This document shows, one piece after another, positions 1-64,000 of a stretch of DNA of 64,000 nt. The stretch's first letter is position 1. The number at the start of each line of letters is the position of its first letter. The stretch is taken from IMG/VR virus record IMGVR_UViG_3300046516_000137. One strand, given 5' to 3'. The notes under the pieces are model-generated. The model did not search any database, was not told the DNA's origin, and was given only the letters and a program-made list of their open reading frames with translations. The DNA comes from an uncultured virus (IMG/VR IMGVR_UViG_3300046516_000137) (lineage: Duplodnaviria > Heunggongvirae > Uroviricota > Caudoviricetes). The position numbers and the translations under genes were made by a program.

Positions 1-816
1 ACTTGCTCTTGGTCCAGCTTTATACAGAGCTGAAAGGAGCTGTCTCGCAATGGCTGTATATACCACTTCAGTGTCATCATCCATCTCCACATAACAATTG
101 AATTCTTCAACGGTTGGCATGAACTCTTCCACGTCCTTGTCAGTTCTTCTCTTGGATATACATGCTTCCATAAGTCTGGTATTCAATTCAGGCATGTTCT
201 TGTACCCGACTGTGAATCCCGCTGAACTCCGGATAATATAGTTGTCCTCAAATTCCTGCCAGTTACCCAGTACAGTAGTATCAATCCACTGCATGATAGA
301 GAACAGTTCTTCGGCCTTACCGTTCTCAATCGGCTCTGCGGTCAAGCCAATACGATAGGTTGACTTCATTTTCTTTACTGCTTTGGTCTGCTGTGTCCCG
401 AAGTTCTTTATGCTGGTCACTTCGTCCACCAGAATCAGTTCCGGCTTCAAGGCATTGATGAAATTCAAACTGCTCACTGCCTGCCGGATACCTATAATCA
501 AATAATCCGGACGGGTTTCCATAGCGTCTTTTAATATACTGGAGCGCTTCTTCAGTGGAATAGACCCATCCACCAGAACTACTGAAGCTGCTGTGGTGAA
601 CTGTTGGATTCGTTGTTCCCATTGCTTCGTCAGCGACGCGCTCATGATAAGGACAGCACATTTTACTTTCCCTTCGTCTCTAAGTTTCTCTATTGCATGT
701 AAGGATACGATTGTCTTTCCTGTACCCAGATCCAACGCCAAGAGACAGCTACCACGATCAGTAATCAATCGTGATGCTGTCTCTTGGTATGGTCTTAACT
801 CTCCTAAAAAGCTCAT
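1..816 (-). CDS. SNF2/DEAD-like superfamily 2 helicase, N-terminal part (runs off window)
   Basis: Manual translation from ATG at 816: MSFLGELRPYQETASRLITDRGSCLLALDLGTGKT..., with a Q motif (LRPYQ) and Walker A-like DLGTGKT. Overlaps the primase stop as ATGA. Missing from the ORF track because no stop lies inside the window. Confidence 0.85.
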   Translation of the reverse strand, partial: MSFLGELRPYQETASRLITDRGSCLLALDLGTGKTIVSLHAIEKLRDEGKVKCAVLIMSASLTKQWEQRIQQFTTAASVVLVDGSIPLKKRSSILKDAMETRPDYLIIGIRQAVSSLNFINALKPELILVDEVTSIKNFGTQQTKAVKKMKSTYRIGLTAEPIENGKAEELFSIMQWIDTTVLGNWQEFEDNYIIRSSAGFTVGYKNMPELNTRLMEACISKRRTDKDVEEFMPTVEEFNCYVEMDDDTEVVYTAIARQLLSALYKAGPRAS

Positions 817-1799
817 GGTCGATATCTTACCACTGATTTCGCGTTTAGGAAAGCTGTCTGTATATCGTTGTCAGTGACACCTTCGGTACCCAGATCCTTT
901 GCATGTGGAATATGAGAGTAGTCTACGAATTTGATTCTCTTTCCACTTTTCAAGTACTGGTTACGAAGTTCCCACATTTTATTTCTGCCTGGTTCATCAT
1001 TGTCCAGTGCGAGGATGACAACCTCAGCCCTGTCAAACAAGATATCCAGTTGTCTGTTGGAGACCTGTACACCGAAGGAGGAAACTGCTCCGTCAAGTCC
1101 CGCAGTATAGAGCCGCAGACAGTCAAGCGGACTCTCAAGAAGAATAGCTGTTGTTCCGCGCATGCAGTCTATACCGAACAGCGTATCAGATTTGGGAACT
1201 CTGGCTGGCTTATTGGAAAACCAACCAGGTCCCTTCTCCTGATATCCCCAGAAGGTTCCGGTATCAGGATCTCTGATAGGTAGAATCCAGTTTTCGTTAT
1301 CCGAATCCCACAGGACTCCGTAATGGTTTACGGCTCCCGCAGAAACTCGTCGTCCGTCCAGTGCTGAGTACGGAGGAGACGAGAAGAACGCCAGTCTAGC
1401 TTCGTTCCATGGCTGTACCCACGATTCTGACGAGACACTGTCAGAGGCAGTCGCCAGACTTCGTCGCAGTCGAGAGATTCCACCACGACTACGGACCCAT
1501 TGTTCTGCATCATGTCGATCATATCCTTTGACCTCCTGAACTAGGTAAACGAATGAACCGCTGAAACCACAACTGAAACAGGAATGATCTCCCGTTTCCA
1601 CATTTACAGACCATTTGTTAGGCCTGTTGTTTGCTTTGTCAAGCCTGCTCAGATGACCTGGACATATTGCCCATGCTTCTCCATGAGTCAATCGGGTAAC
1701 CTGTATACCCAGTTCTTCCAAGCAAGCTATCACATCTCCGGGAACTGGAGTTGTCTTACTGGCTGCCCAACCCTTAGTAAGGGGTTTCGTAACCTTCAT
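813..1799 (-). CDS. DNA primase (Zn-binding + TOPRIM)
   Basis: N-terminal CPGH...CFSC Zn motif; TOPRIM motifs LLESPLD and ALDNDEPG; adjacent to DnaB. Confidence 0.9.
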   Translation of the reverse strand: MKVTKPLTKGWAASKTTPVPGDVIACLEELGIQVTRLTHGEAWAICPGHLSRLDKANNRPNKWSVNVETGDHSCFSCGFSGSFVYLVQEVKGYDRHDAEQWVRSRGGISRLRRSLATASDSVSSESWVQPWNEARLAFFSSPPYSALDGRRVSAGAVNHYGVLWDSDNENWILPIRDPDTGTFWGYQEKGPGWFSNKPARVPKSDTLFGIDCMRGTTAILLESPLDCLRLYTAGLDGAVSSFGVQVSNRQLDILFDRAEVVILALDNDEPGRNKMWELRNQYLKSGKRIKFVDYSHIPHAKDLGTEGVTDNDIQTAFLNAKSVVRYRP

Positions 1800-3060
1800 C
1801 TGTCAGCTCCCGATCGTTGCTATCGGGATTGAAGTCCTCCAACTCTTCAAACTTCCCTGTGTCGTAGTCAAATAGTAGCGTAACACAGACGTTGGCGCAA
1901 CTGCGGGCCATAAGGATCTTCAGCTTACGAAGCTTCTGCTCCTCAAAGCTTCCCTCAACCTCTGGAAGTCGCTCCACTCCAATGACAGTGTTGCTGTACT
2001 CGGAAAACGCACGACTGCCCTTCATGGAGTCACCGTTCAACATCTCACCCTTGGTACGGGCAGCGGTTGACTGAGTGACTACGACGATGCTTATGCTGCG
2101 ACGCATGGCAAGGAACTTAAATCCATTGACAATATTAGCAAGAGCAGCAGCAGTCTCCCGCTCCTGTCCTCTCTCGTCATCCATCATATAGACACCATCA
2201 ACGATCACTACATCCGGCTTGAATGTATCGATCTTTGCACCGACAGCAGATACTGTCATACAGTCTTCCACAATCATCAGAGGTGCCAGGTTCTCAGTAA
2301 GATGGACTGATCGATTAAGCTTTATCCATTCATCCTCGGTAAGGTCGCCTGAATTGATCTTGTTCTCATTAAAACCGGCTCGATAAGCGTCAAGCCTGCG
2401 CTCCTGTTCCTCAACAGTCTGTTCGAATGTCAGATACAGTACACGTTTGTTCTGTTCCTGCACATGCATAGCAATCAGCATAGCAATAGTGGACTTAGAA
2501 GACTTAGGAAGACCTGTAATGGTTGTTAGCTGACCCGGTTGAAGCCCCTGAGTGGCCCTGTCAATCGTTGGAAAACCTGTAGGTATCCCTACCAGGGTTC
2601 CAGGGTTGTTACGGCGTTCAAGGTACCTCTCAAGGCGCTCAGGACCGTTCTGTGTGACATCTACATCCCTACTGCTGACGACTGAGGTGTACACCTTGGT
2701 CAGTGTCATTCCCAGGAAGTTGATAGCCCCGTCGATGTCACCTTCCAGGACAGCATTGTCCACTTCAGCAAGGTTCTCATTCAGAACACTGACAAGATAC
2801 TGCTCCTGTACACGCTTTACCAGGCTTCCCCATGATTCATCCACCTCATGCAGAGTCAGCTTGGGATGGTCTGCCTTGAACTCTCTGACAGTAGGAACAA
2901 TTCCGTGCTCAGTATACTGCTCCCTAATATCTTCAAAGGCTGCCCGAATATCGGGATCGCGAATAAAGAATGCCTGAATGTCTGCTGCTTCTTTTAGAGA
3001 ACGTTCCTGGATAATCTTTGAAATCAGAAGCTTCTCAACATTGAATGTCGTTGACAACAA
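1774..3060 (-). CDS. dnaB: DnaB-like replicative helicase
   Basis: GIPTGFPTIDRATQGLQPGQL, Walker A GLPKSSKS, LTFEQ, VIVDGVYMM. Confidence 0.92.
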   Translation of the reverse strand: MLSTTFNVEKLLISKIIQERSLKEAADIQAFFIRDPDIRAAFEDIREQYTEHGIVPTVREFKADHPKLTLHEVDESWGSLVKRVQEQYLVSVLNENLAEVDNAVLEGDIDGAINFLGMTLTKVYTSVVSSRDVDVTQNGPERLERYLERRNNPGTLVGIPTGFPTIDRATQGLQPGQLTTITGLPKSSKSTIAMLIAMHVQEQNKRVLYLTFEQTVEEQERRLDAYRAGFNENKINSGDLTEDEWIKLNRSVHLTENLAPLMIVEDCMTVSAVGAKIDTFKPDVVIVDGVYMMDDERGQERETAAALANIVNGFKFLAMRRSISIVVVTQSTAARTKGEMLNGDSMKGSRAFSEYSNTVIGVERLPEVEGSFEEQKLRKLKILMARSCANVCVTLLFDYDTGKFEELEDFNPDSNDRELTDEGYETPY

Positions 3061-3066
3061 TACCTC

Positions 3067-3513
3067 CTAAAGAATGTTGTACAGGTTAAGGTCACTACTC
3101 GTAACTGTGCGACCCTTGCTACCCCAAGTCAAGACGTGCTTAGGATCAGGATCGAATACCCTGAGAATAGAAGGATCATATGTCAGGTCATCTAGGAGAG
3201 ACTCCACAGTGAAGTAGTGGATACCTCCGAAGAACATATTCCTGCTGTCCAGTTTATTTCTAATCGGGTCCACGAATTCGGGATCTACAAAGGTGATGAC
3301 ATCAATTCTGAAGTCTCTCCTGTGCAGATCCCGAATGCCTTGCGTAGTCTTGGTGCTCAAATCATAGTAGTCTACTGCCTGCTGCCACTTCTTTCTCTTT
3401 CGAGCCAGTGCTTCAAGGGCACGGGTCTTGGCGTCAGGCAGTATACCAATCAGATTCTCGAACACAATATACACGCGGGGCAGGACGCTATTCGATAGCT
3501 CGCCCTTTCGCAA
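3067..3513 (-). CDS. hypothetical protein (possibly degenerate HAD fold)
   Basis: 148-aa ORF packed into the replication operon. Confidence 0.65.
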   Translation of the reverse strand: MRKGELSNSVLPRVYIVFENLIGILPDAKTRALEALARKRKKWQQAVDYYDLSTKTTQGIRDLHRRDFRIDVITFVDPEFVDPIRNKLDSRNMFFGGIHYFTVESLLDDLTYDPSILRVFDPDPKHVLTWGSKGRTVTSSDLNLYNIL

Positions 3514-3649
3514 GTTCCCTCTCCATCTGTGCGTTGAAACGATCTACGTAGAACTGTGTCCAGCGATCGTCCAGTGTTGCTACGTCCAGAGGATCGTGTT
3601 CGTACCCGTCTTCCGGATACCAGTCCTCTGCTTCAGATGCTACTCCCAT
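3488..3649 (-). CDS. small hypothetical protein
   Basis: Acidic 53-aa ORF from an internal ATG (MGVASEAEDW), tightly packed. Confidence 0.5.
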   Translation of the reverse strand: MGVASEAEDWYPEDGYEHDPLDVATLDDRWTQFYVDRFNAQMERELAKGRAIE

Positions 3650-3986
3650 TTCCCAGCCTCTCATAAAGTCCTTCTGTACAGTGGCCACAGCAGCCATGTA
3701 CACCTGTTCCATAGTAGCCAATGCTGTCGTAGAACGCAACTGAGTCAGGATCAGAATGTCCGATACCACATGTACAGAACCTTTCGGCAAAACCATTTGG
3801 CTTAGAACTGAAAGGGCTACCCATTCTCAGACCTATAGGAGCATTCTTCAGCGGGTGATCGGAAGGATTATGTATAGCACATCGACCACCTTTACATACG
3901 CTCGCTTTATGAACATTCCACTTAACTTCAGCATCGTCCGTGAAGATATCATGCTTCCATCTCTTATTCTTCTGTAGTTTAGCCAT
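3633..3986 (-). CDS. Cys/His-rich hypothetical protein
   Basis: CAIHNPSDH and RFCTCGIGHSDPD motifs; start at MAKLQ abuts the upstream stop. Confidence 0.65.
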   Translation of the reverse strand: MAKLQKNKRWKHDIFTDDAEVKWNVHKASVCKGGRCAIHNPSDHPLKNAPIGLRMGSPFSSKPNGFAERFCTCGIGHSDPDSVAFYDSIGYYGTGVHGCCGHCTEGLYERLGNGSSI

Positions 3987-4234
3987 CAGGTAAAGTCCAA
4001 TCCACAACCGGGGCACACGAGATTCTGACCGAAATTAATCCATACTCCGATAATCTCATCTGCTCGAACGCATGTGTCAGGAGTGTACAGGCCAATACCA
4101 GGATGACATTCACGTTCCTTGGAATCGTAGGTACTGTGGCCGTAGCCCAGCATGTTCCTGGTGAACCTGTCAGGAACATCTCGGATCATCATACGGTGTC
4201 CACTGATCTCTACAATTTCATCGGGATTCATCAT
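3986..4234 (-). CDS. hypothetical protein with C-terminal CPGC
   Basis: Operon packing. Confidence 0.55.
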   Translation of the reverse strand: MMNPDEIVEISGHRMMIRDVPDRFTRNMLGYGHSTYDSKERECHPGIGLYTPDTCVRADEIIGVWINFGQNLVCPGCGLDFT

Positions 4235-4451
4235 TAGCTCTCTCCAGATCCTTTCGTATGACCTCTTCACACTCTGGACTATTACAGTAGTGGCCTTGAT
4301 AGTCCACGTCAAGCCTCTTGGTAGGAACCTTGCAGATAAAACAAGGCTCTGCTGTATCTACAAGCCATGCTGAATGATCCATCCATACAAAACCATACTC
4401 GTCCTTGTAAGGAAAGACCATATCAGGGGAGTACCAGGTCTCCTTATCCAT
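4218..4451 (-). CDS. hypothetical Zn-binding protein
   Basis: CFIC...YCNSPEC; start abuts the Pnk stop. Confidence 0.6.
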   Translation of the reverse strand: MDKETWYSPDMVFPYKDEYGFVWMDHSAWLVDTAEPCFICKVPTKRLDVDYQGHYCNSPECEEVIRKDLERANDESR

Positions 4452-5357
4452 CTAGAAGTCTCCGTCTGCAACTTGCAGTACACGAATTCGCAGCTTACGA
4501 AGACGACGTACAACACGGTCCCTGTCATCGAACCAGGCCAGGATATTGTACTTACCACGAATGTACTTGTCCACCATGTACTGCTTCACATCAGCATCGT
4601 TCCAGTCCTTCTGGTCTATACCATCGCGCATGTAGAATTCCTGGAACCTGATGTGATGAATAGCATTCCATTCCTCAGTGTCCGCGCGGCAAGTATCAGG
4701 GCGACCAGACATTCCAAAATGCGGAGCCCATGGCAGACCGTCCTCAATAACATCTTTAAGCAGAACGATATCTGCATGAGGTGCGTCAGTCAGGACACGA
4801 GTGTAGTCATATGGAGACCTTGCAACATGCTTGGCAGTGGTTCCGTCAGTGTCCCAGACAACACAGTAAGGTAGATCCGGATCAAACTCAAGAGGAGCTG
4901 ACAGGACAACATCGTTCATCCACTCAGCAGTCAGCTTCCACTTATCAATTCGTGCAGCCATCTTACGGATAACCGTTTCACCAACAGAACGTTCTCCGTC
5001 AATTGCGCGGCTCCAGTCATTGGTGATGCAGTCCTCAGTAGTAATATGGCTGAAATCCTGGACCTTGAACAGTACTTCACCATCAAAGAGACGCTTGATG
5101 CGCTTAGGCATATTCTTCTCAATGTGAGTGTTGTCCACAATCACGTCCTTGCCCGCCTTTACAGCAGCAAGAATAGCCTTGTCCTGGATATCCAGTGCAA
5201 TAGCCTCAGCATCCTTTGAGTAAGGAAGTCCAACCATTGCACGGATGTCATCCATGTTCACACGGACAATCTGACCATTGGACTCCTCTACCTGCTGCTT
5301 GGCCCAGGTACTCTTGCCACTAGCGGGCAGACCGCGACAAAGTGTAATCGTAGTCAT
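4452..5357 (-). CDS. pseT: polynucleotide kinase/3'-phosphatase (T4 PseT-like)
   Basis: N-terminal P-loop GLPASGKST and VDNTH; C-terminal HAD motifs DTDGT, SGR and FDDR. Confidence 0.93.
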   Translation of the reverse strand: MTTITLCRGLPASGKSTWAKQQVEESNGQIVRVNMDDIRAMVGLPYSKDAEAIALDIQDKAILAAVKAGKDVIVDNTHIEKNMPKRIKRLFDGEVLFKVQDFSHITTEDCITNDWSRAIDGERSVGETVIRKMAARIDKWKLTAEWMNDVVLSAPLEFDPDLPYCVVWDTDGTTAKHVARSPYDYTRVLTDAPHADIVLLKDVIEDGLPWAPHFGMSGRPDTCRADTEEWNAIHHIRFQEFYMRDGIDQKDWNDADVKQYMVDKYIRGKYNILAWFDDRDRVVRRLRKLRIRVLQVADGDF

Positions 5358-5570
5358 TTACTTATCCTTCCACTTGTAGTATCCTAGTACGTTTACACCA
5401 ACGAAAAACGCACAGATAACAATGAACGGCCACTGGTGCGTAAATATGGCATAGACAATCCATAAGACATTGTAGATAATACCTACTGTCAAACCCTGCC
5501 TACTCTTCCTTACAGCCAGCATGTAGTATCCAATGATACCTATAGCTGAAAGGATAGAACTGAATATCAC
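5358..5570 (-). CDS. small membrane protein (PnuC-like helices)
   Basis: Three hydrophobic segments ending GYYKWK. Confidence 0.6.
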   Translation of the reverse strand: MIFSSILSAIGIIGYYMLAVRKSRQGLTVGIIYNVLWIVYAIFTHQWPFIVICAFFVGVNVLGYYKWKDK

Positions 5571-5878
5571 TGCTCTGCCTTAACTATTCGATAGATGAAG
5601 TTGGGATGATACTTCTTGTAGAAATCTTCCTGGCCCTTAAGAATGCGGGAGTTGTATGCAGTCTCATTGCGCTTCCACACATTATCAGGATAGAGCCATT
5701 CCATGTAGTACCTGGTCTGGTCGCATACCTTGCTATGCTCAGTTGCTATCTCCAGCATCTTGGTCAGAGTAATGACCTCAGCATTTTCTGCAAAATCCGT
5801 TTCACAAACTGCACATGTGAAGGCCACCGGATAGCTCATACCAGAATCGCTGGCTTCAAAGTTATCGAAGTTTCCCAT
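5567..5878 (-). CDS. hypothetical protein
   Basis: RBS GGAGG upstream; CAVC...H..VC. Confidence 0.65.
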   Translation of the reverse strand: MGNFDNFEASDSGMSYPVAFTCAVCETDFAENAEVITLTKMLEIATEHSKVCDQTRYYMEWLYPDNVWKRNETAYNSRILKGQEDFYKKYHPNFIYRIVKAEQ

Positions 5879-5953
5879 GACTTCCTCCTAAGATGAGATC
5901 AAGAGGACAGAGGATGCTTCCCCCACCCTGTTGAACCAACCTTACACCTGCTG

Positions 5954-6208
5954 CTACAGGTTGTCCAGCGCTTCCATCATCTTCTCTCGCGCAGCATCGT
6001 ACCCGGAATCATAGCCGCTCTCACGACCATCCTCAAACCCGATACTGTAGGAATCATCGCTCATACTAGAGGCAAAGTCATCCATAACCTCAGTAAGCTC
6101 CTCAATCATCACCTTAAGGTCATACGGAAGGAACACATCCCTGTCAAACATGGAACGATCCTCCAGAACCCGCAGTACCTTCAGAGCAGTAGCGAGACTG
6201 TCAGTCAT
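5954..6208 (-). CDS. acidic hypothetical protein
   Basis: ORF track; G(F/Y)xxG repeats near the C-terminus. Confidence 0.6.
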   Translation of the reverse strand: MTDSLATALKVLRVLEDRSMFDRDVFLPYDLKVMIEELTEVMDDFASSMSDDSYSIGFEDGRESGYDSGYDAAREKMMEALDNL

Positions 6209-6450
6209 TAGAACTCCTTAGTGTTACTGTAGTGGATCTCAGCATTGGACAATTCATCCTGGACGTCGTCCATAAGTCCTAGCAACTCAAAGAAGGCGTC
6301 ATCCATCTCTTCCCACTTCTCCTTGAGAGAATCGGGTACATCATAGTCGTCAATCACATGAAGGCCATAAACCAGCACCTCATAGAGTCCACCTTCCCAC
6401 TCGATCTTGCCAAGCAGGTCATAAATGTTATGTGATTCATCCATAGTCAT
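6208..6450 (-). CDS. acidic hypothetical protein
   Basis: Operon packing. Confidence 0.6.
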   Translation of the reverse strand: MTMDESHNIYDLLGKIEWEGGLYEVLVYGLHVIDDYDVPDSLKEKWEEMDDAFFELLGLMDDVQDELSNAEIHYSNTKEF

Positions 6451-6452
6451 CC

Positions 6453-7133
6453 CTAAAGTCGTGTGTCCTTACCCAGAAGAGGGTAGGAGTCAAAGGCATC
6501 ATGCTGGAAACTCTCGAAAGAGTCTCCGTAGACCCCTCGCATTGACTCAGGGTCGATATTGGTAGTAATGATCGTGGGCAGAGCACTGTCATACCTTACA
6601 CGGATAAGCTCATGAAAGAAGCTCTCGGTAAAACCTGACTGTGTACGGTACTCCTGACCTATATCATCGATAACCACAAGTGATCGTGTCCGTACCGCCT
6701 CAAGTACAGCATTGGCCTTTACCTTGCGTTCGCTTCCTTCACTGTCAAAGGTATTGGTCATTGCGGATTTAAGGTCGGAGAACCTTATGAAGTAAACCTT
6801 GAGAAAAGGGTGCTTACGCTGTACTTCCATAAGAGTAATAGCAGCAAGCGTAGTCTTACGGGTTCCATTGCGTCCGTAGAACAGCATGCCCTTACCAATA
6901 TTGTCACGGCTTTCAGGAAAGTTACCGGAATTCGCTCGTTCCTTTGAAACATAATGATCCATGAAATTGTCAGTAAAACTACGTGCGGCGGACAATGCCA
7001 TCTTACGGGTTCCGTTAACCTTGTCAACAGGTACATCAGAATCATAATCCTGAAAGCTCATACCACGCAGCTTTATAGGGATATTCGCGCTTCCCCATCG
7101 GCTGACAAAATACTCCTCAGGCAGGGCTACCAT
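6453..7133 (-). CDS. DnaC/IstB-like AAA+ helicase loader
   Basis: GRNGTRKT Walker A, LVVIDDIGQE, RYDSALPTIITTN. Confidence 0.88.
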   Translation of the reverse strand: MVALPEEYFVSRWGSANIPIKLRGMSFQDYDSDVPVDKVNGTRKMALSAARSFTDNFMDHYVSKERANSGNFPESRDNIGKGMLFYGRNGTRKTTLAAITLMEVQRKHPFLKVYFIRFSDLKSAMTNTFDSEGSERKVKANAVLEAVRTRSLVVIDDIGQEYRTQSGFTESFFHELIRVRYDSALPTIITTNIDPESMRGVYGDSFESFQHDAFDSYPLLGKDTRL

Positions 7134-7500
7134 GCTTCTCCTCCCATTCGCGTTCCAATCTGTCCCACTTGTCTTCAACTACGACAGGCGCAAGCTTAGC
7201 ACTGATCTGTTCTGCCCGATAGAGAAAATCCTGCCAACCAGGGTTCTTTCCTCTGAGTGATGCATCCTGCATGTACAGGTCCATCATCGACATCATGGTA
7301 GCAGAGTCCGTCTTGTCTTTCCAGTTGGTAAGAGACCCAGCCATAGCACGTACGTTGATTACTCCGAATCCTGACCATGCTGCTGCCTGGAATCTCTTAC
7401 GGAAGTATTCTGCCAACTTCATTGAATTGAAAGATGACTTAGGGACGACTTCCTCTTCAGAGGTGTCATCCCATAAATCACCCCAAGCTCCTGGGGACAC
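7117..7500 (-). CDS. hypothetical protein (loader-adjacent)
   Basis: Overlaps the loader start. Confidence 0.6.
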   Translation of the reverse strand: MSPGAWGDLWDDTSEEEVVPKSSFNSMKLAEYFRKRFQAAAWSGFGVINVRAMAGSLTNWKDKTDSATMMSMMDLYMQDASLRGKNPGWQDFLYRAEQISAKLAPVVVEDKWDRLEREWEEKHGSPA

Positions 7501-7503
7501 TAT

Positions 7504-7755
7504 TCAGTTCCCCTTGTCGTGTGCTCTGCGGATCTTCAACAGGACACCACTGGGCTCAGTATCTATGTACATATGGTAGAGGCCTCGGGTAACAAGCTGC
7601 CATGTCAATGACTTCTCTATGGCAGATGGAACTGTCTCCTTGTAATCCATCTCAGCACACCACTTGGCATACTCAAAGTCATAGTAAAGCTGTCCACCGA
7701 ACCAATCGGGAAAGTCATCAAGGAGAGACTCCCAAACCCACTTAGGCTTTGTCAT
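7504..7755 (-). CDS. hypothetical protein
   Basis: Operon packing (ATGA overlap). Confidence 0.6.
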   Translation of the reverse strand: MTKPKWVWESLLDDFPDWFGGQLYYDFEYAKWCAEMDYKETVPSAIEKSLTWQLVTRGLYHMYIDTEPSGVLLKIRRAHDKGN

Positions 7756-8144
7756 GCGGACTCCCTATTGATCAGGTACTCAATGTACCAAATAGCCTTC
7801 TTCAGATCCTCTACACCATTCTTGTCCCTGTATCGGAGAAGATACTTCAATGCAGACCCCTCAAAGAAGTCCAGACCATTAGCTGTGATGACATCAATGG
7901 GCGAGATTCCCATCTTCTCATAGTGGTTTCCACCAACCTGCTTAAGCGTATCCTTGGGTGCCAACTCCAGAATCCACCAGGAAATCTGAAAGCTTTCCGG
8001 GCTGAGAGTATCATGGCATTCAAGATTGTACTTCTGATGCATATGAATGCCATCTATATCAACAGCTTCCACAACCCAAGGATGGTCAGATCCGTAGAAA
8101 CTACTGGTAATAATATCTCCTGCAATAGGAATAGCCTTAGACAT
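7752..8144 (-). CDS. DUF3310-domain protein
   Basis: QVGGNHY...ISPIDVI...FFEGSALKYLLRYRDKNGVEDLKKAIWY signature. Confidence 0.85.
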   Translation of the reverse strand: MSKAIPIAGDIITSSFYGSDHPWVVEAVDIDGIHMHQKYNLECHDTLSPESFQISWWILELAPKDTLKQVGGNHYEKMGISPIDVITANGLDFFEGSALKYLLRYRDKNGVEDLKKAIWYIEYLINRESA

Positions 8145-9093
8145 TTCGCTCCTTGATAAGTTCAGTCATAGTACGGATAGTACGAGAGAATGCTTCTCCC
8201 ATTTGTGCAATGTTCTCGCCGAGTTCCACAAGAAGGACATCTGTCCGAGAATTGTCCCAAGGAGATACATTCTTGGCAACATCATCCCAGATTTCCTGAG
8301 TAGTAACAGGAACAAGCTCAGCCTTCTTTGCTGCCTGCTCCTCCACCTTCTTGGCCACGAATGCGTCAATACCTGAAACGCTCTGTACGGCTGTCTGAGG
8401 CTCTGAAACAGGCTCAGTGGGCTTGGGTGCCACTGCCTTCTTCGCAGCCCTCTTACGGGCCACTGGAGCCTTCTTAGGGGCTACTCCTGACTCTACTGCC
8501 AGAGCTTCCTGTTCGGCCTTGAACTCTTCCTGCTTACGCTCACGGTCAGCCTTGTCCTCAGCAGACTCGTATCCTTCAAAGACGTCCACCATACCGTTGA
8601 GGTTCAGCGTCAGGATTTCGGAATGGGACTTGGCCTCATACAGGATCTCCAGATCGGACAGGGACGACTCACCCTGAGTATAGGTACTCTCAGGATCAAA
8701 GAACATCAGGAAGACAGTCTCATCTCCCTCTGCCGCACGGTCCTTGAGGAGCTTGAAGCCAGTGCTGAGTGCAAGGTGCTCATCCTCAACCTTGATGATG
8801 TCGGGAAGGGCAGCAAGATCCCTGTTCATGGGAGCATCCTTGACCTGGATGACCTGAACATCTGCATCGGTAGCAATGGCATACTTGGTCATAAGATTCA
8901 GAGCAGGACCAGACCGGCCAAGGATAGGAAAGATAACCTTCACCTCTCGGATGCCAACAGCGTCAGGGTCACCCTTCTTTCCGAAAACCCAGTCGTCAAG
9001 GTTCTCCTTCAGATTGGCCGCAGAAGTCTTACCAGTACCGGCAACCATGATCGTCAGGTCACGAGTGAAGTCACGCAAAATTTCCTCCTTCAA
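8137..9093 (-). CDS. hypothetical protein with histone-like K/A/P segment
   Basis: 318 aa; APKKAPVARKRAAKKAVAPK. Confidence 0.75.
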   Translation of the reverse strand: MKEEILRDFTRDLTIMVAGTGKTSAANLKENLDDWVFGKKGDPDAVGIREVKVIFPILGRSGPALNLMTKYAIATDADVQVIQVKDAPMNRDLAALPDIIKVEDEHLALSTGFKLLKDRAAEGDETVFLMFFDPESTYTQGESSLSDLEILYEAKSHSEILTLNLNGMVDVFEGYESAEDKADRERKQEEFKAEQEALAVESGVAPKKAPVARKRAAKKAVAPKPTEPVSEPQTAVQSVSGIDAFVAKKVEEQAAKKAELVPVTTQEIWDDVAKNVSPWDNSRTDVLLVELGENIAQMGEAFSRTIRTMTELIKERNV

Positions 9094-9097
9094 TAGG

Positions 9098-9149
9098 AAA
9101 GCTCCTGTGAGCTTGGATTAACCATAGTTCACAGGAGCTTTAGAGTCAA
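9098..9149 (-). promoter_or_regulatory. sigma70-type promoter overlapped by a 13-bp inverted repeat
   Basis: Minus strand TTGACT-17-TATGGT; IR AAAGCTCCTGTGA (9098-9110) / TCACAGGAGCTTT (9129-9141). Confidence 0.55.
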
Positions 9150-9406
9150 GGAAGAGGCGGGATGTTAGACTGTCGTCTCACTCGCTTCTCCGCAGCTCTA
9201 GGCACTGCCTTGTGTACCGTGGTGTCGATGAGAAGGACTATTCCACAGACAGCAGAGACTGTCAAGTACTGATGAGGAACGAAAGTGAGGCCGTAGGCTA
9301 AGCCAGGTAGTAGGATAAAGTGAATCAACCAGTCGGGTAGGTTGATGTGTGTCTTCAGGTATGTCCAGAGATAGACTAAGCTCAGTGCCATTAGTAGTAG
9401 GTTCAT
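9146..9406 (-). CDS. small membrane protein
   Basis: Hydrophobic helices; -10-like TAGGCT 6 nt before the ATG (leaderless). Confidence 0.65.
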   Translation of the reverse strand: MNLLLMALSLVYLWTYLKTHINLPDWLIHFILLPGLAYGLTFVPHQYLTVSAVCGIVLLIDTTVHKAVPRAAEKRVRRQSNIPPLP

Positions 9407-9505
9407 GTCAGTAGCCTACCAGAGGTTGCTGTACTTGACACTGACAAGAAAAGTTTGGTAGTCTCTGGTATGTCGAAGCACTACCCCATAAAAGCATATA
9501 AAGAT

Positions 9506-9551
9506 AAAAGAGTTATAATCCTTATTTATTAAAGGACTATAACTCTTTTTC
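9506..9551. terminator. bidirectional intrinsic terminator ending the structural operon
   Basis: AAAAGAGTTATA...TATAACTCTTTT inverted repeat just after the stop at 9566. Confidence 0.65.
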
Positions 9552-9565
9552 TATTAGACAATAAC

Positions 9566-11998
9566 TTAACTAACTGGTTGAGCAAACTTAAGAGTATAAG
9601 TTTCTCCAACAGGAAGAACAGAAGGTAAAGCTACATTCAATCTGTTAAGTTTATTAGTGTAGTTACTGTAATAGTAAGATCTACTGTTATTAACTACTCC
9701 ACCAGATTCCCACTGGTAATCAGAAGTAGAGAATCCACCATCAAAGAAGGAATTTACATTCTGACTTTCTTCTACAAGAATTGAATCAACCCAGAAAGTA
9801 AAGACAGGTTGAAGAATATAGTTCCCATACATTACATAGAAGTAGAAACTGTAGTCCTGTACTCCACCTGGTGGAACAGTATAGGTGGTTGAAATTCTGG
9901 TCCAACCATTGACTGTGTTGGTAGCTTTAACAGCATTGGTACTCAGTGCATTTACACCAGTGAAATTAGAGTCGTAGAAGTTCATCATTACATCTGGACA
10001 ACCAAGACTCTGCTTTACATAGGCAGAGATAGTATATGTATGTCCTATCTTCAATCCTTGTACTACTGGGACACTTGCTCCACCAGTAAAGCTTCCTGGA
10101 GTAGAAGTTCCTAATTGTCCTGTGGTGGTATTACCTGAGAATGAACCTGAAGGAGCTACAAAGTTTACCTTCATGGAACCAAGGGAATTGAATCCAGTAG
10201 TTCCATCCCATGACATTGTTACTGGATTAGGAGTACCTGACGTATTTACATTCGTCTGGCTCCAACCAGTTGTGTTGGTATTGAAACCAGCGTTCATCAC
10301 ATAGTTGACCCTGTCAGCATTTACCACAATATCAGCATTACGGGGATTGGAATATGCTGGTGTCACTTGTCCAGCTATAAAGGTATTAGTTCCTACAATA
10401 TAGTGATTGTCCATATGGACAGTTTCTATAAGACTTCCTGAATTTATAACGACAGGAACTACTGCCATCCATACAGAATTAGTAGGTGCTGGTACACCGG
10501 CGGTATTTATAATACCTGTCTGCCAAGTTCCACCACCAGGATGCACGTTCATATTGGAAATGGTTGCGCTGGCAATAGTATTACTGGCTCCTGCTGTAAG
10601 GATATTGAAGTTGGCGTCATAGTACAGAATTGTCGCAAACCAGTTTGTGTTGGCTCTTACCGCATACAGAGATACAGAAGCATACAGGCTTTCATAGGTA
10701 GCATTCTGTAGTAGCACTGATGCCATTCCCGCCTTTTGCGGTAGCGGGTAGTAAGCCAGCTGTCCTGTTCCTATTGTTGTAGGAGAGGCTGTGCTGATGA
10801 CCTTCCCCGAATAAGCTCCTGTCAGAGTTATGTCCGAACTTCTGAAAGTCGTAAGAACTCCTGGTCCGGAACCATAACAGCACTGATTTACATACAGGGA
10901 AGCGTCTAGGGACAGACGGTTGCTTATTCCTACCAATGAATTGGGAGACAACTGCACGCTGCTGAGGAAATTCGTACCTGTCTGCGGAATTGCATGGCTG
11001 TTGGCATCAATAGAAGCGTACTCAGCAGGCTGCCAGTAAGAACCATCACGGTACTGTGTAGGAGCACTGAGGGTTGCCAGTGAACGAACCCACTTGTTCT
11101 GTGTGAAGGTCGCTCCATTGCTGCTTGTAGCAGAATTGAATATAGGAGCGAAGTAACCGTTGAATCGTGCGGAGTCCAGGTTACCTGCTCCAGTGGTGCT
11201 TCCCTGGCTAAAGGCAAAGTCTGTTACTCCACCCTCAGGTAGTCCCAGAGAGACGTTGAAGTTTGCACGAAGCCCTGAGATGCCGTTTACAGAGGCTTTC
11301 AGCGCGTTGGGAGAAGATAGTACTGCCAGACCGTGTGCGGCTGCTGAAGCCCCTGTTGTGGCCGATAGAGCCAGTGTTGTGCCCGGCAGGTTGATGTGGG
11401 AAACCAGTGCTAGGTTTCCTGGACTCTCAATACCTGTGAATCCTGCAAAGATAGAGACAACCACAGAGGATGTATCCCACAGATAGGAAACACTTCCTAA
11501 CTCTGTCCAGGTGCTTCCGTCAGGAGATACATCGAAATGAAACAGCACAGAGTCATTGCGAATTCTCCAGTAGGCATGGGCAGTAGGATTATAGGCAGGC
11601 ATATTGGAAGCAATATTTACTACGGAACTATTGTTTACACCATAGGCACTGAAGTTACCTTGTGGACCCACGGACATGGTTACATAGTTATTGTTGTTGT
11701 CCTTGACAATAAGAGCTGTCTGGGTCCCGCCGTTTCCAGAAGGAGCAGGAACTATCTTGGCGAAGAAGGAGTCATTGGTTATGTCGTAAAGGGCAGCACC
11801 AAGGTAACTGGGAGTAGATGTAGCCTCAATGTACGGAAGGTTAGTAAGTACATCTATCCCAAAATTTCCACTAGTGGTATTCCACTGGGGATTAAGTAGC
11901 TCAGTACCACCACCATAACTGCCGCTTCCATATCCGAAAGCTCCATAGCCATCGGGTAGAAAGAAGTCAATGAGAGTACTGGTTTTTGGGTTTGCCAT
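9566..11998 (-). CDS. minor tail / receptor-binding protein with carbohydrate-binding-like domains
   Basis: 810 aa, beta-rich; NYVMNAGF..., YTISAYVK, WTRIS, FWVDSILVE resemble CBM4-like modules; last gene of the baseplate block. Confidence 0.7.
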   Translation of the reverse strand: MANPKTSTLIDFFLPDGYGAFGYGSGSYGGGTELLNPQWNTTSGNFGIDVLTNLPYIEATSTPSYLGAALYDITNDSFFAKIVPAPSGNGGTQTALIVKDNNNNYVTMSVGPQGNFSAYGVNNSSVVNIASNMPAYNPTAHAYWRIRNDSVLFHFDVSPDGSTWTELGSVSYLWDTSSVVVSIFAGFTGIESPGNLALVSHINLPGTTLALSATTGASAAAHGLAVLSSPNALKASVNGISGLRANFNVSLGLPEGGVTDFAFSQGSTTGAGNLDSARFNGYFAPIFNSATSSNGATFTQNKWVRSLATLSAPTQYRDGSYWQPAEYASIDANSHAIPQTGTNFLSSVQLSPNSLVGISNRLSLDASLYVNQCCYGSGPGVLTTFRSSDITLTGAYSGKVISTASPTTIGTGQLAYYPLPQKAGMASVLLQNATYESLYASVSLYAVRANTNWFATILYYDANFNILTAGASNTIASATISNMNVHPGGGTWQTGIINTAGVPAPTNSVWMAVVPVVINSGSLIETVHMDNHYIVGTNTFIAGQVTPAYSNPRNADIVVNADRVNYVMNAGFNTNTTGWSQTNVNTSGTPNPVTMSWDGTTGFNSLGSMKVNFVAPSGSFSGNTTTGQLGTSTPGSFTGGASVPVVQGLKIGHTYTISAYVKQSLGCPDVMMNFYDSNFTGVNALSTNAVKATNTVNGWTRISTTYTVPPGGVQDYSFYFYVMYGNYILQPVFTFWVDSILVEESQNVNSFFDGGFSTSDYQWESGGVVNNSRSYYYSNYTNKLNRLNVALPSVLPVGETYTLKFAQPVS

Positions 11999-14335
11999 TT
12001 ACACTGCTCCAGACGCTGAGTACTTGTGAATAATTCCGAATTGCGGAGTACCACTCAAAGGATTGCTTATGTCTACCAGTTGTACCAGGGTTCCCTTACT
12101 GTCTCGGGCATACTTGGATACGATTATATCCGTAGTTGTAATATCTACGACTATACGATCTCCGTCAACAAGTCTGGTCCAGTTGGTCACAAGACTTTCC
12201 ACACCAGCAGCTACCTGGTAAAGACTCTTTCTCGTTACGTAGAAGAAATTGCTGGCATTTACATATCCGAATATAATACCGTGAGCCTTATGAGTAGTGT
12301 CGTTGTAGTCCGTAGCAAAGGTAAGAGCTAGTCTTGCTTGTGCCAGACCAATAGGCTGAAGGATATATTCATACGTAGTGGTGCCTGCGATAGTAGGATC
12401 TACGAATGCCATTCCATGATTTGACTTCCACAATCCTGCTGTTGAAGGTGTAGCTGTCCAAGCTGATGATGGAAGTGTTATGTCAGTGGTTCCATTCAGA
12501 TCCGTATAGTCAGTAATAAATCTGGCCAGACTACCCGTGTACACAGTAGTTGTCGGATATTGAATAGCTATATTTGTCAGGTTGGTTCCATCACTGGCGT
12601 AGAAGTTTGCGTTTACCGCATACTGTAGGGCACCTGTTCCTGTTGCAATACTACCGAAGTATGCGCTGGCAGTATAAACAAACTCAGAAGGCTGTACATA
12701 CACCCAGTTGAGATTGGAGTAGTAGTTACCCGTTGGCTGGTAGTTAGTATTCGGATTAGTAGCAAGGTAGATAATTCCGAAGAACTGAACCTTGTCTCCT
12801 ACTGCATACTGAGTGACTTTGTCCCAAGGCTGTACCTGAGGAATAGGCACACCGTCTTTTACAGTATTAGGACGATCAGTAGTAACGAAATAGAAAGCCT
12901 TCCACACCTGGTTGTTAGTCCCTGGTGTCACTACTGTAGTAGAAGGACCATTAGGAGCAAGTGCTACGTAGTAATATCCGTCTGCTCCAAGTACATAATT
13001 ATTTATTACATAGTTAGCGGCATTGGAATAATTAGGTGTATTGATAGGAGAAATACTGTAGATATCAACAAACCCAGCGTTGAGATTAGTGGTCTGATTA
13101 AATGCTAGAGCATTCCAGTTGTGGATAGTAGTATCCGTAGGGTGGGGTAAACCTGCTACTACACCAGTAAGGGTAGCTGCGGCTCCATTAGGAACAGCCT
13201 GCCATGTGGAGTAGAAAGAAGTCTCAGGATTTAGCAGGGTAGTTGTGTCAAGAACCTGTAGCTGAACCTGCCACCATGTATTGCTTGTTCCCAGTCCTGT
13301 AGGAGCCTGAGCGGTACCAGCAGACTGTACAAGGTTCTTGTAGTTGTATCCGCTGTACTGGATAAGCTGGTTGGGGAAGTAGGTAGTATTCGCACTCCAG
13401 CTATCATAATTTGGATGCACGAATGCGGACTGGTCCCCAGTATTCAGCAGATTTGTATTATAGGTAGACGTAGAATCCCAACCGGCTAGGTCGGCAATAA
13501 GATTGTGTAGACTCTGAGCCTCACCCTTAAGCTGATAGTTCACAGTAGCATTCTTGATACGTTGTCTGCGCTGCTGAGGTGTGGACATGTAATCAGTATT
13601 GATACCTAGTTGCTGGCCCAGAATATCCAAGGATGTAGCAGAAACTCTGTCCGCATTATTAGAGTTCAGATAAAGGTCATAGCTGTTCTTTAGTGTACTG
13701 AGTCCGAATCCGAATACATTCAGATAGTTCTGTAGAGAAGGATTGTCTACAGTAGTGTTTCCGAAAGTGTCAGAGGAAGTAATCTTGTACGGCTGAGGAG
13801 TTCTGTTGTACAGCAGGGAACCATATCCAGAATTACCAAGGGAAAGAGTTGCTGCATATCCTGCTGGATACCATGTAGGTATATATGTTGAAGGACTCCA
13901 GAAGGAACTACCAGCAGCAGGAGTATTACCTGTATTGACAGTTGTAAGACTGCTCCAGTACACACCGTTGTACAGTACCTGCTGATTGGTTACATAGCCT
14001 GTTCCCACATTCCATGTAGGTGCCTCAATAGTGATGAACATGGTGTAGTAGTAGATCGTACCTGTAGTAAGACCTGTATCATCATAGGATCTCACCATAG
14101 TCCCAGGAACGATTTCCTGTAGTAGCACACCATCATTTGCAGTAGAGGGATACCCATAAGTACTACGAACTAGGTGAAGAAACTTCCAGGTGGTTGTATT
14201 AGGAGACTGCCACTGCAACTTGATTTCGTTGTAGTTGGACTGTGAAGCTGTAAAAGGAGTTACACTGTAATCCGCAGGCTGTGAATATCCGTAGAAGTCC
14301 TGCCCATAGATATCGACTCCATAGCCTTTGCTCAT
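11999..14335 (-). CDS. baseplate wedge/tail protein with CBM5/12-like repeats
   Basis: LDILGQQLGI...QRRQRIKNA...KG (gpI-like); repeated W-x5-Y-x5-V/I-x-Y/F-x-G motifs. Confidence 0.75.
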   Translation of the reverse strand: MSKGYGVDIYGQDFYGYSQPADYSVTPFTASQSNYNEIKLQWQSPNTTTWKFLHLVRSTYGYPSTANDGVLLQEIVPGTMVRSYDDTGLTTGTIYYYTMFITIEAPTWNVGTGYVTNQQVLYNGVYWSSLTTVNTGNTPAAGSSFWSPSTYIPTWYPAGYAATLSLGNSGYGSLLYNRTPQPYKITSSDTFGNTTVDNPSLQNYLNVFGFGLSTLKNSYDLYLNSNNADRVSATSLDILGQQLGINTDYMSTPQQRRQRIKNATVNYQLKGEAQSLHNLIADLAGWDSTSTYNTNLLNTGDQSAFVHPNYDSWSANTTYFPNQLIQYSGYNYKNLVQSAGTAQAPTGLGTSNTWWQVQLQVLDTTTLLNPETSFYSTWQAVPNGAAATLTGVVAGLPHPTDTTIHNWNALAFNQTTNLNAGFVDIYSISPINTPNYSNAANYVINNYVLGADGYYYVALAPNGPSTTVVTPGTNNQVWKAFYFVTTDRPNTVKDGVPIPQVQPWDKVTQYAVGDKVQFFGIIYLATNPNTNYQPTGNYYSNLNWVYVQPSEFVYTASAYFGSIATGTGALQYAVNANFYASDGTNLTNIAIQYPTTTVYTGSLARFITDYTDLNGTTDITLPSSAWTATPSTAGLWKSNHGMAFVDPTIAGTTTYEYILQPIGLAQARLALTFATDYNDTTHKAHGIIFGYVNASNFFYVTRKSLYQVAAGVESLVTNWTRLVDGDRIVVDITTTDIIVSKYARDSKGTLVQLVDISNPLSGTPQFGIIHKYSASGAV

Positions 14336-14344
14336 GTGTGCTCC

Positions 14345-15049
14345 TTATATATTGTTCAGTGGAGATGTACCAGCGTGGAAAGCTGTAGTAGGTGGATCTC
14401 TGTGGTAGGTAACAGCCATCATAGCTGTGGCAGTAATACCTGTTGTCAGTACATTCTGTACAGCTATCATTTCAATAGTAGTACCTTGAGTCCAAGGCAG
14501 TGTAATAGAAGCTGACTGGTGATTAGATCTCTGCCATCCCTGAGGGAAGTATCTAAGATCGTCTACGTATTCATATGTTCCACCAGCGGGTAGCGCTCTT
14601 ATACCTAACCCACCTGCTCTGTTAAACGGTGTCTGCTGACTGTCGGCTGGTTGATTGTCTGCGTGCCATCTTATATAGATGTCAAAAGTATATACACCTG
14701 ATCGTGTACAGGTAAGAGTTGGTCCACCACCCCACATATTATGGGTGTCCCAAGTCTTACTGGTCCACTGGATAGGGACAGAGGTATTGTATCCCACGAC
14801 AATATTGTTGGCCCAGACATTGGCGTAAGGCTTTGACTTCCCTTGTCTTACAGACGTTATTCTTGAAGATACAGTAGGCCAGGAAGCAAGCTGCCCATCG
14901 ATAGTGTCCGTATTAGGAAGAACACCTAGTATATTCTGAGTAGCTGATATCTCATCATACGCCACATTTACGTCAGCAGCTTCTACTAGTTCTGTATAGT
15001 CCACACGGTTAGAGAACTTCTTTACTGCGTTAGGATAGATTGCTACCAT
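14345..15049 (-). CDS. minor tail protein
   Basis: Position after baseplate J; beta-rich C-terminus. Confidence 0.65.
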   Translation of the reverse strand: MVAIYPNAVKKFSNRVDYTELVEAADVNVAYDEISATQNILGVLPNTDTIDGQLASWPTVSSRITSVRQGKSKPYANVWANNIVVGYNTSVPIQWTSKTWDTHNMWGGGPTLTCTRSGVYTFDIYIRWHADNQPADSQQTPFNRAGGLGIRALPAGGTYEYVDDLRYFPQGWQRSNHQSASITLPWTQGTTIEMIAVQNVLTTGITATAMMAVTYHRDPPTTAFHAGTSPLNNI

Positions 15050-15058
15050 GGTTACTCC

Positions 15059-16585
15059 TTATGGTGTAGCAGTTACGGATACAACAATATTACCAACAGT
15101 GGGTAGCTCGAAACTTCTCATAAGGATATCCGCAGCACCTGACTGAACAGCATCTGATCGTACAAAGAGAGGAATATTTACATACTGCACACCTGGAATA
15201 TTGTACAGTGCTGAATAAGCAGAGCTAAGGGAGACTCTCCCTCCAAGAACTACATTACTAGGTGCGAATAGATTCTGTATAGCCTGAGTAGCTGCTATCT
15301 GAATAGACGCAGGATTATATCTAGAACTACATCCTATCGTTATTGGAGTGCTGTTGGCTCCCACATTAATAGGTACGAGAGTAGCGGAGTTTACAGTAAC
15401 AGTAGTACCAGCAAGTGCATTGGCCTGTAGGAATGTTGTTGTCTGGTTTATAACAGACTGCGTTGGTAGCACGTTACCGACACCAGTTATGTACACTGTG
15501 ATATTAGTGTAAGTATTTGCTACCGCATTAGCCTGAGAAACAGTCGCAAGACTCATAGCAAGATTGCCGTAGTCCGCAAGGGTTACGGCTCTTTGCTGTG
15601 TAGTGAAGGACTTAGGAGCGTTGACTCTGATCTGGTCTATGCTCTCGGCTGCTGTGCCACCTGTTGTACTTGTGGAGCTTATGATATTGACACCAAGAAT
15701 AGGAGAAGCAATATCAATAATGGAATTAGAAGTAAGGTTGCCTATAGTTCCACCACCTACACGATAGTTAGCATATACCTGTAGACCTGCGGCAGGAATA
15801 GAACCATTGATATTATCGCCGAAGTTGACTGTAACAATTCCCTTGGCATCTACTGTCTCTGCCCATGCCAGATCATTGGACTTGGAGGACTGTAGTGAAT
15901 TGACCTGGTTCCAGGCAAGAATAGGATCTACGTTGGTTACCCCAGGGAAGTTAGGGTTCTGAACGTATACAGTTACCGACCCGCTGACTACAGGATTATT
16001 TGCCAGAGCAAAAGTCTGCAACTGGGAGCCATCAGAGGTTCCAAGTAGTTCTGTAGTGATAGCGAAAGGAGATGCAGTACTATTTCCTATGGTGAATACA
16101 GCTTTTCCCTGTGTTACTCCCTGCACAACCGGCACAGCCACAGTCCCACCGTTTGCAGGAACCGTAGCTGCCTGAGTAGTCTCAAAAACGATAGGACCAT
16201 TGAGACTACTGATGTAGTCAGTTGTTACCTGGGTAGCCAGTGGAATGGGAACTGCTGCTGAAGTAGTAGCAGTCTGAAAGGTAACTGTTCCTGTAGCTGC
16301 TTGAGGTTGCCCTGGTGTATATCCGAGAAGCTGTGCCAGTAGAAGAACAGAGGACAACTGAGTAGCTGTGCCTATATATGCTTCCCCTAGAATACGGTCA
16401 CCATAGTAGGACAGTACGTCTAGTTCTCTGGACAGGGATTCCAGGAGCATGACTTCTAGGCTTCCCGGATTCTGGTTGGTCCATTCTGGGAAAGCTGTTG
16501 TAGCGAATGTCAGCATGGACTGTAAGAAACCTGTGTAGTCCTTACTGGTGTAGTCGATAGCGGGAACACCATTAACCGTTGCCAT
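15059..16585 (-). CDS. baseplate J-like protein
   Basis: IDYTSKDY...PEWT, FGDNINGSIP, YRVGGGTIGN, RAVTLADY. Confidence 0.92.
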   Translation of the reverse strand: MATVNGVPAIDYTSKDYTGFLQSMLTFATTAFPEWTNQNPGSLEVMLLESLSRELDVLSYYGDRILGEAYIGTATQLSSVLLLAQLLGYTPGQPQAATGTVTFQTATTSAAVPIPLATQVTTDYISSLNGPIVFETTQAATVPANGGTVAVPVVQGVTQGKAVFTIGNSTASPFAITTELLGTSDGSQLQTFALANNPVVSGSVTVYVQNPNFPGVTNVDPILAWNQVNSLQSSKSNDLAWAETVDAKGIVTVNFGDNINGSIPAAGLQVYANYRVGGGTIGNLTSNSIIDIASPILGVNIISSTSTTGGTAAESIDQIRVNAPKSFTTQQRAVTLADYGNLAMSLATVSQANAVANTYTNITVYITGVGNVLPTQSVINQTTTFLQANALAGTTVTVNSATLVPINVGANSTPITIGCSSRYNPASIQIAATQAIQNLFAPSNVVLGGRVSLSSAYSALYNIPGVQYVNIPLFVRSDAVQSGAADILMRSFELPTVGNIVVSVTATP

Positions 16586-16600
16586 TAATATCTCTTCTCC

Positions 16601-17020
16601 TTAACCGTTACCTGCTAGAGTAACGTCCTTGACGGTTCCACCAACTTCAACAGTAACCATGTTGGCAGCCGTAGAAGCTGCTGAACCCTGAAGCAATGGA
16701 GAATAGTTTACATTGACTGCTGCCACACCATCATTTGCATTTCCTGTCACAGGCTGAACAGACAGAACCTTTAGACCAGGTTCGTACAGGTTCAACTGCT
16801 GCGTTACAAGAGCGGATAGTTCTGTGGCAATAAAAGCATTATTGGGATCGAATAGAAGCTTTGACAAAGGCAATCCCATTTGGGCACGCATAGCTCGCTG
16901 GCCAACTTCAGTAGAAATAATAGCATCTACTCTCTGCTGAACTTGTGTACTGTTATCAGTCTGTATAGACACGGCACCATTCTGAAGAACAGTGAACGGA
17001 ATTGAAATTTGTGAACCCAT
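16601..17020 (-). CDS. baseplate wedge gp25-like
   Basis: ISIPF...IISTEVGQRAMR...YEP. Confidence 0.85.
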   Translation of the reverse strand: MGSQISIPFTVLQNGAVSIQTDNSTQVQQRVDAIISTEVGQRAMRAQMGLPLSKLLFDPNNAFIATELSALVTQQLNLYEPGLKVLSVQPVTGNANDGVAAVNVNYSPLLQGSAASTAANMVTVEVGGTVKDVTLAGNG

Positions 17021-17034
17021 ATTATTATCCCATA

Positions 17035-17688
17035 CTAAGAAAGGTTACCCAAAGGAACTATGCACTCGTCTACCCAGTACTCATTATTTATAGCTATGCC
17101 GCCACCCATCAGCGTAGTGACACTAACGACACCAGCAGAAGTTATCTGTAGACCGAAGGACGTTACTGTGGCAGCATTATTTCTCTTGGTGTCGGCCCAA
17201 TAAGTAGCTGAAGGACGGTATCCAACAGGTAGTGTGAATACAGCAGAAGAAGGTAATGTTCCTCCGGCCATAAAGCATCCACCAATTACCAGATTGTCTT
17301 CAATATCTAATCTGAATCTCAAGCTCTGATTACCAGTGGTTGTATTGAAGGTAGTAGAAGTCAGCCAGTTTGGATTGTAGGAAGGAGTCTGCCAAGAAGC
17401 GTTGGCTTTTATGAGAGGACTGTTTACCTGTAGAACTCCAGTAGCTCCTAAGTACACATAGGAAGAATTGGTTACATAGAAAGGCTTGGTAACATCTCCC
17501 CCGTTGAATCCGACCCACACTACTGTATTGACATTGGGTACAGGCATCTGTGGATTTATAGGTTCCGCTGATCTGATCTCCGCTGAACCCGCGACCTGAG
17601 GACACTGGACACGTATCTTGCCTGTATTCGTGCTGTCTGTATTGGAAGTAACGACAGCTCTGTACAGCGCATCTAGACTAGGTTGCAT
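17035..17688 (-). CDS. baseplate spike (gp5/gpV OB-fold)
   Basis: YRAVVTSNTD...GKIRVQCPQV...VWVGFNGGDVTKP. Confidence 0.85.
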   Translation of the reverse strand: MQPSLDALYRAVVTSNTDSTNTGKIRVQCPQVAGSAEIRSAEPINPQMPVPNVNTVVWVGFNGGDVTKPFYVTNSSYVYLGATGVLQVNSPLIKANASWQTPSYNPNWLTSTTFNTTTGNQSLRFRLDIEDNLVIGGCFMAGGTLPSSAVFTLPVGYRPSATYWADTKRNNAATVTSFGLQITSAGVVSVTTLMGGGIAINNEYWVDECIVPLGNLS

Positions 17689-18907
17689 AGATAGACGCTC
17701 CTAAGTTAGATGACTTCCAAGTTCCGCCTACCAAGACTGATGGGACAGACTGTGATGTTGCAGCCGTCTGCGCAATGTTGGTAGTCACTGCTGTGTGTAT
17801 CTGGTCTCTCTCTAATTGTGTACTCATCATATATGTAGAAGTGACATGACTTCCATTAGGAGAAGGTAGTTCCAGTGTATGCGTAACACCATGTACCAAC
17901 CATAGACCCTCTTCATCACTTGGAAGAGAATTACCTATAAGATTTACCAGAGTATTCGGCTTGACATGAGAGTCTCCCCACAGATCACTGTCCGCAGTAT
18001 TCCAGTAAAGATTGTTATTGGCATCTGCTGCTGCCTTCTGTGCAGCCTCATAGTAGGACTCAGCAGGAGCTGTGGTGTAGTACTTAGTTATTGTAGGTAC
18101 GTTCAGAACGCCACCAGAAGCATTAGTAACGTTGGCTGTAGAAGTAGCCTGTACCAGATTTGCGGTATTAGGATTAAGTCCTATAACATTTCTATTGGCT
18201 ACGATACCTCCATCAGGAGTTATAGTTCCTACAATAGGTTCGAAGGATCTAATAGTATCCCAGATTCCTGGTGTATTGTATGACCAGAATTGTGGAATGT
18301 TTCTTATATTACTTCTATCCAATATCAATTGAGGATTAACAAAGTACAGATCAGTATTGTCTATATAGAATCTATAACCTATCTCGTCTGCCAACTGGCT
18401 TAGGAACTTGAAGTCACTAGTATTCTGTAGACGGTACTGAATAGCTGATGGATAGCTGTGGACAACAGAGCGGAAACCATTCTGTGTGGCTATAGTTGCT
18501 GCGATTGTAGAAGGACTAGTATGCTTCCACGCCACATTCTTGGTAGTCTGCATGACCTGAGAGGTACCTGTAATGGTGTACTGTACTGTTGTAGTTGTAA
18601 GACCATTGTAACCAGGATCGGCACCAGAACGTAGAAGCTTATACGATGCCACATATCCTAGGAATGGATATACGAAGTAAGGCTTCATTCCATAGTTGAT
18701 AGTTACAGGTGTCTGCTCAGGTATATACTGCCAGCTATTTTTCTTATTCTGTGCGACATTCTTTCCCACATAAACAACATTGAGTAAAGCAATAGTGTGT
18801 GAATTAGTATTCTGAAGGATCTGTACACAAGGAGTGTACTGAGGAACCCTCTGGTTCCCATTGATAAGAACTTCAAAGTAGGGAACTGATGGAGAAGGAT
18901 TAAGCAT
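17678..18907 (-). CDS. baseplate hub (gpD/gp27-like)
   Basis: LQNTSDFKFLSQLADEIGYRFYID; GLWLVHGVTH. Confidence 0.8.
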   Translation of the reverse strand: MLNPSPSVPYFEVLINGNQRVPQYTPCVQILQNTNSHTIALLNVVYVGKNVAQNKKNSWQYIPEQTPVTINYGMKPYFVYPFLGYVASYKLLRSGADPGYNGLTTTTVQYTITGTSQVMQTTKNVAWKHTSPSTIAATIATQNGFRSVVHSYPSAIQYRLQNTSDFKFLSQLADEIGYRFYIDNTDLYFVNPQLILDRSNIRNIPQFWSYNTPGIWDTIRSFEPIVGTITPDGGIVANRNVIGLNPNTANLVQATSTANVTNASGGVLNVPTITKYYTTAPAESYYEAAQKAAADANNNLYWNTADSDLWGDSHVKPNTLVNLIGNSLPSDEEGLWLVHGVTHTLELPSPNGSHVTSTYMMSTQLERDQIHTAVTTNIAQTAATSQSVPSVLVGGTWKSSNLGASIYAT

Positions 18908-19181
18908 TAGGCACTCTGATCTGTGTACCAGCAGGCACACTGTCCCAGAACAGGATCTCAGGATTCACGTTAGCTATTCTCCACCACTGGGTCTCATCAC
19001 CATATGCAGAGAAAGAAAGGTAGTCTATCTGGTCACCATCACTCCACACATGCACTGCGATGTTGTATGTCAGTGGCTGCGTGGGAGGAGTAATAATTAT
19101 AGTAGGTCTGGAAACATTATTTCTATCAGCAATAGGAATAACAGTATTGTCTGCATAACGACTGAACACACTGATTGTCAT
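18900..19181 (-). CDS. LysM-like baseplate protein (gpX)
   Basis: GDQIDYLSFSAYGDETQWWRIANVN...GTQIRVP. Confidence 0.85.
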   Translation of the reverse strand: MTISVFSRYADNTVIPIADRNNVSRPTIIITPPTQPLTYNIAVHVWSDGDQIDYLSFSAYGDETQWWRIANVNPEILFWDSVPAGTQIRVPNA

Positions 19182-19189
19182 AGTTACTC

Positions 19190-19972
19190 CTATCCCGCGA
19201 TGTTGTAGTTATTGGATGATGTAGGCAGAACTGTAAAGGTTACATCCACTTCAGCTCTTACAGGAACCATGGCAGCACTGAAATGGCTCCATGTGATATC
19301 CATACCGGATATAAATCCGTAGAAGGATAGAGCGCCTGGACTATTAGCCCCGAAGTAAAGGTTACAAGGAGATACGATCATTGGTCCTTGAATGGTTACG
19401 TTGGTTTTCTGGGTACCATTGCTACCCTGCTGAGGATTTACCACACTCTGTGTAGCTGCCACAGAAGTATTAATGCCTACCAGATTGTACAGAGATTCTA
19501 TATCTGCTCTTGCTCCATAAGTACCCGCAATAGTTCCTGTATAACTACTATCCCACAACTCAAAGGTTCTATCAAAGAGTAGGGCAAAAGAAATAGTAGT
19601 AGAAAGACCAGTAGCATACTGACCTGTGTCACTCTGATTTCTAGCACTGGCCGGAAGAATACCAGAGTTCATATCAATAGCTCTGGACTCATAGATAGTA
19701 GCAGGATTATAAAGGAAGTTCACTATATAACTTACGTTAGTAGGAACTCCATAATAGGCTCCTGCTCCACCTACAAGCTTTCCTCTTTGCAGATTTCCAC
19801 CAGAGTTATATCCGAAACCATTGTTCAGTCTTGGATTGGTGGCAGAATTTCCACCACCCACATTAAGAATGCTGGGATGGAAGGGTGGATTGGAAACCAC
19901 ATTGGAACCTGGCTTACCACTTAGTGCCGGATACAGATTACCGGAGATCGGCTCATCAACTGTGCTTGGCAT
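19190..19972 (-). CDS. tail tube initiator
   Basis: FLYNPATI...LLFDRT...PVRAEVDVTF; follows the tape measure. Confidence 0.7.
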   Translation of the reverse strand: MPSTVDEPISGNLYPALSGKPGSNVVSNPPFHPSILNVGGGNSATNPRLNNGFGYNSGGNLQRGKLVGGAGAYYGVPTNVSYIVNFLYNPATIYESRAIDMNSGILPASARNQSDTGQYATGLSTTISFALLFDRTFELWDSSYTGTIAGTYGARADIESLYNLVGINTSVAATQSVVNPQQGSNGTQKTNVTIQGPMIVSPCNLYFGANSPGALSFYGFISGMDITWSHFSAAMVPVRAEVDVTFTVLPTSSNNYNIAG

Positions 19973-22944
19973 TACTGTCCAATCTGTAGGGTAGAGATAC
20001 GAAGCTGCTCAGCAACAGCCTTGGTAACAGCCTTGCCGATATCCTGGGCATCCTGGTAGGAACCAGTGAATGTACTTGGTAGGTTAACAGTAACACCGCC
20101 AAGATGGATGGTTGCCCCTGAACCTGCCGCATTCTTCTTTACATTAGGATTGTTGGTGCTGTTAATAAGAGTCTGACGAATGGTCTCAGCTTGCTGTGCA
20201 GGAATAATCATCTCGCCCTTGTGAACAGTTGCTCCCTGATCCTTGTCAATATTCCATGCACCAGCCGCATACCAGTTGTTCTTCTGGTGGAATGCCCATG
20301 CTGAATCAGGGGAACCATAGCGTCCCTTGATATAGTCCATCATCCAAGAAAGCTGAGTATCTCCATTGGTCTTCCAGTCTGCACCCGCACTTGACATCTT
20401 GGATGCTGGTAGAGACTGAGGAAGACCGTAAGCACCTGATGAAGGATTGGTTGCATGTATATCCCAACCTGCCTCAGACATTTCAAGAGCATTGAATGAT
20501 CCCCACTGACCTCCCCAACCATACTTGGCAAGTAGCGCCTTGGCGTATGACTGAAGTGCAGACTTGCTGTTGTTCCCATTTGCTACTGGAGTAGATCCTG
20601 TAGGAGATCCCGCAGAACTGACACCTGCTGCTGTAGTGGAAGATGCCTGAGAAGTTACTGGTGCACCACCTCCACCACCAGATAGAGCAGCAGCAACAAT
20701 AGCTGCTTCACTTATTCCACCCATTCCCAAGTCTCCACCACTTCTGCTCTGTGAAGTACTCAAGGTATTGGAACTAGCAGAGGTACCTGTGGTTGAACTG
20801 CTGTTGCCCACAGAACCCACCACTCTACCAGCACTATCAAACTCACCAGGATTAAGAGAACGAATACGGACCGTAGCACCAGGATGAGGAGCTTCAATAA
20901 TCTGTCCGCCGCCAATGGACATAACAACATGGTGAGCTGGGTTACCTACGAATAGAAGGTCACCAGCTTGAGTCTTGTTCTTGTCTACTGCCTTTGCAGA
21001 CTTCTGCTGATCAGCAGCAACACGTGGAATCTTTACACCAGCTTGTGAGTAAGCCCACTGAGTAAGACCAGAACAGTCCATAGCCTTATTGGGTGTTTCT
21101 CCTCCCCACACATATGGGGTACCCAACTGAGTCTCAGCAGCTCTGACAACAGATGATGCATTGGCTCCAGAACTTGATGAAGAACCATTGGCTACAGAAG
21201 ATCCACCATCAGTAGTGGTAGTGGAAGAACCCTGTCCATATCCGGCGGGAGCAGTTGGAGGTGTATATCCTCCACCCAGCATTTGAAGATACTTGGGATC
21301 AACATTTGCACCAGGATGCGCAGCAAACCATTCCTTGGCCTTCGCAGCTCTCACGCTCTGGCTCTTGCCCATGTAATTGAACATGGCACTTTCAAAAGAT
21401 GAAGTGTCTGCACCACCCCTATTGGTTCTACTGTTTATAGTATTCTGCGTAGTCTGTCCCGCAAGAGCAGCAGCACCTAAGGCACCTGCACCAGGAAGCA
21501 TTCTTGCCAGTAGTCCCGTACTTGCTGCACCACCTGCGACAGTAGTTACGTTGTAAACGCCATTGGCACCCATAGCTCCTAAACCACTAGTTGCACCTCT
21601 ACCGAACAAACTCCCTAGGAGCCCGCCTGAGCCTCCCAAAAGTCGGGAAGCACCTAATAGACCTGCGCCTGCTCCAAAGGCCCCAGAGAAGCCTCCTAGG
21701 GCGTTAGAGACGGGACTGGCAGCTCCCGCTCCAATACCCAGAAGCTTATCCATTCCAGTTGCCTTCATCATGGCTGTCAAAGCCTGACTGAACTGGTTGA
21801 TTACATTAGTAGTCTTGGTGAAAGCAGATGCCATTGTCTCGTTGACATCTTCCTGACGAGTCATCTGTGTTGAGCTGAGATTACGCTGTGCCTCAAATGC
21901 TGAAGTTCCGATACCTACACTCTTAAGTCTGGAGATAGCACTCTTATTTCCACCAGCGGCCTGCTGTGTAAGGGTGGAGTACTGGGCAGAAGAGATTCCC
22001 TTGTTCTGTGCTGTTACCTGTCCCTGTAGATAGTTCTGGTATTCCTGGATAGTGTTCTGGTTCCAGCCCATCTGAGCACCCCAGGACTGCATGTTCACAT
22101 TAAGTGAGCCACCCTGCTGGATAGCAGCATTGAACTGTGCAGCAGTAAGCTTCTGATTACCGAAGGTTCTCTGCATCATTCCCTGTGCAATAGTACTCAT
22201 GGAAGCGTTACGGTTAAGGCTCCCCAGTCCGTAAGCCTGTCCCATTATTCTGGAACGAGCTGAGAAGGTCTGCTGAGCTGCTGTAGCAGAAGTTGCGGCA
22301 CCCATAGTAGGACTCAGGTATCCGAAAGCATTAGCTTGTCTGCTACCGTTTACAAATGCTGGATTGGACTGGCCATTGAATACAGCATTACCGAAGGTGT
22401 ACTGATTGATGTAAGCAGCCTGCGCAGCATCAGTAGTATTCAGAGCGGCATAGTTATTAGCGAATGCCATACGCATTGCTACGTTGTTGCCTGTAGTTCC
22501 TCCACCGGCAAGAGCAGACTGTGAACCGTAGAAGTTCATCTGCATCATATTGGACATGTTCTTGTTGCCGTACTGAGTCAAGGCAGAGGCCACACCCATT
22601 GCGGCACCGACACCAGCAGACAGACGAGACCCGGCACCTAGTGCGCCGAATCCTCCGCCACCTCCATTGGATCTAGTTCCACCCTGACGACCGGAACCAC
22701 CAAAGGAACCACCACCTCCATTGGAGCTGTAGCGATTACTGTTGGAACCTGCATTCCATCCGGATGCGGATGAGGAAGTACCTGTAGAGCGTTTGGTAGA
22801 ACCCGTCAACCCATCAATACTGCTGACTAGCTTTCCTACATCCGCGCTCATTTTATTAACTTGTGTCGTTAACGAATCAACCGCCTGCTGAAGACCATTG
22901 GTCCCCAACAAGCGGCTGGCTCCGATATTGTTTTCCTCAGCCAC
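19972..22944 (-). CDS. tape measure protein with NlpC/P60 peptidase and lytic transglycosylase domains
   Basis: G/A-rich helical body; LGTPYVWGG...DCSGL...HHV (NlpC/P60); EAGW...NPSSGAYGLPQ (SLT-like). Confidence 0.9.
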   Translation of the reverse strand: MAEENNIGASRLLGTNGLQQAVDSLTTQVNKMSADVGKLVSSIDGLTGSTKRSTGTSSSASGWNAGSNSNRYSSNGGGGSFGGSGRQGGTRSNGGGGGFGALGAGSRLSAGVGAAMGVASALTQYGNKNMSNMMQMNFYGSQSALAGGGTTGNNVAMRMAFANNYAALNTTDAAQAAYINQYTFGNAVFNGQSNPAFVNGSRQANAFGYLSPTMGAATSATAAQQTFSARSRIMGQAYGLGSLNRNASMSTIAQGMMQRTFGNQKLTAAQFNAAIQQGGSLNVNMQSWGAQMGWNQNTIQEYQNYLQGQVTAQNKGISSAQYSTLTQQAAGGNKSAISRLKSVGIGTSAFEAQRNLSSTQMTRQEDVNETMASAFTKTTNVINQFSQALTAMMKATGMDKLLGIGAGAASPVSNALGGFSGAFGAGAGLLGASRLLGGSGGLLGSLFGRGATSGLGAMGANGVYNVTTVAGGAASTGLLARMLPGAGALGAAALAGQTTQNTINSRTNRGGADTSSFESAMFNYMGKSQSVRAAKAKEWFAAHPGANVDPKYLQMLGGGYTPPTAPAGYGQGSSTTTTDGGSSVANGSSSSSGANASSVVRAAETQLGTPYVWGGETPNKAMDCSGLTQWAYSQAGVKIPRVAADQQKSAKAVDKNKTQAGDLLFVGNPAHHVVMSIGGGQIIEAPHPGATVRIRSLNPGEFDSAGRVVGSVGNSSSTTGTSASSNTLSTSQSRSGGDLGMGGISEAAIVAAALSGGGGGAPVTSQASSTTAAGVSSAGSPTGSTPVANGNNSKSALQSYAKALLAKYGWGGQWGSFNALEMSEAGWDIHATNPSSGAYGLPQSLPASKMSSAGADWKTNGDTQLSWMMDYIKGRYGSPDSAWAFHQKNNWYAAGAWNIDKDQGATVHKGEMIIPAQQAETIRQTLINSTNNPNVKKNAAGSGATIHLGGVTVNLPSTFTGSYQDAQDIGKAVTKAVAEQLRISTLQIGQ

Positions 22945-22978
22945 TTAGTTCTCCTAGGGTAAGTCGTTACTCTCAATT

Positions 22979-23216
22979 TTACCTCATGGGTACTCCACCG
23001 AAAGTAACTCCAGCTCCTACAGGTCTAGTAATGACTTGAGTAGAGTTATTAGCTTGATGCATCTGTTCGTACTGCTGCTCTAGCTTGTAAAGGTAGCGCT
23101 TTACCCAGTGCTTGCGTTCCCTGTATGTTAGCTTGCGTGAATCGAAAATAGACCAGTTGAATCCCTCTTGGAGTTGTTCGTATTCCTTGTAGAGGGATTC
23201 GTAATTAGAGTTCCCG
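22979..23216 (-). CDS. tail assembly chaperone C-terminal extension (probably reached by frameshift)
   Basis: Overlapping ORF in the +1 frame between chaperone and tape measure, with no clear RBS. Confidence 0.65.
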
Positions 23217-24068
23217 AAACAGAATGCCCACATTCAAGGGGACAGGAACCTCACCCTCGCACGCATGGCACTTTGCAAATACCTTGTCATAGCGTGGTCC
23301 TGGCTGGTTGTTGTATATATACTCTTGCAGAGTATTTCTGTCAGCTATACTCATTCTCTTTACATCTGACAGACCGTTGCTCATCTTCTCTGAACCATCA
23401 GGCTCAATGAAAGAGATAACACAGTTAGCAAGAGTTATGCTGTTCATTTCAGGAAGGGTCAGTACGTTCTTGAATATCTCATTCTGTACGGCACCAGTAG
23501 GGAAACTTATCTTTGCCTTACGTCCCTTACGAAGTTCTACAAGGAACTCTCGTTCCTCAGGATCATCAAGCTTGCCAACAGGGATGTCCTTGAGATCCAT
23601 GGAAAGGTCATTGCTCTCGTCACAATGAGGACAAGTAACATTGAATACCTCAAACTCGTCACCGAAAGTCGCACGACGAATACCCAGCATCAGCATGTCC
23701 AGGTCTCCCTGCATCATGGAATCAAGAAGATCCTGCGTAGCCTTCTTGTCTCCTACAGATACCGTTCCACACAGTAGGAGAGTATTGATGTACTTGGCGG
23801 GGTTGGTAGCAGATCTAGCCTTTGCTATCTTTTCCTCATGCTCACCATTGAGTTCCTGTACCTCTGCATCCTGACGAATCTTTCCATCAATCTCGATACC
23901 CGCAGGAAGTTTTACATAGGTATCGGGCAGTTCCTCAATGGAAGGGGCAGGCTGTAGGGAATGAAGAACTCTCTTTGTAAGCTCATGAAGTTCTTGATCT
24001 GTACCCTTACCTACCTGCCCCTTGTCATCATCAAAGGACATTGAGTATTCTGGCTTTTGGTATTCCAT
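23205..24068 (-). CDS. tail assembly chaperone (T4 gp26-like, Zn motifs)
   Basis: Between tube and tape measure; CPHC and CHAC motifs. Confidence 0.8.
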   Translation of the reverse strand: MEYQKPEYSMSFDDDKGQVGKGTDQELHELTKRVLHSLQPAPSIEELPDTYVKLPAGIEIDGKIRQDAEVQELNGEHEEKIAKARSATNPAKYINTLLLCGTVSVGDKKATQDLLDSMMQGDLDMLMLGIRRATFGDEFEVFNVTCPHCDESNDLSMDLKDIPVGKLDDPEEREFLVELRKGRKAKISFPTGAVQNEIFKNVLTLPEMNSITLANCVISFIEPDGSEKMSNGLSDVKRMSIADRNTLQEYIYNNQPGPRYDKVFAKCHACEGEVPVPLNVGILFREL

Positions 24069-24112
24069 TAATTCTCCAAATATTGTCACGAAAGGTTATA
24101 CATCAGTCTAGC

Positions 24113-24688
24113 TTAAAAGTTAACTCCGCTCAAGCCAATCTGTGAAGCCAGCTTATAATCGAATCCTTCGTGAGCCAATGAGATCTGCTGCATAAGAACA
24201 GCGTTGGCTCCAGCATCTAGATCAGAGAATGCCATGGAAGTAATCCATGCATTGTAGATTCTATAGATAGCCTTGACAGGAACAGTTGGTGTGGTTACTG
24301 GGTGGTCCAGAACCATGACATCAACTGTTGCGCGGAAATCCTGACCTGGAGAACCTGTTCCTGTTCCCTGCATTACTGTGAATAGTTCGCGCATCCACTG
24401 CCACATAGGTCCAGAACCAACTGCTACACCTTGGGATAAAGTAATTGGTGCGAAGTCACTCTGCCCGGGCATTTTCTGTGTTGTCGTGTTCATTCCACCT
24501 TCACGATATGGAATAACTTCAGTGGTTACATTCAAACCACTTACAGTCATGAATCCCATAGTAGTGAAACCAGAAATATGTGGGTGCATGATATTTACAT
24601 TGAACTTGAAATTTCTTAGTGGATCTGTGGCCAAGTGAGCAATAGACGGAGTTGCCTTAGCTGTAGGCGCGGTTACAGTAGTAGCCAT
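24113..24688 (-). CDS. tail tube protein (gp19-like)
   Basis: DPLRNFKF...YREGG...KMPG...ITLSQG...YNAW. Confidence 0.92.
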   Translation of the reverse strand: MATTVTAPTAKATPSIAHLATDPLRNFKFNVNIMHPHISGFTTMGFMTVSGLNVTTEVIPYREGGMNTTTQKMPGQSDFAPITLSQGVAVGSGPMWQWMRELFTVMQGTGTGSPGQDFRATVDVMVLDHPVTTPTVPVKAIYRIYNAWITSMAFSDLDAGANAVLMQQISLAHEGFDYKLASQIGLSGVNF

Positions 24689-24700
24689 TTAACTATCCCC

Positions 24701-26599
24701 TTATCCGGTAGTTGTTGTAGAAGCGGCCATCTGGTTAATGTCGATCACAACGAACTCAGCAGGACTGTTAAGAGCCAAACCAACTTGTACGTGGACTTCG
24801 CCAGCAGCGATGGTTGTTGGAGTATTGTTTCCAGAGTCGCACTCTACAAAGAATGCCTGACTTGCTGTGTCTCCGTTAAGAACACCCTGCTGCCAAATTC
24901 CCTGTAGGTACTGATTAACCACAGCAGCAAGTCTTGCCCATAGGTTTGCATTGTTGTTCTCGAAGATTGCAAACTGAGTAGCCTGTGTTAGTGTGTACTG
25001 GATATTCATCAGAGTACGCTCAATGGATACGTAGCGACTAGGTAGTGTAGGTAGAAGAGTTCTTGCACCCATAACACAGAATCCATAAGATGAAATATTA
25101 CGGATGATGTTAATACCGTTGGAATTCAGAGTATCCAGGTTGGTGTTCTGGAATGCCAGTTCAACTCCCGCAACTCTCTGAAGAGGAATGGTTACACCAG
25201 CAGGAGACTTCTGTACACCAACCTGTGCATCTGTCTGAGAGTACAAACCTAGGACAGCTCCACCAGGTGGAAGAGTTCTTGTAGCACCTGGAGTAGAAGA
25301 AACAGGATCTGGAACCTGTACCCATGGAGCATAGATGGAAGCGGCAGATGTAGGAGTGATCTGACTGTTTCCCACAACCATGTTCAGATAGCTGTTCACA
25401 GTAGCGGACTCATTAGGAGTAAATCCATCAGTTCCGATTGTTGCAGGTGGCGCATCAATTACTGTGAAGATATTAGGAACAGACTCTGTCCAAGCAAGGA
25501 TAGGATTCAGAGTAGTTGTAGAAGTAACACCAGGAAGGTTCAGATCAAGATTGCCCTGAATAGTATTAAGGGTCTGCGTAGCAGTAAGAAGACTCGGTGT
25601 AGCAGATCCGTCAGCACCAGATGCAAGAGCTATAGGAGACTGATCCTGTGGGGTGATGGCAGTAGTCCAGGTTGTATAAGTACCTAGGTCAACAGCATGG
25701 ATGTACTTGGACCCAAGCAACGTAGAGTTAATCATAGATACTGCATAGCGCTGATCAGTTCTATTCATTGTCACATCAATGAAACGTTCAACGATCATTG
25801 CGTCAGCGGTTCCACCATAGCGCACGGTCAGATTGAATCTTCCTACACCATTAACAGAGTCAGTGATATCGATGAAGATCTGATTTCCCCAAGCTCCTAC
25901 AGAAATACAGGAAAGCTTAAGAATTGGTACAGCAGTTCCAGTTGTATTGTAAAGAGGAATAGCTGTAGTAGGTGTGAAGCTACCATCATCAGTGAAGGTG
26001 ACTGTTGGGGAGGTAACAGAGCTTAGTAGTAGTGGAGTAGATAGTGGTCCACCAAGTGTAAGGTTACGACGGTAAATCTTGTAACTGGTTGCTGTAGCTA
26101 CAGCGGTCCAAGTTAGTACAACATTATTAGTAACCGTAAGAGTCTGATTAGCGATAGCCTGTACAGGTACAGATCCATTGGTTTCACCAGGAGACTTCAC
26201 AGCAGTAACAGTGTACTCGTATGTGTAAGAAGGTGTGGTAGTTCCACCTGGTGTTGCACCAAGACCTGTTGGAGGAAGGATTGCTCCTACTCCTGCTTCA
26301 CGGTCATTAAGAGTTTCAGTTGCTGCTACAGCATCAGAAGCTGCCGCTCTTACTATATAGCACTGGTTTCCATTATTGGCAAAGTACTGCCATACAGCAA
26401 AGGGAAGGTAATTGGCACCATTTCCGAATCCGCCGAACTGATCCACGAACTGGTTCCAACTATTTACAAGGGTTGGCTGAGTTGGTCCCTGAGTGTGAAC
26501 ACCCACGAACGCAGCCGTAGCTGCACCGGGACTATTAGTCCCAATGGTCAGCGGAGTCAATGATGTATTTACATATACACCAGGGCGCTGATATGTCAT
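24701..26599 (-). CDS. tail sheath protein
   Basis: YQRPGVYV start; GVQKSPAG, GART, FENN, PAEFVVI. Confidence 0.95.
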   Translation of the reverse strand: MTYQRPGVYVNTSLTPLTIGTNSPGAATAAFVGVHTQGPTQPTLVNSWNQFVDQFGGFGNGANYLPFAVWQYFANNGNQCYIVRAAASDAVAATETLNDREAGVGAILPPTGLGATPGGTTTPSYTYEYTVTAVKSPGETNGSVPVQAIANQTLTVTNNVVLTWTAVATATSYKIYRRNLTLGGPLSTPLLLSSVTSPTVTFTDDGSFTPTTAIPLYNTTGTAVPILKLSCISVGAWGNQIFIDITDSVNGVGRFNLTVRYGGTADAMIVERFIDVTMNRTDQRYAVSMINSTLLGSKYIHAVDLGTYTTWTTAITPQDQSPIALASGADGSATPSLLTATQTLNTIQGNLDLNLPGVTSTTTLNPILAWTESVPNIFTVIDAPPATIGTDGFTPNESATVNSYLNMVVGNSQITPTSAASIYAPWVQVPDPVSSTPGATRTLPPGGAVLGLYSQTDAQVGVQKSPAGVTIPLQRVAGVELAFQNTNLDTLNSNGINIIRNISSYGFCVMGARTLLPTLPSRYVSIERTLMNIQYTLTQATQFAIFENNNANLWARLAAVVNQYLQGIWQQGVLNGDTASQAFFVECDSGNNTPTTIAAGEVHVQVGLALNSPAEFVVIDINQMAASTTTTG

Positions 26600-26632
26600 T
26601 AATATCTCCTAGCTAGGTAATTAATTGGTGGC

Positions 26633-28546
26633 TTACGTGTGGTCAACGATCAGCCACGCAACGGTTGATGTATCCGCCGCATTACTGGAGTGGATAACGA
26701 AAGATGTACCTGCTGTAATAGTACCAATATTTAGGAATCCTGCGGTTCCACCGGTTACTTGTGGTGTCAGATAGATACGACTATTAGCAGTTACAGCAGT
26801 AGTAGCTACAGTAACAGTTCCTGCAACAAGAACAGAAGTTCCCATCTTGGCATTCGTACCTTCTGCAATCTTTACACCGCGACCAGCAGTAACAATAGCT
26901 AGGTCAGTTGTTGTTAGACCAAGTTGATTAGCCGCAGTTCTTCCAACAGTTACATCTCTAGCGGCAGCACCAGAGCCTACCGTGAATGAGCCATCTCCAA
27001 GTAAGCGAAATCTATCAAAAGCATCTGCACTATTTACATTGGAGGACAAGATAGTATTACCACTTGCGGAAGGCTGTGCAGCAATATTTCCCTTAGCAGA
27101 AGCTGCTGTACCTGTACTACCCAAAGTTACACTGGTAACAAAGTTGAAATTACCAGCACTAGTTTCCAATACAGCAGAAGGTGTTGCAGTAAACCAGTTA
27201 GCAGATGTTGATCCGGTACCTTGGAAAGAGGCATTGATAAAACGAACAGCTTGTGCAGCAGATATATTTACAGTCTGCTGCACTCCAGGAGTACCTATGG
27301 TAACTATTGGGGAGGCGAATCTGCAATCATCAACATAGCCTGTTGAGGTTCCTGACCAGTTAATATCATAATTACTGCCAGTGGCTCCTTGACCACTAGT
27401 AGAAAAGAACAAGTCATTAAGATGAACAGGTGCCCCAGTACCCTCAACGGAAATACCATGAGTCTGATTATTAATGAAGCGTAGAGTACTAAGATGAATA
27501 TTTACCGCAGCACCCGTAATACGCACACCTATAAGACCTTGCTGAATAACTCCACCGTCTATCTGAACATTCTGTGGAGACCCATTAGCGCTGTCTTCAA
27601 TAAGAACATTGTTACCTGTGTTTGGGCCTAGTGCATCCAAATTCTTTATAAAGGATGCTGCACAGTTCCCCTTTATATGAAGACCCACACCTGTACCCAG
27701 AGATGTCCATAGGAATAGATTAGTAGCAAGAATATCCCAAGCATCTTCAATTCTAAGACCATCTAGATTAGCTGAGGCCCCTGTGGTAACTCCTCCGGAG
27801 ATGTACTGAATATTGGATACGAAGGAATTTACAGCAAAACCAGAAGCAGTGTTTCCTAGGAATCTGATGCCACCAGCAGAAGATCGGATAATAACATCCG
27901 TTATCATAGTCGCATCAGGATTATTACTTGAACTACCTCCGGCTGTTACTTCAATCGCCCATCCGTTGATGAACCAGAATACGCAACGAGTAATCTTGGC
28001 ACGACGTACAGCCGTTACTTCTACAGCATTAGCAATAGGATTACTAGTAGTCGTTGCATTATTTCCCTGAATAGTCAGGTCCACAACTTCACAAGTACTA
28101 GCAGTTATCTGAATAGCATAAGCTCCAGTAAAGCTGGAACCAATAGTAAGCTTGGCATTCTCTGAGCCAGAACCTCTAAGAACTGTTCCCACATTTGGGA
28201 CAGTTAACTGAGAACTGTTAAGTAGGTAATTACCTGGTGGAAAGAATACTGTTCCACCATTAACAGCAGCATTTATTGCTGCCTGTATAGCAGCAGTATC
28301 ATCAACTACACCATTTCCTACTGCGAGATAATCTTTAACATTGTATTGGTTTACTCCTGCTGCCACCCCAGCACTTATACCTAAATGGGATACCGCTAAA
28401 GGAACATTGGTTAGGTCACTTAGGTTATTCGCGCGCTGTAGCGCCCCAGCTATTGTGGAAGTATTGTTATTATCCAACTGAGTTAACGCAGCATTGAGAG
28501 AGATATCCCAATTCAAAGAACCCTTAACGGGTAGTACTACTGCCAT
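26633..28546 (-). CDS. pectate-lyase-like beta-helix protein (tailspike/depolymerase)
   Basis: NVKDYLAVGNGVVDDTAAIQAAINA...TVFFPPGNY followed by beta-helix repeats. Confidence 0.85.
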   Translation of the reverse strand: MAVVLPVKGSLNWDISLNAALTQLDNNNTSTIAGALQRANNLSDLTNVPLAVSHLGISAGVAAGVNQYNVKDYLAVGNGVVDDTAAIQAAINAAVNGGTVFFPPGNYLLNSSQLTVPNVGTVLRGSGSENAKLTIGSSFTGAYAIQITASTCEVVDLTIQGNNATTTSNPIANAVEVTAVRRAKITRCVFWFINGWAIEVTAGGSSSNNPDATMITDVIIRSSAGGIRFLGNTASGFAVNSFVSNIQYISGGVTTGASANLDGLRIEDAWDILATNLFLWTSLGTGVGLHIKGNCAASFIKNLDALGPNTGNNVLIEDSANGSPQNVQIDGGVIQQGLIGVRITGAAVNIHLSTLRFINNQTHGISVEGTGAPVHLNDLFFSTSGQGATGSNYDINWSGTSTGYVDDCRFASPIVTIGTPGVQQTVNISAAQAVRFINASFQGTGSTSANWFTATPSAVLETSAGNFNFVTSVTLGSTGTAASAKGNIAAQPSASGNTILSSNVNSADAFDRFRLLGDGSFTVGSGAAARDVTVGRTAANQLGLTTTDLAIVTAGRGVKIAEGTNAKMGTSVLVAGTVTVATTAVTANSRIYLTPQVTGGTAGFLNIGTITAGTSFVIHSSNAADTSTVAWLIVDHT

Positions 28547-28557
28547 GGAAACTCCTA

Positions 28558-29178
28558 CTACTCGACTGGGGGAAGAACTGAAATAGTATTTATAACGGTC
28601 TGTACCTGTAGATACTTATTTACCTCTATAGGTAGTAGCTCTGTGGAAACTCTAACAGAATAGATGGAGTGGAATACTCTCTTATCATCAGTATCATGAG
28701 TGCTCTGTCTCTCTGGGCCGGACATAAGATCCATTCGGCGTACTGTGCCATCCTCAGGTATTGCTAGATAGCCATGTCTTACGCTAAGGAAATCAGGTCC
28801 AGATAGTACAGCAGAAAGAAAAGTAGAGTGCTTGTTAGTTCTGGAAAGTACTTCTATTTGGTAATCAATATTATACGGTATAGGAGTAAAAGCCCAGTAT
28901 GGACTATTAGTGACGTCTAGGTTAGAGTCATTTATCCACTGCTCAAAACCTTCTGGAGTGTACGGCAACTGTGACCAACCAGAGGAAGCACGCTCTGCAT
29001 CATATGACAAGCCAACATTGCAGATGATGATAGAAGGGTAGGTAAGGTCTACTAGTTCCGTATCATTGTCCAGCCAGGTAACCTGTACTGGTCTTCCTGT
29101 ATCAGGAGCATTGACGTCCTGTACAACCATTCCGGAGAATTTTTCCATCATGGCTCTATCTTCATTGAAGATAAACAT
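28558..29178 (-). CDS. tail terminator/completion protein
   Basis: Position; YDAERA and PIPYNIDYQI resemble T4 gp15-like proteins. Confidence 0.65.
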   Translation of the reverse strand: MFIFNEDRAMMEKFSGMVVQDVNAPDTGRPVQVTWLDNDTELVDLTYPSIIICNVGLSYDAERASSGWSQLPYTPEGFEQWINDSNLDVTNSPYWAFTPIPYNIDYQIEVLSRTNKHSTFLSAVLSGPDFLSVRHGYLAIPEDGTVRRMDLMSGPERQSTHDTDDKRVFHSIYSVRVSTELLPIEVNKYLQVQTVINTISVLPPVE

Positions 29179-29190
29179 ATAACTCCTTAC

Positions 29191-29898
29191 TTACTGGTTG
29201 GCTGGATTAGGATTTAATGATGGAATAATCTGTCTTAGCTGCTTGCTCATTCCATTTGACGGCTCAGGAACCTTGTAGTTAAGTGGATAAGCACTACCAT
29301 GACCACTGTTGTATGGATCATAGGAAGCATTGTTTAGATTCCACTGCTGCTCAAACGCTGCACCAGATCTGACATCTGTTGGAACAGCATACTGTGCGAA
29401 CTGTATATCATTTACTAGCTCATCCGGCTTAACCTGTGTGGCATCAATAGCCACGATAATGTCTCGCTGTTGAATCTGTCCAAGAACCTGCACTGTAGTT
29501 ACGCGAAATACCTTTGTGTCATAAACAAATCTATCCTTAAGATAGTTCGCAGTATTGATATCCATCTTATTCAGACCTAGCTTCTTCAACTGGTCAAAGG
29601 ATAAGGTGATATGTGCTCTGTCGTTGTAGTAGAAACCATCTTCAGAGTTATCATTGTCTCCTTCAATGTGAATAACGTGGAGAGCTGGAACATTCATAGG
29701 ACCAAAATAGATTCTACCCAAAGGAGAATCTGCTTCACCATAGACAGGATCAACACTGGACTGGTCATATGCAAATCTGAAATAGGCTACAGTGTCACCT
29801 GTCCATCTCTGCCAATCACGAAGACCTCCATAGATAGAGGCAGTTTCAAAGTCGACAGAAAAGCGGCCACCCTTCCAGCCTGCTCGGTCAATCGCCAT
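29191..29898 (-). CDS. head closure/neck protein
   Basis: Position; VDPVYGE motif (gp14-like). Confidence 0.6.
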   Translation of the reverse strand: MAIDRAGWKGGRFSVDFETASIYGGLRDWQRWTGDTVAYFRFAYDQSSVDPVYGEADSPLGRIYFGPMNVPALHVIHIEGDNDNSEDGFYYNDRAHITLSFDQLKKLGLNKMDINTANYLKDRFVYDTKVFRVTTVQVLGQIQQRDIIVAIDATQVKPDELVNDIQFAQYAVPTDVRSGAAFEQQWNLNNASYDPYNSGHGSAYPLNYKVPEPSNGMSKQLRQIIPSLNPNPANQ

Positions 29899-29931
29899 AA
29901 CGGCTCTCTTTCTATGGAGGTCTTCATTGGA

Positions 29932-30756
29932 CTACAATCCCCAGAGGCCACCGAAGATAGGTGAACTTAGGTTGCTCTCGTCTTCTTCTCTTGCATCGAT
30001 AGGAGGCAACTGACGACGTGGCAATTCGTAATCGTCGTACTCTCTGTCCTCAAAGATAGGTACCAAACGATTGGTAGTTCTGGAAACTCTACGAATCTTG
30101 GACATCTCTATTGCGTTTAGTCCTACGTTAAGCATAGCGCAAAGCTGGTTGTACCTTGCAGTCATACCATCGATCTGTTCACGGATCTGCTGGTATCTCT
30201 GACTACGCGGAACAGTAGTTCCATCAGCGGAAGAGATATCGATATCGGTAGAAGCATCAGTAGCAAGTGCCCAAAGAGCATCAATGGATGCGCGGATAGC
30301 TACTAGAGTTCCTTCAATCTCTGGGAGATTGGATAGATCCATTGGTACTCTGACGTACTTAAGGAATCCATTTGAATCCTTGTAGCGTGTCTTGGTTGTT
30401 CTACCATTGACGTGCTGAAGAGTCGCATCATTTATAAAATCTGTAAGCTCAGTATCGGAAAACATTCCACCAGCAAATCCTGATACTACAAGAGTATCTC
30501 CTTGAGGAAGTGGTGCTGAAGCTCCCTGTAGGAAGATGCGGCCTTCCTGACTATTGAAACTGTAGTCAGTATTGGCTACTAGAAGGATGGGCGCTTGGTT
30601 ATGAATCCACGTTACTGTCACGTTCCATACATTGAAATCTGTAAGATCATAGGTGGACACCATTCCCGTACCTAAGAAGGTATCTGAGAATGGTGCCCCT
30701 GTGTCCCCCAGCTCAGTGCGGACTCTACTGATAATGTCCTGAGTAGTGAAGCCCAT
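29932..30756 (-). CDS. head-tail adaptor
   Basis: IISRVRTELGD start; position after the capsid genes. Confidence 0.65.
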   Translation of the reverse strand: MGFTTQDIISRVRTELGDTGAPFSDTFLGTGMVSTYDLTDFNVWNVTVTWIHNQAPILLVANTDYSFNSQEGRIFLQGASAPLPQGDTLVVSGFAGGMFSDTELTDFINDATLQHVNGRTTKTRYKDSNGFLKYVRVPMDLSNLPEIEGTLVAIRASIDALWALATDASTDIDISSADGTTVPRSQRYQQIREQIDGMTARYNQLCAMLNVGLNAIEMSKIRRVSRTTNRLVPIFEDREYDDYELPRRQLPPIDAREEDESNLSSPIFGGLWGL

Positions 30757-30769
30757 AGCTGGAACCTAC

Positions 30770-31222
30770 TTACTGTTGTGTGAGTGTGATATTAGCTATT
30801 GGAATAGTAATAGATTGATTCTGTGGAGCCAGCACTGGTATATCCCACTGCCAAGTAGCAATAACTTCCCCAGAAGTTCCGGATACAACATTGACCAGTG
30901 CCCCAAATGTTGTAGTAGTTCCAGAGCCAGCAGCTCCTGTAAAGGGTCCGAATGTCAGAAGATTAGAATTCTGAATCTGACTGGTTCCATTATTAGGTGT
31001 AGATGCTGCTGTAAATGTAGCGACCTGTCGTGCATAACCTGTAGCCGCAAGTTCAGTAAGTTCTGATAGCTGCGGATTAGTTGGAACTGCTGAAGTAGTC
31101 GTAGGATCTGCGGTCAGTAGCATAACGTATGCAGTTGTCGGAGGAGTCCAACCACCTAGTGAAGTACCTGTAATCCAGTCCAGCATGGCACGGTCTGTTG
31201 TGTCGGTGAAATTACCTGACAT
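30770..31222 (-). CDS. structural protein
   Basis: GYARQ motif common in phage fibre/attachment proteins. Confidence 0.65.
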   Translation of the reverse strand: MSGNFTDTTDRAMLDWITGTSLGGWTPPTTAYVMLLTADPTTTSAVPTNPQLSELTELAATGYARQVATFTAASTPNNGTSQIQNSNLLTFGPFTGAAGSGTTTTFGALVNVVSGTSGEVIATWQWDIPVLAPQNQSITIPIANITLTQQ

Positions 31223-31257
31223 ATTGACTTCCTATTTTGTCGAGACAAAAGCTTGTC

Positions 31258-31641
31258 TTAGCGGTAGCCACCGGTCCATAGGAGGCCCTTACTGTCTAGG
31301 TGTCTCGCCAAATCCAGCGGCACCGTATACTTGCGGCCCTCTTCAAAGTTATAGTGCTGTCCGGCACCAAAGGTTACAGACTCAAGAGTAGTATTCGGGA
31401 TGATCGTACGAGTCGGGGTTTCCAGCTCAATCTCTTCATCTCTTTGGTAAAGCTCATCCTCTACTACACGGGTAAGGGGACCATCTGAATAATCAATAGG
31501 AACTGCGTTCTCCTCGGCTTCAACCTCAGCCATCATAGAAATTTCCTGTGATCTCTTCTTGAGTTCAGCCTGGTTTTCCTTCTGAAGACGCTCAGTCTCA
31601 ATACCTGTCAAGTCTCCTGCACGCTTGCGTGGTGCTGCCAT
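31258..31641 (-). CDS. head-associated hypothetical protein
   Basis: RBS GGAG; FEEGRKYTVP. Confidence 0.7.
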   Translation of the reverse strand: MAAPRKRAGDLTGIETERLQKENQAELKKRSQEISMMAEVEAEENAVPIDYSDGPLTRVVEDELYQRDEEIELETPTRTIIPNTTLESVTFGAGQHYNFEEGRKYTVPLDLARHLDSKGLLWTGGYR

Positions 31642-31662
31642 GTTATTCTCCTAGTTATTAGC

Positions 31663-32193
31663 TCAGTAGTTGTGCTTTTGTATATATTCTATCGCTGATT
31701 GTAGGGCGCTTACACTTTCAAGAAAACGCGCAATACCTACATTACAATTGTCGCAGAGCAGTTCTCTCACTGCTCCGGACGTATGATTATGGTCTACACA
31801 CAAACGCTTGTCAGAAGACAATTTACATATAGCGCATAGTCCCTGTTGATCAGTAAACATCTGATCGTAGTCTTTAATAGTAATGCCGTAATTACGTAGG
31901 TACTCTCGTTCCCTAGAACATGTTTTACACTGACGCTTATTGTCTTTAGTAAGATAGGTATTTTTATCGTCGTATAAATGCTTAGAGGGACAGTGAGTTC
32001 TATCTTTAGTGGCCACCTTTACTATGTGGTCTACTCGCTCTACACCTCTATACTTATCCTTGGCCATTTGCTTACAGATAGAACAGCGAATAGTTCCGGC
32101 TTGTTTAGAACTGTCAGGATACCTATAGATAGTTTCCTCAGTAAGAAGATGTTCCCGAGAACAAGTGCCACCCAAAATTAGTTTATTAGTCAT
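31663..32193 (-). CDS. endonuclease VII-family (homing-like) nuclease
   Basis: YGIT..DY...CAIC...RLCVDHNH...VRELLCDNCNVGI; N-terminal Zn repeats. Confidence 0.9.
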   Translation of the reverse strand: MTNKLILGGTCSREHLLTEETIYRYPDSSKQAGTIRCSICKQMAKDKYRGVERVDHIVKVATKDRTHCPSKHLYDDKNTYLTKDNKRQCKTCSREREYLRNYGITIKDYDQMFTDQQGLCAICKLSSDKRLCVDHNHTSGAVRELLCDNCNVGIARFLESVSALQSAIEYIQKHNY

Positions 32194-32221
32194 GAGTACA
32201 GTATAGCATTACTTGGTGGCA

Positions 32222-32252
32222 CAAAAGAAAACCCTGCCCATAGCAGGCAGGG
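32222..32252 (-). terminator. intrinsic terminator after the major capsid gene
   Basis: CCCTGCC-TGCTATG-GGCAGGG followed by TTTTCTTTT on the minus strand. Confidence 0.75.
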
Positions 32253-32280
32253 CTCCCTATGTGTTGTAAAACTTATGGTA

Positions 32281-33312
32281 TTAGTTAGTTGATGCAATTA
32301 CTACGGAAATGTCTGTGATTAATCCCAATCCCCATATAGCATACCACGCCAAAGCGTGTTCTCTTCCAAAATCTAGGATACCGCCATCGCGCAATTCAAC
32401 AGGTAGAGAAATAGCGTGTCCGAATGCATTGTCTCCAATGAAGATGGAATCATAACGGTTAGTTGCACCATTACCAGTTGTTACACCATTAGTTGTGGTA
32501 TCAGTTGTCCAACCTGCTCCAGCTCCACCTACAACATTACGAACCTGAGTAGTCTCGATAAACACTACGTCGTTGAGTCTACCTATCTCACCTAGCATAA
32601 AGTTACCTGGAGCGGCATACTTAGTCATTTCAATAAACTGTGGATCATTTCTTAGCCATCTTGACTGGTGTGGGTGTACGAAACATACATATGTCTCACC
32701 AAGTCTTGGAACATTCTTTGTAGCCAAAGTTTCTACAGCGTCGAATACAACCTGGGAAGTAAGGTTGAAGTCACCAGTCATAGATACATTGGATGTTCCA
32801 GGAGTTCCTACATTGTAGAATACCTGGTTGTTGATTGCGCCAGAATCCTTCTGGTATCCGAATAGCTGAGAGGATGCCTGTAGAAGAGTGTTTCTTGCGG
32901 AGATGTCTAGATAGGTAGCCATGTTACGACCTAGTAGACGAGAAGCAGAAGCCATAACATCATCGAAGGATGCGTTAAGTAGAAGCTCGGAAACAGCAAC
33001 AGCGAATCCCTGTTCTGCAACAGTAATAGAGAACTGAGAAGCTGTTAGTGGAGCAGTCTGCATACGAATACCTTCAACAAGCTGGGAAGCCTGTCCAAGG
33101 TTGTTGTATCTCATGAAGTTAATTGTAAGACCAGGGGTAACGCCTAGCTCTGTCTTCTTTACTGCGAATTGCTCGAAACGCAGGATAGGCATTGCCTGGA
33201 ATAGAATTTCTTTTGACCAGATAGTCTGAATTGCAGGGGAAAGAGCAGAGCTACTTCCGTAAGAAGTTGGGACTCCGGAAATATTCGGTGTGCCCGTAAT
33301 TGCTGAGGCCAT
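32281..33312 (-). CDS. major capsid protein (N4-gp56-like, HK97 fold)
   Basis: 343 aa; FVHPHQ, GEIGRL, DFGR..LAWY; downstream of the scaffold. Confidence 0.92.
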   Translation of the reverse strand: MASAITGTPNISGVPTSYGSSSALSPAIQTIWSKEILFQAMPILRFEQFAVKKTELGVTPGLTINFMRYNNLGQASQLVEGIRMQTAPLTASQFSITVAEQGFAVAVSELLLNASFDDVMASASRLLGRNMATYLDISARNTLLQASSQLFGYQKDSGAINNQVFYNVGTPGTSNVSMTGDFNLTSQVVFDAVETLATKNVPRLGETYVCFVHPHQSRWLRNDPQFIEMTKYAAPGNFMLGEIGRLNDVVFIETTQVRNVVGGAGAGWTTDTTTNGVTTGNGATNRYDSIFIGDNAFGHAISLPVELRDGGILDFGREHALAWYAIWGLGLITDISVVIASTN

Positions 33313-33369
33313 ATTTAGTCCTTATCGATTATATGGGTTCGGGCACTAGCCGTACCCAGTGTGTTTACT

Positions 33370-33669
33370 TTATATATTAATACAGATTAGGTATAAAGTG
33401 GGTGATCCGAAGGTTAACCACTCATACGCTCCCTGAACTGTCCAGGAAGTTCCGTCAGAAGATGGGTAGCTGCCAACAGCTCCAGATACAGAATAATTCG
33501 GTACACCAAATAGTGAACCACTAAAAATTTTCTTACCTGTAGGGGCGCTAAATGTCTGATTACAGTACCCATTACTATCTAGTGTAATCGTATGACTTAC
33601 TACTTCATAGCCTAAATCTACAGTCTGAGACGGAATATCTATGGAGGCACTTTGAGCTGGAATTAACAT
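33370..33669 (-). CDS. small beta-rich protein inserted between scaffold and capsid
   Basis: 99-aa ORF with RBS. Confidence 0.6.
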   Translation of the reverse strand: MLIPAQSASIDIPSQTVDLGYEVVSHTITLDSNGYCNQTFSAPTGKKIFSGSLFGVPNYSVSGAVGSYPSSDGTSWTVQGAYEWLTFGSPTLYLICINI

Positions 33670-33684
33670 TTACTTCCTATTCTA

Positions 33685-34497
33685 CTAACCAAAGAGGCCA
33701 CGGTTAAGAGATGCATCCTTACCAGCCAGTCCAGATTCTTGACGGAACTTTGCATACTCAGCCATAGACATGTTGTTAATGTCCTGTGATGTGTATGTCT
33801 TTGATCCCATAGATCCTTCAATTGGACCTAGTGGAGGATAACCTGTAGTAGAGACACCTCTTGGTTGTGCTACCTGCTGTTGTCTTGCCGCAGCTACTTC
33901 ATCAGCAATGGACTGAGTAGCAGCCTTTGCTTGTGCTATAGCGTTGTCAATCTGTTCCTTAGTCTCACCGGTAATGAAGTTATGGAACTGCGGAGCAATG
34001 TCTTCAGCATTTGCAGTAATAGCAGATGTTCTATAGTCTACAAGTTCATTATATGCTCTTTCCTTGGCAAGAAGTGCACGCTCATTGTCACGCTCTTGTT
34101 GGAGTGTGCTAAAGCGATTCTCCCAAGTATCATTAGTCTCCTTCAGCTTGGCTTCAAGAAGCTGCTTTGCAGACATCTCTTCTTCCTTCTTAGCCTGAAG
34201 TGCTGAGTCCTTTTCCTGCTGCTTACGCGCGACTTCTGCAAGTTCCTGCGCTCTCTGCTCCTCAATGGTCTTAAGGGACTTCTGAGCTTCTGCCCACTGG
34301 TCCTTCAAAGACTTGATATCAGAGTAGAGCTTGTCCTTCTCTTCCTGTCTTACTCTTGCTAGGTCTGCTTCAGTGAATGTACGTTCACCTGTAGCTCCGT
34401 GTGCAAAAGAAGATGGGGAAGGGTTTGGACTCTGCGCACCATTATCGCTTGGAGACTCAATTGTTGCCGCCAAACCTGGCTGTACTGGAACTGTCAT
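33685..34497 (-). CDS. capsid scaffolding protein
   Basis: RTFTEADL, long coiled coil, MSMAEYAKFR; between portal and capsid. Confidence 0.85.
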   Translation of the reverse strand: MTVPVQPGLAATIESPSDNGAQSPNPSPSSFAHGATGERTFTEADLARVRQEEKDKLYSDIKSLKDQWAEAQKSLKTIEEQRAQELAEVARKQQEKDSALQAKKEEEMSAKQLLEAKLKETNDTWENRFSTLQQERDNERALLAKERAYNELVDYRTSAITANAEDIAPQFHNFITGETKEQIDNAIAQAKAATQSIADEVAAARQQQVAQPRGVSTTGYPPLGPIEGSMGSKTYTSQDINNMSMAEYAKFRQESGLAGKDASLNRGLFG

Positions 34498-34566
34498 TTT
34501 TCTATCTCCTGAGTTTTAACTAGCCGTTTTCCGAATATGTCCCGAATTAATGTACTTAACGTTATT

Positions 34567-36285
34567 CTAATTGTCGTCTGTAGGTAGCTGGCGTGAACCT
34601 AGCTTAGTACCGTATGCGTTGTTAACCATCTCTCTTAGAGCATTCATGGAACCTGCTCCATCCAAAGCCTGTAGATTAGGAGTCTGATCAATCTTATCCG
34701 GACCATTATCTGTTGGCTTAGGGTTTCCTTCTGCATCTGTAGCAGGAACTGCATTAGGATCTGCAACAGACCCGTCTTCAGTTGGTAGAAGACCAGTAGA
34801 CCCGAGAGCGATAGCATCTATCTGTGTTCTCAGCATACGTAGTGCACCATCACGAATTGCATCTTCATGTAGCTCATCATAGATTTCCTGAAGCTTGTCA
34901 TCTGGGAACTGTTCTCCCAATTCCTTCAGTGCTCCTCTACGACTTTCAAGATCCATGTTCATCATGGCTGCGATCTCATTCAGCTTTACAAGCTTGTCGA
35001 TTGGAAGTGGTGAAGGCCAATCGATATCACTGAAGTAGACCAGTGGATCATTAGGATCAATCATCAATGGCTGACCCTCTTGTATAATCCCCTCTGTATC
35101 AGGATTATAAAGTAATGCTTCAGGCTCAAAAATGAATAGAGTTCTAAGAGCTAACTCATTTATCTTTTGTAGTCCCTTACCATATTGTATCTTCTTTAGG
35201 TCAAACTTTTGCATTAGTGGCAAAAACTGCATTGCAAGAGCTACACCAGAAGTATTTGAAATAGCCTGTGACTGTCCAAGAGCAGACTCTGGAACACCTG
35301 TCATCTCATGCATACCAATCTTGAGGGTATGCAAAACTTCAAGTGGCCACTGTAGATCCACACCATTTTCAAGGTTATGGATATCTACGTCCTTGCTACC
35401 AATAGACCAAACACGGTTGGTACCCTTCTCAAGTTGACTTGGCTTTGCGCCAATAACAACTGTGATAGGAGCTGCATGATAGTTTACGATATCAGCAATG
35501 TCAGTAGCAGTTTCATTGTACTGACGGTTGAGAGTAATAATGTCCTGTACATCGCTCATTCCCCAAGGGGAACCTGATGCAGGATGATTGGCGATATGCA
35601 CGATAGGAATAACACCTAGTGCATTTGGACGCTCATCAATAAGCTCATCATTTACATACTCACGAATGACATCAGAACGAATCAATTCAGTATAAGTATA
35701 TACGCTTCTTGTACCTTCTGTGTTTGTTCCCCAGAAACGGTACTTAAGTTTGAACTCCAGAAGTCTGTCACGGTCGTGTGGATGCCAGGTTGGAAAGCAG
35801 TAGGCAGAGTTAAGGGGAAGGATACGGACTCTTCCAGGATGGAAGTTACCAGCATCATCAGTCCACTCTGATTCGTAGGCTACCTTCAAAAAACAGTCTC
35901 CAGAGACACCGCCCTGTTGACCCATCTCCCAGGTAACGGCCTTCATATTATTATCCTGCTGCCAAATTCTCTTCAGCAGAGCGGGAATAATGTGGTCATA
36001 TTCCTTGATGGTATCAAAGGCGATGCCTCTGGAGAAACAGAAGTTATTTATATAGTCAGCGAATGACTTGATGTAATTGAAAGTAAGTTGAGGATCACCG
36101 AATTCACGTCTGGTTCCCCAGTGGTGTCCTAGATACCAAGCCCAGTACTCTGCATATCTATTGAGTCTTGGCCCATGCATTTCAAATTCTTCATCGGAAA
36201 GCTCTACTAAACCTAGTGGTGATATTGCTATCGCTAGGTCTGATGCTGCTGCTCTCATTGACGGAGAAGCGAAACTCATTGACAT
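34567..36285 (-). CDS. portal protein (SPP1 gp6-like)
   Basis: NALGVIPIVH, GMSDV, SNTSGVAL. Confidence 0.9.
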   Translation of the reverse strand: MSMSFASPSMRAAASDLAIAISPLGLVELSDEEFEMHGPRLNRYAEYWAWYLGHHWGTRREFGDPQLTFNYIKSFADYINNFCFSRGIAFDTIKEYDHIIPALLKRIWQQDNNMKAVTWEMGQQGGVSGDCFLKVAYESEWTDDAGNFHPGRVRILPLNSAYCFPTWHPHDRDRLLEFKLKYRFWGTNTEGTRSVYTYTELIRSDVIREYVNDELIDERPNALGVIPIVHIANHPASGSPWGMSDVQDIITLNRQYNETATDIADIVNYHAAPITVVIGAKPSQLEKGTNRVWSIGSKDVDIHNLENGVDLQWPLEVLHTLKIGMHEMTGVPESALGQSQAISNTSGVALAMQFLPLMQKFDLKKIQYGKGLQKINELALRTLFIFEPEALLYNPDTEGIIQEGQPLMIDPNDPLVYFSDIDWPSPLPIDKLVKLNEIAAMMNMDLESRRGALKELGEQFPDDKLQEIYDELHEDAIRDGALRMLRTQIDAIALGSTGLLPTEDGSVADPNAVPATDAEGNPKPTDNGPDKIDQTPNLQALDGAGSMNALREMVNNAYGTKLGSRQLPTDDN

Positions 36286-36351
36286 GGGCTATTCTCAATT
36301 CTTCGAATTAGTATCTCTTGATCTACAGATTACCACATATTACTTAAGAGA

Positions 36352-38592
36352 TTATGCGGTATCAAATCTACCTGCTATTAAAATTGCTCCTTGTGAAGTG
36401 TTATTTAGAGAAGTAGCTGCCTTAGTAGCAGCAATATATCCAAGAAGACAAGCCTGACTTCCAATTAGATCCGGATTGGGTGTAAAAATTTCCTGACCAA
36501 ATGCAGCAGTAGCCAGCGCTAGGGAACCGTAATCCACCTGCCCGTACTGAATAACAATCTGAGACCCTGAGACTCCTGTAGGAACTTGCCATATTCTATG
36601 TATAGCAGCATGACCATTAGCGCTTAGTGCAGTAATAGTTCCGGCATTATCATAGTTAGCAACATCAATAGTTGTTCTAGTTGCTGATTGAGATGAAGAG
36701 TTCTGAGTCACGTATCTAAAAGTGGCTACAGTTTCAGCAGGATTGGTTACTAGATTGGGAACAACGGTTCCACCTGTAGCAAAGTTTCGTCCTACAGCTA
36801 CCTGAGTACCGGCTGCCTTATTAATATTTAGGTTAGCCCCATTGAAAGTAATCTGATTACCAGATACTGAGAAAGACCCTAAGTTAATAAATAAGCCAAA
36901 TAGAGTGTCAGTAGAGTAGTCCAGAACTATTGGTGCACACATAATATTGTATAAGTTTCCAGTACCTGTAGCAGACCAAGTCACTCCTAGTTGCACATTA
37001 GATCTACGCTGGGAACCACTCAAAGCTGTAGTCTGAGAATGTATAACGCCACTGCTATCTGCATACCAATAGTTAACAACTTGTGGAGTCTGCAAACCAC
37101 TAAGTGTAATGGTCTGAGCACTTATATTAACAAGTGTCACAGCTGGATTAGCCGGATCTGTTGTGTAGTCAGCGATATAACCAACGGCGGCAGTAATATC
37201 AAACGCATTAAGAATACCGCCATTCTGCGTCATTACTCCACCACTTATAGTTCCACTACTAACAGTGACTGGGCGAATACCCCATGCCGCTGCTGATCCG
37301 GAAGAGGCTACTATACTCTTGCCAAAATTAGCTGTGCTAGAAACTGCTACACCAGTTATCTTGGATACGGTTGGATTAGGATATGTACCTGTTAAATCTC
37401 CCCCAGCACTTCCTGTTGGAGGAAGAACAGTAGGCAACTGACCAAATGCCATAGCGTCTGTAGCTAGTGTTGCATTAGCCAGAGATGTAATCTTATGGCT
37501 GTTCATAGATACGTTTGCTGCTGGTGCACTTACCAGATCAAGAGTAGGCATAGCATGGACGTGACCAGCATCAGCTACTTGTCCAACTGCTCCTGCTGCT
37601 TGGGTTCCTAAAGGCGCTATATTGCCCGCTGTGACGTTTACATTGTCTTGGGCAGCAGAACCTAGCCCTAGGGCTGTACGGGCCGCAGATGACGTTGTAG
37701 AGGCTGTTCCACCCTGGTTAAGAGGAAGGGGTGAAGCAAGGTGAGTGCCTACTACAGTAGGAAGCACATTAGTACCTGCTAAGTCTCCAGCAAGTTCAAT
37801 AGTTCCTGTAGTAGAAGTAGTAGCCCCAGGAAGATTACTTGGATCAACAGGTATTTCCAAACTTATAGTATTACCTACTTGGCGTAGGCCTAGACCTATA
37901 TTTACCAGACCAGGAGAAGAAAACTGAGTCCAGCTAATAGCAGTGGTTCCTACTGTATACGGTGGAGTTCCTACTACTACCCAGCCTGATCCTTTATTAG
38001 CTGTTCCATTGTTGATAAACGCTGCTGCTGCATTAACTTCAGCAGACTGATCCATATCAGTTGCACGAGTAAGAATATAAGGAATACCAACGGTTCCCAA
38101 AGTTGTCAGGGTGTAGATACCATTATTGGCTGAGGCCACTTCATTCTTTACCATAACTCGATCGTTAAGAAGAACGGTATAGCCATCAATAACAAGAACG
38201 CCAACAGCAGTAGCTGTAAGAGTAGCTCCTACACCTAGTGTTCCGTTGACATACACATTAGTAGGCAGAGCTGAAAGCGTGCCTACTGCCACAGAATTCT
38301 TTACGGAGATACCTGCGGAGATACCATCAGCATATCCCTTGGAGGCAGCATCTACTCCACTGATAGGAGAAGGTACGATGATTCGATCAGTAAAAGTCTT
38401 GGCTCCCGCAATATTCTGGTTAGTAGTAAGGTCCACATAGTTCTGGGTAATACTTCCAGTGCCTCCCTGGACAACAGGAAGAGGTGCACTTAGACTTGTG
38501 CTTTGTACTAATGGGTTGGGATAAGCTCCCATAAGGTCCCCACTGGCAGAGCCTGTAGGAGCACCTCCCCCGAAGCTTCCTCTAGATGCCAT
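36352..38592 (-). CDS. fibre-like structural protein
   Basis: Repeated GDLxGxYPNP motifs; DRVMVKN...NGIY...RATDMD. Confidence 0.75.
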   Translation of the reverse strand: MASRGSFGGGAPTGSASGDLMGAYPNPLVQSTSLSAPLPVVQGGTGSITQNYVDLTTNQNIAGAKTFTDRIIVPSPISGVDAASKGYADGISAGISVKNSVAVGTLSALPTNVYVNGTLGVGATLTATAVGVLVIDGYTVLLNDRVMVKNEVASANNGIYTLTTLGTVGIPYILTRATDMDQSAEVNAAAAFINNGTANKGSGWVVVGTPPYTVGTTAISWTQFSSPGLVNIGLGLRQVGNTISLEIPVDPSNLPGATTSTTGTIELAGDLAGTNVLPTVVGTHLASPLPLNQGGTASTTSSAARTALGLGSAAQDNVNVTAGNIAPLGTQAAGAVGQVADAGHVHAMPTLDLVSAPAANVSMNSHKITSLANATLATDAMAFGQLPTVLPPTGSAGGDLTGTYPNPTVSKITGVAVSSTANFGKSIVASSGSAAAWGIRPVTVSSGTISGGVMTQNGGILNAFDITAAVGYIADYTTDPANPAVTLVNISAQTITLSGLQTPQVVNYWYADSSGVIHSQTTALSGSQRRSNVQLGVTWSATGTGNLYNIMCAPIVLDYSTDTLFGLFINLGSFSVSGNQITFNGANLNINKAAGTQVAVGRNFATGGTVVPNLVTNPAETVATFRYVTQNSSSQSATRTTIDVANYDNAGTITALSANGHAAIHRIWQVPTGVSGSQIVIQYGQVDYGSLALATAAFGQEIFTPNPDLIGSQACLLGYIAATKAATSLNNTSQGAILIAGRFDTA

Positions 38593-38891
38593 TAGACACC
38601 AGCTTGTACAGTGAACGCAGCATTTGCAGCAGTAATGATCTTTACTACTGTATTGGATGTTGTAGCTATTGCTGGCTCTGGTGGAAGCTTAGGATTTACA
38701 GCATCAAGAAAACTCTGTGTAGGTACGAAGAAACATTCGTCTCCAGCAATAGTAGGGTCTACTCCGTCAAAACGGACCCACATATCTCCAGAACTTCTGT
38801 TAATAACTTCTATGTTGTGATACCAGTTGGCAAATGTAACTGTTGTTACTGCTGCACCTACTGTAGTACCGCTTGTAATATGAATAGCCAT
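38592..38891 (-). CDS. small beta-sandwich structural protein (paralogue)
   Basis: NIEVINR...MWVRFDG. Confidence 0.7.
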   Translation of the reverse strand: MAIHITSGTTVGAAVTTVTFANWYHNIEVINRSSGDMWVRFDGVDPTIAGDECFFVPTQSFLDAVNPKLPPEPAIATTSNTVVKIITAANAAFTVQAGV

Positions 38892-38957
38892 TTGGCTCTC
38901 CCAGTATTTGAGGGATGGGTGAGGAGAGTCCGGGTAGTAGTATGGAGATATTACTTA

Positions 38958-39281
38958 TTATGATGCGTATACAGTGAAAGGAATCGCTGTATCTGAGATG
39001 AGAAGAACGGATGTTCCGTTGACACTTCTGGTAATAGGTTCCTGGGACAGGATTCCATTGGGGAAGGTAACAGCCTGCCCAGGAAGAACAGGATAGTTGT
39101 CATCAGAGTTGCTTGGTGTCAGAGAAGCAAAAACAACTGGAGTGATACCGTCAGTTCTCAACCAGATAGTTCCAGTAGTTCCTCTGTGAATAACAGTTAT
39201 ATTGGCAAAGTACTGAGGAAAATTGACAGGATAAACCGTGTTAATTGTCAGAGTATCTGAATGTGCTCTACTTGCAGCCAT
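38958..39281 (-). CDS. small beta-sandwich structural protein (paralogue)
   Basis: NITVIHR...IWLRTDG. Confidence 0.7.
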   Translation of the reverse strand: MAASRAHSDTLTINTVYPVNFPQYFANITVIHRGTTGTIWLRTDGITPVVFASLTPSNSDDNYPVLPGQAVTFPNGILSQEPITRSVNGTSVLLISDTAIPFTVYAS

Positions 39282-39288
39282 TGGTTTC

Positions 39289-39513
39289 CTATCTCATATT
39301 TACCACAGAAGTGGTTTGGTCTACTGGGTACTTTACTTGCACATCACTTCTGGAAGGTAACTCTCCTCCGCTGTATCCAAGCCTGTTCAGGAACTGGTTC
39401 CGCTCTTGAATATCGGCAGAGTTCTGACCGGGAACAGGAGTGAGCATGTAGTCACCACGATTCCCGGTCAGTTCTGAGTAAGCGTCGGTACGTCTGTCAC
39501 GAAATACCGTCAT
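39289..39513 (-). CDS. hypothetical protein
   Basis: Operon packing. Confidence 0.6.
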   Translation of the reverse strand: MTVFRDRRTDAYSELTGNRGDYMLTPVPGQNSADIQERNQFLNRLGYSGGELPSRSDVQVKYPVDQTTSVVNMR

Positions 39514-39521
39514 GTTAATCC

Positions 39522-39890
39522 TTAACCTAGAACTGGGGAAGTTCCAGCACTTAGCGCTAGAGTAAGAACAACGTTTGCAGTTGAAGAGGTAGCGATGGTG
39601 CTGATAGGTGTGCTGGCAGCAGTGAATACTGGAACAGCAGACGGATCAGTAGCAAGTGGAGTTGAAGTTGTCAACTCTGGACGGGCAACACGGTTACGGA
39701 TGTATGTTGTTGCGCCGATTGGGCAGGATACAGAATCAACACCTGTGGTTACAGCAGTTCCAGATGTTGATACGAATACAGGCACAGTAGCTGCTGCTGG
39801 AACAGTTACAGCAATAAAGGGTGCCCAGGAAGTAAGCGTTGTAGTAGCTGCGGAAGTTCCAGCAGTTACAATTGTTGAGTAAACAGCCAT
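39522..39890 (-). CDS. Thr/Ala-rich structural protein
   Basis: Composition and layout similar to the two genes downstream. Confidence 0.65.
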   Translation of the reverse strand: MAVYSTIVTAGTSAATTTLTSWAPFIAVTVPAAATVPVFVSTSGTAVTTGVDSVSCPIGATTYIRNRVARPELTTSTPLATDPSAVPVFTAASTPISTIATSSTANVVLTLALSAGTSPVLG

Positions 39891-39909
39891 TAGTTAATCC
39901 AATCGATAA

Positions 39910-40185
39910 TTACTTGGTGGCTGTCTTGTCCACTGCATCAGCAGCAGCATTAACAACCTTGTCAGCTACGTTCACGTCAGAACGTAGAGTGTCAGCAACT
40001 GCCTCTACCTTTACAGCAGCGGCATGAATATCAGAAGCAACAGCAGTCTTTACAATCTCCTCAACAGGAGCCTGATGAACATGCTCAAGGACAGACTGTA
40101 GATGAGTAAGAAGAACGTGTAGATCACCCTCCACCTTATTCTTCACATCGACTAGCTTTGCCTCTACGTCAGTAAATACACTCAT
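39910..40185 (-). CDS. helical hypothetical protein
   Basis: Start MSVFTD with RBS AAGGA. Confidence 0.65.
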   Translation of the reverse strand: MSVFTDVEAKLVDVKNKVEGDLHVLLTHLQSVLEHVHQAPVEEIVKTAVASDIHAAAVKVEAVADTLRSDVNVADKVVNAAADAVDKTATK

Positions 40186-40196
40186 TTTATTTTCCT

Positions 40197-40403
40197 TTAG
40201 TTTCTTGCTACTGCCGCATTTGCGGAGTAGACAGCGCTTTCTAGGTGTGTGATGGCAAGAGACTTGTCTCTGCCTTCTGGTAACACGCTGTTCAACCATA
40301 GTGCATACTCTCTGGCCTTACCACGAATCTCTTCGTACAAGGCAGCAGTCTCAGGTGTGGAAGCGTGAAAAGTGAATCGGTTATTTAGATCGTTAATATC
40401 CAT
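40197..40403 (-). CDS. Acb2/Tad1-like helical-hairpin protein (candidate nucleotide-signal sponge)
   Basis: NRFTFH...LPEGRDKSLAITHLESAVYSANAAVARN. Confidence 0.65.
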   Translation of the reverse strand: MDINDLNNRFTFHASTPETAALYEEIRGKAREYALWLNSVLPEGRDKSLAITHLESAVYSANAAVARN

Positions 40404-40425
40404 ATAGTATTCCTTATAAAGTTTC

Positions 40426-40863
40426 TTAATTTGAGACGATTGCTGAGTGCAATCTTTCGTATCTTCCGCCAGAACGGGTAACCTCTTCAAAGCGGCGAGT
40501 AGCATTGGTGTCAACGTTTACTCCATGCATGAACTCTCCGGTCATACCAACAGAGTCAATCCAAGCAGCAGAACCTACGTGAGCACGTGCGCGCATTGTC
40601 TCAGCGGCAGGCTTCTCGAATACATTCATATTGTGGTTAGGACGACCAGGAGCGGTACGGTAACCCTGCATAGCACCTAGCTGGAAATCACTAGGAACAT
40701 CGGTATCAGTAGCAATACCTTCCTCAAAACGCAGTGGTCCACGACGCTCAGGATTAGAAGCACCCTTTGCCTCATAGTTGACTGCCCCACGGTCTCTTTC
40801 TGGGAATCTAGGAGCAGGGGCTAGCTGAACAGCACGTCCTGCTTCCTGGTACATTTCTGCCAT
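40426..40863 (-). CDS. hypothetical protein next to the terminase
   Basis: Strong RBS; 145 aa. Confidence 0.75.
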   Translation of the reverse strand: MAEMYQEAGRAVQLAPAPRFPERDRGAVNYEAKGASNPERRGPLRFEEGIATDTDVPSDFQLGAMQGYRTAPGRPNHNMNVFEKPAAETMRARAHVGSAAWIDSVGMTGEFMHGVNVDTNATRRFEEVTRSGGRYERLHSAIVSN

Positions 40864-40915
40864 ATTATTTCCTTAAGTTTATAGACGTCTATTACATATA
40901 ATACCCTATAATCGG

Positions 40916-42490
40916 CTAACTACGTCTTCTATCATAGAAAACGTTGTTGCTGATCTCTATCTCCTCGCTCACTGACTCTGGAATAACACTCAGGGCAATA
41001 GCCAAGGAGTCGCAGTAGTCATCATGAGCATTGGCTTCCTTGGGTGCTTCAGCCAGCATATAGGGTCCTTCAAACTTCACCTGAAGGTCAGACATCTGCT
41101 GAACAAAGTTTCTATATGTACGAAGACTTCTGGTCTTAGCATGGGCTGGCCAACCGATCTTTCCACGATCTATCATCTCTCGCAGATACTTCCAGCGATC
41201 TGACTGTGCAGGACGCATAGAAGATACATCGATAATATCTATATGAGGCAATAATACTCTTAATCTGGAAATGAATAGATCACCCATACCACCAGAGTCC
41301 ACACCGATAGCCCACACATTGTATTTGGATACGAATTCCACAATACGATGATACTGTGCTTCCCAGTCCTGTCCCTGTAAGTCAAGCCAGTTCAGTACTC
41401 TTGCATTGAAGTATCCGAATTCATCACGTCTTTCCCAGTCCACGAAGACAGCAGTAACAATAGTGCTGTCAATCTTTCGTGCGGGATCAATTCCAATGAT
41501 GACTGGAGTAGTGTAATAAGCCTTGACAGTCTCCATAGACTTGTCCCCCAGTTCCTCCAATCTCTCGGAGGTGGTGAACATTCCCTGGGAAAGAAGCCAC
41601 ATGAGACGATAGGACAGCTTGAACTCGTCTGAGTCGTAACCCATACGAAGCATGTCACCGGCTACGTGCTTCTCATACTTACTGTTCCACTTTCCTACTT
41701 CTCTAAAGTCTGCTTCAAAATGATTCATTCTGGCAGCACGCTTCACACCGTTGCGCTTGTTCATAGAGATTTCTCTATAGAAGACACCCTTCTCATAAGT
41801 AGGTGTGCCTGTCATAACAAAGGTTCCACGAGTAGACGCCAGCATAGGACGAATAGACTTGTCCACAACCTTCTGATCAGCTACCTGCGCCTCATCAAGC
41901 AGAGCAATGTGATAAGTCTTTCCTTCAATAGAAGCTCTTGGGTGAGCAGTCTGGCGACGTACAAGAGAGCCGCACTTCTCTAACTTAATCTCAGCACCAC
42001 GACCCTTTATCTGTTCGCCCAGATCGTTGAGGATACCCTGTGCTCTTTCAGAGGTAAGCATGGAGACTATTCGAGAGAACAGGGTCTTGGCCATATCGTC
42101 AACTGGTGCGAATGCTCCTACCCAGACTCCTTCCTTGAAGGAATCCAGCAGAGTATTGAAAGGGTCTACTTTGGCCAGTCTGGGAAGCATGATCATAAGA
42201 GTAGCAATTGTTGCTGATACTGTTTCCGTCTTACCGCTCTGTCTACTGAAGAGAGCAGTGATGGTGGCTCCGTCATTGATGATTACTGATTCCATGAGAC
42301 GTGCAGCAAAAGGTCTTTGATAACCGTATAGTGGGTGCCCGGATAGTTGATCAGCAAACACCATAAGACGTTCTACTACTGCATCCACAAATGCTTGGGA
42401 TTGCGGGTCCAGTTCTATCTTGGTAGCTTCTAGCGCTTCTCGTTCTTCGGCACTCAGTTCATCCAAGTACTCTTCTTGCAGAATAGTCAT
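40916..42490 (-). CDS. terL: terminase large subunit
   Basis: SRQSGKT, LLDEAQ, TGTP, GIDPAR, HDDYCDS. Confidence 0.95.
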   Translation of the reverse strand: MTILQEEYLDELSAEEREALEATKIELDPQSQAFVDAVVERLMVFADQLSGHPLYGYQRPFAARLMESVIINDGATITALFSRQSGKTETVSATIATLMIMLPRLAKVDPFNTLLDSFKEGVWVGAFAPVDDMAKTLFSRIVSMLTSERAQGILNDLGEQIKGRGAEIKLEKCGSLVRRQTAHPRASIEGKTYHIALLDEAQVADQKVVDKSIRPMLASTRGTFVMTGTPTYEKGVFYREISMNKRNGVKRAARMNHFEADFREVGKWNSKYEKHVAGDMLRMGYDSDEFKLSYRLMWLLSQGMFTTSERLEELGDKSMETVKAYYTTPVIIGIDPARKIDSTIVTAVFVDWERRDEFGYFNARVLNWLDLQGQDWEAQYHRIVEFVSKYNVWAIGVDSGGMGDLFISRLRVLLPHIDIIDVSSMRPAQSDRWKYLREMIDRGKIGWPAHAKTRSLRTYRNFVQQMSDLQVKFEGPYMLAEAPKEANAHDDYCDSLAIALSVIPESVSEEIEISNNVFYDRRRS

Positions 42491-42563
42491 ATAGTTCTCC
42501 TGATTAGTTTCTCGTAATTACATTTTACCTGAGTTGACAAACCAAGAGGTACGGATGTAGAGT

Positions 42564-42851
42564 TTGAGTACCACACCAACTAAGGAGATACTGATGGAAG
42601 ATCCGAACGTGTTTGACCAGATGAGTCATCACGGAAGCCACTTTGAAGAATTTGTCCGTCCAGCCGTAGCAGCCGGTATCGGATACTGGATTGGACACAA
42701 GCTCTCTAAGACACGTCTTGGACATAGGTTTGAGAACAGTACCTTTGTAGGCTACGTTCTTTCTCTGGCACTGATCGGAATCGGTGGATATGTTCTGTAC
42801 TGTGCTGGTATTTTTGTATGGATGCTGCTTAAGATTCTTGTTGCGGGCTAA
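42564..42851 (+). CDS. small membrane protein on the opposite strand
   Basis: TTGACA-18-TAGAGT promoter at 42534-42563; two hydrophobic segments; internal RBS AAGGAG before ATG ~42594. Confidence 0.6.
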   Translation: MSTTPTKEILMEDPNVFDQMSHHGSHFEEFVRPAVAAGIGYWIGHKLSKTRLGHRFENSTFVGYVLSLALIGIGGYVLYCAGIFVWMLLKILVAG

Positions 42852-43104
42852 TTCTCTCTTCCAGTGCTTGCATAGCCGCAAGAAGAGATACTGCTCCAAG
42901 ACGGATATCTTCAATGTAGATATGAGCCTGATCCTTGCTCGTTGAGGACAGGCTCTTTCTCATTTCCGAAACGTCCCTGCCAATACCTGTATGGATATTG
43001 TCTATCCAACGAATGAGTTCCTGGTCTCCAGTATTTCTCAACCTGTTGAGTACTCTCCCACGTACCTTTGGGTCAGGCTGCTTTACCCTTCTGAATAATG
43101 TCAT
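42829..43104 (-). CDS. hypothetical protein (terminase small subunit candidate)
   Basis: Helical; upstream of terL. Confidence 0.6.
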   Translation of the reverse strand: MTLFRRVKQPDPKVRGRVLNRLRNTGDQELIRWIDNIHTGIGRDVSEMRKSLSSTSKDQAHIYIEDIRLGAVSLLAAMQALEERISPQQES

Positions 43105-43454
43105 AGGTCCAATACTTCCACGAGTAGTTGTTGTTGCTCTGCCGAGAACTGCTTCTTTATAAGGTTCCTGCGAATGTGTGTCTTCTCCGCCTCAGAGAAC
43201 TCCGCATGGTCCATCTTACGGCCCTCCATGGCATCTATAAGAGCCTGTTCCTCTGTGCGCCCAGTATTCCTCCACCAGCCCACTGTAAGGCCCTTAGAAG
43301 ACCACGGGAGGCGCACTATGACGGAGTTGGACCATCTGTAGGGTTCGTCTACTTCATGCGTCGGATATCTGTGTATCAGCGAAGACTTCTTCTTCAAAGA
43401 AATGCTATGAAAGAACAGTCTCCATATTTCGTGTGTTTCTACATTGATTGACAC
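43101..43454 (-). CDS. hypothetical protein
   Basis: Operon packing. Confidence 0.6.
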   Translation of the reverse strand: MSINVETHEIWRLFFHSISLKKKSSLIHRYPTHEVDEPYRWSNSVIVRLPWSSKGLTVGWWRNTGRTEEQALIDAMEGRKMDHAEFSEAEKTHIRRNLIKKQFSAEQQQLLVEVLDL

Positions 43455-43456
43455 TT

Positions 43457-43939
43457 CTACGTAATACCTCTTGAGTAGGGGAATGAGTTAAGTCTTGAGT
43501 TTATAAATCTACCAGGTGACTGGGCACGCTGGAACTGCCACCATACAGAAGGTGGAACATTGTAATAAGTGTAGTATTCTCCATTACGGAATTTGATACG
43601 TAGAGCCTGACTTCTCTCGTCATATCCAGCAGCCAGAGTTCTTGGTCTACCGGGATCGATAGTAGGCGTAGGTTGATACGGCAACAGAGCTTCGTCGTCA
43701 CCATTGATAGCCATGATGATTTCACTGGCTAATGTCTGGTCTACCAGCTTACCTGCTTGTGCACGGACCTGGTTTATATCCAGAAAAGAGCGTGGAGAAT
43801 TAACTCCTGGTACAGGTCCGATACTATCACGTGGATTATATCTGTTCTGTCCCAGGAATTCTTCATCCCATGCACTTCTACGTGTACTGGTTGTTCTTGA
43901 TATCGGCTGTATTCTAGCAGCCGCTTTACGTCTCACCAT
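43457..43939 (-). CDS. KTSC-domain protein
   Basis: GYDE...LRIKFRNGEYYTYYNVP...F..AQSPGRFIN. Confidence 0.85.
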   Translation of the reverse strand: MVRRKAAARIQPISRTTSTRRSAWDEEFLGQNRYNPRDSIGPVPGVNSPRSFLDINQVRAQAGKLVDQTLASEIIMAINGDDEALLPYQPTPTIDPGRPRTLAAGYDERSQALRIKFRNGEYYTYYNVPPSVWWQFQRAQSPGRFINSRLNSFPYSRGIT

Positions 43940-44004
43940 TATTTCTCCTAAACACAGAAAGACCCTTCAAGTATAAGGATACCTGAAGGGTCTTTCTTAT
44001 GGAA

Positions 44005-44301
44005 TTATTCGCTATCTGGATCTGCATAGTAACTGCGGAATGACTCATGGGTCATGTTTGAAGCAAGTACCTGTGCAGGAGTAAGACCTGATCTGGTGCC
44101 TCTGAACTGTGGAGGTTCATTATCAGATTCCTCTACCCACAGACCATGCTGATTACGATACTGCTCAGGATCAATTCCAGCAAGACGCTGAATATTGGGA
44201 TCAGGAAGCTGGTCCTCAGTAAAAGTATTACCGGGAACACCCTCTGATTCAGTCCATCCGTGCTGTGACTGTGCTGTCCAGCCATGGTTATGATCTGTCA
44301 T
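44005..44301 (-). CDS. hypothetical protein
   Basis: Operon packing. Confidence 0.6.
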   Translation of the reverse strand: MTDHNHGWTAQSQHGWTESEGVPGNTFTEDQLPDPNIQRLAGIDPEQYRNQHGLWVEESDNEPPQFRGTRSGLTPAQVLASNMTHESFRSYYADPDSE

Positions 44302-44303
44302 TG

Positions 44304-44522
44304 TTATCCTCTTTGTTGAACTGTCCAGCCAGGATCGAAATCCTCTGGTCGGTCATGGGGACAGTCAGGACCCGCATAGACATGCTTTCCATCGACATAG
44401 ACACAACGGTCTACCTCCATAGGAAGATGCCAAGGAGCAGACTGTCCTCCGTGGGCTGACCAGCTTTCTTCCTGCCAGGCAGCACCTTCATCATACACTG
44501 GGTGATTAAACTCAATAGACAT
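44304..44522 (-). CDS. hypothetical protein
   Basis: Operon packing. Confidence 0.55.
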   Translation of the reverse strand: MSIEFNHPVYDEGAAWQEESWSAHGGQSAPWHLPMEVDRCVYVDGKHVYAGPDCPHDRPEDFDPGWTVQQRG

Positions 44523-44940
44523 CGAAAACTTCGCTCATATCTGGAGGTGAGTAGGTTGGTGGTTTGATTACCTTACCAAACTCATTGTAGTGCACTTGAC
44601 CATCGGGCCACAACTTGTCCATATTTGACTGGTGGACGATACTGAATGCTGTTTCCAGATCAATATGAAGTTCTTCAGCAGCACCATAGACTACATAGAG
44701 TAGATCAGCCAATTCCTTAGCCAGATGCTCCATGTTATCTGCGGCTGTATGAACAGAACCAGGAAAAGCTATGTCACGCTTTACATCCATTAGGGCATCT
44801 ATTACCTCATTGAACTCTTCCTGTATAAGCTGACGACGTTTGTTAATTAGGGAAACAGACAATTCCCTGTCATACCTAGACTCTTTATCAGGATCGAACT
44901 TGTCGTGAAACTCTTTGAGAGACTTCATCGGACTATACAT
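44512..44940 (-). CDS. MazG/PRA-PH-like NTP pyrophosphohydrolase
   Basis: LIQEEFNE, KELADLLYVVYG, VHQSNMDK, GKVIKP. Confidence 0.88.
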   Translation of the reverse strand: MYSPMKSLKEFHDKFDPDKESRYDRELSVSLINKRRQLIQEEFNEVIDALMDVKRDIAFPGSVHTAADNMEHLAKELADLLYVVYGAAEELHIDLETAFSIVHQSNMDKLWPDGQVHYNEFGKVIKPPTYSPPDMSEVFDVY

Positions 44941-46022
44941 TAATACTGTACCCCATTTACACTGAAACAACCATCCTGAACAGTGACAAGACGTGGGTAA
45001 ACACGCTGTCCGTAAACCTCAAGAATTCCGAATGCCTGCTGCCAGTTAGCCGCAACACCCTTCTTCTTAAGATAGTCAGCCTTAGTCAGATCCATGAAGT
45101 GACCAACCTCAAGACCAGTCAGAGTATTGCGAATCTGGCCGTTGTAGCCAGTAGACTCAGAAGTCATACCAGCACGGTGGGTGTGACCACAGACAGTAGA
45201 GACTCCGAACTTGTTCTTGGCCAGACCGAATGCTGTCTTACCAGCAGAAGGACTGAGAGAACCTTCATCACCATGAGCCATAACCCAACCTGGTGCAAGC
45301 TCTACAACCTCATCACGGATAAACTCTACATCGTACTTATTGAAATGCATAAGAGTTTCAAGACTGAGTTCATCGTCCATAAAGGACGCCAGACCTGGTG
45401 CACAGTTCTCAATGTACAGTTCCAAGCGGTCATCATGGTTGGAACGAACAATACGGAACCGACCATCAAAAACCTCACGAATGTCTGCGAGAATTCCTCG
45501 GGCAGTCTTAAATCCTCCACTGAGATCACCAGCAAATTCTGGCTTCTTTCCGCGAACCCAACGACTGATCTCAGTAGAGTCAGTGAAGTCACCGACCTGT
45601 GCAATCTCAGTAGGCTGGAAATCCTTGATGAACTGAATGAACTTGTCCACCAGAGCTACATCATGGAGAGGAGCCTGCACATCTGGCATGACCACAATGG
45701 TCTTAGGCTTTTCCTTGTAAGGAAGGAAAGTAACAGTGGAACCTACTGGCTTGGTGTCAGTAGTAGTAAAAGTAGGAAACGGCTTTACCTTAGGCTCAAA
45801 CGGATTAGAAAGGTCAACATAGTTCACTACGGGAGGAGTCTCTTGGATCTGCATCTTCTCACGGTAACTGCGAACCAGACTATCAGACACTATGTATTCC
45901 GTCTGTGCGAATATCTGCTTTACTGCATTCCTGCGGCCCAGAAGAGTATCCTCCAGAATTTCCCTGACCAGGTCATCCTCATCCGCAAGATCCTGAAGCA
46001 CTGCCAAACTCTTGATCTGCAT
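44940..46022 (-). CDS. calcineurin-like metallophosphoesterase
   Basis: PDVQ, GDFTD, SNHD, AHG, GHTH. Confidence 0.88.
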   Translation of the reverse strand: MQIKSLAVLQDLADEDDLVREILEDTLLGRRNAVKQIFAQTEYIVSDSLVRSYREKMQIQETPPVVNYVDLSNPFEPKVKPFPTFTTTDTKPVGSTVTFLPYKEKPKTIVVMPDVQAPLHDVALVDKFIQFIKDFQPTEIAQVGDFTDSTEISRWVRGKKPEFAGDLSGGFKTARGILADIREVFDGRFRIVRSNHDDRLELYIENCAPGLASFMDDELSLETLMHFNKYDVEFIRDEVVELAPGWVMAHGDEGSLSPSAGKTAFGLAKNKFGVSTVCGHTHRAGMTSESTGYNGQIRNTLTGLEVGHFMDLTKADYLKKKGVAANWQQAFGILEVYGQRVYPRLVTVQDGCFSVNGVQY

Positions 46023-46096
46023 ACTGCCTCCTTATAGAAAAAGATCCATGTGGTATGGACGTTGAGGTACATCCTACACCACATGGATCAATACGT

Positions 46097-46498
46097 CTAC
46101 TTCTTCGGTACCAGCAACTCCACCAAAGCTATTCCCAGAGGGATCATAACCATAGAGACCAGCCATCTGAACTGTGATTTCTTGGCGTCAATGTATTCCT
46201 TGATGGATCTGTTACGTTCTTCTGTCTCTCTTGTCAGAGCAGTCTGTACTTCGTGTTTCAGTGTGGCAAAGGACTCACGCAGTTCTCTGTGAATAGTTTG
46301 CAGATCTGTTTCGTTGTCGTCAATCTTTTCAGACAAATTGGCGAACTTCAGATCATCAACTCTTCTGTCAGCGTGATATTCGGTTAAGGTCAGTAGCTTG
46401 TCCAGGCGGTTGGAGAAGTCGTTGAATCGAGTTTGCACGCCATCAAGCTCTCTCGTAACCGCCCCGGACCAAGCTTGTGGTTCTGGCTGTGTAGTCAT
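46097..46498 (-). CDS. coiled-coil protein with C-terminal transmembrane helix
   Basis: C-terminal WLVSMVMIPLGIALVELLV. Confidence 0.7.
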   Translation of the reverse strand: MTTQPEPQAWSGAVTRELDGVQTRFNDFSNRLDKLLTLTEYHADRRVDDLKFANLSEKIDDNETDLQTIHRELRESFATLKHEVQTALTRETEERNRSIKEYIDAKKSQFRWLVSMVMIPLGIALVELLVPKK

Positions 46499-46655
46499 AG
46501 TCAACTCACTTGGGGCTCGTATGGATATGTATAGATGTTCCAGCCACATTATCCGTTAATTCTACGAGTATTGCCCCAAAGTGTACAACAAGTGGTCTAG
46601 TATCATCTCAATTAAGGATAACACTAGACCACTCCTGTTTGTAGACTACCTACAG

Positions 46656-47708
46656 TTACTCTGCTTCTGGCCGTACTAAATCCCATACCTTATTGGCAAT
46701 ATCCTTGTTATCCAGTAATGCGAATAAAAGACCTGCATTAGGACTGTCCTTTACATAAAGAGCGAAATCCTTACGTGTGGCAACTCCCTGAAAGTAAAGC
46801 TCTACTGCATGAAACTCTGCACTGATCATAGTATAGGTATCCCAGTAGGCATCAAAGATTACCTGGTAAGTAGAGCGTAACCACTCATGCCATTCATCAG
46901 GAACGATACTGCATAGTTCCTCTAAGGTCTTGCCTTCCTTCATGTTCTCCCAGATCCGACGCTTTGTCAAACCCGTCACGATCTTGTGTAAAAGTACGTA
47001 GTCCTCTTGCTTCAGCTTGATCCTGTAGTCCAGATCGGGGAAGCAGATGACGTAGCCTTCTGCATTGGGTCTAGGAGCGGCTTCTATGGCCTCTCTGAGC
47101 GTCTTGTAGGGGAAGGTAGTGGTCTTGGGACCATACCACTCTTCTACGTCCTTAGCGGGGCGTATAGAGCCTGTTATGGCGTTACGTGCAGCCAAGAGAA
47201 CCAGGTCTTCACGATCCCCATAATTCAGAACGATACGGTTACCTGGATAGATGATCTCTACCAGGTAAGTCTCCTCATGCCACAGATCAAGTTTGTAACC
47301 CTTGTGAGCAGTATTCAAAAACTTGGTTGCCCAGATTGCCTGGTCTGAAACAAAGGAACCACGGGTAGCTACATACCAGTTGTTATGGTACTCAAAGACG
47401 ATACCTAGTGAACCGTCCATCTTGTCAGTTACTTCAACTCGGTAGCTATCCAGTAGACAGTTGTCATCAGGATCTTGTCCGTAATTCAGGAACTTGTCAA
47501 AAGGACGGGCAACAATATTCAACTTGTTGTCAATAATGAGACCACGACACTGTCTGGTTACCTTATTCCACTCATTGTCAAACTGAGCCTTCTCTGTATA
47601 GTTCACGATACTAATCGGTAAAGTGGGGTGCTTATTAACCCTAATATACTTGTCAATTAGCATCTTCCGATAGAGACTCATCGGCATCAGTCCTGAAAGC
47701 TTCGTCAT
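46656..47708 (-). CDS. RNA ligase (T4 Rnl1-like)
   Basis: CRGLI, ARPFDKF, motif I KMDGSL, TRGSF, EGYV, RIKLK. Confidence 0.92.
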   Translation of the reverse strand: MTKLSGLMPMSLYRKMLIDKYIRVNKHPTLPISIVNYTEKAQFDNEWNKVTRQCRGLIIDNKLNIVARPFDKFLNYGQDPDDNCLLDSYRVEVTDKMDGSLGIVFEYHNNWYVATRGSFVSDQAIWATKFLNTAHKGYKLDLWHEETYLVEIIYPGNRIVLNYGDREDLVLLAARNAITGSIRPAKDVEEWYGPKTTTFPYKTLREAIEAAPRPNAEGYVICFPDLDYRIKLKQEDYVLLHKIVTGLTKRRIWENMKEGKTLEELCSIVPDEWHEWLRSTYQVIFDAYWDTYTMISAEFHAVELYFQGVATRKDFALYVKDSPNAGLLFALLDNKDIANKVWDLVRPEAE

Positions 47709-47895
47709 ACTCCTTCTCCAGTTCTATTACAGCTTCACAGTTGCATCCACACTGTCCTTCAGGAAGTGGTGGAGTAAATTCAGGATGGCCTTCCCATTCG
47801 TCGTCACTGTCCCACCATACATGGGGCTCAAGATTGTGGTGACCAAATTTGCAGCCCCAACAAGTCGAGTAGCAAACAATGATTCCGTTAGTCAT
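47653..47895 (-). CDS. Cys-rich hypothetical protein
   Basis: CWGC...HH...CGCNC. Confidence 0.55.
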   Translation of the reverse strand: MTNGIIVCYSTCWGCKFGHHNLEPHVWWDSDDEWEGHPEFTPPLPEGQCGCNCEAVIELEKEYDEAFRTDADESLSEDAN

Positions 47896-48030
47896 TACAA
47901 TCCTTAAGGTAGTCCTTGTAAGGTCCGTTGCCCTTCAGATTACTGCACCATCCTTTTCCATCACAAGGATGAGAAGGACCATCGGGACAGTCACAGGTAA
48001 TAGGGTTTCCATCCTTGTCTCGTGCAATCA

Positions 48031-48150
48031 TCAGATATCCTCCTTCATTGCGTTGATCAGCTTCTTGGCTTGCTCAAAGTCATGCCGCGTAAGCAGCCGG
48101 TTCAACAGGTTCAATAGCTCCTCACGTGGAGGAAGATTCGTTGTCTTCAT
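48031..48150 (-). CDS. small leaderless ORF (MKTTNLPP...)
   Basis: ATG 7 nt after a -10 box. Confidence 0.5.
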   Translation of the reverse strand: MKTTNLPPREELLNLLNRLLTRHDFEQAKKLINAMKEDI

Positions 48151-48157
48151 GTGGTAC

Positions 48158-48186
48158 ATCCTAGGATATAAAAAATGCTCTGTCAA
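48158..48186 (-). promoter_or_regulatory. sigma70-type promoter
   Basis: TTGACA-17-TAGGAT. Confidence 0.7.
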
Positions 48187-48215
48187 GCCGAAGCTAAACA
48201 GAGCATTTAGTGGAG

Positions 48216-48299
48216 TGGATGCCGAGGGACTTGAACCCCCAGACCCCGAAGGGAGCAAATTTACAGTCTGCGACGCTACCAATTACGCTTTAGACATCC
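48216..48299 (-). tRNA. tRNA-Tyr(GTA)
   Basis: Cloverleaf; loop CTGTAAA; long variable arm. Confidence 0.9.
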
Positions 48300-48403
48300 A
48301 TTGGTACCCGAGCCAATCCCTGTCCTTCCTCATTATATAGAGGCGACTAGAGCATCGAATACATTCGCTACGCGGTGGATTTTTATTTACGTAGGACCGT
48401 AAG

Positions 48404-48476
48404 AGGGAAGGACGGGGCTCGAACCCGTAGCCACTGGGGTCACATCCCAGTAATCTGCCAATTGATATACCAACCC
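48404..48476 (-). tRNA. tRNA-His(GTG)
   Basis: Loop ATGTGAC; two acceptor-stem mismatches. Confidence 0.8.
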
Positions 48477-48512
48477 AAAGCTAGTTTACACTAGCGACGT
48501 TCTTACTGCAAG

Positions 48513-48584
48513 TACGAGTACCAAGAGTTGAACTTGGGACTAGACTTTATCAGAGTCTCGTGATAACCGTTTCACCACACTCGC
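48513..48584 (-). tRNA. tRNA-Ile(GAT)
   Basis: Loop CTGATAA. Confidence 0.9.
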
Positions 48585-48585
48585 A

Positions 48586-48894
48586 TTATTCAAGACCAGA
48601 TATTATTTCCTTTATGAATACCTTAGGCTTAGCGCCTACGACATACTTAATGATACTGCCCTTGTGGAACAAAAGCATAGTGGGTATAGATGAGATATCG
48701 TATCTCTTTGTCAGTTCTGGATTCTCATCCGCATTGACCTTTACTACATCTAGCCAGTCGTTCTCTTCTGCTACTGATTCTAGCACAGGAGCCATCATCT
48801 TGCAAGGGTTGCACCAGGTGGCCCAGAACTCTACAAAAACTGGCTTCTCAGATTCAAGTACCTCTGAGAATGTATCAGTAGTAATATCTCTCAC
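48586..48894 (-). CDS. trxA: thioredoxin
   Basis: FWATWCNPCK, ISSIPT. Confidence 0.92.
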   Translation of the reverse strand: MRDITTDTFSEVLESEKPVFVEFWATWCNPCKMMAPVLESVAEENDWLDVVKVNADENPELTKRYDISSIPTMLLFHKGSIIKYVVGAKPKVFIKEIISGLE

Positions 48895-48918
48895 TATTCC
48901 CTCTTTCTTTTATTCACG

Positions 48919-48993
48919 TATCCCAGGCAGGGCTCGAACCTGCATATCTCCTGTATATAAGACAGGGGCCGTCACCAATTTGGCTACTGGGAC
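48919..48993 (-). tRNA. tRNA-Ile(TAT)
   Basis: Stem CCTGT/ACAGG, loop CTTATAT. Confidence 0.85.
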
Positions 48994-49083
48994 ATTACAT
49001 GCATTTAGTTGGCAGCCATCTCCCACTACAGGCGGTACTGTGTTGCTATCCCTTAGCCAACGGGGTTATGCATGAACCATACG

Positions 49084-49166
49084 TGGAAGATAAAGGAATC
49101 GAACCCTCAGGCTTTCACACCTGGCACGGTTTTCAAGGCCGTTTCGCACCCTGTGCGCTATCTTCC
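49084..49166 (-). tRNA. tRNA-Ser(TGA)
   Basis: Loop CTTGAAA; long variable arm. Confidence 0.88.
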
Positions 49167-49170
49167 AAAG

Positions 49171-49254
49171 CGGTAGATGTGAGAATCGAACTCACTGGGC
49201 CTTTATAGCCCTACTATATTTCCAGTATAGCTGCTCACCGGCTGCATATCTACC
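49171..49254 (-). tRNA. tRNA-Ser(GGA)
   Basis: Loop CTGGAAA; long arm. Confidence 0.85.
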
Positions 49255-49261
49255 ATTGGTG

Positions 49262-49341
49262 CGGAAGGCAGAGTACTCGAAACTCCAGCCGTTAAACTGA
49301 ACGGATTAGCAATCCGTCTGCCCACCTCGGGCTTACCTTCC
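49262..49341 (-). tRNA. tRNA-Ser(GCT)
   Basis: Loop TTGCTAA; long arm. Confidence 0.85.
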
Positions 49342-49345
49342 AGAG

Positions 49346-49422
49346 AGCGCATAGGGAGAGTCGAACTCCTAAGTAGCAGTTTTGCAGACTGCCCCCGCGC
49401 CCTGCGAGTTAACTCTACGCGC
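49346..49422 (-). tRNA. tRNA-Cys(GCA)
   Basis: Loop CTGCAAA; U73; irregular D region. Confidence 0.8.
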
Positions 49423-49423
49423 A

Positions 49424-49597
49424 TTAATCAATAATCACAACTTCACTGTAGCTAAGACGATATGTCTTAATCTTATCCCCATCCATCTTGGCAGTACACC
49501 AAGTTGCTTCACTCCGGGTAATTCTGCCTTCTTTACCGAATGCGTTACTACGAGGGTTCGTAACCTTGATCCTAGTACCTTCTTTGTTCTTACCCAC
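49424..49597 (-). CDS. 57-aa SH3/KOW-like micro-protein
   Basis: GTG start with RBS GGAGG; GTRIKVTNPRSNAFGKEGRI. Confidence 0.6.
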   Translation of the reverse strand: MGKNKEGTRIKVTNPRSNAFGKEGRITRSEATWCTAKMDGDKIKTYRLSYSEVVIID

Positions 49598-49612
49598 AGT
49601 TTGCCTCCGTGT

Positions 49613-49756
49613 TTAAAGAAACTCTACTTCGGACTTCTTGTAGTAAAGCGTATCCTTGCCTATCTTAACAAGAACTTGGTCATCCAGCAAATGGACAACT
49701 ACGCCTCTCTTGCCCGCATTCTTACCCACAAGAATAAGGACATGTCTGTCAGCCAC
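49613..49756 (-). CDS. 47-aa KOW-motif micro-protein
   Basis: GTG start with RBS AAGGAG; VLILVGKNAGKRGVV. Confidence 0.65.
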   Translation of the reverse strand: MADRHVLILVGKNAGKRGVVVHLLDDQVLVKIGKDTLYYKKSEVEFL

Positions 49757-49778
49757 TATATTTCTCCTTGTTTGAAAG

Positions 49779-49857
49779 TGGAGATAGGGGGAGTCGAACC
49801 CCCGCTCCTAGCTATTCCGCGTGCGGTTTCAAAGCTAGTCGAATCCAGATAATCCCC
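49779..49857 (-). ncRNA. minimal tmRNA-like RNA (tRNA-like domain only)
   Basis: 5' GGGGATTATCTGGATTCGAC matches the tmRNA 5' signature; P2 CTAGCT/AGCTAG; T arm GGGGG-TTCGACT-CCCCC; G3.U70 and A73. Confidence 0.75.
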
Positions 49858-49938
49858 ATAAATGCACAGGCACCAAGCCTCTGTGCTCCCAGGTCAACGA
49901 ATAACATAACCATCTCCTAAGAGACCCTGGCCCTTACG

Positions 49939-50009
49939 TACCCACTGAGGGAATCGAACCCCCGCAATCTGTGTGTAAAACAGATGGTCTTCCATTAACC
50001 TAAGCGGGC
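49939..50009 (-). tRNA. tRNA-Val(TAC)
   Basis: Loop TTTACAC. Confidence 0.9.
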
Positions 50010-50042
50010 AAACACCCTTTCGGGCGGTATTACTATTGTAAC

Positions 50043-50246
50043 TTAAAACATTCTAGTAGGAGTAAACATATCAGCAGGAAGAGTTTCAGACTTCACATGA
50101 TTTCCTACCCAAGTAATATCTACTACTAGATTACCATGGTCGTCTCTGTATTCATCACTATTTGCATGAGCTTTACTATTACGTGGACCCCACAGAGAAT
50201 CTCCTGCTTGAATCTCGTTTCGTTTCTTTCCTAACAAGAATCCCAT
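50043..50246 (-). CDS. hypothetical protein
   Basis: RBS AAGGAGG before MGFLLG. Confidence 0.65.
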   Translation of the reverse strand: MGFLLGKKRNEIQAGDSLWGPRNSKAHANSDEYRDDHGNLVVDITWVGNHVKSETLPADMFTPTRMF

Positions 50247-50264
50247 CGTTGCCTCCTTTTGGCG

Positions 50265-50337
50265 TGCGCCTGGAGGGACTCGAACCCCCAACCTAACGGG
50301 TAGAAACCGTTTGCTCTATCCTTTGAGCTACAGGCGC
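50265..50337 (-). tRNA. tRNA-Arg(TCT)
   Basis: Loop TTTCTAC. Confidence 0.92.
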
Positions 50338-50359
50338 AGTGCCCTTTCGGGCGGTATTA

Positions 50360-50692
50360 CTAGGAGATAACCATTTTCTGTAGTGCTATTGACCAGATAC
50401 CGTGTGCCGCCAGAGTATTCAAGTCTTCACATGCATCAGGATCATCCTTGGAACAGATTTCCCAACCCTTGCTAGTCCATTTGGTCCAGAGATTGTACTC
50501 TTGACACTCGGCAATTCCTGGCCAAATACCCTGCCATACGGTATTACAATCATATTCATTATGATCATCACCCCAACGCTGACGTCCTGTCAGAGCGCAT
50601 CTGGCAATGTCACAACCTTCTTGATGAAACTCTCCGATACTTACCGAACAATCAGGACAGTTTTCTCGTAGTTCCTGCACTAATGCCTCCAC
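50360..50692 (-). CDS. Cys-rich hypothetical protein
   Basis: CPDC...HQEGCDIARC. Confidence 0.7.
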   Translation of the reverse strand: MEALVQELRENCPDCSVSIGEFHQEGCDIARCALTGRQRWGDDHNEYDCNTVWQGIWPGIAECQEYNLWTKWTSKGWEICSKDDPDACEDLNTLAAHGIWSIALQKMVIS

Positions 50693-50787
50693 ACTAGAAG
50701 TTAATCCAGATCGATTTTGGCCTCTGGAGGAGCCACCATGTATTGAGGCTTTCTAGGGTGCGTTTCAACATGGATTAGGTTTCCCTG

Positions 50788-50860
50788 TACGGCTAGAGGG
50801 ATTCGAACCCCCGACCTTCTGATTCGTAGTCAGATGCTCTATCCACTGAGCTATAGCCGC
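50788..50860 (-). tRNA. tRNA-Arg(ACG)
   Basis: Loop CTACGAA. Confidence 0.93.
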
Positions 50861-50874
50861 AAAACCCCGAAGGG

Positions 50875-51018
50875 CTAGTTTGCATTGTGACGTCTTGACA
50901 AGTGCATTTGTAGTCCTACTTCGGCATCTTTCTTAGTCTTGTACCCTGAAATGCCTATCTCACTTCTACACCACTTACACTGCCAATACCAACATAGTTC
51001 TTTAGAATAATCAACCAC
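50875..51018 (-). CDS. 47-aa C2H2-like micro-protein
   Basis: RBS AAGGAG; CKWC...HLSRRH. Confidence 0.55.
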   Translation of the reverse strand: MVDYSKELCWYWQCKWCRSEIGISGYKTKKDAEVGLQMHLSRRHNAN

Positions 51019-51036
51019 TGGATTACTCCTTGTTAA

Positions 51037-51549
51037 TTACTTCTTCAATCCTAGCAGATACTTTCTCAACTTACCAGGCGTAACCAGGTATGGTTCCCTG
51101 TCAGTCAAAGTAGAACCCACTTCATCATAGTCCTCAGAAACTAGCTGAGAACAGATAAGGTGCTTGGAATCAAGGACTCTCTTGGTAACTCCTGGAGCCT
51201 TGATGTGAAAACGATACATCGCAATTGCCAGATAGTCAAGGAAGCTGTACTTTACTCCTACTTGCCCGACTGCTCTGTTAACTATAGTAGTACGCTGGTC
51301 ATCTGTCAACTGAACCAGACCTGTTGACCAGAGGATACTGCGTCCATCATACTCACTCAGTTGGGATATACAAGCCCCACCAGGTTCAGCCTCTACGATC
51401 TGACCGTTACCGATATAGATAAAGGCGTGTTCATAGTTGGAGAACCCATCTCCATTCAACCACTGTCCTAAGCGTATCAACACTCCTACGCCACCAGCAA
51501 TGGATACAAGTCCGAAGTCTCCTGGTAACGGAGTTACACTATCAATCAT
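51037..51549 (-). CDS. permuted papain-like NlpC/P60 (YiiX/YebB-like) protein
   Basis: PGDF, HAFIYIG, VEAEP, KYSF, ICSQLV. Confidence 0.85.
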   Translation of the reverse strand: MIDSVTPLPGDFGLVSIAGGVGVLIRLGQWLNGDGFSNYEHAFIYIGNGQIVEAEPGGACISQLSEYDGRSILWSTGLVQLTDDQRTTIVNRAVGQVGVKYSFLDYLAIAMYRFHIKAPGVTKRVLDSKHLICSQLVSEDYDEVGSTLTDREPYLVTPGKLRKYLLGLKK

Positions 51550-51699
51550 CACACTTCTCCACATGAACTCTTAAAGCCACATTAGCATCATGCTCAGTGG
51601 AAAACGGACCTTCTACGTGCTTACGCTTGTCACTACATTGATGGGAGTATGCCCAACCTCTGTTAGCCTTATATACCATTTTATTCTCCTTATTATACG

Positions 51700-51770
51700 T
51701 ACCCCACCACGGTACTGCCCCGTGTTTCGCGGGGTAAAAGCCCGCTACATCACTTTAATGTTTGTGAGGC
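51700..51770 (-). tRNA. tRNA-Lys(TTT), non-canonical T loop
   Basis: Loop CTTTTAC; T loop GGCAGTA. Confidence 0.75.
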
Positions 51771-52041
51771 GCAAATCATTAGCCGTCTTCTCTAAATGGC
51801 ATGGATTACATAGTAGTTGACATTTGTCAACCTCAGCCCAAAAGAAATCCTCACTTCTAGAGGAAGCTCTTGCTATTGCCATTAGTTTAGTTGAGGGGTC
51901 AATGTGATCAAACTCTAAATCTTCTGTCTCTCCACAGCTGACACATTGACCTCCCAAATACCCTATGGCCACCTTTCGACGTGTTTCCCATCGACGTTTC
52001 ATATATTCATTCATCTTATTATTATAATCTTTATATGGCAT
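51745..52041 (-). CDS. HNH endonuclease
   Basis: CVSCG...LEFDHIDP...KCQLLCNPCH. Confidence 0.9.
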   Translation of the reverse strand: MPYKDYNNKMNEYMKRRWETRRKVAIGYLGGQCVSCGETEDLEFDHIDPSTKLMAIARASSRSEDFFWAEVDKCQLLCNPCHLEKTANDLRLTNIKVM

Positions 52042-52134
52042 AGCTACAGTATAGCACGGGTTAAAACACAAAAGTTTAACCCTTGTCAACCGGAGACACT
52101 GAGGGGCATAAGGCCATTTCTGGCCCGTTTTACT

Positions 52135-52431
52135 TTAATCAATCTGCCAGCTAGTCTGACAGTCAGCGCAAGTGCCATAATGGCCTCTAGCACCACGAGA
52201 GACTGGTAGAAGAGTTCCAAGACCACCAATAATCTTGCCTGTGAAAAGATTAGTGTTATGGTCCCCACGTCTATCTCTTGGACAGTCAACAAGTTCCCCT
52301 GTTGACCCACCAGGAGAATTCCTGGTAAGATTACGCTTTTCCTTACCATTCTTCTTGTAGTAACGCGCAGCATGGTCATTTACGTCAAACGGCTTACGAG
52401 GTTCTGGCTCTTTCTTACCAAATAAACTCAT
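52135..52431 (-). CDS. Zn-binding hypothetical protein (paralogue A)
   Basis: CP...DHNTNLFTG...TCADC..SWQI. Confidence 0.7.
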   Translation of the reverse strand: MSLFGKKEPEPRKPFDVNDHAARYYKKNGKEKRNLTRNSPGGSTGELVDCPRDRRGDHNTNLFTGKIIGGLGTLLPVSRGARGHYGTCADCQTSWQID

Positions 52432-52664
52432 GATGCAGCATTCCCCTTCTTGTCAGTAAGCTGCCATGCACAACCGCAGTCGTTACAGGTCATATATGTA
52501 CCCTTGTCTCCACGAGATGTACAGAGAAGTGGGTATACCTTCGTTCCATCAGACTGCTGCTTATAACCACAAGTTATCATACCTGTGAAGAGATGGGTAT
52601 TATGGTCTCGTTTGCCACTAGGACAAGGTGGACTGGAATTGAATACCGACCCACCTTTATACAC
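52428..52664 (-). CDS. Zn-binding hypothetical protein (paralogue B; start may be ~52696)
   Basis: CP...DHNTHLFTG...TCNDC..AWQL. Confidence 0.7.
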   Translation of the reverse strand: MYKGGSVFNSSPPCPSGKRDHNTHLFTGMITCGYKQQSDGTKVYPLLCTSRGDKGTYMTCNDCGCAWQLTDKKGNAAS

Positions 52665-52726
52665 AAATGCCTTAATGGTATCACCTAGAAAACTGATAGT
52701 TTGCCTCCTATAGTTTTTATATAACG

Positions 52727-52799
52727 AGCCTTATCAGGGAGTCGAACCCTGTCTCTCTCCGTACCAAGGAGAAGTGCTAACCATAGTCACTAATAAGGC
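52727..52799 (-). tRNA. tRNA-Thr(GGT)
   Basis: Loop TTGGTAC. Confidence 0.88.
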
Positions 52800-52958
52800 A
52801 TAAATTCTATGTGGTGTGCTGCTACGCCAAAGCTGGGGTTATTATTTCTTGCCCAGGACGATTCCTCGTTACCCTTCCGTTCTGGAAGCACTCTTTAAAA
52901 GATGGCTGCTTCTAAGCCAACTTTCCACATATAGGGAAACGTGTACTTTGTTTCCTTG

Positions 52959-53029
52959 TACTCCGCCAGGGACTCGAACCCTGATCCCCAGATTAAGAGT
53001 CTGGTGCATCACCTTAATGCTTGCAGAGC
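52959..53029 (-). tRNA. tRNA-Lys(CTT)
   Basis: Loop CTCTTAA. Confidence 0.9.
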
Positions 53030-53155
53030 ATGTGAGTAGTTCTCGTAACACTACACCATAGACGTTTACTGAAGCCGATATCTATGGTTCATGTTAATTA
53101 TTGGACTCAAAGTCTTCAGTCACCGGAAATCCCTGACTCCTACTCAAAGCCATTG

Positions 53156-53227
53156 TGGAGCAACAGGGAATCGAACCCTGATTTCCGCCGTGCAAAAGCG
53201 GAGTAATAGCCATTATACGAAAGCCCC
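53156..53227 (-). tRNA. tRNA-Ala(TGC)
   Basis: Loop TTTGCAC; G3.U70. Confidence 0.88.
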
Positions 53228-53371
53228 ATTGTGCCGTAAGGAGACCCCACTATCTCTGCGTGAGGTCACCAGGATGAGCCTTAGCCGAGAGATATTACGC
53301 ATATCTCATCCCAGTAGGTTCCCTTACTTGCGCGCCTTACCCTTAGCGTTTGCACTTCCCTGATGTAGTCT

Positions 53372-53400
53372 AGCTTAGCAGATCAGACTCTCAGAGTCAA
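53372..53400 (-). promoter_or_regulatory. sigma70-type promoter
   Basis: TTGACT-17-TAAGCT with extended -10 TG. Confidence 0.7.
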
Positions 53401-53798
53401 TCTTGCCAGACCCAGCCAGATCGGTGTACTTCAACATCACGTTCATGCTTTTCGATCTCATCTGCTGGAATTACCAGAATGTCATCCTGTAGCAGATACT
53501 GCTCCAACGTAGTATACGTATAGGTATAGCTTCCGAATATGCGTGCAGATTCGATATACTCGTTACCTTCATAGCCGCACCCACGCTCATAAGCAGTAGC
53601 TTCTCTCAAGGAGTCGCTTTGAGTAATGGAATAGTCTTCACCACAGCAAGAACACGTTACGTTATTCGGGTCATGGCCAAAACGGCTGTAGAAGACAGAG
53701 GTAGCTTGATTCTCTGGAGCCTGAATGTAGATGTACTGATATGGAGACTCCTTGGTTCCACCACCAGAATGCATATCCATAAACTGTGTCCACACCAT
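53397..53798 (-). CDS. hypothetical phage protein
   Basis: RBS AAGGAGG; FMDMHSGGG, VTCSCCG. Confidence 0.75.
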   Translation of the reverse strand: MVWTQFMDMHSGGGTKESPYQYIYIQAPENQATSVFYSRFGHDPNNVTCSCCGEDYSITQSDSLREATAYERGCGYEGNEYIESARIFGSYTYTYTTLEQYLLQDDILVIPADEIEKHERDVEVHRSGWVWQD

Positions 53799-53830
53799 AT
53801 TGCCTCCTTTATCGTGGTACGTCATTAGGT

Positions 53831-53864
53831 AAAAATAAACTCCACCAGTATTTCTACGGTGGAG
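53831..53864 (-). terminator. intrinsic terminator
   Basis: CTCCACC...GGTGGAG followed by TTTATTTTT. Confidence 0.65.
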
Positions 53865-53877
53865 AGGATTAAGTTAA

Positions 53878-53986
53878 TGATAGATCGTAGCATACCGGAC
53901 TCGAACCGGTGCGACGGACCAGTAACGATCCGTACTCTACCTCTGAGTTAATACTACGAGACTGAATTAACTGTCTCGATCTATCA
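53878..53986 (-). ncRNA. tRNA-like RNA with irregular anticodon loop and extended acceptor stem
   Basis: Cloverleaf at 53886-53958 with canonical D and T arms; flanking 10-bp inverted repeat. Confidence 0.6.
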
Positions 53987-53988
53987 AG

Positions 53989-54061
53989 CTCCCTCGCCCA
54001 GATTCGAACTGGGAACCGGTGTATTAACAGTACACAACTCTGCCTATTGAGTTACAAGGGA
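53989..54061 (-). tRNA. tRNA-Asn(GTT)
   Basis: Loop CTGTTAA. Confidence 0.9.
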
Positions 54062-54138
54062 ATAAACCCTAACCACAAGGGAGAGGGTGTGTTATCAGCT
54101 CAACAAGAGTATCAGGTACCTCTTCTCTCGTCAAGCAG

Positions 54139-54209
54139 CACGACGTCAAGGATTCGAACCCTGGATAACGGTTTTGGAGACCGGTGTGTTACCACTACAC
54201 TAACGCCAT
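54139..54209 (-). tRNA. tRNA-Trp(CCA)
   Basis: Loop CTCCAAA. Confidence 0.88.
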
Positions 54210-54256
54210 AAGTTGGTTCCGTTGTGTAATCGGACAACGGTTTCCTAAAACCTGCG

Positions 54257-54340
54257 TAGCCCTTATCGGATTCGAACCGATACGTCACAAGGACACTGGT
54301 TCCTAAGACCAGCGCGTCTGCCAGATTCCGCCAAAAGGCC
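54257..54340 (-). tRNA. tRNA-Leu(TAG)
   Basis: Loop CTTAGGA; long arm. Confidence 0.92.
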
Positions 54341-54345
54341 ATGCG

Positions 54346-54771
54346 TTAGCTTATTAAGTTATGGACATAATGAGAAGCTTCATAGTCTGAAGCAGAAGCA
54401 TTATGTATTCCGCCGTGTCCTCTATGATGCTTTTCGCACAAGAACATGAAGTTTTCGTCAGATTCTACCCAAGCCCCGATTTCATCAGGATTTGAGATAC
54501 CGGGAAAGTCTCTTTCAAGGTAGGTTAAGTCTACACCCTGCTGCATACTGAATTCAACATGTGCGTGGTGAAGTTCTAGTCCTCCGACACATTCTGCTGT
54601 ATCTCCGCCACGTCTTAGCGCGAAATCACAAACTGCTGTGTCTACATGAGTCTTGCGGTAATGGTTGAAATCCTTGTAATGTGGATCATCTGTACGAGCA
54701 GGGTGAGCAGGAAACGCCACAGTATAGTGCTTGGTTTCTGCTTGACTGTGTGCGTTTACTATCTTACCCAT
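54346..54771 (-). CDS. His-rich HNH-like hypothetical protein
   Basis: LELHH...FLCEKHHRG.GGIH. Confidence 0.65.
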   Translation of the reverse strand: MGKIVNAHSQAETKHYTVAFPAHPARTDDPHYKDFNHYRKTHVDTAVCDFALRRGGDTAECVGGLELHHAHVEFSMQQGVDLTYLERDFPGISNPDEIGAWVESDENFMFLCEKHHRGHGGIHNASASDYEASHYVHNLIS

Positions 54772-54791
54772 GTTGCTCCCTATATGTCAAG

Positions 54792-54866
54792 TAGTCCTAG
54801 TCAGATTCGAACTGACACTAAACGGGACTTAAATCCGTTGCTTCTACCTGATTGAGCGATAGGACC
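54792..54866 (-). tRNA. tRNA-Leu(TAA), short variable arm
   Basis: Loop TTTAAGT. Confidence 0.82.
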
Positions 54867-54875
54867 ATAATAAAG

Positions 54876-54949
54876 TACTCCAGATGGGACTCGAACCCAC
54901 AACGCACAAGGTTTGAGCTTGCGTCCTCTAGCCATTGGGATACTGGAGC
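54876..54949 (-). tRNA. tRNA-Leu(CAA), short variable arm
   Basis: Loop CTCAAAC. Confidence 0.85.
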
Positions 54950-55098
54950 ATAAGTGACGATTCCGGATTAGCATCCGGGAGCCACTACACAGGTCTTTAG
55001 CTTTTAGTCGGTTCAATGCTTGATCCCTTAGATAGTACCCCGGAAGTACTTTCTGTGTCAAGCTGTCCGTGCCAGGAGTTACTGTGCAGAACCTAAAG

Positions 55099-55172
55099 AG
55101 CCGCATGAAGGACTTGCACCCTCCGCCTGTCGCTTACAAGGCGACTGCTCTTCCTACATGAGCTAATGCGGC
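55099..55172 (-). tRNA. tRNA-Thr(TGT)
   Basis: Loop CTTGTAA; T loop TGCAAGT. Confidence 0.88.
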
Positions 55173-55276
55173 AAATACCACTATATCCTATTACCCAATG
55201 TAAGTGGTCAACATCAGAACCCGTATTAGGGGGTTTTAGTGAAAGCCAGCGGAAGGAGGAACACTGGCTTTCCGTA

Positions 55277-55564
55277 TTAGGAGGTTCCGGAAGCCGTAAC
55301 AACCCAGTCTGTGATTGCATTAAGAGTAAAGTCAATAGGCTTTGCAAAAGCGTTTCCGCTTAGGTACACAGTCCAAAGACCATCTGTTCCACCAGCGCCA
55401 GGAGCTACAGGAGCCTGAACAACAGATGTAACTGTTGGATAGCCAAGACCAGTAGCTGGAACAGGCTGAACATAGCAGTGACCGTCAGCAGCAGCTACGA
55501 AAGCAACAGCGGTTCCGACAGTCAGAGCATTTACTCTAGTTGGTGCGTTATAAGTGATTGCCAT
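55277..55564 (-). CDS. A/T/V/G-rich protein of structural-like composition
   Basis: 95 aa, followed by a strong hairpin at 55241-55272. Confidence 0.7.
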   Translation of the reverse strand: MAITYNAPTRVNALTVGTAVAFVAAADGHCYVQPVPATGLGYPTVTSVVQAPVAPGAGGTDGLWTVYLSGNAFAKPIDFTLNAITDWVVTASGTS

Positions 55565-55646
55565 TTTTGAGCCTTTCATGAAAGAACTATATTTAGTTCG
55601 CTATAGCCCTATTATCGTATCATGAAAGGTCATTTAATTCTTAACG

Positions 55647-55718
55647 TACCCCCGGAGGGAATTGAACCCTCTCTTCAGGCTTGAAAGGCCAGTGTACTAA
55701 CCAATATACTACGGGGAC
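55647..55718 (-). tRNA. tRNA-Glu(TTC)
   Basis: Loop CTTTCAA. Confidence 0.88.
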
Positions 55719-55955
55719 AAAAACCCTACCAGTCCCGGAGAACGGTAGGGAACAATCTCGGCAAGGGAACAGTAGTGCCTGCTTCGAATCAGGGACTGTT
55801 GGTGCCTTGCTGAGTATAAATAGTCCTTAGGGTTACCCATCCCTTAACTACACTGAATGGTTGATCACAGGCAGCTTATCTCATTTCAGCTAGCGAGACC
55901 GGATGTGGCTTCAGCTCATCCCGCAATCTCTTGAGACCTGTGAGGGTAACAAACG

Positions 55956-56029
55956 TACTCCGTACGGGGCTCGAACCCGTAATCTCTTCCTTGAGAGGGA
56001 AGTGACTTAACCATTTTGTCCAACGGAGC
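55956..56029 (-). tRNA. tRNA-Glu(CTC)
   Basis: Loop CTCTCAA. Confidence 0.9.
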
Positions 56030-56346
56030 ATATTACTTATTTTTTAGACTGTCTACTACTTTGCGCTGATCCCTGATCTTTGTCGTCAAAGCCTGTCGCT
56101 GTGCACTCTGCTTCACAGTACGCAATTCTTGCATCATCTCATGAAGCTTGTCAAGTGCGTCCTTGTATTCCTGGCTATAACCCATATTACTTGTGTCTCC
56201 TCAGAAGTTCAGTATTGATCTGATCGATTTCTCGTTCAATAAACTTCTTACGTTGTTTTGACAGTCCACCCTGCTTGATGATGTCCTGTCTTAGTTTTAG
56301 ATAGCCTTTTAACTGTTCACTTGTTTTAGACTCTAAATGTTCCATG

Positions 56347-56418
56347 CGCCCACGACGGTATTCGAAACCGCCCTTGCAGCTTGACAGGCTACCGTGCTAA
56401 CCACTACACTACGCGAGC
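56347..56418 (-). tRNA. tRNA-Asp(GTC)
   Basis: Loop CTGTCAA. Confidence 0.9.
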
Positions 56419-56443
56419 AAAGTTGCTTTCGCAACTGGTTAAG

Positions 56444-56752
56444 TTATTCTGGCCAACTAATGTTCGGATACTGCTCAACTGCTATACCATCTCGTACTAT
56501 TACCCTTGACATATCTGGAGATTCTTCTCCATGTCGCAGGATTATCAAGAAGTTGTTGGGATAAGCATATGCTAACTGCTGTAGGTCTGTCAACCAGCCA
56601 TACCACTTAGTACAGTCATAACCGCTTACTTGACCCTCATAGTCTTCCCAACCAGGAGATCCCCAACCATATTGCTCATCAGCATTGTTGAGAACATCCT
56701 TGATATCGGGAATATCTGTATCCACTACTTCGAAAGTAGAGTAATAACCCAT
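56444..56752 (-). CDS. hypothetical protein
   Basis: RBS GGAGG; KWY...GEE motif. Confidence 0.7.
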   Translation of the reverse strand: MGYYSTFEVVDTDIPDIKDVLNNADEQYGWGSPGWEDYEGQVSGYDCTKWYGWLTDLQQLAYAYPNNFLIILRHGEESPDMSRVIVRDGIAVEQYPNISWPE

Positions 56753-56776
56753 AGTTGCCTCCATAGATTGTAAAAG

Positions 56777-56847
56777 CTCCCCCACCAGGGCTCGAACCTA
56801 GACTCCGAGAGCCAAAGGCTCGTGTGCTGCCATTACACTAAAGGGGA
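56777..56847 (-). tRNA. tRNA-Gln(TTG)
   Basis: Loop CTTTGGC. Confidence 0.85.
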
Positions 56848-56851
56848 AAAG

Positions 56852-56922
56852 CTCTCCAACCTGGATTCGAACCAAGGCCAGCGAATTCAGAGTCCGCGAT
56901 GCTGCCGTTACACCATTGGAGA
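56852..56922 (-). tRNA. tRNA-Gln(CTG)
   Basis: Loop CTCTGAA. Confidence 0.9.
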
Positions 56923-56997
56923 ATAAGAGGGTCGCGTATTGGGACAATTCAAACCCAAGAACCAATACCACCTACTCTAGGCGGGAAACCCAGCAAG

Positions 56998-57068
56998 TAC
57001 CGTATGCGAGAATCGAACTCGCGAACTCTGTTTGGAAGACAGATATGTTACCTCTACATCAATACGGC
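56998..57068 (-). tRNA. tRNA-Gly(TCC)
   Basis: Loop CTTCCAA. Confidence 0.9.
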
Positions 57069-57081
57069 ATTATTTAATTGT

Positions 57082-57158
57082 TGGTGGCGGAGCTTCGGAA
57101 TCGCACCGAATTAACCCAGCTTATGAGACTGGTCGAGATAACTAACCTCCCGCCCGCA
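57082..57158 (-). tRNA. tRNA-Met(CAT), initiator-like, CCA encoded
   Basis: Loop CTCATAA; 1:72 mismatch. Confidence 0.75.
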
Positions 57159-57159
57159 G

Positions 57160-57230
57160 TAGCTGATGACAGAATTGAACTGTCGTTGACGGCTTATGAA
57201 ACCGTTGTTCTGCCATTGAACTAATCAGCC
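57160..57230 (-). tRNA. tRNA-Met(CAT) elongator (or Ile2)
   Basis: Loop TTCATAA. Confidence 0.8.
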
Positions 57231-57294
57231 ATACTACTAGACTGAGGAGCCGAACTGCGCTACCTCAATCTTCTCGTCCTTAATAAGCTTCTCT

Positions 57295-57323
57295 ACCTTA
57301 GCAGAGGCTCTAAGAGTCTTCAA
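57295..57323 (-). promoter_or_regulatory. sigma70-type promoter
   Basis: TTGAAG-17-TAAGGT with extended -10 TG. Confidence 0.55.
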
Positions 57324-57361
57324 AGGCTTACGCATATCGTCTCCTTCTAGTTGTTGTAAAG

Positions 57362-57434
57362 TGGCTCCCCCCGGATTTGAACCGAGATACATCGGGCTTC
57401 AACCGATTGCTCTACCAGGTTGAGCTAAAGAGCC
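57362..57434 (-). tRNA. tRNA-Phe(GAA)
   Basis: Loop TTGAAGC. Confidence 0.88.
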
Positions 57435-57512
57435 AATTGAGTTACTTACTTGTATTTAGCATCGTATCTATTATGTGATTTGGTGATGTCTATACGTTGA
57501 TCATAACTCTAG

Positions 57513-57586
57513 TCTAGATGGCAGGATTTGAACCTGCGACCGCCCGAATCCAAGTCGGGTACGCTACCAAACTGCGCTACATCTAG
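57513..57586 (-). tRNA. tRNA-Pro(TGG)
   Basis: Loop CTTGGAT. Confidence 0.9.
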
Positions 57587-57598
57587 ATTAATACTACG

Positions 57599-57670
57599 TC
57601 GGGCACCCGAGAATCGAACTCGGTTTATCCTGTTCCCAAAACAGGCGGATTACCATCTTCCTCGTGCCCG
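57599..57670 (-). tRNA. tRNA-Pro(GGG)
   Basis: Loop TTGGGAA. Confidence 0.88.
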
Positions 57671-57716
57671 ATAGAGAGCTGACGTTAATCAGCTCCCGTT
57701 GAAAGGAGGCAAGATC

Positions 57717-57745
57717 AGTATAACATCCTGCTGTCCCTAAGTCAA
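57717..57745 (-). promoter_or_regulatory. strong promoter at the head of the tRNA array
   Basis: TTGACT-17-TATACT with extended -10 TG. Confidence 0.8.
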
Positions 57746-57894
57746 TTACTTCTTTTCCGCGCTAGTACTATACTGATTTCCATGTTTCTGGCACAAGTAT
57801 CTGATTACTCCCTTAACTGGAGCTCGCATACAGGCACGTCTCTGACATCCTTTGAACCAGCACTGATCTATCAAAGGTACGTATTCATTAGTCA

Positions 57895-58122
57895 TTACAG
57901 TACCACGGTTACTTCGTTGATGTCAACCCTACCGATAAGAAGTTCACCGGAACGAAGAGACGCTTTATGGATGCTTACCTGGTCCCTGACTGGTTCCGTG
58001 TGATCCCAGACTATGTTGTAGTGGCCCATGTTGTCAAGCAATTGTTCTGTGACCTCCATGTGACCACCCATGTGGTGAAGTGCTACAACAAGGAGTCTAG
58101 CCAGAAGCTGTTCCTGTGTCAA
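57895..58122 (-). CDS. hypothetical protein
   Basis: RBS AAGGAG; operon packing. Confidence 0.6.
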   Translation of the reverse strand: MTQEQLLARLLVVALHHMGGHMEVTEQLLDNMGHYNIVWDHTEPVRDQVSIHKASLRSGELLIGRVDINEVTVVL

Positions 58123-58124
58123 GG

Positions 58125-58322
58125 TCAGTTCTCCTTTGAAAGACGGGAGATGGTTTCCTTCAGGTGACCGTTGGCTTCCAGTAGCTCCTGTACGTGATTC
58201 TTTGCCACCTCTGAGGCTACTAGAGCTATCTCATCGACAAACCGTTCACTGTCAGCATCATCGGGTCTTATACGGGCAACCAGAGCTTCGTAGATATCAT
58301 CGTAAATTAGATTTCTCTGCAT
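58125..58322 (-). CDS. hypothetical protein
   Basis: Operon packing. Confidence 0.6.
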   Translation of the reverse strand: MQRNLIYDDIYEALVARIRPDDADSERFVDEIALVASEVAKNHVQELLEANGHLKETISRLSKEN

Positions 58323-58532
58323 TTAAATCTCCGGGTAATGAGCATCTTCACCAAAGGGTGCCATAACTACAAGATCATTTTGGTTAATGTTGTCTACCAG
58401 AGCCTCTAGTACTGAACGAATGTAAACGGTGATTCCAAGACCCTTCTTGTCTGCTTCCTTCTTCAGTACCGCAAGAGTATCCTTATGTAGCCGTAGGCTT
58501 CTGGATACCATCGCTGTGCTTGTGTTCTCCAT
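58323..58532 (-). CDS. ribbon-helix-helix DNA-binding protein
   Basis: SRSLRLH..TL..LKKEADKKGLGITVYIRSVLE. Confidence 0.75.
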   Translation of the reverse strand: MENTSTAMVSRSLRLHKDTLAVLKKEADKKGLGITVYIRSVLEALVDNINQNDLVVMAPFGEDAHYPEI

Positions 58533-58679
58533 ATGGTTCTCCTTATTGTAAAGTTCTGTAAAAAGTAGTGTATCACAGACTTTTACCAAAGGAAACCAAC
58601 AAGATCATCCTGGAACAACAACTACTACCAGGTGAGAAAAAGACATAAAAATCACCAGATGGATTAGTTAACTACCATA

Positions 58680-58930
58680 GGATAGTAATAGACGAGTTTT
58701 TAATACTAGTTCTATTCTCTTAGTACTAGTCTCTTCTGGTAAGTTATTTTATTCTCTTAGTATATTAGTTTTATACTAGTAATCTTCTAGTTATTTTCTT
58801 ATAGAAGTTCTTTACTATAAGATTCTATTCTCTTGGTAACTTTTTCTTCTACTAGACTTTTACTCTTCTAGTCTGTAAGCTTTTAGTCCGAAGGACTTAT
58901 ATACAGACTATGTTTTTTCTTCTTTTCCTC
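58680..58930. repeat. AT-rich, strand-skewed non-coding tract with short repeats (origin candidate)
   Basis: TATTCTCTTRGTA x3 (58713, 58750, 58826); many CTAG/ACTAGT; at the strand switch. Confidence 0.55.
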
Positions 58931-59251
58931 TGGTCAAGCTTCGCTAGTTGTCAAGCTTAGCACATGGTTCCAAATCTGTAAAGTCACTTGGTAGGTTGTC
59001 ATGGGGTACGTTCTCTGGTAGAGTATCCTTTAAGGGAGAACTGGTGGGGGTAACCAGCAAATAGAGAAGGTCACGTATGAAGAACTACAGCATAGCAAAC
59101 ATGGATATCGGTAAGAAGGGTCCATGCATGGTTCCTGGTCATCCTAAGGAACATACTCTTGAGATGGACTGCTGGTCAACTATGAGAAGGTATTTGTTCG
59201 ATCATACCTGGGCTGAATTCCTGGCTGAGGTAAACAGAAAGAAGTAAGGAT

Positions 59252-59662
59252 ATGGGACGAAAGAACCAGAGTTCCTACTATTCCAAACCTATTGCACGGA
59301 TACATGCTGATTTCAATGGTATCTGTGCATTGTGCGGAAATTTTGTAGAACTCTCTGATGCGTCCCGCGACCATATAATCCCCCGCTCAAAAGGCGGGGG
59401 AAATGGCCGGGACAATATACAGCTGACTCATAAGAGCTGTAACAACCTCAAGGGTGATATAAGTTACCCTGTCGACTGGCAAGAGCAGCTTAAGCGGGAT
59501 ATGGTAATACCAAAGGGCTATCAATGCCGTTACTGCTCACAGGAGATAAACAAGCAGCACAAGGACTATCAGTATGTGGCAAAGGTGATCGTACAAGGAA
59601 AGATCGTAGCCCTTCATACCTGGTGCAATGAGGAGAGGATTAAGTATGGAAAGCAGTTATAG
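59252..59662 (+). CDS. HNH endonuclease
   Basis: CALCG...RDHIIPRSKGG...NIQLTHKSCNNLKG. Confidence 0.9.
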   Translation: MGRKNQSSYYSKPIARIHADFNGICALCGNFVELSDASRDHIIPRSKGGGNGRDNIQLTHKSCNNLKGDISYPVDWQEQLKRDMVIPKGYQCRYCSQEINKQHKDYQYVAKVIVQGKIVALHTWCNEERIKYGKQL

Positions 59663-59674
59663 ACGGAGAACCTT

Positions 59675-59851
59675 ATGAAGAAGACCAATAGAAGACCACG
59701 TATTAGAGATCCGCTTATTCTTAACAACCCTGATGTACTCGGTTATATCTGTGCCAAGTGTCAGGGAGGACTGCACAAGTTCTGTAGTGCCAAGGGTGGT
59801 AAGACAAAACTGGGCTGTGTATGTCCCGACAAGAGTCACGAGAGAAGATAA
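59675..59851 (+). CDS. 58-aa Zn micro-protein (family member 1)
   Basis: RBS GGAG; CAKCQGGLHKFC...CVCPDKSH. Confidence 0.7.
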   Translation: MKKTNRRPRIRDPLILNNPDVLGYICAKCQGGLHKFCSAKGGKTKLGCVCPDKSHERR

Positions 59852-60267
59852 TGACAGGATTCTGGGAAGACGGAAATTACGGTATGGATTTTCTGGCTGC
59901 ACGAAATAAAGCAGATGCCAAGAAGGCAGAAGCGGCCAGAAAGACCAAATGGGAGATAGAAGAGGAACAGCGCAATAAGCTAGCCGCTGCTCTCTGGAAA
60001 ATGGAGACGCATCCTGGCAGAGACCACTGTAGTAGTTGTTTTGGCGAGTACTATGACGGCTATGCCGGTGGTGGAGTAATGATGGATGGCTACTGCTGTT
60101 GCAAGGACAATGGAATTACCGGAGTCGTTCAGCCGCTTGACGATTATGACTATCGTGTCAAGTATCCACCAGTAAATGGAAAGGTCCCCGAAATCTTTGA
60201 AAAGTGGGGACCAAGAACACAGGAACGCTACCTGAAGAGATTTGAAGGAGAACTAAATGGAGCATAA
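59851..60267 (+). CDS. hypothetical protein
   Basis: TAATG coupling; CSSC...CCC. Confidence 0.65.
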   Translation: MTGFWEDGNYGMDFLAARNKADAKKAEAARKTKWEIEEEQRNKLAAALWKMETHPGRDHCSSCFGEYYDGYAGGGVMMDGYCCCKDNGITGVVQPLDDYDYRVKYPPVNGKVPEIFEKWGPRTQERYLKRFEGELNGA

Positions 60268-60787
60268 TCCGATACTGCTACTGGACGTAGATGGTGTTTT
60301 AAATCCGTTTGCGGCCAAGGCTACACAGAGACCTGACGGTTATGAGACCCACAGAATGCGCCCTAATGGCTTTCTTATGCAGAATGCACTTAGAGTATGG
60401 CTTAATCCTCTGCACGGTGAGAAACTCCTGAGTCTCGGCTACGACCTTGTATGGGCAACCATGTGGGAATCCGAAGCCAACGAGTGGATCGCGCCGCATA
60501 TAGGCCTTCCTGAGCTTCCTTTCATCAGTTTCAAGCACGCTAGCTGGTACGACAGGGATGGTCTGTACATCAAGACCAAGACTATTGCACAGACCATGAA
60601 CGAAGAGTATGCTGGGGTACCGTTCATCTGGGTTGATGACGAGACAACTCCCTTTGATACCAACTATCTGAGGCAGAACTGTCCCGTAAGATCAAAAATC
60701 TTTACTATTAACCCCAGAATTGGGCTAGTAGACCGAGATTTTGATGAAATCCGAGCATACAAGGCAAAACTTATGGGATACCGATGA
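60257..60787 (+). CDS. HAD-family phosphatase (RNA-repair-associated type)
   Basis: LLDVDGVLNP, LVWATMW, FIWVDDE. Confidence 0.85.
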   Translation: MEHNPILLLDVDGVLNPFAAKATQRPDGYETHRMRPNGFLMQNALRVWLNPLHGEKLLSLGYDLVWATMWESEANEWIAPHIGLPELPFISFKHASWYDRDGLYIKTKTIAQTMNEEYAGVPFIWVDDETTPFDTNYLRQNCPVRSKIFTINPRIGLVDRDFDEIRAYKAKLMGYR

Positions 60788-60803
60788 AATGGAGTAGCTA
60801 AAA

Positions 60804-60983
60804 ATGAAGTTTTTCAAGTCAAAAGACGAGTGTCCACCAGGTTATACGATTCTATGTGTGGACAATCCTGTTGCCAATACAACCAGATACCAAATTCTCT
60901 TCAATGGAAAAGATATAGGATGGTCTGGTACTGATGTAAATGCTGCTTTACGTGAGGCAAAGAAGATGGCAAGAAATAAGTAA
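60804..60983 (+). CDS. 59-aa hypothetical protein (paralogue of the next gene)
   Basis: CPPGY...F.G.D.GW.G...MARN. Confidence 0.7.
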   Translation: MKFFKSKDECPPGYTILCVDNPVANTTRYQILFNGKDIGWSGTDVNAALREAKKMARNK

Positions 60984-61011
60984 CCAACAGACTAGATAAG
61001 GAGAGCCAAAA

Positions 61012-61209
61012 ATGGGATTAAATAACTGGCTTAAGACAGTGGGTGCTTGTCCTCCAGGTTATGAGATAAAATACCTGGCCAACGACAGTGCAGGAAGGAC
61101 CGAATACCATATTTTCTTCAAGGGAAGAGACACAGGCTGGGCAGGCCTGGATGAAAAGGTAGCTATTCGTGCTATGAAGGATATGGCAAGAAACAACAAG
61201 TTCAAGTAA
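61012..61209 (+). CDS. hypothetical protein (paralogue of the previous gene)
   Basis: CPPGY...FKGRDTGWAG...MARN. Confidence 0.7.
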   Translation: MGLNNWLKTVGACPPGYEIKYLANDSAGRTEYHIFFKGRDTGWAGLDEKVAIRAMKDMARNNKFK

Positions 61210-61395
61210 ATATGAGTAAAGAGAACCTGAATATGGCGTATAAGGGCTACCGTATCTACTACGGTGGTCCTATATACGGAATCTGTGTAAATAATCCCCA
61301 AGGTATCCGCGTAGTCATCGATACCAATGTAAGAACTGCCAAGATACTCATCAAGGCTTTTATAAAGGAGGGCAAGTAATGGAGGAATCCACACT

Positions 61396-61977
61396 ATGAA
61401 ATATACGTACGACACGGAATTCATTGACAACGGAGAAACCATAGAATTCTTATCCATAGGGATAGTTGCTGAAGACGGCAGGGAATACTACGCTATTACT
61501 TCTAATACTGAAGTCTTAGCCAGAGCCCGTCAGAACCCCTGGCTGAAGCAGAATGTACTAGCGCAGTTACCTATTATAGATATCGCAGACGCTGGTGGCT
61601 TCGGGTTCAACCCCAACCACGCAGACTACCAGCATGTAAAGCCAAAGCACCAGATAAAAGAAGAAATTTCGGCCTTCCTGCGGTATGAAGCGGATATAGA
61701 ATACTGGGCATGGTTCGCTGCATATGACCATGTTGTACTCAGCCAACTATTTGGAAGAATGCTGGATCTTCCTATGGGATTCCCCATGTATACCAATGAC
61801 ATAAAGCAGGAACACAGACGACTGGGCTACCCAAGAATTCCAGAACAGGCTCAGGGGGCACACAATGCCCTGGAAGACGCTAGATGGAACATGGATACCC
61901 TGCACTACCTAGAGGCCCTAGAAAGCCCCAAAGAATCGGTTCTAGCGGCAAATCCTAAGAGAACGAGGATATGGTAA
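61396..61977 (+). CDS. DEDD 3'-5' exoribonuclease (Rv2179c/RNase AS-like)
   Basis: YDTEF, SIGIVAEDGREYYA, AAYDHV.L.QLFG, HNALEDARW. Confidence 0.9.
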   Translation: MKYTYDTEFIDNGETIEFLSIGIVAEDGREYYAITSNTEVLARARQNPWLKQNVLAQLPIIDIADAGGFGFNPNHADYQHVKPKHQIKEEISAFLRYEADIEYWAWFAAYDHVVLSQLFGRMLDLPMGFPMYTNDIKQEHRRLGYPRIPEQAQGAHNALEDARWNMDTLHYLEALESPKESVLAANPKRTRIW

Positions 61978-61990
61978 ATGGAGGATATCT

Positions 61991-62167
61991 ATGGCTAAAG
62001 ACGGACACAGACCAAAACGTATGAAGAGCAACGCAGGTACCGATAAAGTCAAGACAACGTGTGAGCACTGCATCAATGGTGACCACCACAGGTGTACCAG
62101 CACTTCCACAAGGGGAATGGTGAAATGCCTTTGTGCCAATTTCTACCACAAGCTGTATGAGGAGTAG
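61991..62167 (+). CDS. 58-aa Zn micro-protein (family member 2)
   Basis: RBS GGAGG; CEHCINGDHHRC...CLCANFYH. Confidence 0.7.
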   Translation: MAKDGHRPKRMKSNAGTDKVKTTCEHCINGDHHRCTSTSTRGMVKCLCANFYHKLYEE

Positions 62168-62186
62168 CCATGGAGGAAGCTGCGCT

Positions 62187-62339
62187 ATGAAAGGCAAGAA
62201 GCACAATCCTTCCAATACAGTAAAAGATATATGGAGATGCCAGAACTGCCTTAAGGAGAAGCACCAGCACTGTCTGCGCTATGACAGAGGCTTCCCTTGT
62301 TACTGTATGGTCAACAATCATCTACTGGCCCATAAATAA
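62187..62339 (+). CDS. 50-aa Zn micro-protein (family member 3)
   Basis: RBS GGAGG; CQNCLKEKHQHC...CYCMVNNH. Confidence 0.7.
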   Translation: MKGKKHNPSNTVKDIWRCQNCLKEKHQHCLRYDRGFPCYCMVNNHLLAHK

Positions 62340-62355
62340 CCAAAGGAGGTATTAT

Positions 62356-62550
62356 ATGGCTCCATTCAAAAAAGGTCAGATACAGGTAGAGTCATTCGAG
62401 ACCTCCGACGAAGCCTGGAAGGCCCTTACCAAGAAATATGCGAACCTACTCAATACTCCCAGATTCAAAGACGCAAAAGCAGCCGGATACACACTGGGAG
62501 TAATAAAGTCAAAAGGACTCTACTGGGTAGTGGTTAATCCACCTAGGTAG
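62356..62550 (+). CDS. hypothetical protein
   Basis: RBS AAGGAGG before MAPFKK. Confidence 0.7.
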   Translation: MAPFKKGQIQVESFETSDEAWKALTKKYANLLNTPRFKDAKAAGYTLGVIKSKGLYWVVVNPPR

Positions 62551-62552
62551 AA

Positions 62553-62597
62553 AGAAGCCCTCAGTCCTTGTATAAGGAAAGAGGGCTTCTTTTATTT
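62553..62597 (+). terminator. intrinsic terminator
   Basis: AAGAAGCCCTC...GAGGGCTTCTT followed by a T tract. Confidence 0.75.
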
Positions 62598-63812
62598 GAG
62601 ATACTACCCTGTATTCAGGATACTTACCTTGTACAGATCACCATTTTATAATCGGGAAACCAGGCAGGTACCCAATCTCCCCACTAACTTTTAAAGGTCG
62701 GGGGTCGAACTATGTATATTAATGCTGAATAGACCTAATCACGCTATGTGCAGCCCTAATGACATAGTTCGTAGTCATATTGACCCTATGTCTAATGCAT
62801 AATCGGGATACTAATTGAAATTGCTTGACAAAGGGAGAATGGTGTGGCCTGGTAATAGGGTGATATGGGTTTGAATGTAGTTAATCATGTTGGTAATGGA
62901 GTGATATACCTATTCAGTTACCAATACAGGTCATTGGAGAGTAAGTCAATAGGTATGCCAAGAGAGTATGGTCACACTTCGCACAGTCACAACGGACATA
63001 AGGTGTGGTTTGGCGTCTATGGGATATGTGTGTATGCATTGATTAGACCATCGCAGGTCAGAGTATGTGCCAGTAGTGGTCTAGTCCTCATAGGTACATT
63101 GGTCTAGTCCCGTAGGCATTATCTACGCACAGTGAAAATCGTCTGTACAGCCCTGTGAGAGGTGAGCTGGATAGAGAGGACGTTGAGTACCAAAGGATCA
63201 TGCTAGAGGGGCCAAAGAATGGATTGGTGGCTATACTTGTCAGTACTCTTGTCTCTATATGTATCTATGGTGTATATCGCTACGCTCTCCTGCGCTTCGC
63301 TTGGCCCCGAAATTTCCTGAGGGGAGTGTGTTGGGTAACAGGTGTGCATCGGCATAACGGACATACAGGGATAGTATGGGCGCGTAGCCACTAGGTTTGG
63401 TATCGAGTCGGTAACGAAGTGGGATGAGGCTTTGACACGCCTCCCTACGTAGACAAGTGTGTGTCTCGCAAGGCAGCGGGGCGAACGGGAGACAGGCTGT
63501 AGCGGCCGGTTGAACGGATCGCATGACCCGCTGAGTACGGCTAACTGAATAGTGATGCGAACAGAGACAGACAGTCAGAACCTTGGCCACACCGACAACT
63601 CTTCGGAACGGGTAGGTGTCAGCCCACGACGGCGAAAGCCTATACAGCGACTGTATGTCTCGGCCATTCACTCTTGCCCATGGCAGGTAGTCCGGTGGGA
63701 TCATCTGCTAGTCCCCGGAGTGAGTGGTGATCAAATGCTTAGTTCGATGCAACTTCCCGCATATGATGCGCGTCATTGTGTGTGGGTTGTTGGACCTAGC
63801 TAGGGAGAGACC

Positions 63813-64000
63813 ATGAGCAACAAAGCAGAGCGCAAGGCAATCGAGCGGCAGATTGTCAACAGTTACAAGGACATGAAGCTGATCCTCAAAGAGGCAGGCA
63901 TGTCGCTTGACACCGACTGGAGTTACTGGCCGTTGGGTGCAAAGTGCGTTCACGCTGCCTATGCGGCACTGGGAATCGGTGTGGCATACAACCTGGGCAT
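63813..64000 (+). CDS. hypothetical protein, runs off the window
   Basis: RBS GGGAG then MSNKAERKAIERQIV..., open to the window end. Confidence 0.6.
   Translation, partial: MSNKAERKAIERQIVNSYKDMKLILKEAGMSLDTDWSYWPLGAKCVHAAYAALGIGVAYNLG

Follow-up and report, generated by a model that had tools for sequence, protein, structure and literature searches.

The locus considered here raises the question of whether the spacers of a phage tRNA array are mere separators or hold RNAs in their own right. A preliminary description had proposed that the array carries a series of at least six structured, self-closing RNAs. The window (the whole 64,000-nt stretch of DNA that was analysed) belongs to a BRock-like, Streptomyces-type myophage from soil, whose major capsid protein (32281-33312) shares 83-85% identity with its counterparts in Streptomyces phages BRock, Alone3, LuckySocke, pSt2308 and GiJojo. 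Sequence of this phage is also found in rhizosphere metagenomes. The features that define the setting are as follows.

48215..57670, minus strand: tRNA array of 31 tRNA genes, small ORFs and spacers (ARAGORN, Rfam RF00005).
49776..49857, minus strand: mini-tmRNA of 82 nt that fits both ends of the tmRNA model (RF00023, at 54.8 bits against a gathering score of 47).
49345..49420, minus strand: probable divergent tRNA-Cys(GCA), called by ARAGORN at 80% thresholds and lying below the default thresholds.
46656..47708, minus strand: T4 Rnl1-type RNA ligase (Pfam RNA_lig_T4_1, 6.1e-16; PHROG 562, 2.6e-70).
4452-5357, minus strand: PNKP kinase-phosphatase.
44512-44970: MazG-like pyrophosphohydrolase.

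All 31 array tRNAs and the tRNA-like mini-tmRNA lie on the minus strand (48.2-57.7 kb), and the mini-tmRNA, which ARAGORN does not call as a tmRNA, is kept in the relative L120, in pSt2308 and in BRock. The divergent tRNA-Cys(GCA) site overlaps a tRNA-clan Rfam match (26.3 bits, 49347-49422) and receives the same relaxed-threshold call in L120, so that part of the "spacer" sequence is itself tRNA-like. The Rnl1-type ligase gene sits directly downstream of the array, in a context of RNA repair. ARAGORN and Rfam agree that the nine flagged intervals lie between minus-strand tRNA genes, as had been described, and the intervals are indeed devoid of credible ORFs, since ORFs of at least 25 aa that touch them start in or enter tRNA genes. 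The array is most likely a phage tRNA operon with heterogeneous spacers, and the proposal that it includes non-tRNA RNAs, possibly decoys, holds for one of the nine intervals and is not supported for the other eight. The parts of that one interval and its neighbours are listed below.

52808..52931, minus strand: GAC-mimic RNA of 124 nt, a self-closed copy of H42-top/H43/H44 of 23S rRNA.
52925-52931 with 52808-52814, minus strand: closing stem of the mimic, 7 bp.
52899..52923, minus strand: H43 equivalent (E. coli 1057-1081) with loop UUAGAAGCAGCC; A1067 is 52913, G1071 is 52909 and C1072 is 52908.
52828..52889, minus strand: insert of ~60 nt in the 5' strand of H44, predicted to form three small hairpins.
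52815..52827, minus strand: H44 tip and 3' strand (G1091 to A1103), GCGUAGCAGCACA; A1095 is 52823 and the C1092-G1099 pair is 52826/52819.
52958..53029, minus strand: tRNA-Lys(CUU), directly upstream of the mimic (53.6 bits), with no encoded CCA.
52935..52955, minus strand: leader hairpin of 6 bp (GGAAAC...GUUUCC) between tRNA-Lys and the mimic.
52726..52799, minus strand: tRNA-Thr(GGU), 8 nt downstream of the mimic (ARAGORN, Rfam).

The spacer between tRNA-Lys(CUU) and tRNA-Thr(GGU) (52800-52957, minus strand) almost certainly contains, at 52808-52931, a functional replica of the GTPase-associated centre (GAC). In cmscan, 52807-52932 (minus strand) fits positions 1089-1152 of the Rfam LSU_rRNA_bacteria model (28.3 bits, E 1.5e-5) in an alignment that takes in the closing stem, H43 and the base of H44, with 67 nt at the H44 insert versus 5 in the model. 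The mimic agrees with E. coli 23S rRNA 1059-1088 at 29 of 30 bases, and the family model R1 scores it at 103.2 bits (E 1e-25), while also detecting the genuine E. coli GAC, used as a control, at 56.8 bits. Its fold energy is unremarkable (z -1.80; 13 of 200 dinucleotide shuffles as good), and that of the leader hairpin is -5.8 kcal/mol (z -3.03; 1 of 200); the spacer is accepted as a genuine RNA because of comparative evidence, not thermodynamics.

Judged by sequence comparison, the mimic is a member of a large phage RNA family, which was found neither in Rfam 15 nor in the literature searched. At least 118 IMG/VR stretches contain the 18-mer of the H43 loop in exact form. Downstream of it, 78 of 121 instances show an H44-loop motif and then a sequence complementary to the 5' stem, and among the matches listed none continues as native 23S rRNA. 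At least 55 distinct complete members, 103-408 nt long, are represented, and the H44 insert is the domain in which they vary, from ~40 to 340 nt elsewhere in the family. The hosts of phages that carry members include Pseudomonas, Xanthomonas, Cronobacter, Aeromonas, Ralstonia and Vibrio, and assemblies of many phyla account for 43 of 69 loci. Among the cultured carriers are Pseudomonas phage pf16, Aeromonas phage 4_4572, Xanthomonas phage XacN1 and Cronobacter phage GAP32. The window mimic shares its self-closure, insert and 3' strand with phages of unrelated hosts that have different 23S rRNAs.

In an alignment of 30 sequences, 98% of cells pair and 117 both-side changes are observed versus 34.8 in shuffles, with 0 of 500 shuffles reaching the observed value, a statistic that is inflated by related sequences. 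Covarying positions include the closing stem and lower H43 (columns 13-37 and 14-36). The base triple 1072/(1092-1099) is C/C-G or U/U-A in 77 of 78 members when counted with a pattern that puts no constraint on positions 1092 and 1099: C1072 accompanies C1092-G1099 in 58 and U-A in 1, and U1072 accompanies U1092-A1099 in 19 and C-G in 0. Exactly this triple is described for the native GAC in sections of PMC2952862 and PMC8614978. The family thus conserves the native secondary structure together with one GAC tertiary contact. Because members were collected by the exact 18-mer and the 3' motif, much of the apparent invariance (A1067, A1095 and the H43 loop) follows from selection, which also required the five inner closing-stem pairs; no such requirement applied to the two outer pairs, the H43 pairs or positions 1092/1099. 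H44-loop positions 1096-1097 vary freely.

The mimic is strictly co-oriented with tRNA genes. Within 4 kb on each side of 69 distinct mimic loci, 446 tRNAs lie on the strand of the mimic and 0 on the other; at least one tRNA lies within this distance at 52 loci and none at 17. A same-strand tRNA ends no more than 15 nt upstream at 18 of 69 loci, and one starts as close downstream at 13 of 42. No protein neighbour is conserved, the largest neighbour cluster being present at 7 of 69 loci, which points to a host ligand. A kinase-phosphoesterase-Rnl1 fusion is encoded within ~3 kb at 5 of 69 loci, a weak link that may merely reflect the general tie of repair genes to tRNA arrays; in XacN1, the gene directly upstream of the mimic encodes a 2'-5' RNA ligase. 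Searched in full with R1, the records of the five closest relatives gave 0 of 5 with the mimic. These include a complete phage of 112,630 bp that is 93-97% identical across the array and has an unrelated 106 nt in the mimic slot. In BRock the very same place holds a manA-like RNA, and in L120 the position behind tRNA-Lys(CUU) is occupied by another self-closing element, which has a 9-bp stem in its fold (z -1.95). The absence of the mimic from these relatives marks it as a swappable cassette.

The mimic would be co-transcribed with the array tRNAs. It starts 25 nt past tRNA-Lys, whose 3' processing, given the lack of an encoded CCA, would set the 5' end of the released RNA, and it ends 8 nt ahead of tRNA-Thr, where RNase P would set the 3' end; release by tRNA processing is thus envisaged as the probable route. 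The freed RNA would adopt the fold of the native domain and act off the ribosome, capturing something that normally recognises the GAC site. The isolated 58-nt GAC domain binds uL11, and binding of host uL11 by the mimic is somewhat favoured. The resulting mimic-uL11 particle would serve as a decoy that diverts a GAC-aimed factor from real ribosomes. That factor might be a Tre23-like toxin, whether of a defence system or of a competitor, or else a sensor of the RelA type. This overall reading, from released replica through uL11 binding to decoy, has in our estimation an even chance of being correct, and its protective variant, a decoy against attack on the GAC, is possible but doubtful. According to a portion of PMC8661411, Tre23 ADP-ribosylates H44 around 1095-1098; free variation at 1096-1097 is awkward for a decoy of a base-reading toxin, though not for one of a backbone-acting toxin. 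Rnl1 and PNKP represent RNA-damage countermeasures in the same window. Sequence evidence of the kind assembled here does not tell apart the candidate ligands, which may include uL11, a toxin, RelA, translation GTPases and thiopeptides.

Activation of RelA depends on uL11, and it is conceivable, if unlikely, that the mimic blunts the stringent response. In such a scheme the mimic would titrate newly made uL11 or RelA itself, leaving the ribosomes of the infected cell poor activators of RelA at a time when it is flooded with phage tRNAs that are in part uncharged; (p)ppGpp would then fail to shut down the translation on which the phage relies. The full uL11-binding fold is retained, the 446 co-oriented versus 0 opposed tRNAs would then mean more than processing convenience, and the window encodes the MazG-like pyrophosphohydrolase. 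However, MazG-type enzymes are common nucleotide-pool enzymes, uL11 is so abundant that titration would demand very high mimic levels, and close relatives that have the same array, and so should share any general take-over function, lack the mimic (0 of 5). We consider this titration scheme unlikely to be the principal function.

The decoy reading concerns a single spacer, whereas the preliminary description had most flagged spacers, six or more, freed by tRNA processing as discrete stable RNAs. The other eight intervals are given below with the results of comparing minimum-energy folds with 200 dinucleotide shuffles per spacer.

53033-53146, minus strand: tRNA-Ala to tRNA-Lys; 7-bp closing stem and two hairpins; z -3.41, 0/200.
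55832-55950, minus strand: 7-bp closing stem; z -0.92, 37/200.
54953-55094, minus strand: centre differs from L120; z -1.53, 14/200.
53231-53360, minus strand: downstream of a 142-aa ORF (53397-53825) and upstream of tRNA-Ala; z -1.87, 8/200.
48998-49074, minus strand: palindromic 7-bp closing stem CAUGCAU/AUGCAUG; z +0.38, 124/200.
48302-48398: weaker flagged spacer; z -1.03.
49863-49933: weaker flagged spacer; z -0.36.
56926-56992: weaker flagged spacer; z -0.87.

Terminal stems of 7 bp are present, as described, in four intervals (48998-49074, 52808-52931, 53033-53146 and 55832-55950), and stems of at least 7 pairs close 5 of 12 spacers tested versus 7-16% of each spacer's shuffles; for most intervals, nevertheless, structure beyond chance is not confirmed, a stem as long as that of 48998-49074 being present in 12% of its shuffles. 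Fold energies are within ~2 sd of shuffles in 8 of 9 intervals, the exception being 53033-53146. This is the best remaining spacer and a candidate RNA, although it has no homologue in INPHARED or in four BRock-group relatives, and of the 3 differences that separate it from L120, 2 disrupt predicted pairs. Spacers are as conserved as ORFs relative to L120 (97.0% vs 96.8%), two being 100% identical over 236 and 74 nt. The former, the 236-nt tRNA-Glu to tRNA-Glu spacer that includes 55832-55950, is identical at 236 of 236 positions and so gives no information on covariation. It ends with a hairpin and a U-run just ahead of the downstream tRNA-Glu, and INPHARED yielded no homologue of 55832-55950, only one 31-nt match at chance level.

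Covariation, which supports the closing stem, H43 and triple of the mimic family, is not convincing in the L120 alignments of the other eight: across 10 aligned spacers, 3 compensatory changes stand against 15 broken pairs, with 2 compensatory and 5 broken in 54953-55094 and all 3 changed pairs broken in 53231-53360. None of the eight, 53231-53360 included, has an Rfam match at E up to 10, and their homologues are confined to one phage of 93-97% identity, with none in the four BRock-group relatives. Some intervals read better as other elements: a promoter scan finds the promoter-like TTGACA-18-TACTAT at 55061-55032 within 54953-55094, and relaxed ARAGORN thresholds reveal tRNA-like relics at 49857-49937 and 54053-54131. 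Further known RNA types do occur in the arrays of BRock-group relatives (the manA-like RNA of BRock, and YrlA-like matches adjoining a Ro60 gene), and L120 has its own self-closing element in the slot past tRNA-Lys(CUU); the lineage of the window phage has no Ro60 gene, which makes Y RNAs unlikely in its array. For the eight, the most likely identities are ordinary processing spacers, relics of tRNAs, promoter or terminator sequence, and elements private to the lineage. The full series is accordingly given up as improbable, and it is similarly improbable that at least three of the eight are stable functional RNAs.

It is less probable still that the mimic acts only in cis, guiding or protecting the maturation of adjacent tRNAs, whether by blocking exonucleases or as a spacer for RNase P or RNase E, with no ligand in trans. 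Its adjacency to tRNA ends at 18 of 69 loci upstream and 13 of 42 downstream would suit such a role, as would the other small hairpins that precede tRNAs in the window. Yet any stable hairpin would suffice, which leaves the specific GAC loops, the base triple and the H43 covariation unexplained; moreover, at 17 of 69 loci tRNA genes are missing for 4 kb on either side, and close relatives process the same tRNAs without the mimic.

A sponge for thiostrepton-class antibiotics, in which the mimic and uL11 would soak up the drug in the A1067/A1095 cleft and spare translation in an infected soil actinomycete, is very unlikely. The phage belongs to the Streptomyces BRock group and occurs in rhizosphere metagenomes, the window mimic has both A1067 and A1095, and thiopeptides are described in part of PMC8661411 as the antibiotics known to bind H43/H44, which counts in its favour. 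On the other hand, 0 of 4 named Streptomyces-phage relatives have the mimic, the family spans many host genera and phyla for which thiopeptide exposure is no obvious common factor, and stoichiometric titration of an antibiotic by RNA is costly. That the mimic is a functionless piece of host 23S rDNA captured by the phage is scarcely credible: genuine rRNA pieces occur in phage records (the R1 match in Paenibacillus phage Pd_22F is native-like, flanks included), but the mimic is closed by its own stem, has a family-specific insert and 3' strand, shows stems and a base triple maintained by covariation, and recurs with identical sequence in contigs from three further metagenome runs.

The replica reading is best appreciated by comparison with the ribosomal original. 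Relative to E. coli 23S rRNA, the mimic copies H43/H44 of the GAC (1051-1108) and adds an insert of ~60 nt in H44, and its 3' strand reads GCACAC, a family-specific form, where native 23S rRNA has GCUCAC. The native part that is copied is the uL11-binding site, which also contacts the translation GTPases.

The spacer at 52808-52931 on the minus strand is certainly a free-standing replica of the GTPase-associated centre (GAC) of 23S rRNA, and it is the only spacer of the tRNA array that is certain to be an RNA. In a permissive Rfam scan, 52807-52932(-) matched the bacterial LSU rRNA model over its positions 1089-1152 (28.3 bits, E 1.5e-5). The aligned part runs from the closing stem through H43 and its loop and the junction to the base of H44, and contains 67 nt at a place where the model has 5. 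When compared with rrlH, 29 of 30 bases proved equal to E. coli 23S 1059-1088; the segment 1051-1108 is the GAC, the binding site of uL11 and of thiopeptides. The parts of this GAC mimic, with E. coli numbering for the equivalent residues, are as follows.

Elements of the GAC mimic (window coordinates)
52925-52931 with 52808-52814, minus strand: closing stem of 7 bp, UAUGUGG with CCACAUA
52899-52923, minus strand: H43 equivalent with loop GGCUUAGAAGCAGCC; lower stem equivalent to 1057-1059 with 1079-1081
52913 and 52908, minus strand: A1067 and C1072
52893 and 52892, minus strand: G1087 and A1088
52828-52889, minus strand: H44 insert (5' strand), about 60 nt
52815-52827, minus strand: tip and 3' strand of H44; A1095 is 52823, and C52826-G52819 is 1092-1099

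The mimic begins 25 nt past tRNA-Lys(CUU), with a small hairpin between them, and tRNA-Thr(GGU) starts 8 nt after its end. Positions 52815-52893 fit the H44 pattern of its family, GCGUAnnAGC followed by ACAC, with the insert lying between GAGUG and (C)UUUGG. A covariance model of this family, R1, built from 29 other members and the window copy, scores the window copy at 103 bits and, as a positive control, the real E. coli GAC at 56.8 bits. A search of the full window with R1 (E up to 1) detected no second GAC copy, and a look-alike string within 48994-49082 (GUUGGCUAAGG...) is not a family member.

A genuine 23S gene or fragment was rejected as the identity of this element, as only positions 1089-1152 of the 2925 in the model match, the 28.3 bits compare with a gathering score of 50, and the flanks are tRNA genes. 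Contigs carrying real 23S that aligned on the window part from it past the H43 core (loose ends at 52888), and the very high read depth over 52822-52958 represents real 23S of other organisms; no RNA run was among those listed for 52000-56100, and the metagenome DNA contigs aligned on the window show presence only. In a blastn-short comparison of 17 spacers with E. coli 16S, 23S and 5S rRNA, the GAC match was the sole rRNA-like sequence, the remainder being 8-15 nt at E >=0.1. A ribosomal-protein leader was likewise rejected, the next gene being tRNA-Thr and no leader family appearing at E up to 10. In addition, no r-protein domain was detected in the window (Pfam for 55 of the 98 ORFs and the 3'-open ORF at 1-816; PHROGs for further large ORFs).

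The exact 18-mer of the H43 loop is present in at least 118 IMG/VR stretches, and none of the matches listed continues as native 23S beyond it. In 78 of 121 instances, the motif GCGUAnnAGCAC follows 40-340 nt downstream and is itself followed, nearly always at one fixed offset, by a perfect complement of the upstream 5-nt stem. Distinct complete members (n=55) measure 109-414 nt when 3 nt of flank at either end are counted, which corresponds to a family range of 103-408 nt in which the window copy (124 nt) is among the shortest. In some IMG/VR phages, a single array contains two GAC-mimic cores separated by 0.3 to 3.8 kb (L229 4001-4336; L215 226-4018; L255 4001-7793). The alignment used for covariation, A1, contains 30 sequences: the window copy and 29 others. 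These came from the 35 members no longer than 206 nt after removal of the near-duplicates L023, L034, L039, L052, L086 and L115. Across its 18 specified pairs, 98% of cells pair, and double-sided changes number 117 against 34.8 +/- 4.7 in shuffles, a value attained by none of 500 shuffles; slid registers pair at 28-58%. All seven closing-stem pairs covary, the five inner ones having served as a selection criterion, while the two outer pairs and the lower-stem pairs of H43 are free of such selection. The latter, at columns 13-37 and 14-36, are paired in 28 and 29 of the 30 sequences with three and four pair types (for columns 14-36, GC 12, UA 9, AU 7 and CG 1). Collection of members by exact words introduces an ascertainment bias at A1067 and A1095. 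Rfam 15 holds no family for the GAC mimic, and literature searches, judged by the titles and abstract openings listed, yielded no description of one in phages.

A tertiary contact of the ribosomal domain can also be followed through the family. PMC2952862 and PMC8614978 describe C1072 of the native GAC as pairing with C1092 and bonding with G1099, stacked on the G1071/(G1091-C1100) triple. The copy in Ralstonia phage RSP15 has U1072 accompanied by U1092-A1099. The U1072 variant of the loop was scanned in IMG/VR (52 stretches), with 3' ends located by a pattern that leaves 1092 and 1099 free. Members with C1072 have C1092-G1099 in 58 cases and U-A in one, and members with U1072 have U1092-A1099 in 19 cases and C-G in none. 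A base-triple rule for 1072/(1092-1099) of C/C-G or U/U-A thus holds in 77 of 78 members, the window reading C52908 with C52826-G52819; no 3' end was located for a further 41 (C1072) and 30 (U1072) instances, some of which are chance matches outside the family. Because this covariation matches the native triple, selection maintains a ribosomal-domain tertiary contact in a phage RNA.

R1 also matches several cultured phages. Pseudomonas phage pf16 carries a copy at 95 bits between tRNA-Asn and tRNA-Pro (L130 1197-1387), Aeromonas phage 4_4572 a 286-nt copy, and further copies occur in Xanthomonas phage XacN1, Cronobacter phage GAP32 and RSP15, with a partial copy in a Vibrio phage. The 3'-core family motif occurs in 69 stretches of a 185,579-species genome collection, of which 43, from many phyla including cultured Firmicutes, match R1; these are presumably prophages or binned phage contigs. 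Members from phages of Proteobacteria retain the family's GAGUG...GCACAC and not the GAAAG...GCUCAC of their hosts, which indicates that the family spreads in its own right and not through renewed capture from every host. Two kinds of match were set aside. In Paenibacillus phage Pd_22F, 64 nt near the record end (L132 1190-1253) are exactly the native Firmicute 23S GAC including the H42 flanks, so that this stretch is probably a genuine rRNA fragment in a phage record and not a member of the family, and the small 2-7 kb 'phage' records matching in the cultured-phage search are rRNA fragments.

The family is closely associated with tRNA genes. Among 96 distinct instances with 300-400 nt of flank, a same-strand tRNA is found in 52 and an opposite-strand tRNA in none, and a tRNA ends 3-11 nt ahead of the closing stem in 24. 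With 4-kb flanks at 69 distinct loci, at least one same-strand tRNA is present in 52 and at least three in 42, giving 446 tRNAs co-oriented with the mimic and 0 opposed. Within 15 nt of the mimic, a tRNA is found on the upstream side at 18 of 69 loci and on the downstream side at 13 of 42, and five loci have tRNAs on both sides within 60 nt, as in the window. Judged from this arrangement, release of the mimic by tRNA processing enzymes is plausible. No conserved protein partner emerged when 776 neighbouring ORFs of the 69 loci were clustered, the top clusters occurring in 7, 5 and 5 loci; the lack of a regular protein neighbour suggests that the partner is probably a host component. RNA-repair genes near the mimic are weakly recurrent, namely a kinase-phosphoesterase-Rnl1 fusion in 5 of 69 loci, a 2'-5' RNA ligase in XacN1, and Rnl1 and PNKP in the window.

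The mimic is an accessory cassette. R1 found it in none of the five closest relatives over their whole records. One of these relatives, L120 (record G002, 112,630 bp, complete), is 93-97% identical over the array, and homology stops exactly at the mimic spacer, where L120 carries an unrelated 106 nt that form a self-closing hairpin (9-bp stem in the fold). The position after tRNA-Lys(CUU) holds other RNAs elsewhere. In BRock, a manA-like RNA lies there between the two tRNA-Lys genes (L125 4582-4745(-); 49.7 bits against a gathering score of 55.2), and in pSt2308, GiJojo and Alone3 a related conserved RNA of about 245 nt occupies the same slot (L124 6967-7213; L126 7101-7342; L127 7608-7853), the Lys-Lys spacer of GiJojo matching no Rfam family. 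PMC2864571 describes the manA RNA motif (RF01745) as a candidate riboswitch of 5' UTRs, found in marine metagenomes and in T4-like cyanophages; an actinophage manA-like RNA inside a tRNA array would therefore extend its range.

BRock, pSt2308, GiJojo and Alone3 all contain a Ro60-like gene within the array (CDS L124 4909-6480). Weak YrlA-like matches (32-33 bits against a gathering score of 69) lie between this gene and tRNA-Asn in pSt2308 and BRock, the two that were scanned, and together they likely constitute a phage Ro-Y RNA module.

YrlA-like matches in the BRock group
4348-4463 of L124 (pSt2308): YrlA-like match
6944-7002 of L125 (BRock): YrlA-like match
7296-7357 of L125 (BRock): YrlA-like match

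The window lineage has a 142-aa ORF where the BRock group has the Ro60-like gene, and no tRNAs were found at L121-L123, the loci that contain relatives of this ORF. No Ro60/TROVE domain is present in the complete relative G002 and no Ro60-sized ORF in the window array; lacking a Ro60 gene, the window lineage offers no support for Y RNAs, and the idea was rejected for it. The sole YrlA match in the window (54809-54927, 24.5 bits, E 0.11, gathering score 69) overlaps two tRNA-Leu genes. In pSt2308, an Rfam tRNA match of 37.4 bits extends over 154 nt between tRNA-Asp and tRNA-Glu (L124 2327-2480); an insert or intron may split a tRNA gene here.

The preliminary description had listed nine spacers of the array, three of them as weaker cases and the mimic among the other six, as a series of self-closing structured RNAs punctuated by tRNAs. 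ARAGORN and an ORF check confirmed that the nine intervals lie between tRNAs and lack a credible ORF. Several of them do close on themselves through 7-bp terminal stems, but their folding is mostly no better than that of shuffled sequences: 53033-53146 alone rises above this background (z -3.41, 0 of 200 shuffles), and z for the other intervals ranges from -1.87 to +0.38. A terminal 7-pair stem arises in 7-16% of shuffles per spacer and is present in 5 of the 12 spacers tested, a modest collective excess. At the few positions that differ from L120 (identity 97.0% in spacers and 96.8% in ORFs), predicted pairs are disrupted more often than retained, and Rfam returned nothing in any spacer of the 48-58 kb region, at gathering scores or at E up to 10, but the LSU match. 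Searches of five relatives with nhmmer gave spacer homologues in L120 only, apart from a weak 54062-54137 match in BRock-group phages. In INPHARED (blastn, distant mode), 53030-53154 had no match and 55719-55954 had one of 31 nt at E 0.8; blastn of the whole array region was dominated by tRNA matches. Relaxing ARAGORN to 80% thresholds adds 49345-49420 (Cys) and 54053-54131, and the 70% level, unreliable because of about 35 extra calls on both strands, adds 49857-49937; no tRNA is called in the six main intervals at these relaxed thresholds. This suggests that 49345-49420 is a missed tRNA-Cys and that 54053-54131 and, unreliably, 49857-49937 are tRNA-like remnants. A promoter-like TTGACA-18-TACTAT lies within 54953-55094, and 57231-57360 contains a ribosome-binding site and a micro-ORF. 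Cassettes of noncoding RNA punctuated by tRNAs are thus real for this phage group, with one identifiable cassette in the window, and terminal stems and hairpins in the spacers of a tRNA array are, by themselves, no evidence for noncoding RNAs.

The array belongs to a Streptomyces-type myophage of the BRock group, whose sheath, baseplate, portal, terminase and major head genes lie elsewhere in the window. In its major capsid protein, it shows 83-85% identity with Streptomyces phages BRock, Alone3, LuckySocke, pSt2308 and GiJojo, and rhizosphere metagenome runs contain the same DNA as the window. At gathering score, Rfam recovers 26 of the 31 array tRNAs.

The tRNA array and associated genes (window coordinates unless a locus is named)
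48215-57670, minus strand: tRNA array, 31 tRNA genes, all on the minus strand (ARAGORN)
49776-49857, minus strand: mini-tmRNA, 82 nt, Rfam tmRNA 54.8 bits; further copies at L125 641-721, L124 11857-11937 and L120 9998-10079
46656-47708, minus strand: T4 Rnl1-type RNA ligase, directly downstream of the array
4452-5357 (minus), 46656-47708 (minus), 60257-60787 (plus) and 61396-61977 (plus): the RNA-repair and turnover set

This last set comprises a PNKP kinase-phosphatase, the Rnl1 ligase, a HAD domain as in 'Swiss Army Knife' RNA-repair proteins and an Rv2179c-like 3'-5' exoribonuclease, which suggests that the phage expects damage to its own or host RNAs; a domain scan also identified a MazG-like enzyme. 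The match of the mini-tmRNA to the tmRNA model is confined to the model's two ends (54.8-64.5 bits across copies), and ARAGORN calls neither a tmRNA nor a tag there. It is kept across the BRock group, with no annotated feature at its position in the BRock and pSt2308 record stretches examined. If it accepts alanine and binds SmpB with nothing to template, it would be another imitation of a translation component. The tRNA at 53885-53958(-), 100% conserved in L120, has a 6-nt anticodon loop, GUUACU (ARAGORN 'Stop|Val (ta)'; Rfam tRNA 45.3 bits), and might serve as a suppressor-like tRNA, as a frameshifting tRNA or as a decoy substrate.

Across 48215-57434, tRNA identity to L120 is bimodal, although ORFs and spacers are about 97% identical. 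The RNA genes that align over their full length number 29 (28 tRNAs and the mini-tmRNA), with 19 at 100% and four more at 97-99%, whereas nine tRNA genes are only 65-84% identical between identical flanks. For eight of these nine, the same anticodon is called in L120 (His, Asn, Trp, Phe, Gly, Ala, Leu(UAA) and Tyr); the ninth is Val, its TAC anticodon being read from the alignment because L120 has no ARAGORN call for this tRNA. It seems that the bodies of single tRNAs were exchanged, one allele for another, between the two phages, which would fit diversification under tRNA-targeting defences.

It is well established that the isolated native GAC domain binds uL11 tightly. By sequence comparison, the mimic keeps those uL11-binding determinants that could be checked, including one tertiary contact. 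The likeliest reading is that the mimic acts as an off-ribosome decoy: cut from its precursor, it would be loaded with uL11, and the resulting particle would divert a factor aimed at the GAC. That the GAC comes under attack is known from Tre23, a type VI secretion toxin that, according to PMC8661411, ADP-ribosylates H44 around 1095-1098 and impairs EF-G. The mimic's patchy occurrence in phages that are otherwise near-identical is more in keeping with a countermeasure than with a core function in host take-over. This weighs on the alternative that the mimic titrates uL11 or RelA and thereby blunts the stringent response, which is rather unlikely even though it draws on the same uL11 determinants. 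A purely cis role in precursor processing, with which the co-orientation with tRNAs would be compatible, is improbable for an RNA whose ribosomal tertiary contact is under selection. Finally, a thiopeptide sponge has in its favour that thiopeptides bind H43/H44, as PMC8661411 describes, and is more improbable still.

A broader reading of the decoy can be offered only tentatively, as a possibility that may well prove wrong: phage tRNA arrays may be exchange platforms for trans-acting RNA countermeasures and not just codon-supply operons. The enzymes of tRNA maturation would release interchangeable cassettes, such as the GAC mimic, the manA-like RNA, Y-like RNAs and the mini-tmRNA. Combined with host uL11, the mimic would form a counterfeit ribosomal stalk base that draws off attack on the GAC by a Tre23-like defence or competitor toxin or, alternatively, starves RelA of its activating site. 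If true, this would be the rRNA counterpart of phage tRNAs that replace tRNAs destroyed by host nucleases. The GAC copy is near-complete, occurs in phages of many hosts, has its native tertiary fold under selection and is swapped between the arrays of near-identical phages, a pattern implying that phages manipulate or shield the GAC from off the ribosome. Should the ligand be uL11 or RelA, a new route of host take-over would be indicated; should it be a toxin, the mimic would point to undiscovered defence systems that attack the GAC. As the family is present in cultured phages (pf16, XacN1, GAP32, 4_4572 and RSP15), the question is directly testable.

Several known systems invite comparison. 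Autoregulatory mRNA leaders of ribosomal proteins imitate rRNA binding sites, the L10 leader (RF00557) being one example, and to our knowledge no RNAs that imitate ribosomal sites have been described apart from such bacterial leaders, which regulate their own r-protein genes. Like them, the mimic is an off-ribosome RNA that copies a protein site of rRNA and is able to compete for the protein. However, the leaders are cis-regulatory 5' elements of bacterial r-protein operons and partial imitations, whereas the mimic is a near-complete, phage-encoded copy that is followed by a tRNA gene and matches no Rfam leader. With Y RNA/YrlA (RF02553), it shares the character of a small self-closed RNA in or beside a tRNA cluster, but it has no tRNA-like domain, and the window and its close relative are without Ro60. 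Similar to manA, it is a structured RNA borne by phages, in the same slot as the manA-like RNA of BRock; its sequence and fold are unrelated, and the window contains no manA match. The closest likeness is to the native 23S GAC itself, that is, the top of H42, H43 and H44, the 58-nt uL11/thiostrepton domain. Shared features include the loop and stem of H43, the junction UUUAAAG, G1087/A1088, the H44 hexaloop closed by G1091-C1100 and C1092-G1099, the 1072 triple with its U/U-A alternative, and a closing helix in place of H42. Nevertheless, the mimic differs from the native domain in having A and not U at position 1101, in the free variation of 1096-1097, and in the insert within the 5' strand of H44, which is about 60 nt long here and 40-340 nt in the family. 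Unlike the native GAC, it stands free of a 2.9-kb rRNA, has its own covarying 7-bp closing stem, and is encoded by phages among tRNA genes.

Follow-up and report, generated by a model that had tools for sequence, protein, structure and literature searches.

The window, by which is meant the whole 64-kb stretch of DNA that was analysed, has a G+C content of 45.8% and encodes tail sheath, baseplate, portal, capsid and terminase proteins. Judged by its relatives, the phage probably infects Streptomyces. ARAGORN identifies 31 tRNA genes, all on the minus strand, in an array that encloses a 79-nt element with the features of tmRNA's tRNA-like domain (TLD), here called mini-tmRNA (Table 1). A T4 Rnl1-type RNA ligase (46659-47708) adjoins the array and a polynucleotide kinase-phosphatase (PNKP) is found at 4455-5357. 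The window also encodes a HAD domain of the RNA-repair type termed 'Swiss Army Knife' and an Rv2179c-like 3'-5' exoribonuclease, and this set of RNA-repair genes fits a phage that expects RNA damage.

Table 1. Features of the mini-tmRNA and its surroundings (positions in the window)
Feature	Position	Strand	Evidence
tRNA array, 31 genes, holds the mini-tmRNA	48215..57670	-	ARAGORN
tRNA-Ser(gct), conserved downstream tRNA neighbour	49261..49341	-	ARAGORN, synteny
3' trailer CTT, CCA not encoded	49776..49778	-	sequence
mini-tmRNA (TLD only), G1 to discriminator A	49779..49857	-	RF00023 54.8 bits; R1 80, R2 70.1 bits
Acceptor stem 3' strand TATCTCC and discriminator A	49779..49786	-	pair list
T arm GGGGG-TTCGACT-CCCCC	49787..49803	-	RF00023 alignment, pair list
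Helix P2 CTAGCT/AGCTAG, internal loop TTGAAA / AAT, hairpin CCG-CACG-CGG	49808..49838	-	fold, pair list
D-loop analogue ATCTGGATTCGAC, without D stem	49838..49850	-	aligned to tmRNA consensus GAucuGGaUUCGAC
Acceptor stem 5' strand GGGGATT, partner 49780-49786	49851..49857	-	pair list
tRNA-Val(tac), conserved upstream neighbour	49938..50009	-	ARAGORN

The minus strand between 49776 and 49857 reads exactly as transcribed in the first-pass annotation of this DNA. That annotation had described the TLD of a tmRNA with its alanine identity elements but with no pseudoknots, resume codon or tag frame, and the alignment to the Rfam tmRNA family RF00023 agrees with this anatomy. RF00023 gives the sole tmRNA match in an Rfam scan of the 64 kb, beside 26 tRNA matches. 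It covers 49776-49857 on the minus strand and model positions 1-374 with 54.8 bits (gathering score 47, E = 9.1e-19), and on a short stretch the same element scores 47.4 bits. The 5' alignment runs through the acceptor 5' strand, GGaUUCGAC and the start of P2, and the 3' alignment comprises the end of P2, GGA, the T arm and the acceptor 3' strand, while the 302 model positions that hold the pseudoknots, resume codon, tag frame and stop codon are reduced to 9 nt. The mini-tmRNA is thus composed of an acceptor stem with G3:U70, a discriminator A, a T arm, a P2 helix of 6 bp and a D-loop analogue of the tmRNA type (TGGATTCGAC) from which the D stem is absent. It has no resume codon, no tag frame with a stop codon and no pseudoknots, and ARAGORN gives no tag peptide. 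In the acceptor stem G1, G2 and G4 pair with C, G3 with U, A5 with U and U6 with A, leaving U7 unpaired opposite a U, and the discriminator A is directly followed by CTT.

The minimum-energy fold (-25.8 kcal/mol) contains the acceptor stem, P2, the small hairpin and the T arm as expected. The inner hairpin had earlier been drawn as four base pairs closed by a 2-nt loop; a small hairpin is indeed present, but it is read here as three base pairs and a tetraloop. Folding energy is ordinary when compared with shuffled sequences (z = -1.01, with 32 of 200 shuffles equal or better) and the case for the mini-tmRNA therefore rests on the family model, homology and covariation rather than on stability. 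At the element itself ARAGORN predicts no tRNA and no tmRNA. In a permissive scan of 49700-49940 no tRNA clan family ranks above tmRNA, the other matches being weak and unrelated, and because the tmRNA alignment retained in that scan scores 18.6 bits, any match to a tRNA model must lie below this value and hence under the tRNA cut-off of 29. The model of two-piece (permuted) tmRNA, RF04321, reaches 15.2 bits against a cut-off of 47. A tmRNA match to both ends together with the lack of a tRNA call is the outcome that the first-pass annotation had anticipated from cmsearch and ARAGORN. Judged by these comparisons and by the homologues described below, the element is a genuine phage gene for the tRNA-like domain of tmRNA alone.

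None of the 30 array tRNAs checked encodes CCA and all 30 have a C after the discriminator, as does the mini-tmRNA, whose A-C-T-T 3' trailer resembles the trailers of the neighbouring tRNAs. Between 49300 and 50400 no promoter- or terminator-like site was found on the strand of the mini-tmRNA; the interval has a single promoter-like site, which lies on the opposite strand, and no terminator-like site, and this is no more than expected by chance. The tRNA-like trailer and the lack of such sites nearby on its own strand suggest that the mini-tmRNA is co-transcribed with the array, undergoes tRNA-type processing and acquires its CCA afterwards. No shared partner protein was detected by Pfam among 74 flanking ORFs at 14 loci, and a KOW-motif ORF beside the window element recurs only in near-identical contigs. 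A 26-kb contig of one relative has no listed difference across 49519-49895, and another DNA contig links the 5' half of the element to tRNA-Val over a 77-nt skip.

When viral contigs were scanned for a pattern that places the 5' TLD motif 20-50 nt from a T loop, 53 loci were obtained, 19 of which (15 distinct sequences, one of them that of the window) possess a G3:U acceptor stem, a discriminator A and a closed P2. The remaining loci comprise 19 that belong to one ordinary tRNA family and 15 that are other things. The 3' strand ends in TCC followed by the discriminator A in 15 out of 15 distinct mini sequences. Other viral mini-tmRNAs (L013, L016, L017, L049 and others) retain the TLD and lack the sequence of the inner hairpin. 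An identical 82-nt element is present in a near-identical viral contig of 112,630 bp (CheckV 100% complete), from which a full-length tmRNA is absent. The nearest record, G001, gives no tmRNA match, but it is a 28-kb fragment and says nothing either way.

The nearest cultured relatives by DNA are the Streptomyces phages Alone3, LuckySocke, BRock, GiJojo and pSt2308, whose genomes of 112-116 kb have a common gene order of RNA ligase, tRNA-Tyr, tRNA-His, thioredoxin, tRNA-Ile, tRNA-Ser, tRNA-Val, tRNA-Arg and tRNA-Arg. A covariance model, R1, was built from 16 mini-tmRNA sequences, with Alone3 included and the Mycobacterium phage DS6A excluded. It identifies the untrained and unannotated orthologues of BRock (71.3 bits), LuckySocke (68 bits), GiJojo (67.7 bits) and pSt2308 (65.8 bits). 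In all five complete BRock-like genomes, Alone3 included, the mini-tmRNA is located between tRNA-Ser(gct) and tRNA-Val, and tRNA-Val is likewise its neighbour in L041, L054 and the phages of the BE cluster. RF00023 detects only the mini-tmRNAs in these five genomes, with 64.5, 61, 57.4, 57.1 and 36.8 bits, the last being the Alone3 copy, whose D-loop motif has diverged and whose score is under the Rfam cut-off. The next RF00023 matches score at most 29.9 bits and coincide with tRNA-Ala positions, so none of the five genomes carries a full-length tmRNA. The earlier statement that related phages carry full-length tmRNA is accordingly correct for the more distant BE-cluster Streptomyces phages only; in the nearest relatives, that is the five BRock-like genomes and the 112,630-bp contig, it does not hold, as they have the mini form alone. 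A CDS annotated as a 'hypothetical protein', gp44, overlies the GiJojo orthologue. Two ARAGORN predictions were treated as spurious: a 343-nt 'tmRNA' in L002, its tag frame running through the D loop of the element itself, and a 626-nt permuted 'tmRNA*' in BRock. A remnant of an attP site was considered and discarded in view of the presence of both TLD halves and the absence of an integrase nearby. The first-pass annotation had left room for a recent deletion; with syntenic and structurally conserved homologues in five cultured Streptomyces phages, the comparative evidence indicates that the mini-tmRNA is not one.

Covarying homologues in related phages, which the first-pass annotation had proposed to look for, are plentiful. 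A second model, R2, was built from 33 aligned subfamily sequences (alignment A4, DS6A included) and served to align 47 distinct elements (A5). Standard pairs occupy 95.5% of the A5 cells as opposed to 68.3% in shuffles, none of 500 shuffles reaching this level, and compensatory, both-sided changes occur at 18 of the 23 pairs, in 282 cells against 85.4 in shuffles (again 0 of 500). When partners are slid by 1-3 columns as a control, pairing falls to 37-52%. A5 is fitted to R2 and so is biased towards the model structure, and its sequences are related to one another, but the margins over the shuffle and slide controls are large despite this. The covarying pairs comprise all eight of P2, four of the seven in the acceptor stem (pairs 4-7) and four of the five in the T stem, and 99.1% of the T arm cells are paired across the 47 homologues. 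An earlier 21-sequence alignment gives the same covariation picture for the acceptor and T stems. The A5 rows of the window and L041 are misaligned by one base at the 5' end; in the MAFFT alignments A1 and A4 the 5' ends and the 3' strand of P2 are out of register, and in A3 only 56% of P2 is paired.

Some positions do not vary. All 47 homologues have G1:C and G2:C and 46 have G3:U, the exception, L041, being a one-base misalignment that gives G:U on direct reading. In A4, G18, A19 and C20 of the D-loop analogue are invariant or nearly so, as is the inner motif AAA[A/G]CCGCA[C/T]GCGG in the 33 sequences, while the flanking P2 changes freely. G3:U could turn into G:C or A:U harmlessly and yet stays invariant, which suggests that charging is selected; since a pure sponge needs no charging, this would favour an action on the ribosome.

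The mini-tmRNA of the window is, by its architecture and inner motif, a member of the same family as the RNA of DS6A, which appears as 'Mycobacterium phage DS6A (TLD only)' in a listing by Hudson, Lau and Williams 2014, with tmID 11587 of the tmRNA Website (PMC4131195). R1, trained without DS6A, finds the element in JN698994.1 (28478-28560) with 56.8 bits. Both RNAs are about 80 nt long and have a G3:U acceptor stem, a discriminator A, a T arm, a tmRNA-type D loop and a P2 closed by a small hairpin, with no tag frame, and the window element conforms to the DS6A-type architecture of about 65-90 nt in which the TLD halves are joined by a short closed P2 and there is no coding part. The inner motif AAAACCGCACGCGG of DS6A is common to the window (GAAACCGCACGCGG) and the BRock-type copies (AAAGCCGCACGCGG), and DS6A and the window both carry it in the form AAA(A/-)CCGCACGCGG, whereas the D loop reads GGTGGTCGAC in DS6A and GGATTCGAC in the window. 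The surroundings differ as well. In DS6A, a phage of 60.6 kb with an integrase, the copy stands alone between protein genes (gp33 and the one for a DNA polymerase III beta clamp), whereas the window copy lies within an array of 31 tRNAs in a large phage that encodes a tail sheath and baseplate.

The inner motif was also used to search more widely. Two scans of viral contigs for the inner 14-mer gave mini-tmRNAs at 25 of the 240 loci listed (at least 120 matches per scan), which represent 24 further distinct mini-tmRNAs, the other listed loci being chance matches. Among the loci listed from a scan of bacterial genomes for TTCGAC...motif (at least 120 in all), 118 match by chance within coding sequence and two are real. 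One of the real copies belongs to Streptomyces lycii, where a serine-recombinase gene lies about 0.3 kb away, and S. lycii has in addition a normal 379-nt tmRNA (184.1 bits). The idea that the inner motif forms part of ordinary full-length tmRNAs is unsupported among the bacterial matches listed.

The Streptomyces phages of the BE cluster (about 131-134 kb) have full-length tmRNAs that are annotated and encode tags, ANSNVASAYALAA and ANSKFAFALAA among them, and adjoining tRNA-Val they harbour an unannotated mini element of 79-80 nt for which R1 gives 35.8-38.7 bits and R2 53.2. In 82 records of BE-cluster phages a diverged mini copy is present with 80% or more of its length, and the 12 of these that were looked at bear no annotation of it. 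The mini form and a tag-encoding tmRNA were confirmed together in Jay2Jay and Daubenski. The D-loop motif and the inner hairpin of the BE element have diverged from the canonical form, and it keeps P2, the T arm and a G3:U acceptor stem, GGGTTTG/CAAATCC, that is identical to that of BRock. P2 has undergone a compensatory change between Jay2Jay (GTTAC/GTAAC) and Daubenski (GTTAG/CTGAC), and concerted changes in the acceptor and T stems are seen in StarPlatinum, Birchlyn and Battuta. The 3' 33-35 nt of the window element match the 3' ends of the BE-phage tmRNAs at 88-91%. The position of the BE copies beside tRNA-Val, in genomes with a full tmRNA, implies that the mini gene is old, syntenic and able to coexist with a tag-encoding tmRNA. 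No SmpB gene (PF01668) is present in the five phage genomes searched, so that any SmpB must come from the host. As the BE phages lack their own SmpB and have their own full tmRNA, an RNA acting purely as an SmpB sponge would put the tmRNA of the phage out of action as well, and on this comparison the coexistence of the two forms argues against a simple decoy model.

The role predicted for the mini-tmRNA, and held with moderate confidence, is that of an alanine-charged, SmpB-dependent competitor of the host tmRNA. The mini-tmRNA would be transcribed together with the tRNA array, excised like a tRNA, supplied with CCA by the host enzyme and charged with alanine by the host AlaRS through G3:U70 and A73. 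It would then bind SmpB of the host, the phage encoding none, and compete with the full-length host tmRNA for SmpB and stalled ribosomes. It is proposed that this competition keeps the SsrA degradation tag off proteins made from phage messages that are broken or lack a stop codon. Binding of SmpB and charging by AlaRS are predicted from the conserved identity elements and the published TLD-SmpB structure. The TLD is bound by SmpB, whose co-crystal was obtained with a TLD fragment capped by a UUCG tetraloop; in the account of the same review G3:U70 is the AlaRS determinant and the tRNA-like shape serves EF-Tu, RNase P and the ribosome (PMC3985003). The acceptor stems of the window element (GGGGATT/TATCTCC) and the S. 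lycii tmRNA (GGGGATG/CATCTCC) are alike except in the seventh pair, a near-identity that may reflect mimicry of the host tmRNA.

An SmpB decoy has already been proposed for DS6A, and a TLD-only RNA, of DS6A or similar, is stated to have inhibited tmRNA in E. coli, both credited to Mao et al. 2009 in the passages of the citing papers that deal with it (PMC4131195, PMC11915505). The experiment concerned the RNA of another phage in E. coli, which would count against a direct transfer of the result to the window RNA. The inhibition is further described as independent of charging (PMC4131195). If titration proceeds in this manner, the invariant G3:U70 is left unexplained by a pure sponge and a ribosomal role is indicated. 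Nor does SmpB binding, as set out in the review, account for the fixed inner hairpin of the actinophage subgroup (PMC3985003). The coexistence of both forms in the 82 BE-cluster records, the alanine identity pair that is invariant in 47 homologues and the inner hairpin that is fixed in sequence among the actinophages, DS6A included, together suggest, tentatively, that the mini-tmRNA is a separate phage gene of old standing, with a task of its own on the ribosome or with another partner, beyond that of an SmpB sponge. If so, the BE phages would operate a two-RNA system, one RNA tagging and one not, that jointly decides which stalled products get destroyed.

One form that such a task could take, possible but on the unlikely side, is rescue without tagging. 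The alanyl mini-tmRNA would enter the empty A site with SmpB and EF-Tu and accept the nascent chain, and as there is no resume codon the peptidyl-RNA would drop off or be hydrolysed, which would free the ribosome and leave the protein unmarked for proteolysis. This overlaps with the competitor model and differs from it in whether the ribosome gets released. We know of no mechanism that would release a peptidyl-TLD in the absence of a stop codon, and this weighs against rescue. Charging appears to matter, as G3:U70 and the discriminator A are fixed while the other acceptor pairs covary and the inhibition on record needed none (PMC4131195), and up to peptidyl transfer the model of the review calls on nothing but the TLD and SmpB (PMC3985003). 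Mitochondrial tmRNAs without a CDS persist along with SmpB, presumably as an aid where mRNAs are incomplete (PMC11915505), and in the BE phages the mini form is retained beside a full-length tmRNA, all of which would suit a rescuer, but where the DS6A-type RNA is mentioned it is as an inhibitor (PMC4131195, PMC11915505). It is improbable that the tRNA-like top serves only for processing and stability and that the inner hairpin binds some other host or phage factor, for instance as a decoy for an RNA-targeting defence. The inner motif is nearly invariant in the 33 A4 sequences beside a freely varying P2, the window phage is rich in RNA-repair genes, and the BE copies altered the D-loop motif, a site of extensive SmpB contact according to the review (PMC3985003), and preserved their helices by compensatory changes. 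However, L013, L016, L017, L049 and others dispense with the hairpin sequence and keep the TLD, the flanking ORFs offer no conserved neighbour protein and no candidate ligand is known.

Decay is a very improbable explanation. A functionless pseudogene derived from a full-length phage tmRNA by loss of its middle would be in keeping with the similarity between the 3' end of the element and those of the BE-phage tmRNAs and with the diverged, low-scoring Alone3 copy. A length of about 80 nt and a constant architecture are nevertheless kept in 47 sequences whose helices all show compensatory changes, five cultured phages carry the element at a syntenic position and both forms are maintained in the BE phages; only if the homologues were alignment artefacts would the covariation cease to contradict a remnant. 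That the locus is an ordinary or degenerate tRNA-Ala, or a protein-coding sequence, is scarcely credible. G3:U70, A73 and a T arm are held in common with tRNA-Ala, and R1 gives about 28-32 bits to true tRNA-Ala genes, but the anticodon arm is missing, ARAGORN makes no call and the window has its true tRNA-Ala(tgc) elsewhere, at 53155-53227. As for coding, in addition to GiJojo gp44 an ATG preceded by AGGAGA begins a frame of 33 aa across the 5' half of the window element; this frame is not conserved, the one from an ATG abutting G1 stops after 15 codons, and changes between orthologues preserve base pairs and not codons.

Among known systems the one-piece tmRNA (SsrA; RF00023), including that of the BE phages, has the same two-ended tRNA-like domain and alanine identity elements, and the acceptor stems of the Streptomyces host tmRNA and the Jay2Jay tmRNA are nearly identical to that of the window element. 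The latter differs in that it cannot serve as a messenger and in lacking the CCA that is encoded at the end of the S. lycii host tmRNA. The CDS-less tmRNAs of organelles, found in jakobid and oomycete mitochondria and as forms of about 65 bp in Mallomonadaceae plastids, are likewise reduced to the TLD, and as in the phages SmpB is encoded elsewhere (PMC11915505, PMC4131195). They are separate lineages to which no sequence relationship was found, and they reflect the reductive evolution of a resident rescue system, whereas the phage form would act in a cell that retains a full tmRNA. The first-pass annotation, which knew of tag-less tmRNAs only from protist mitochondria, was too narrow in this respect in view of the DS6A entry (PMC4131195) and the CDS-less plastid forms (PMC11915505). 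The closest parallel in design is artificial. The T. thermophilus TLD fragment of PDB 2CZJ, as described in the review, consists of 5' 25 nt and 3' 34 nt joined by UUCG, so that, as in the window, TLD halves are connected by a short capped helix, and its co-crystal shows that such an RNA suffices for SmpB binding (PMC3985003). The fragment has no CCA, and in the natural RNA P2 is longer, the internal loop is conserved and rich in purines, and a further small stem is present.

TLD-only phage tmRNA and the decoy idea are already published for DS6A, the one phage example named in the literature found (PMC4131195). No description of a TLD-only tmRNA in Streptomyces phages was found in that literature; the 2025 tmRNA database also covered viral genomes and may already include these elements (PMC11915505). 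What is new is a syntenic unannotated gene in cultured Streptomyces phages, the annotation errors, the shared inner motif and the coexistence of both forms in the BE phages. This also allows genome annotations to be corrected, such as the protein gene placed over the mini-tmRNA in GiJojo.

Trans-translation is the main pathway of ribosome rescue and protein tagging in bacteria. The mini-tmRNAs form a conserved and for the most part unannotated family, which probably interferes with the tagging of stalled proteins by the host. As the gene is present in cultured and easily grown Streptomyces phages, its function is directly testable in a laboratory host. If the reading is true, an RNA of 80 bases that cripples or redirects trans-translation would add a small-RNA route to the ways in which phages take over host translation.

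The tRNA array surrounding the mini-tmRNA of the window, which comprises the tRNA-like domain only, lies on the minus strand (window 48215-57670). CCA is encoded by none of the 30 array tRNAs that were checked, and a C stands immediately 3' of the discriminator in every one of them. The window also encodes a set of four RNA-repair genes, and relatives encode Ro-like RNA-binding proteins too.

An ORF with a KOW motif starts 19 nt past the mini-tmRNA and has a good ribosome-binding site. Further copies of the ORF occur only in contigs that are nearly identical, which does not establish a conserved association with the mini-tmRNA. On the other flank (window 49859-49937), tRNA-Val and the mini-tmRNA are separated by 77 nt, in place of which contigs of related metagenomes, seen in runs X3 and X6, have 5 nt; the two genes therefore abut there. 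The arrangement is similar in the viral contig L041, where 3 nt separate them.

Existing annotations at syntenic loci of cultured Streptomyces phages are likely to be in error in two cases. In BRock, an annotated plus-strand tRNA-Cys (L065 3588-3669) is called by ARAGORN as tRNA-Arg(tcg) on the minus strand, and in GiJojo the gp44 CDS (L066 4124-4366) starts two bases upstream of the mini-tmRNA and then reads across it. ARAGORN further calls a 343-nt tmRNA at locus L002 (1233-1575), the "tag" of which runs through the D-loop motif of the mini-tmRNA; the call is probably spurious, though it may represent an upstream extension.

An unannotated tRNA-like gene of Alone3 carries an insertion of about 50 nt and ends 7 nt before the mini-tmRNA. 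The same gene is found in LuckySocke; possibly the tRNA is interrupted, by an intron or in some other way. Two Rfam matches in Alone3 (L063 14288-14402 and 11639-11871) are below threshold, with YrlA, a Y RNA-like family, matched near the Ro-like gene (33.8 bits against a cut-off of 69) and manA RNA matched between two tRNA-Lys genes (47.8 bits against 55.2).

Features of the window and of related phage loci
Feature	Location	Strand	Evidence
"tRNA-???", two-base anticodon	window 53885-53958		ARAGORN; Rfam tRNA 45.3 bits
Rnl1-type RNA ligase	window 46659-47708
Polynucleotide kinase-phosphatase	window 4455-5357
HAD_SAK_2 domain protein	window 60257-60784
Rv2179c-like 3'-5' exoribonuclease	window 61396-61974
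KOW-motif ORF, 47 aa	window 49613-49756	-	PF00467, 27.7 bits (cut-off 22.3)
tRNA-like gene, 126 nt	Alone3 L063 6837-6962		Rfam tRNA 37.5 bits
Mini-tmRNA-like gene, Daubenski	L001 2836-2915
Mini-tmRNA-like gene, Jay2Jay	L072 1501-1580
Mini-tmRNA-like gene, BE-type loci	L438-L441 301-379

On a Streptomyces lycii contig (L379/L444, with L442), a bacterial copy of the mini-tmRNA (54.2 bits) has a serine-recombinase gene at a distance of about 0.3 kb, and the locus probably belongs to a prophage or some other integrated element; the same genome contains a normal tmRNA (184.1 bits). Both forms are also found in the BE-cluster Streptomyces phages, in which a full-length tmRNA is annotated and a diverged, unannotated mini-tmRNA-like gene of 79-80 nt sits beside tRNA-Val. 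This diverged gene was found in 82 phage records and displays compensatory changes from phage to phage.

What the first reader, a model, noticed from the sequence alone, without database searches (positions are those of the whole stretch)
53878..53986. tRNA-like RNA with a non-standard anticodon loop, locked in an extended stem
Seen: a cloverleaf (acceptor CGTAGTA/TGCTACG, D arm ACTC-AGAGGTA-GAGT, T arm ACCGG-TTCGAGT-CCGGT) whose anticodon arm ACGGATC-GTTACT-GGTCCGT gives a 6- or 8-nt loop rather than 7. It is bracketed by a perfect 10-bp inverted repeat (TGATAGATCG 53878-87 / CGATCTATCA 53977-86) with an extra hairpin in the 5' leader. It begins right after tRNA-Asn and ends at a terminator. 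Inference: this is probably not a decoding tRNA but a tRNA mimic that resists normal processing, for example a decoy for anticodon nucleases. A suppressor or frameshift tRNA (loop contains TTA) is an alternative.
Basis: partly seen in the sequence, partly recalled or inferred. Interest (0 to 1): 0.7.

Follow-up and report, generated by a model that had tools for sequence, protein, structure and literature searches.

The report
Non-decoding tRNA look-alike in phage
A soil phage related to Streptomyces phages carries, at the end of one of its tRNA operons, a perfectly tRNA-shaped RNA gene whose decoding loop has the wrong size and whose two ends are tied together, so it is most likely a tRNA mimic rather than a working tRNA.

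Summary
At 53886-53957 (- strand) there is a full cloverleaf (Rfam tRNA 45.3 bits; ARAGORN 'tRNA-???', 2-base anticodon) with a 6-nt loop GUUACU closed by C-G (8 nt if that pair opens). A 9-10 bp leader/trailer stem and a 20-nt leader hairpin enclose it. It starts 2 nt after tRNA-Asn and ends 13 nt before a terminator.

It differs from the 30 decoding tRNAs of the array in three ways. It alone has a long flank stem (10 bp against 4-8). It alone lacks C at position 74. It has no close paralogue.

In Ro60-encoding relatives (Streptomyces phages BRock, pSt2308 and Alone3, plus uncultured contigs) the same slot holds 3-6 Y-RNA-like units followed by the Ro60 gene. Two of those arrays carry a cassette with the same closing stem but different contents. 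The window's lineage has no Ro60 gene.

The 8-mer C-GUUACU-G recurs, stem-closed, on three unrelated tRNA bodies in metagenomes and in none of 34 pattern hits in cellular genomes.

Best reading (about 0.45): a non-decoding tRNA mimic, laid out like the Deinococcus Y RNA, that descends from or replaced a Ro60/Y-RNA cassette; its partner is unknown. A decoder with an expanded loop is not excluded.

The scan has noted other phage tRNA mimics on other DNA, but those are permuted.

The parts
53978..53986 (-). 5' strand of the closing stem (UGAUAGAUC). The perfect inverted repeat extends to 53977.
   Evidence: In relative L002 one A becomes G, changing A-U to G-U, so the pair is kept.
53958..53977 (-). 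Leader hairpin GAGAC-AGUUAAUUCA-GUCUC, stacked directly on the acceptor stem.
   Evidence: Fold. The loop differs by one base in L002. Its GUUAAUUCA resembles the G[U/A]UACUUCA box of Y-RNA-like units in relatives; this likeness was noticed post hoc.
53886..53957 (-). tRNA-shaped core (acceptor, D arm, odd 'anticodon' arm, 4-nt variable loop, T arm, discriminator G).
   Evidence: Rfam tRNA 45.3 bits. ARAGORN tRNA-???. Identical in L002. No differences in a variant strain contig.
53915..53932 (-). 'Anticodon' arm CGGAUC-GUUACU-GGUCCG. The loop is 53921-53926 (6 nt), or 8 nt (CGUUACUG) if the C-G pair opens.
   Evidence: The same 8-mer is stem-closed in L035, L036 and L038. The arm helix has compensatory changes in 4 of 6 pairs across 3 distinct sequences.
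53878..53886 (-). 3' strand of the closing stem (GAUCUAUCA). It begins with the discriminator base.
53874..53987 (-). The 114-nt stretch that is absent from relative L011, where tRNA-Asn runs straight into the same terminator.
   Evidence: One search compared. CUU occurs at both junctions.
53831..53864 (-). Terminator-like hairpin CUCCACC-(11 nt)-GGUGGAG followed by UUUAUUUUU.
   Evidence: Conserved in L002 and L011. Not listed by the scan, whose loop limit is 8.
53989..54061 (-). tRNA-Asn(GUU) immediately upstream, in the same transcription unit by position.
   Evidence: Replaced by a divergent allele in L002 and in a strain contig.
53397..53825 (-). 142-aa ORF of unknown function. It sits where relatives have the Ro60 gene and follows the conserved 'acguaccac...aggagg' leader.
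   Evidence: 159 homologue clusters, all unnamed. No PHROG. Confident model (pLDDT 88.8) with no structural match.

Best explanation
The element is a non-coding, non-decoding tRNA mimic.

How it is made and folded:
- It is transcribed as the last gene of the ORF-Leu(UAG)-Trp-Asn unit, which ends at the terminator 13 nt downstream (inferred from position).
- It folds into a normal L-shaped tRNA body. The nucleotides for the usual tertiary contacts are all present: U8, A14, G15/C48, G18 G19, U54 U55 C56, A58 (read from the sequence; the contact rules are recalled).
- The arm in the anticodon position ends in a 6-nt loop GUUACU closed by C-G, which cannot present a triplet in the normal way.
- The 5' leader and 3' trailer pair over 9-10 bp. 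The discriminator and what would be the CCA site therefore lie inside a helix, so the RNA probably stays a closed molecule of about 110 nt and is not trimmed and charged (inferred).

Closest layout: this is the layout of the Deinococcus Y RNA Yrn1, which has D arm, a 5-bp stem with a 6-nt loop, T arm, and ends paired.

Origin: it occupies the slot that in related phages holds arrays of Y-RNA-like units plus the Ro60 gene. It shares its closing stem and 3' flank with one cassette of those arrays. It most likely descends from, or replaced the contents of, such a cassette in a lineage that lost Ro60.

Proposed mechanism (inferred): it acts as bait or scaffold. The tRNA body recruits tRNA-binding host or phage factors, and the hairpin UC-GUUACU-GG is the specific recognition element for a partner still unknown.
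For: Shape:
- Rfam tRNA 45.3 bits over the full model.
- The minimum-energy fold gives cloverleaf, hairpin and closing stem without any unpaired junction base; z = -2.83.

Set apart from the decoding tRNAs:
- It is the only one of 31 calls without a triplet anticodon.
- Its flank helix is 10 bp against 4-8 bp for the other 30.
- Position 74 is A in 2 of 2 copies, against C in 158 of 158 anticodon-bearing tRNAs of the window, L010, L011, L012, L014, L001 and L008.
- The best identity to any of 163 other tRNAs is about 70-74%, so it is not a recent copy.

Slot and ancestry:
- The terminase is 79-80% identical to those of Streptomyces phages BRock, Alone3, LuckySocke, GiJojo and pSt2308.
- In BRock, pSt2308, Alone3, L012 and L014 the stretch from tRNA-Asn to the next tRNA holds 3-6 tandem units followed by a Ro60-type gene. 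Each unit has a covarying closing helix, (G/A)AUGCG, G(U/A)UACUUC and UUUUCUAG.
- Units hit Rfam YrlA at 28-37.7 bits, below the gathering score of 69.
- TROVE is found in pSt2308 but not in the complete 112.6-kb relative G002 that carries the mimic, and not among the window's 53 scanned ORFs.
- L014 and L085 carry, inside their arrays, a cassette bracketed by UUGAUAGA...UCUAUCA and followed by (A/U)(C/U)UAACUU, like the window element, but with other contents.

A recurrent hairpin that is not an anticodon:
- The pattern CGTTACTG-N11-13-GGTTCGAGTCC gave 9 metagenome loci. In 3 of them the 8-mer is stem-closed in a cloverleaf.
- L035 and L036 are ARAGORN 'tRNA-??? (ta)'.
- L038 is a tRNA-Asn(GUU) with a normal anticodon loop that carries the hairpin as a long extra arm and is followed by a permuted tRNA-like unit.
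- Across window, L035 and L036 the arm keeps 16 of 18 cells paired, with both-side changes in 4 of 6 pairs.
- A looser pattern over 185,579 species genomes gave 34 hits and 0 ARAGORN tRNA calls.

Literature (passages of PMC4201824 read): Yrn1 can be drawn with a 5-bp 'anticodon' stem and a 6-nt loop, and it differs from YrlA in the order of its arms. YrlA RNAs are tRNA mimics modified by tRNA enzymes.

Context: the same array holds two more RNA look-alikes, a tag-less tmRNA-like domain and a 23S fragment.
Against: - No partner is identified and no expression or end-mapping data exist.
- No Ro60 gene is present, and the Ro-binding box of the relatives' units ((G/A)AUGCG ... UUUUCUAG) is absent from the element and from the window's array.
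- Rfam YrlA does not match the element even at E <= 10.
- The likeness of GUUACU and GUUAAUUCA to the Y-unit box is short and was noticed post hoc. In the units that box is not consistently a hairpin loop.
- The metagenome look-alikes were selected by a pattern that fixes the loop, so they say nothing about loop variation. L035 and L036 have no closing stem. L035 encodes U73-CCA like a real tRNA.
- Only one relative lineage carries the element (L002/G002 and strain contigs). The sequence is identical there, so there is no covariation within the true orthologues.
- L011, the next closest relative, does without it.
Confidence: 0.45

Rival explanations
1. It is a working, aminoacylated tRNA with an expanded 8-nt loop (C-G-UUAC-U-G, or C-G-U-UAC-U-G with an extra base 5' of the U-turn). 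It would read GUA/GUAA or UAA and promote frameshifting, quadruplet reading or stop suppression.
For: - The body is as good as the array's true tRNAs (45.3 bits) and all stems are perfect.
- ARAGORN labels it '?(Stop|Val)'.
- Three unrelated bodies share the same loop, as isoacceptors do.
- L035 encodes a 3' CCA and sits between a 352-aa ORF, which I read as tail-tube-like without testing it against any library, and the next ORF.
- Natural 8-nt-loop decoders exist, for example yeast mitochondrial tRNA-Thr (PMC3113583; title and abstract seen in the listing).
Against: - No U33/purine-37 layout fits any register.
- The C-G pair would close the loop to 6 nt.
- The ends are locked in a stem seen in none of the 30 other tRNAs.
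- It lacks the C74 found in 158 of 158 family tRNAs.
- TAA ends 29 of 52 ORFs, and in-frame GUA-A occurs 138 times in 15,040 codons. An efficient reader of either would damage the phage's own proteins.
- In L038 the same hairpin sits on a tRNA that already has a normal anticodon loop.
- No interrupted gene that needs such a tRNA was seen among the 53 ORFs scanned against Pfam.
Confidence: 0.15
2. It is a decoy or inhibitor for a host tRNA-cleaving defence enzyme (anticodon nuclease). This is a special case of the mimic reading.
For: - The phage invests in tRNA repair and supply: an Rnl1-type RNA ligase, a polynucleotide kinase-phosphatase, a HAD_SAK_2 domain and 30 tRNAs.
- The loop contains GUU-A, like the neighbouring tRNA-Asn loop, and UUAC, like tRNA-Val(UAC).
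- Phage tRNAs are argued to be shaped by anticodon nucleases (PMC10264068; abstract and passages read).
Against: - No nuclease is identified and the host is unknown.
- That paper describes cleavage-resistant decoders, not decoys; a search of its main text found 0 occurrences of 'decoy'.
- Nothing in the sequence ties the loop to a known cleavage site. Any such match would rest on recall.
Confidence: 0.15
3. It is a cis-acting end structure of the tRNA operon: a tRNA-shaped processing or stability element. It would draw RNase P to release tRNA-Asn and, with the closing stem, shield the transcript's 3' end. It would have no role as a free RNA.
For: - It is the last element before the terminator and lies 2 nt after tRNA-Asn.
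- tRNA-like structures are RNase P substrates, for example M. smegmatis YrlA (PMC4201824; passages read).
Against: - L011 has tRNA-Asn joined directly to the same terminator and needs no such element.
- A processing signal would not need a specific loop that recurs in unrelated phages.
- The other sub-operons of the array have nothing like it.
Confidence: 0.12
4. It is a decaying tRNA gene or a relic of the lost Ro60/Y-RNA array, with no present function.
For: - It is present in only one lineage and absent from the next relative.
- There is no Ro60 partner.
- No variation is available to show purifying selection.
Against: - There is not one mismatch in the four cloverleaf stems, the leader hairpin stem or the closing stem.
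- The nucleotides for tertiary contacts are intact.
- No single insertion or deletion turns the loop into a standard anticodon loop with a purine at position 37.
- The same 8-mer loop occurs on three unrelated bodies.
Confidence: 0.1

Closest known systems
Deinococcus radiodurans Y RNA Yrn1 (partner of the Ro60 orthologue Rsr), as described in PMC4201824
   Same: - Unpermuted order of the tRNA-like arms.
- A 5-bp stem with a 6-nt loop in the anticodon position.
- 5' and 3' ends paired into a stem.
- It does not decode.
(Passages read.)
   Different: - No Ro60 gene in this phage lineage.
- No Ro-binding box.
- A complete D arm, whereas the paper says Yrn1 lacks a full one.
- No Rfam family other than tRNA matches the element at a meaningful score. 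I did not see the Yrn1 sequence itself.
YrlA, Y RNA-like A (Rfam RF02553), of bacteria and phages
   Same: - A tRNA-mimicking RNA with ends closed by a stem, found in phage genomes.
- The syntenic slot of relatives holds YrlA-like units next to Ro60.
   Different: - YrlA is circularly permuted (T arm, capped acceptor hairpin, D arm) and its anticodon stem leads into the Ro-binding stem. This element has the normal order and an open acceptor stem.
- No GNCGAAN0-1G-type box.
- No RF02553 match at E <= 10.
Canonical bacterial or phage tRNA (Rfam RF00005)
   Same: Acceptor, D, T and variable regions, with the nucleotides for tertiary contacts; 45.3 bits.
   Different: - Loop of 6 or 8 nt without the U33/R37 layout.
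- Ends paired over 9-10 bp.
- A74 instead of the family-wide C74.
Natural and mutant tRNAs with 8-nt anticodon loops (yeast mitochondrial tRNA-Thr, PMC3113583; classical +1 frameshift suppressors, recalled)
   Same: An otherwise normal tRNA body with an enlarged loop.
   Different: - Those keep the U-turn uridine and a purine 3' of the anticodon, and they have free CCA ends (recalled). Here neither is evident.
- For PMC3113583 I saw only the title and abstract in the listing.
Stable small RNAs encoded in the phage T4 tRNA gene cluster (species 1 and 2 RNAs; recalled, no call)
   Same: Non-tRNA stable RNAs of unknown function, encoded at the end of a phage tRNA cluster.
   Different: No sequence or structure comparison was made here. 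This is a recalled analogy only.

Membership tests
Decoding tRNA | Cloverleaf with acceptor, D, anticodon and T arms, and the nucleotides for tertiary contacts | tested here: met
   RF00005 45.3 bits over model 1-71; fold.
Decoding tRNA | 7-nt anticodon loop with U33, a triplet and a purine at position 37 | tested here: not met
   The loop is GUUACU (6 nt) or CGUUACUG (8 nt). ARAGORN finds only a 2-base 'anticodon'.
Decoding tRNA | Free single-stranded 3' end (discriminator plus CCA) after processing, and aminoacylation | not testable with these tools
   The discriminator and trailer are paired to the leader in the predicted fold. Position 74 is A against C in 158 of 158 family tRNAs. There are no RNA data.
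YrlA (RF02553) | Score at or above the Rfam gathering threshold (69 bits) | tested here: not met
   No RF02553 match on 53820-54000 at E <= 10.
YrlA (RF02553) | Permuted tRNA-like domain (T arm, capped acceptor hairpin, D arm) | tested here: not met
   The order here is acceptor 5', D, odd arm, T, acceptor 3'.
YrlA / Y RNAs in general | Ro-binding box near the 5' end (GNCGAAN0-1G in PMC4201824; (G/A)AUGCG ... UUUUCUAG in the related phages) | tested here: not met
   The leader reads UGAUAGAUCGAGACAG and only a CGA core is shared. There is no GATGCG/TTTCTAG pair on the - strand of the array.
YrlA / Y RNAs in general | Encoded within about 4 kb of a Ro60 (TROVE) gene on the same strand | tested here: not met
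   No TROVE among the 53 window ORFs scanned, nor in the complete relative G002. The criterion is met at the syntenic slot of BRock, pSt2308, Alone3 and L014, and in L012 by the reading of its ORF start.
Yrn1-type Y RNA | Unpermuted tRNA-like arms, a 5-bp stem with a 6-nt loop, and ends paired | tested here: met
   Fold, compared with the description in PMC4201824.
Yrn1-type Y RNA | Binds Rsr/Ro60 and tethers it to an effector | not testable with these tools
   The host is unknown. A TROVE gene was found in 15 of 151 sampled genomes of one actinomycete class, so a host partner is possible but not general.

The most novel reading that the evidence does not exclude
The hairpin UC-GUUACU-GG may be a portable recognition tag that phages graft onto tRNA scaffolds. 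It sits in place of the anticodon loop in this phage, L035 and L036, and as an extra arm on a tRNA-Asn in L038. That would define a Ro60-independent class of tRNA-shaped RNAs that capture one particular tRNA-binding factor of the host, such as a defence nuclease, a modification enzyme or a synthetase. This class would have replaced the Ro60/Y-RNA module in one branch of the BRock-like phages.
Probability: 0.3. Interest if true: 0.75.

Novelty: new variant of a known kind. Interest (0 to 1): 0.55.

Why it matters
Phage tRNA arrays are usually read as codon supply or as replacements for tRNAs cut by host defences. This array also carries RNAs that only look like parts of the translation machinery.

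An unpermuted, end-locked tRNA mimic sitting exactly where relatives keep Ro60 and its Y RNAs gives a natural experiment on two questions:
- What do Y-RNA-type tRNA mimics do?
- Can they work without Ro60?

The recurring GUUACU hairpin offers a concrete handle (loop mutants, pull-downs) for finding the partner. On the practical side, such genes are mis-called or left 'undetermined' by tRNA finders. The Y-RNA-like arrays of cultured Streptomyces phages are unannotated, or are annotated as a tRNA.

Tried and rejected
Access and earlier notes:
- The window's own assembly is not held. The nearest held record, G001, is a 28-kb fragment without the region.
- Earlier notes by place and by sequence returned nothing.

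Searches for relatives of the element:
- blastn of the 123-nt element against 50,697 phage records gave only a 24-nt T-arm match.
- Three pattern scans of viral contigs found true copies only in the one relative contig. The other 16 of 17, 7 of 8 and 29 of 30 hits were coding or otherwise unrelated sequence.
- One of those unrelated hits, L078, is a different odd tRNA-like.
- The genome-contig scan gave 34 hits, none called a tRNA by ARAGORN.
- Of the 9 metagenome loci, 6 looked like chance or other RNAs.

Is the 142-aa ORF the partner?
- Homologues in L003-L005 have no tRNA-like directly upstream.
- No PHROG family and only unnamed homologues.
- The AlphaFold model (pLDDT 88.8) has no Foldseek match at E <= 0.001, and the best VIA-align Z is 3.0.
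- I dropped the idea as untestable here.

Other checks that led nowhere:
- ARAGORN 'tRNA' calls next to Ro60 genes in L084, L087 and L089 turned out to be mis-folded Y units or ordinary tRNAs, not unpermuted GUUACU-loop elements.
- GTTACTG sites in L083 and L085 outside the arrays are not hairpin loops.
- The alignment of the leader with the 5' ends of Y units shares CUUGAYAG and little else, so common descent of the leader is suggestive only.
- No RNA holder is listed among 21 public runs. Laid contigs gave no variant inside the element.

Literature: searches found no paper describing this loop or an unpermuted phage tRNA mimic with a closing stem. Only the library of those searches was covered.

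Not used: complex prediction, because there is no candidate partner.

Full report
**What is there.** The window is part of a tailed phage. It has a T4-type sheath, tube and baseplate, a portal and a terminase. It carries 31 ARAGORN tRNA calls on the - strand between 48.2 and 57.7 kb. The terminase is 79-80% identical to those of Streptomyces phages BRock (genus Borockvirus), Alone3, LuckySocke, GiJojo and pSt2308. DNA of the phage occurs in rhizosphere, root and soil metagenome runs.

The finding is the one call without a triplet anticodon: tRNA-??? at 53885-53958, 'anticodon (ta)'. Rfam's tRNA model matches 53886-53957 over its full length at 45.3 bits, within the range of the neighbouring tRNAs. 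Read on the - strand, the parts are:
- closing-stem strand UGAUAGAUC
- hairpin GAGAC-AGUUAAUUCA-GUCUC
- acceptor GUAGUAU
- UA
- D arm ACUC-AGAGGUA-GAGU
- A
- arm CGGAUC-GUUACU-GGUCCG
- UCGC
- T arm ACCGG-UUCGAGU-CCGGU
- acceptor AUGCUAC
- discriminator G, which opens the other closing-stem strand GAUCUAUCA

The minimum-energy fold reproduces exactly this, with no unpaired base at the three-way junction (-41.5 kcal/mol, z = -2.83, 1 of 200 shuffles as stable). tRNA-Asn ends 2 nt upstream. A 7-bp GC-rich hairpin with a U-run lies 13 nt downstream.

**Is it more than chance, and is it like its neighbours?** I compared 45 nt of leader with 45 nt of trailer for all 31 tRNA calls. The target has a 10-bp perfect helix and the other 30 have 4-8 bp.

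ARAGORN's calls end one base past the discriminator. That base is C in 158 of 158 anticodon-bearing tRNAs of the window and six related loci, and A in both copies of the odd gene. In either acceptor register, position 74 of the odd gene is not C. I do not know what C74 does in this family. It is a shared 3'-end signature that the element lacks.

The core has no close paralogue among 163 other tRNAs of the family; the best identity is about 70-74%. No single insertion or deletion would restore a standard loop with a U-turn uridine and a purine after the triplet.

**Relatives.**
- A 112.6-kb contig (L002/L010/G002, CheckV 100%) has the same core. One A-to-G change in the closing stem keeps pairing as G-U, and there is one change in the hairpin loop. 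The adjacent tRNA-Asn is a quite different allele.
- A 26-kb strain contig from a public run shows 7 differences over 53400-53991, none inside the element. It too has other alleles for tRNA-Asn and tRNA-Trp. The orthologues therefore give no covariation either way.
- The next relative (L011, RNA ligase 72% identical) has tRNA-Asn joined directly to the same terminator. The 114 nt from 53874 to 53987 are missing, with CUU at both junctions, and no ORF follows.

**The slot in Ro60-encoding relatives.** In BRock, pSt2308, Alone3, L012 and L014, the stretch between tRNA-Asn and the next tRNA holds 3-6 tandem units. A gene annotated 'Ro-like RNA binding protein' or 'RNA-binding protein' follows. 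TROVE was confirmed for pSt2308 at 55.4 bits. Each unit has:
- a closing helix whose sequence differs from unit to unit,
- a (G/A)AUGCG box,
- a G(U/A)UACUUC box 9-11 nt later,
- a UUUUCUAG box before the 3' strand of the helix.

Some units contain a T arm, a capped acceptor hairpin and a D arm in YrlA order. These units hit Rfam YrlA at 28-37.7 bits, below the gathering score of 69. In a crude count, the G(A/T)TACT(T/G) word occurs about 34 times in the 1.8 kb upstream of 15 Ro60-type genes, in 11 of the 15 loci.

The same 'acguaccac...aggagg' leader that precedes Ro60 in these phages precedes a 142-aa ORF of unknown function in the window. The window's lineage has no TROVE gene.

Two Ro60-encoding phages (L014 and L085) carry, inside their arrays, a cassette closed by UUGAUAGAAGG/CCUUCUAUCAA and followed by ..UAACUUGAC. 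The window element is closed by UUGAUAGAUCG/CGAUCUAUCA and followed by UUAACUUAAU. The contents differ: three small hairpins in those phages, a tRNA shape here.

I read this as a shared cassette frame with swapped contents. The element belongs historically to the Ro60/Y-RNA array, in a lineage that has lost Ro60 and the Ro-binding boxes.

**The loop.** I scanned with the 8-mer plus a T-loop anchor.
- Metagenomes gave 9 loci.
- In three of them the 8-mer C-GUUACU-G is closed by a stem inside a cloverleaf.
- L035 and L036 are again 'tRNA-??? (ta)' for ARAGORN and pass Rfam tRNA at 36.6 and 43.6 bits.
- L038 is a 99-nt tRNA-Asn(GUU) with a normal anticodon loop. It carries ACGCUC-GUUACU-GGGCGU as a long extra arm and is followed by a T-arm/capped-hairpin unit preceded by GGGUUACUUC.
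- Window, L035 and L038 share the 10-mer UCGUUACUGG, which is two bases more than the pattern required.
- Across window, L035 and L036 the arm keeps 16 of 18 cells paired, with both-side changes in 4 of 6 pairs (0 of 500 shuffles reach this). The caveat is that these are only 3 distinct sequences, chosen by the pattern.
- A four-fold looser pattern over one genome for each of 185,579 species gave 34 hits, none of which ARAGORN calls a tRNA.
- Three viral scans found only the known relative.

L035 and L036 have no closing stem. L036 has its own promoter-like TTGACC-17-TATGCT. L035 encodes U73-CCA. The L038 case, with the hairpin beside a normal anticodon loop, argues that the hairpin is a recognition element and not an anticodon.

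**Against a decoder.**
- In 52 ORFs of the window TAA is the commonest stop (29 of 52).
- GUA is the commonest valine codon (427 of 15,040 codons) and is followed by A 138 times. An efficient UAA suppressor or GUAA reader would hit the phage's own genes.
- The Pfam scan of 53 ORFs gave no sign of an interrupted gene.
- These arguments are indirect. A weak or regulated decoder is not excluded.

**Comparison with the known.** Passages of Chen et al. 2014 (PMC4201824) state the following:
- YrlA RNAs have a GNCGAAN0-1G box, a conserved YUAY and a tRNA-like domain modified by tRNA enzymes.
- M. smegmatis YrlA is cut by RNase P and receives CCA.
- D. radiodurans Yrn1 differs in arm order and can be drawn with a 5-bp 'anticodon' stem and a 6-nt loop.

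The window element has the Yrn1 layout, not the YrlA one, and fails the membership features of YrlA. I therefore call it a Y-RNA-like tRNA mimic by layout and by genomic ancestry, not a member of either family.

About 10% of sampled genomes of one actinomycete class encode TROVE (15 of 151). A host Ro60 partner is possible but cannot be assumed.

Earlier notes of this scan describe permuted, anticodon-less tRNA mimics without Ro60 in other phages. I did not check them. They show that the general kind recurs, and this case differs in being unpermuted and end-locked.

**Verdict.** The best-supported reading is a closed, non-decoding tRNA mimic that presents a specific hairpin and derives from the Ro60/Y-RNA cassette system of BRock-like phages. 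Its partner and effect are unknown (confidence about 0.45).

Shown:
- the shape,
- its uniqueness within the array,
- the synteny,
- the shared cassette frame,
- the recurrence of the hairpin.

Inferred:
- that it stays unprocessed and uncharged,
- that it acts as bait or scaffold.

Noticed in passing
window 49776-49857 (-): An 82-nt match to Rfam tmRNA (54.8 bits, above the gathering score of 47) spans the model ends only. It has a tmRNA-type acceptor and T arm, with a short hairpin where the tag reading frame and pseudoknots should be. ARAGORN does not call it. It may be a tag-less tmRNA mimic.
   Followed up: partly
window 52807-52932 (-): Between tRNA-Thr(GGU) and tRNA-Lys(CUU) lies a match to bacterial 23S rRNA model positions 1089-1152 (28.3 bits, E 1.8e-5), enclosed by its own closing stem. 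From recall, the matched sequence looks like the L11-binding GTPase-associated centre. This would be a phage-borne rRNA-fragment look-alike.
   Followed up: partly
L128 (BRock) 2672-3253; L001 (pSt2308) 2307-3003; L008 (Alone3) 2286-3004; L012 4040-4400; L014 2400-3100: Cultured Streptomyces phages and uncultured relatives carry 3-6 tandem Y-RNA-like units between tRNA-Asn and the Ro60-type gene. These are unannotated. In Alone3 part of the last unit is annotated as a 74-nt tRNA-Ser(gct).
   Followed up: partly
window 53989-54061 and 54139-54209; L002 2762-2838: Near-identical strains carry quite different alleles of tRNA-Asn and tRNA-Trp at the same positions, while the flanks stay about 99% identical. 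This looks like cassette-like replacement, in an array with several HNH-type ORFs.
   Followed up: no
window 46656-47708 (-), 4452-5357 (-), 60257-60787 (+): An Rnl1-type RNA ligase, a polynucleotide kinase-phosphatase and a HAD_SAK_2 domain protein. Together these form a tRNA repair set alongside the 30 tRNAs.
   Followed up: no
L005 2560-2680: About 440 nt upstream of a homologue of the 142-aa ORF lies a closed RNA (GGGCCUGCGG...CCGCAGGCCC) with a T-arm-like GGAGGUUCGAAACCUCC; z = -2.86, 0 of 200 shuffles as stable. ARAGORN does not call it.
   Followed up: partly
L078 about 2440-2560 (199.9-kb phage contig): After tRNA-Met lies a tRNA-like with acceptor GCCCCGU/GCGGGGC and CCA. In the anticodon position it has a 7-bp stem and an 11-nt loop containing the self-complementary GUAACGUUAC.
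   Followed up: no
L083 992-1029: Directly after tRNA-Asn of the Ro60-encoding phage L014 there is a near-threshold match to the Rfam abiF RNA motif (32.6 bits; gathering score 37).
   Followed up: no
window 53397-53825 (-): The 142-aa ORF that sits where relatives have Ro60 belongs to a widespread unnamed phage family (159 clusters). It has invariant C58, C60, C61, G62, D64 and Y65, and a confident model with no structural match.
   Followed up: partly
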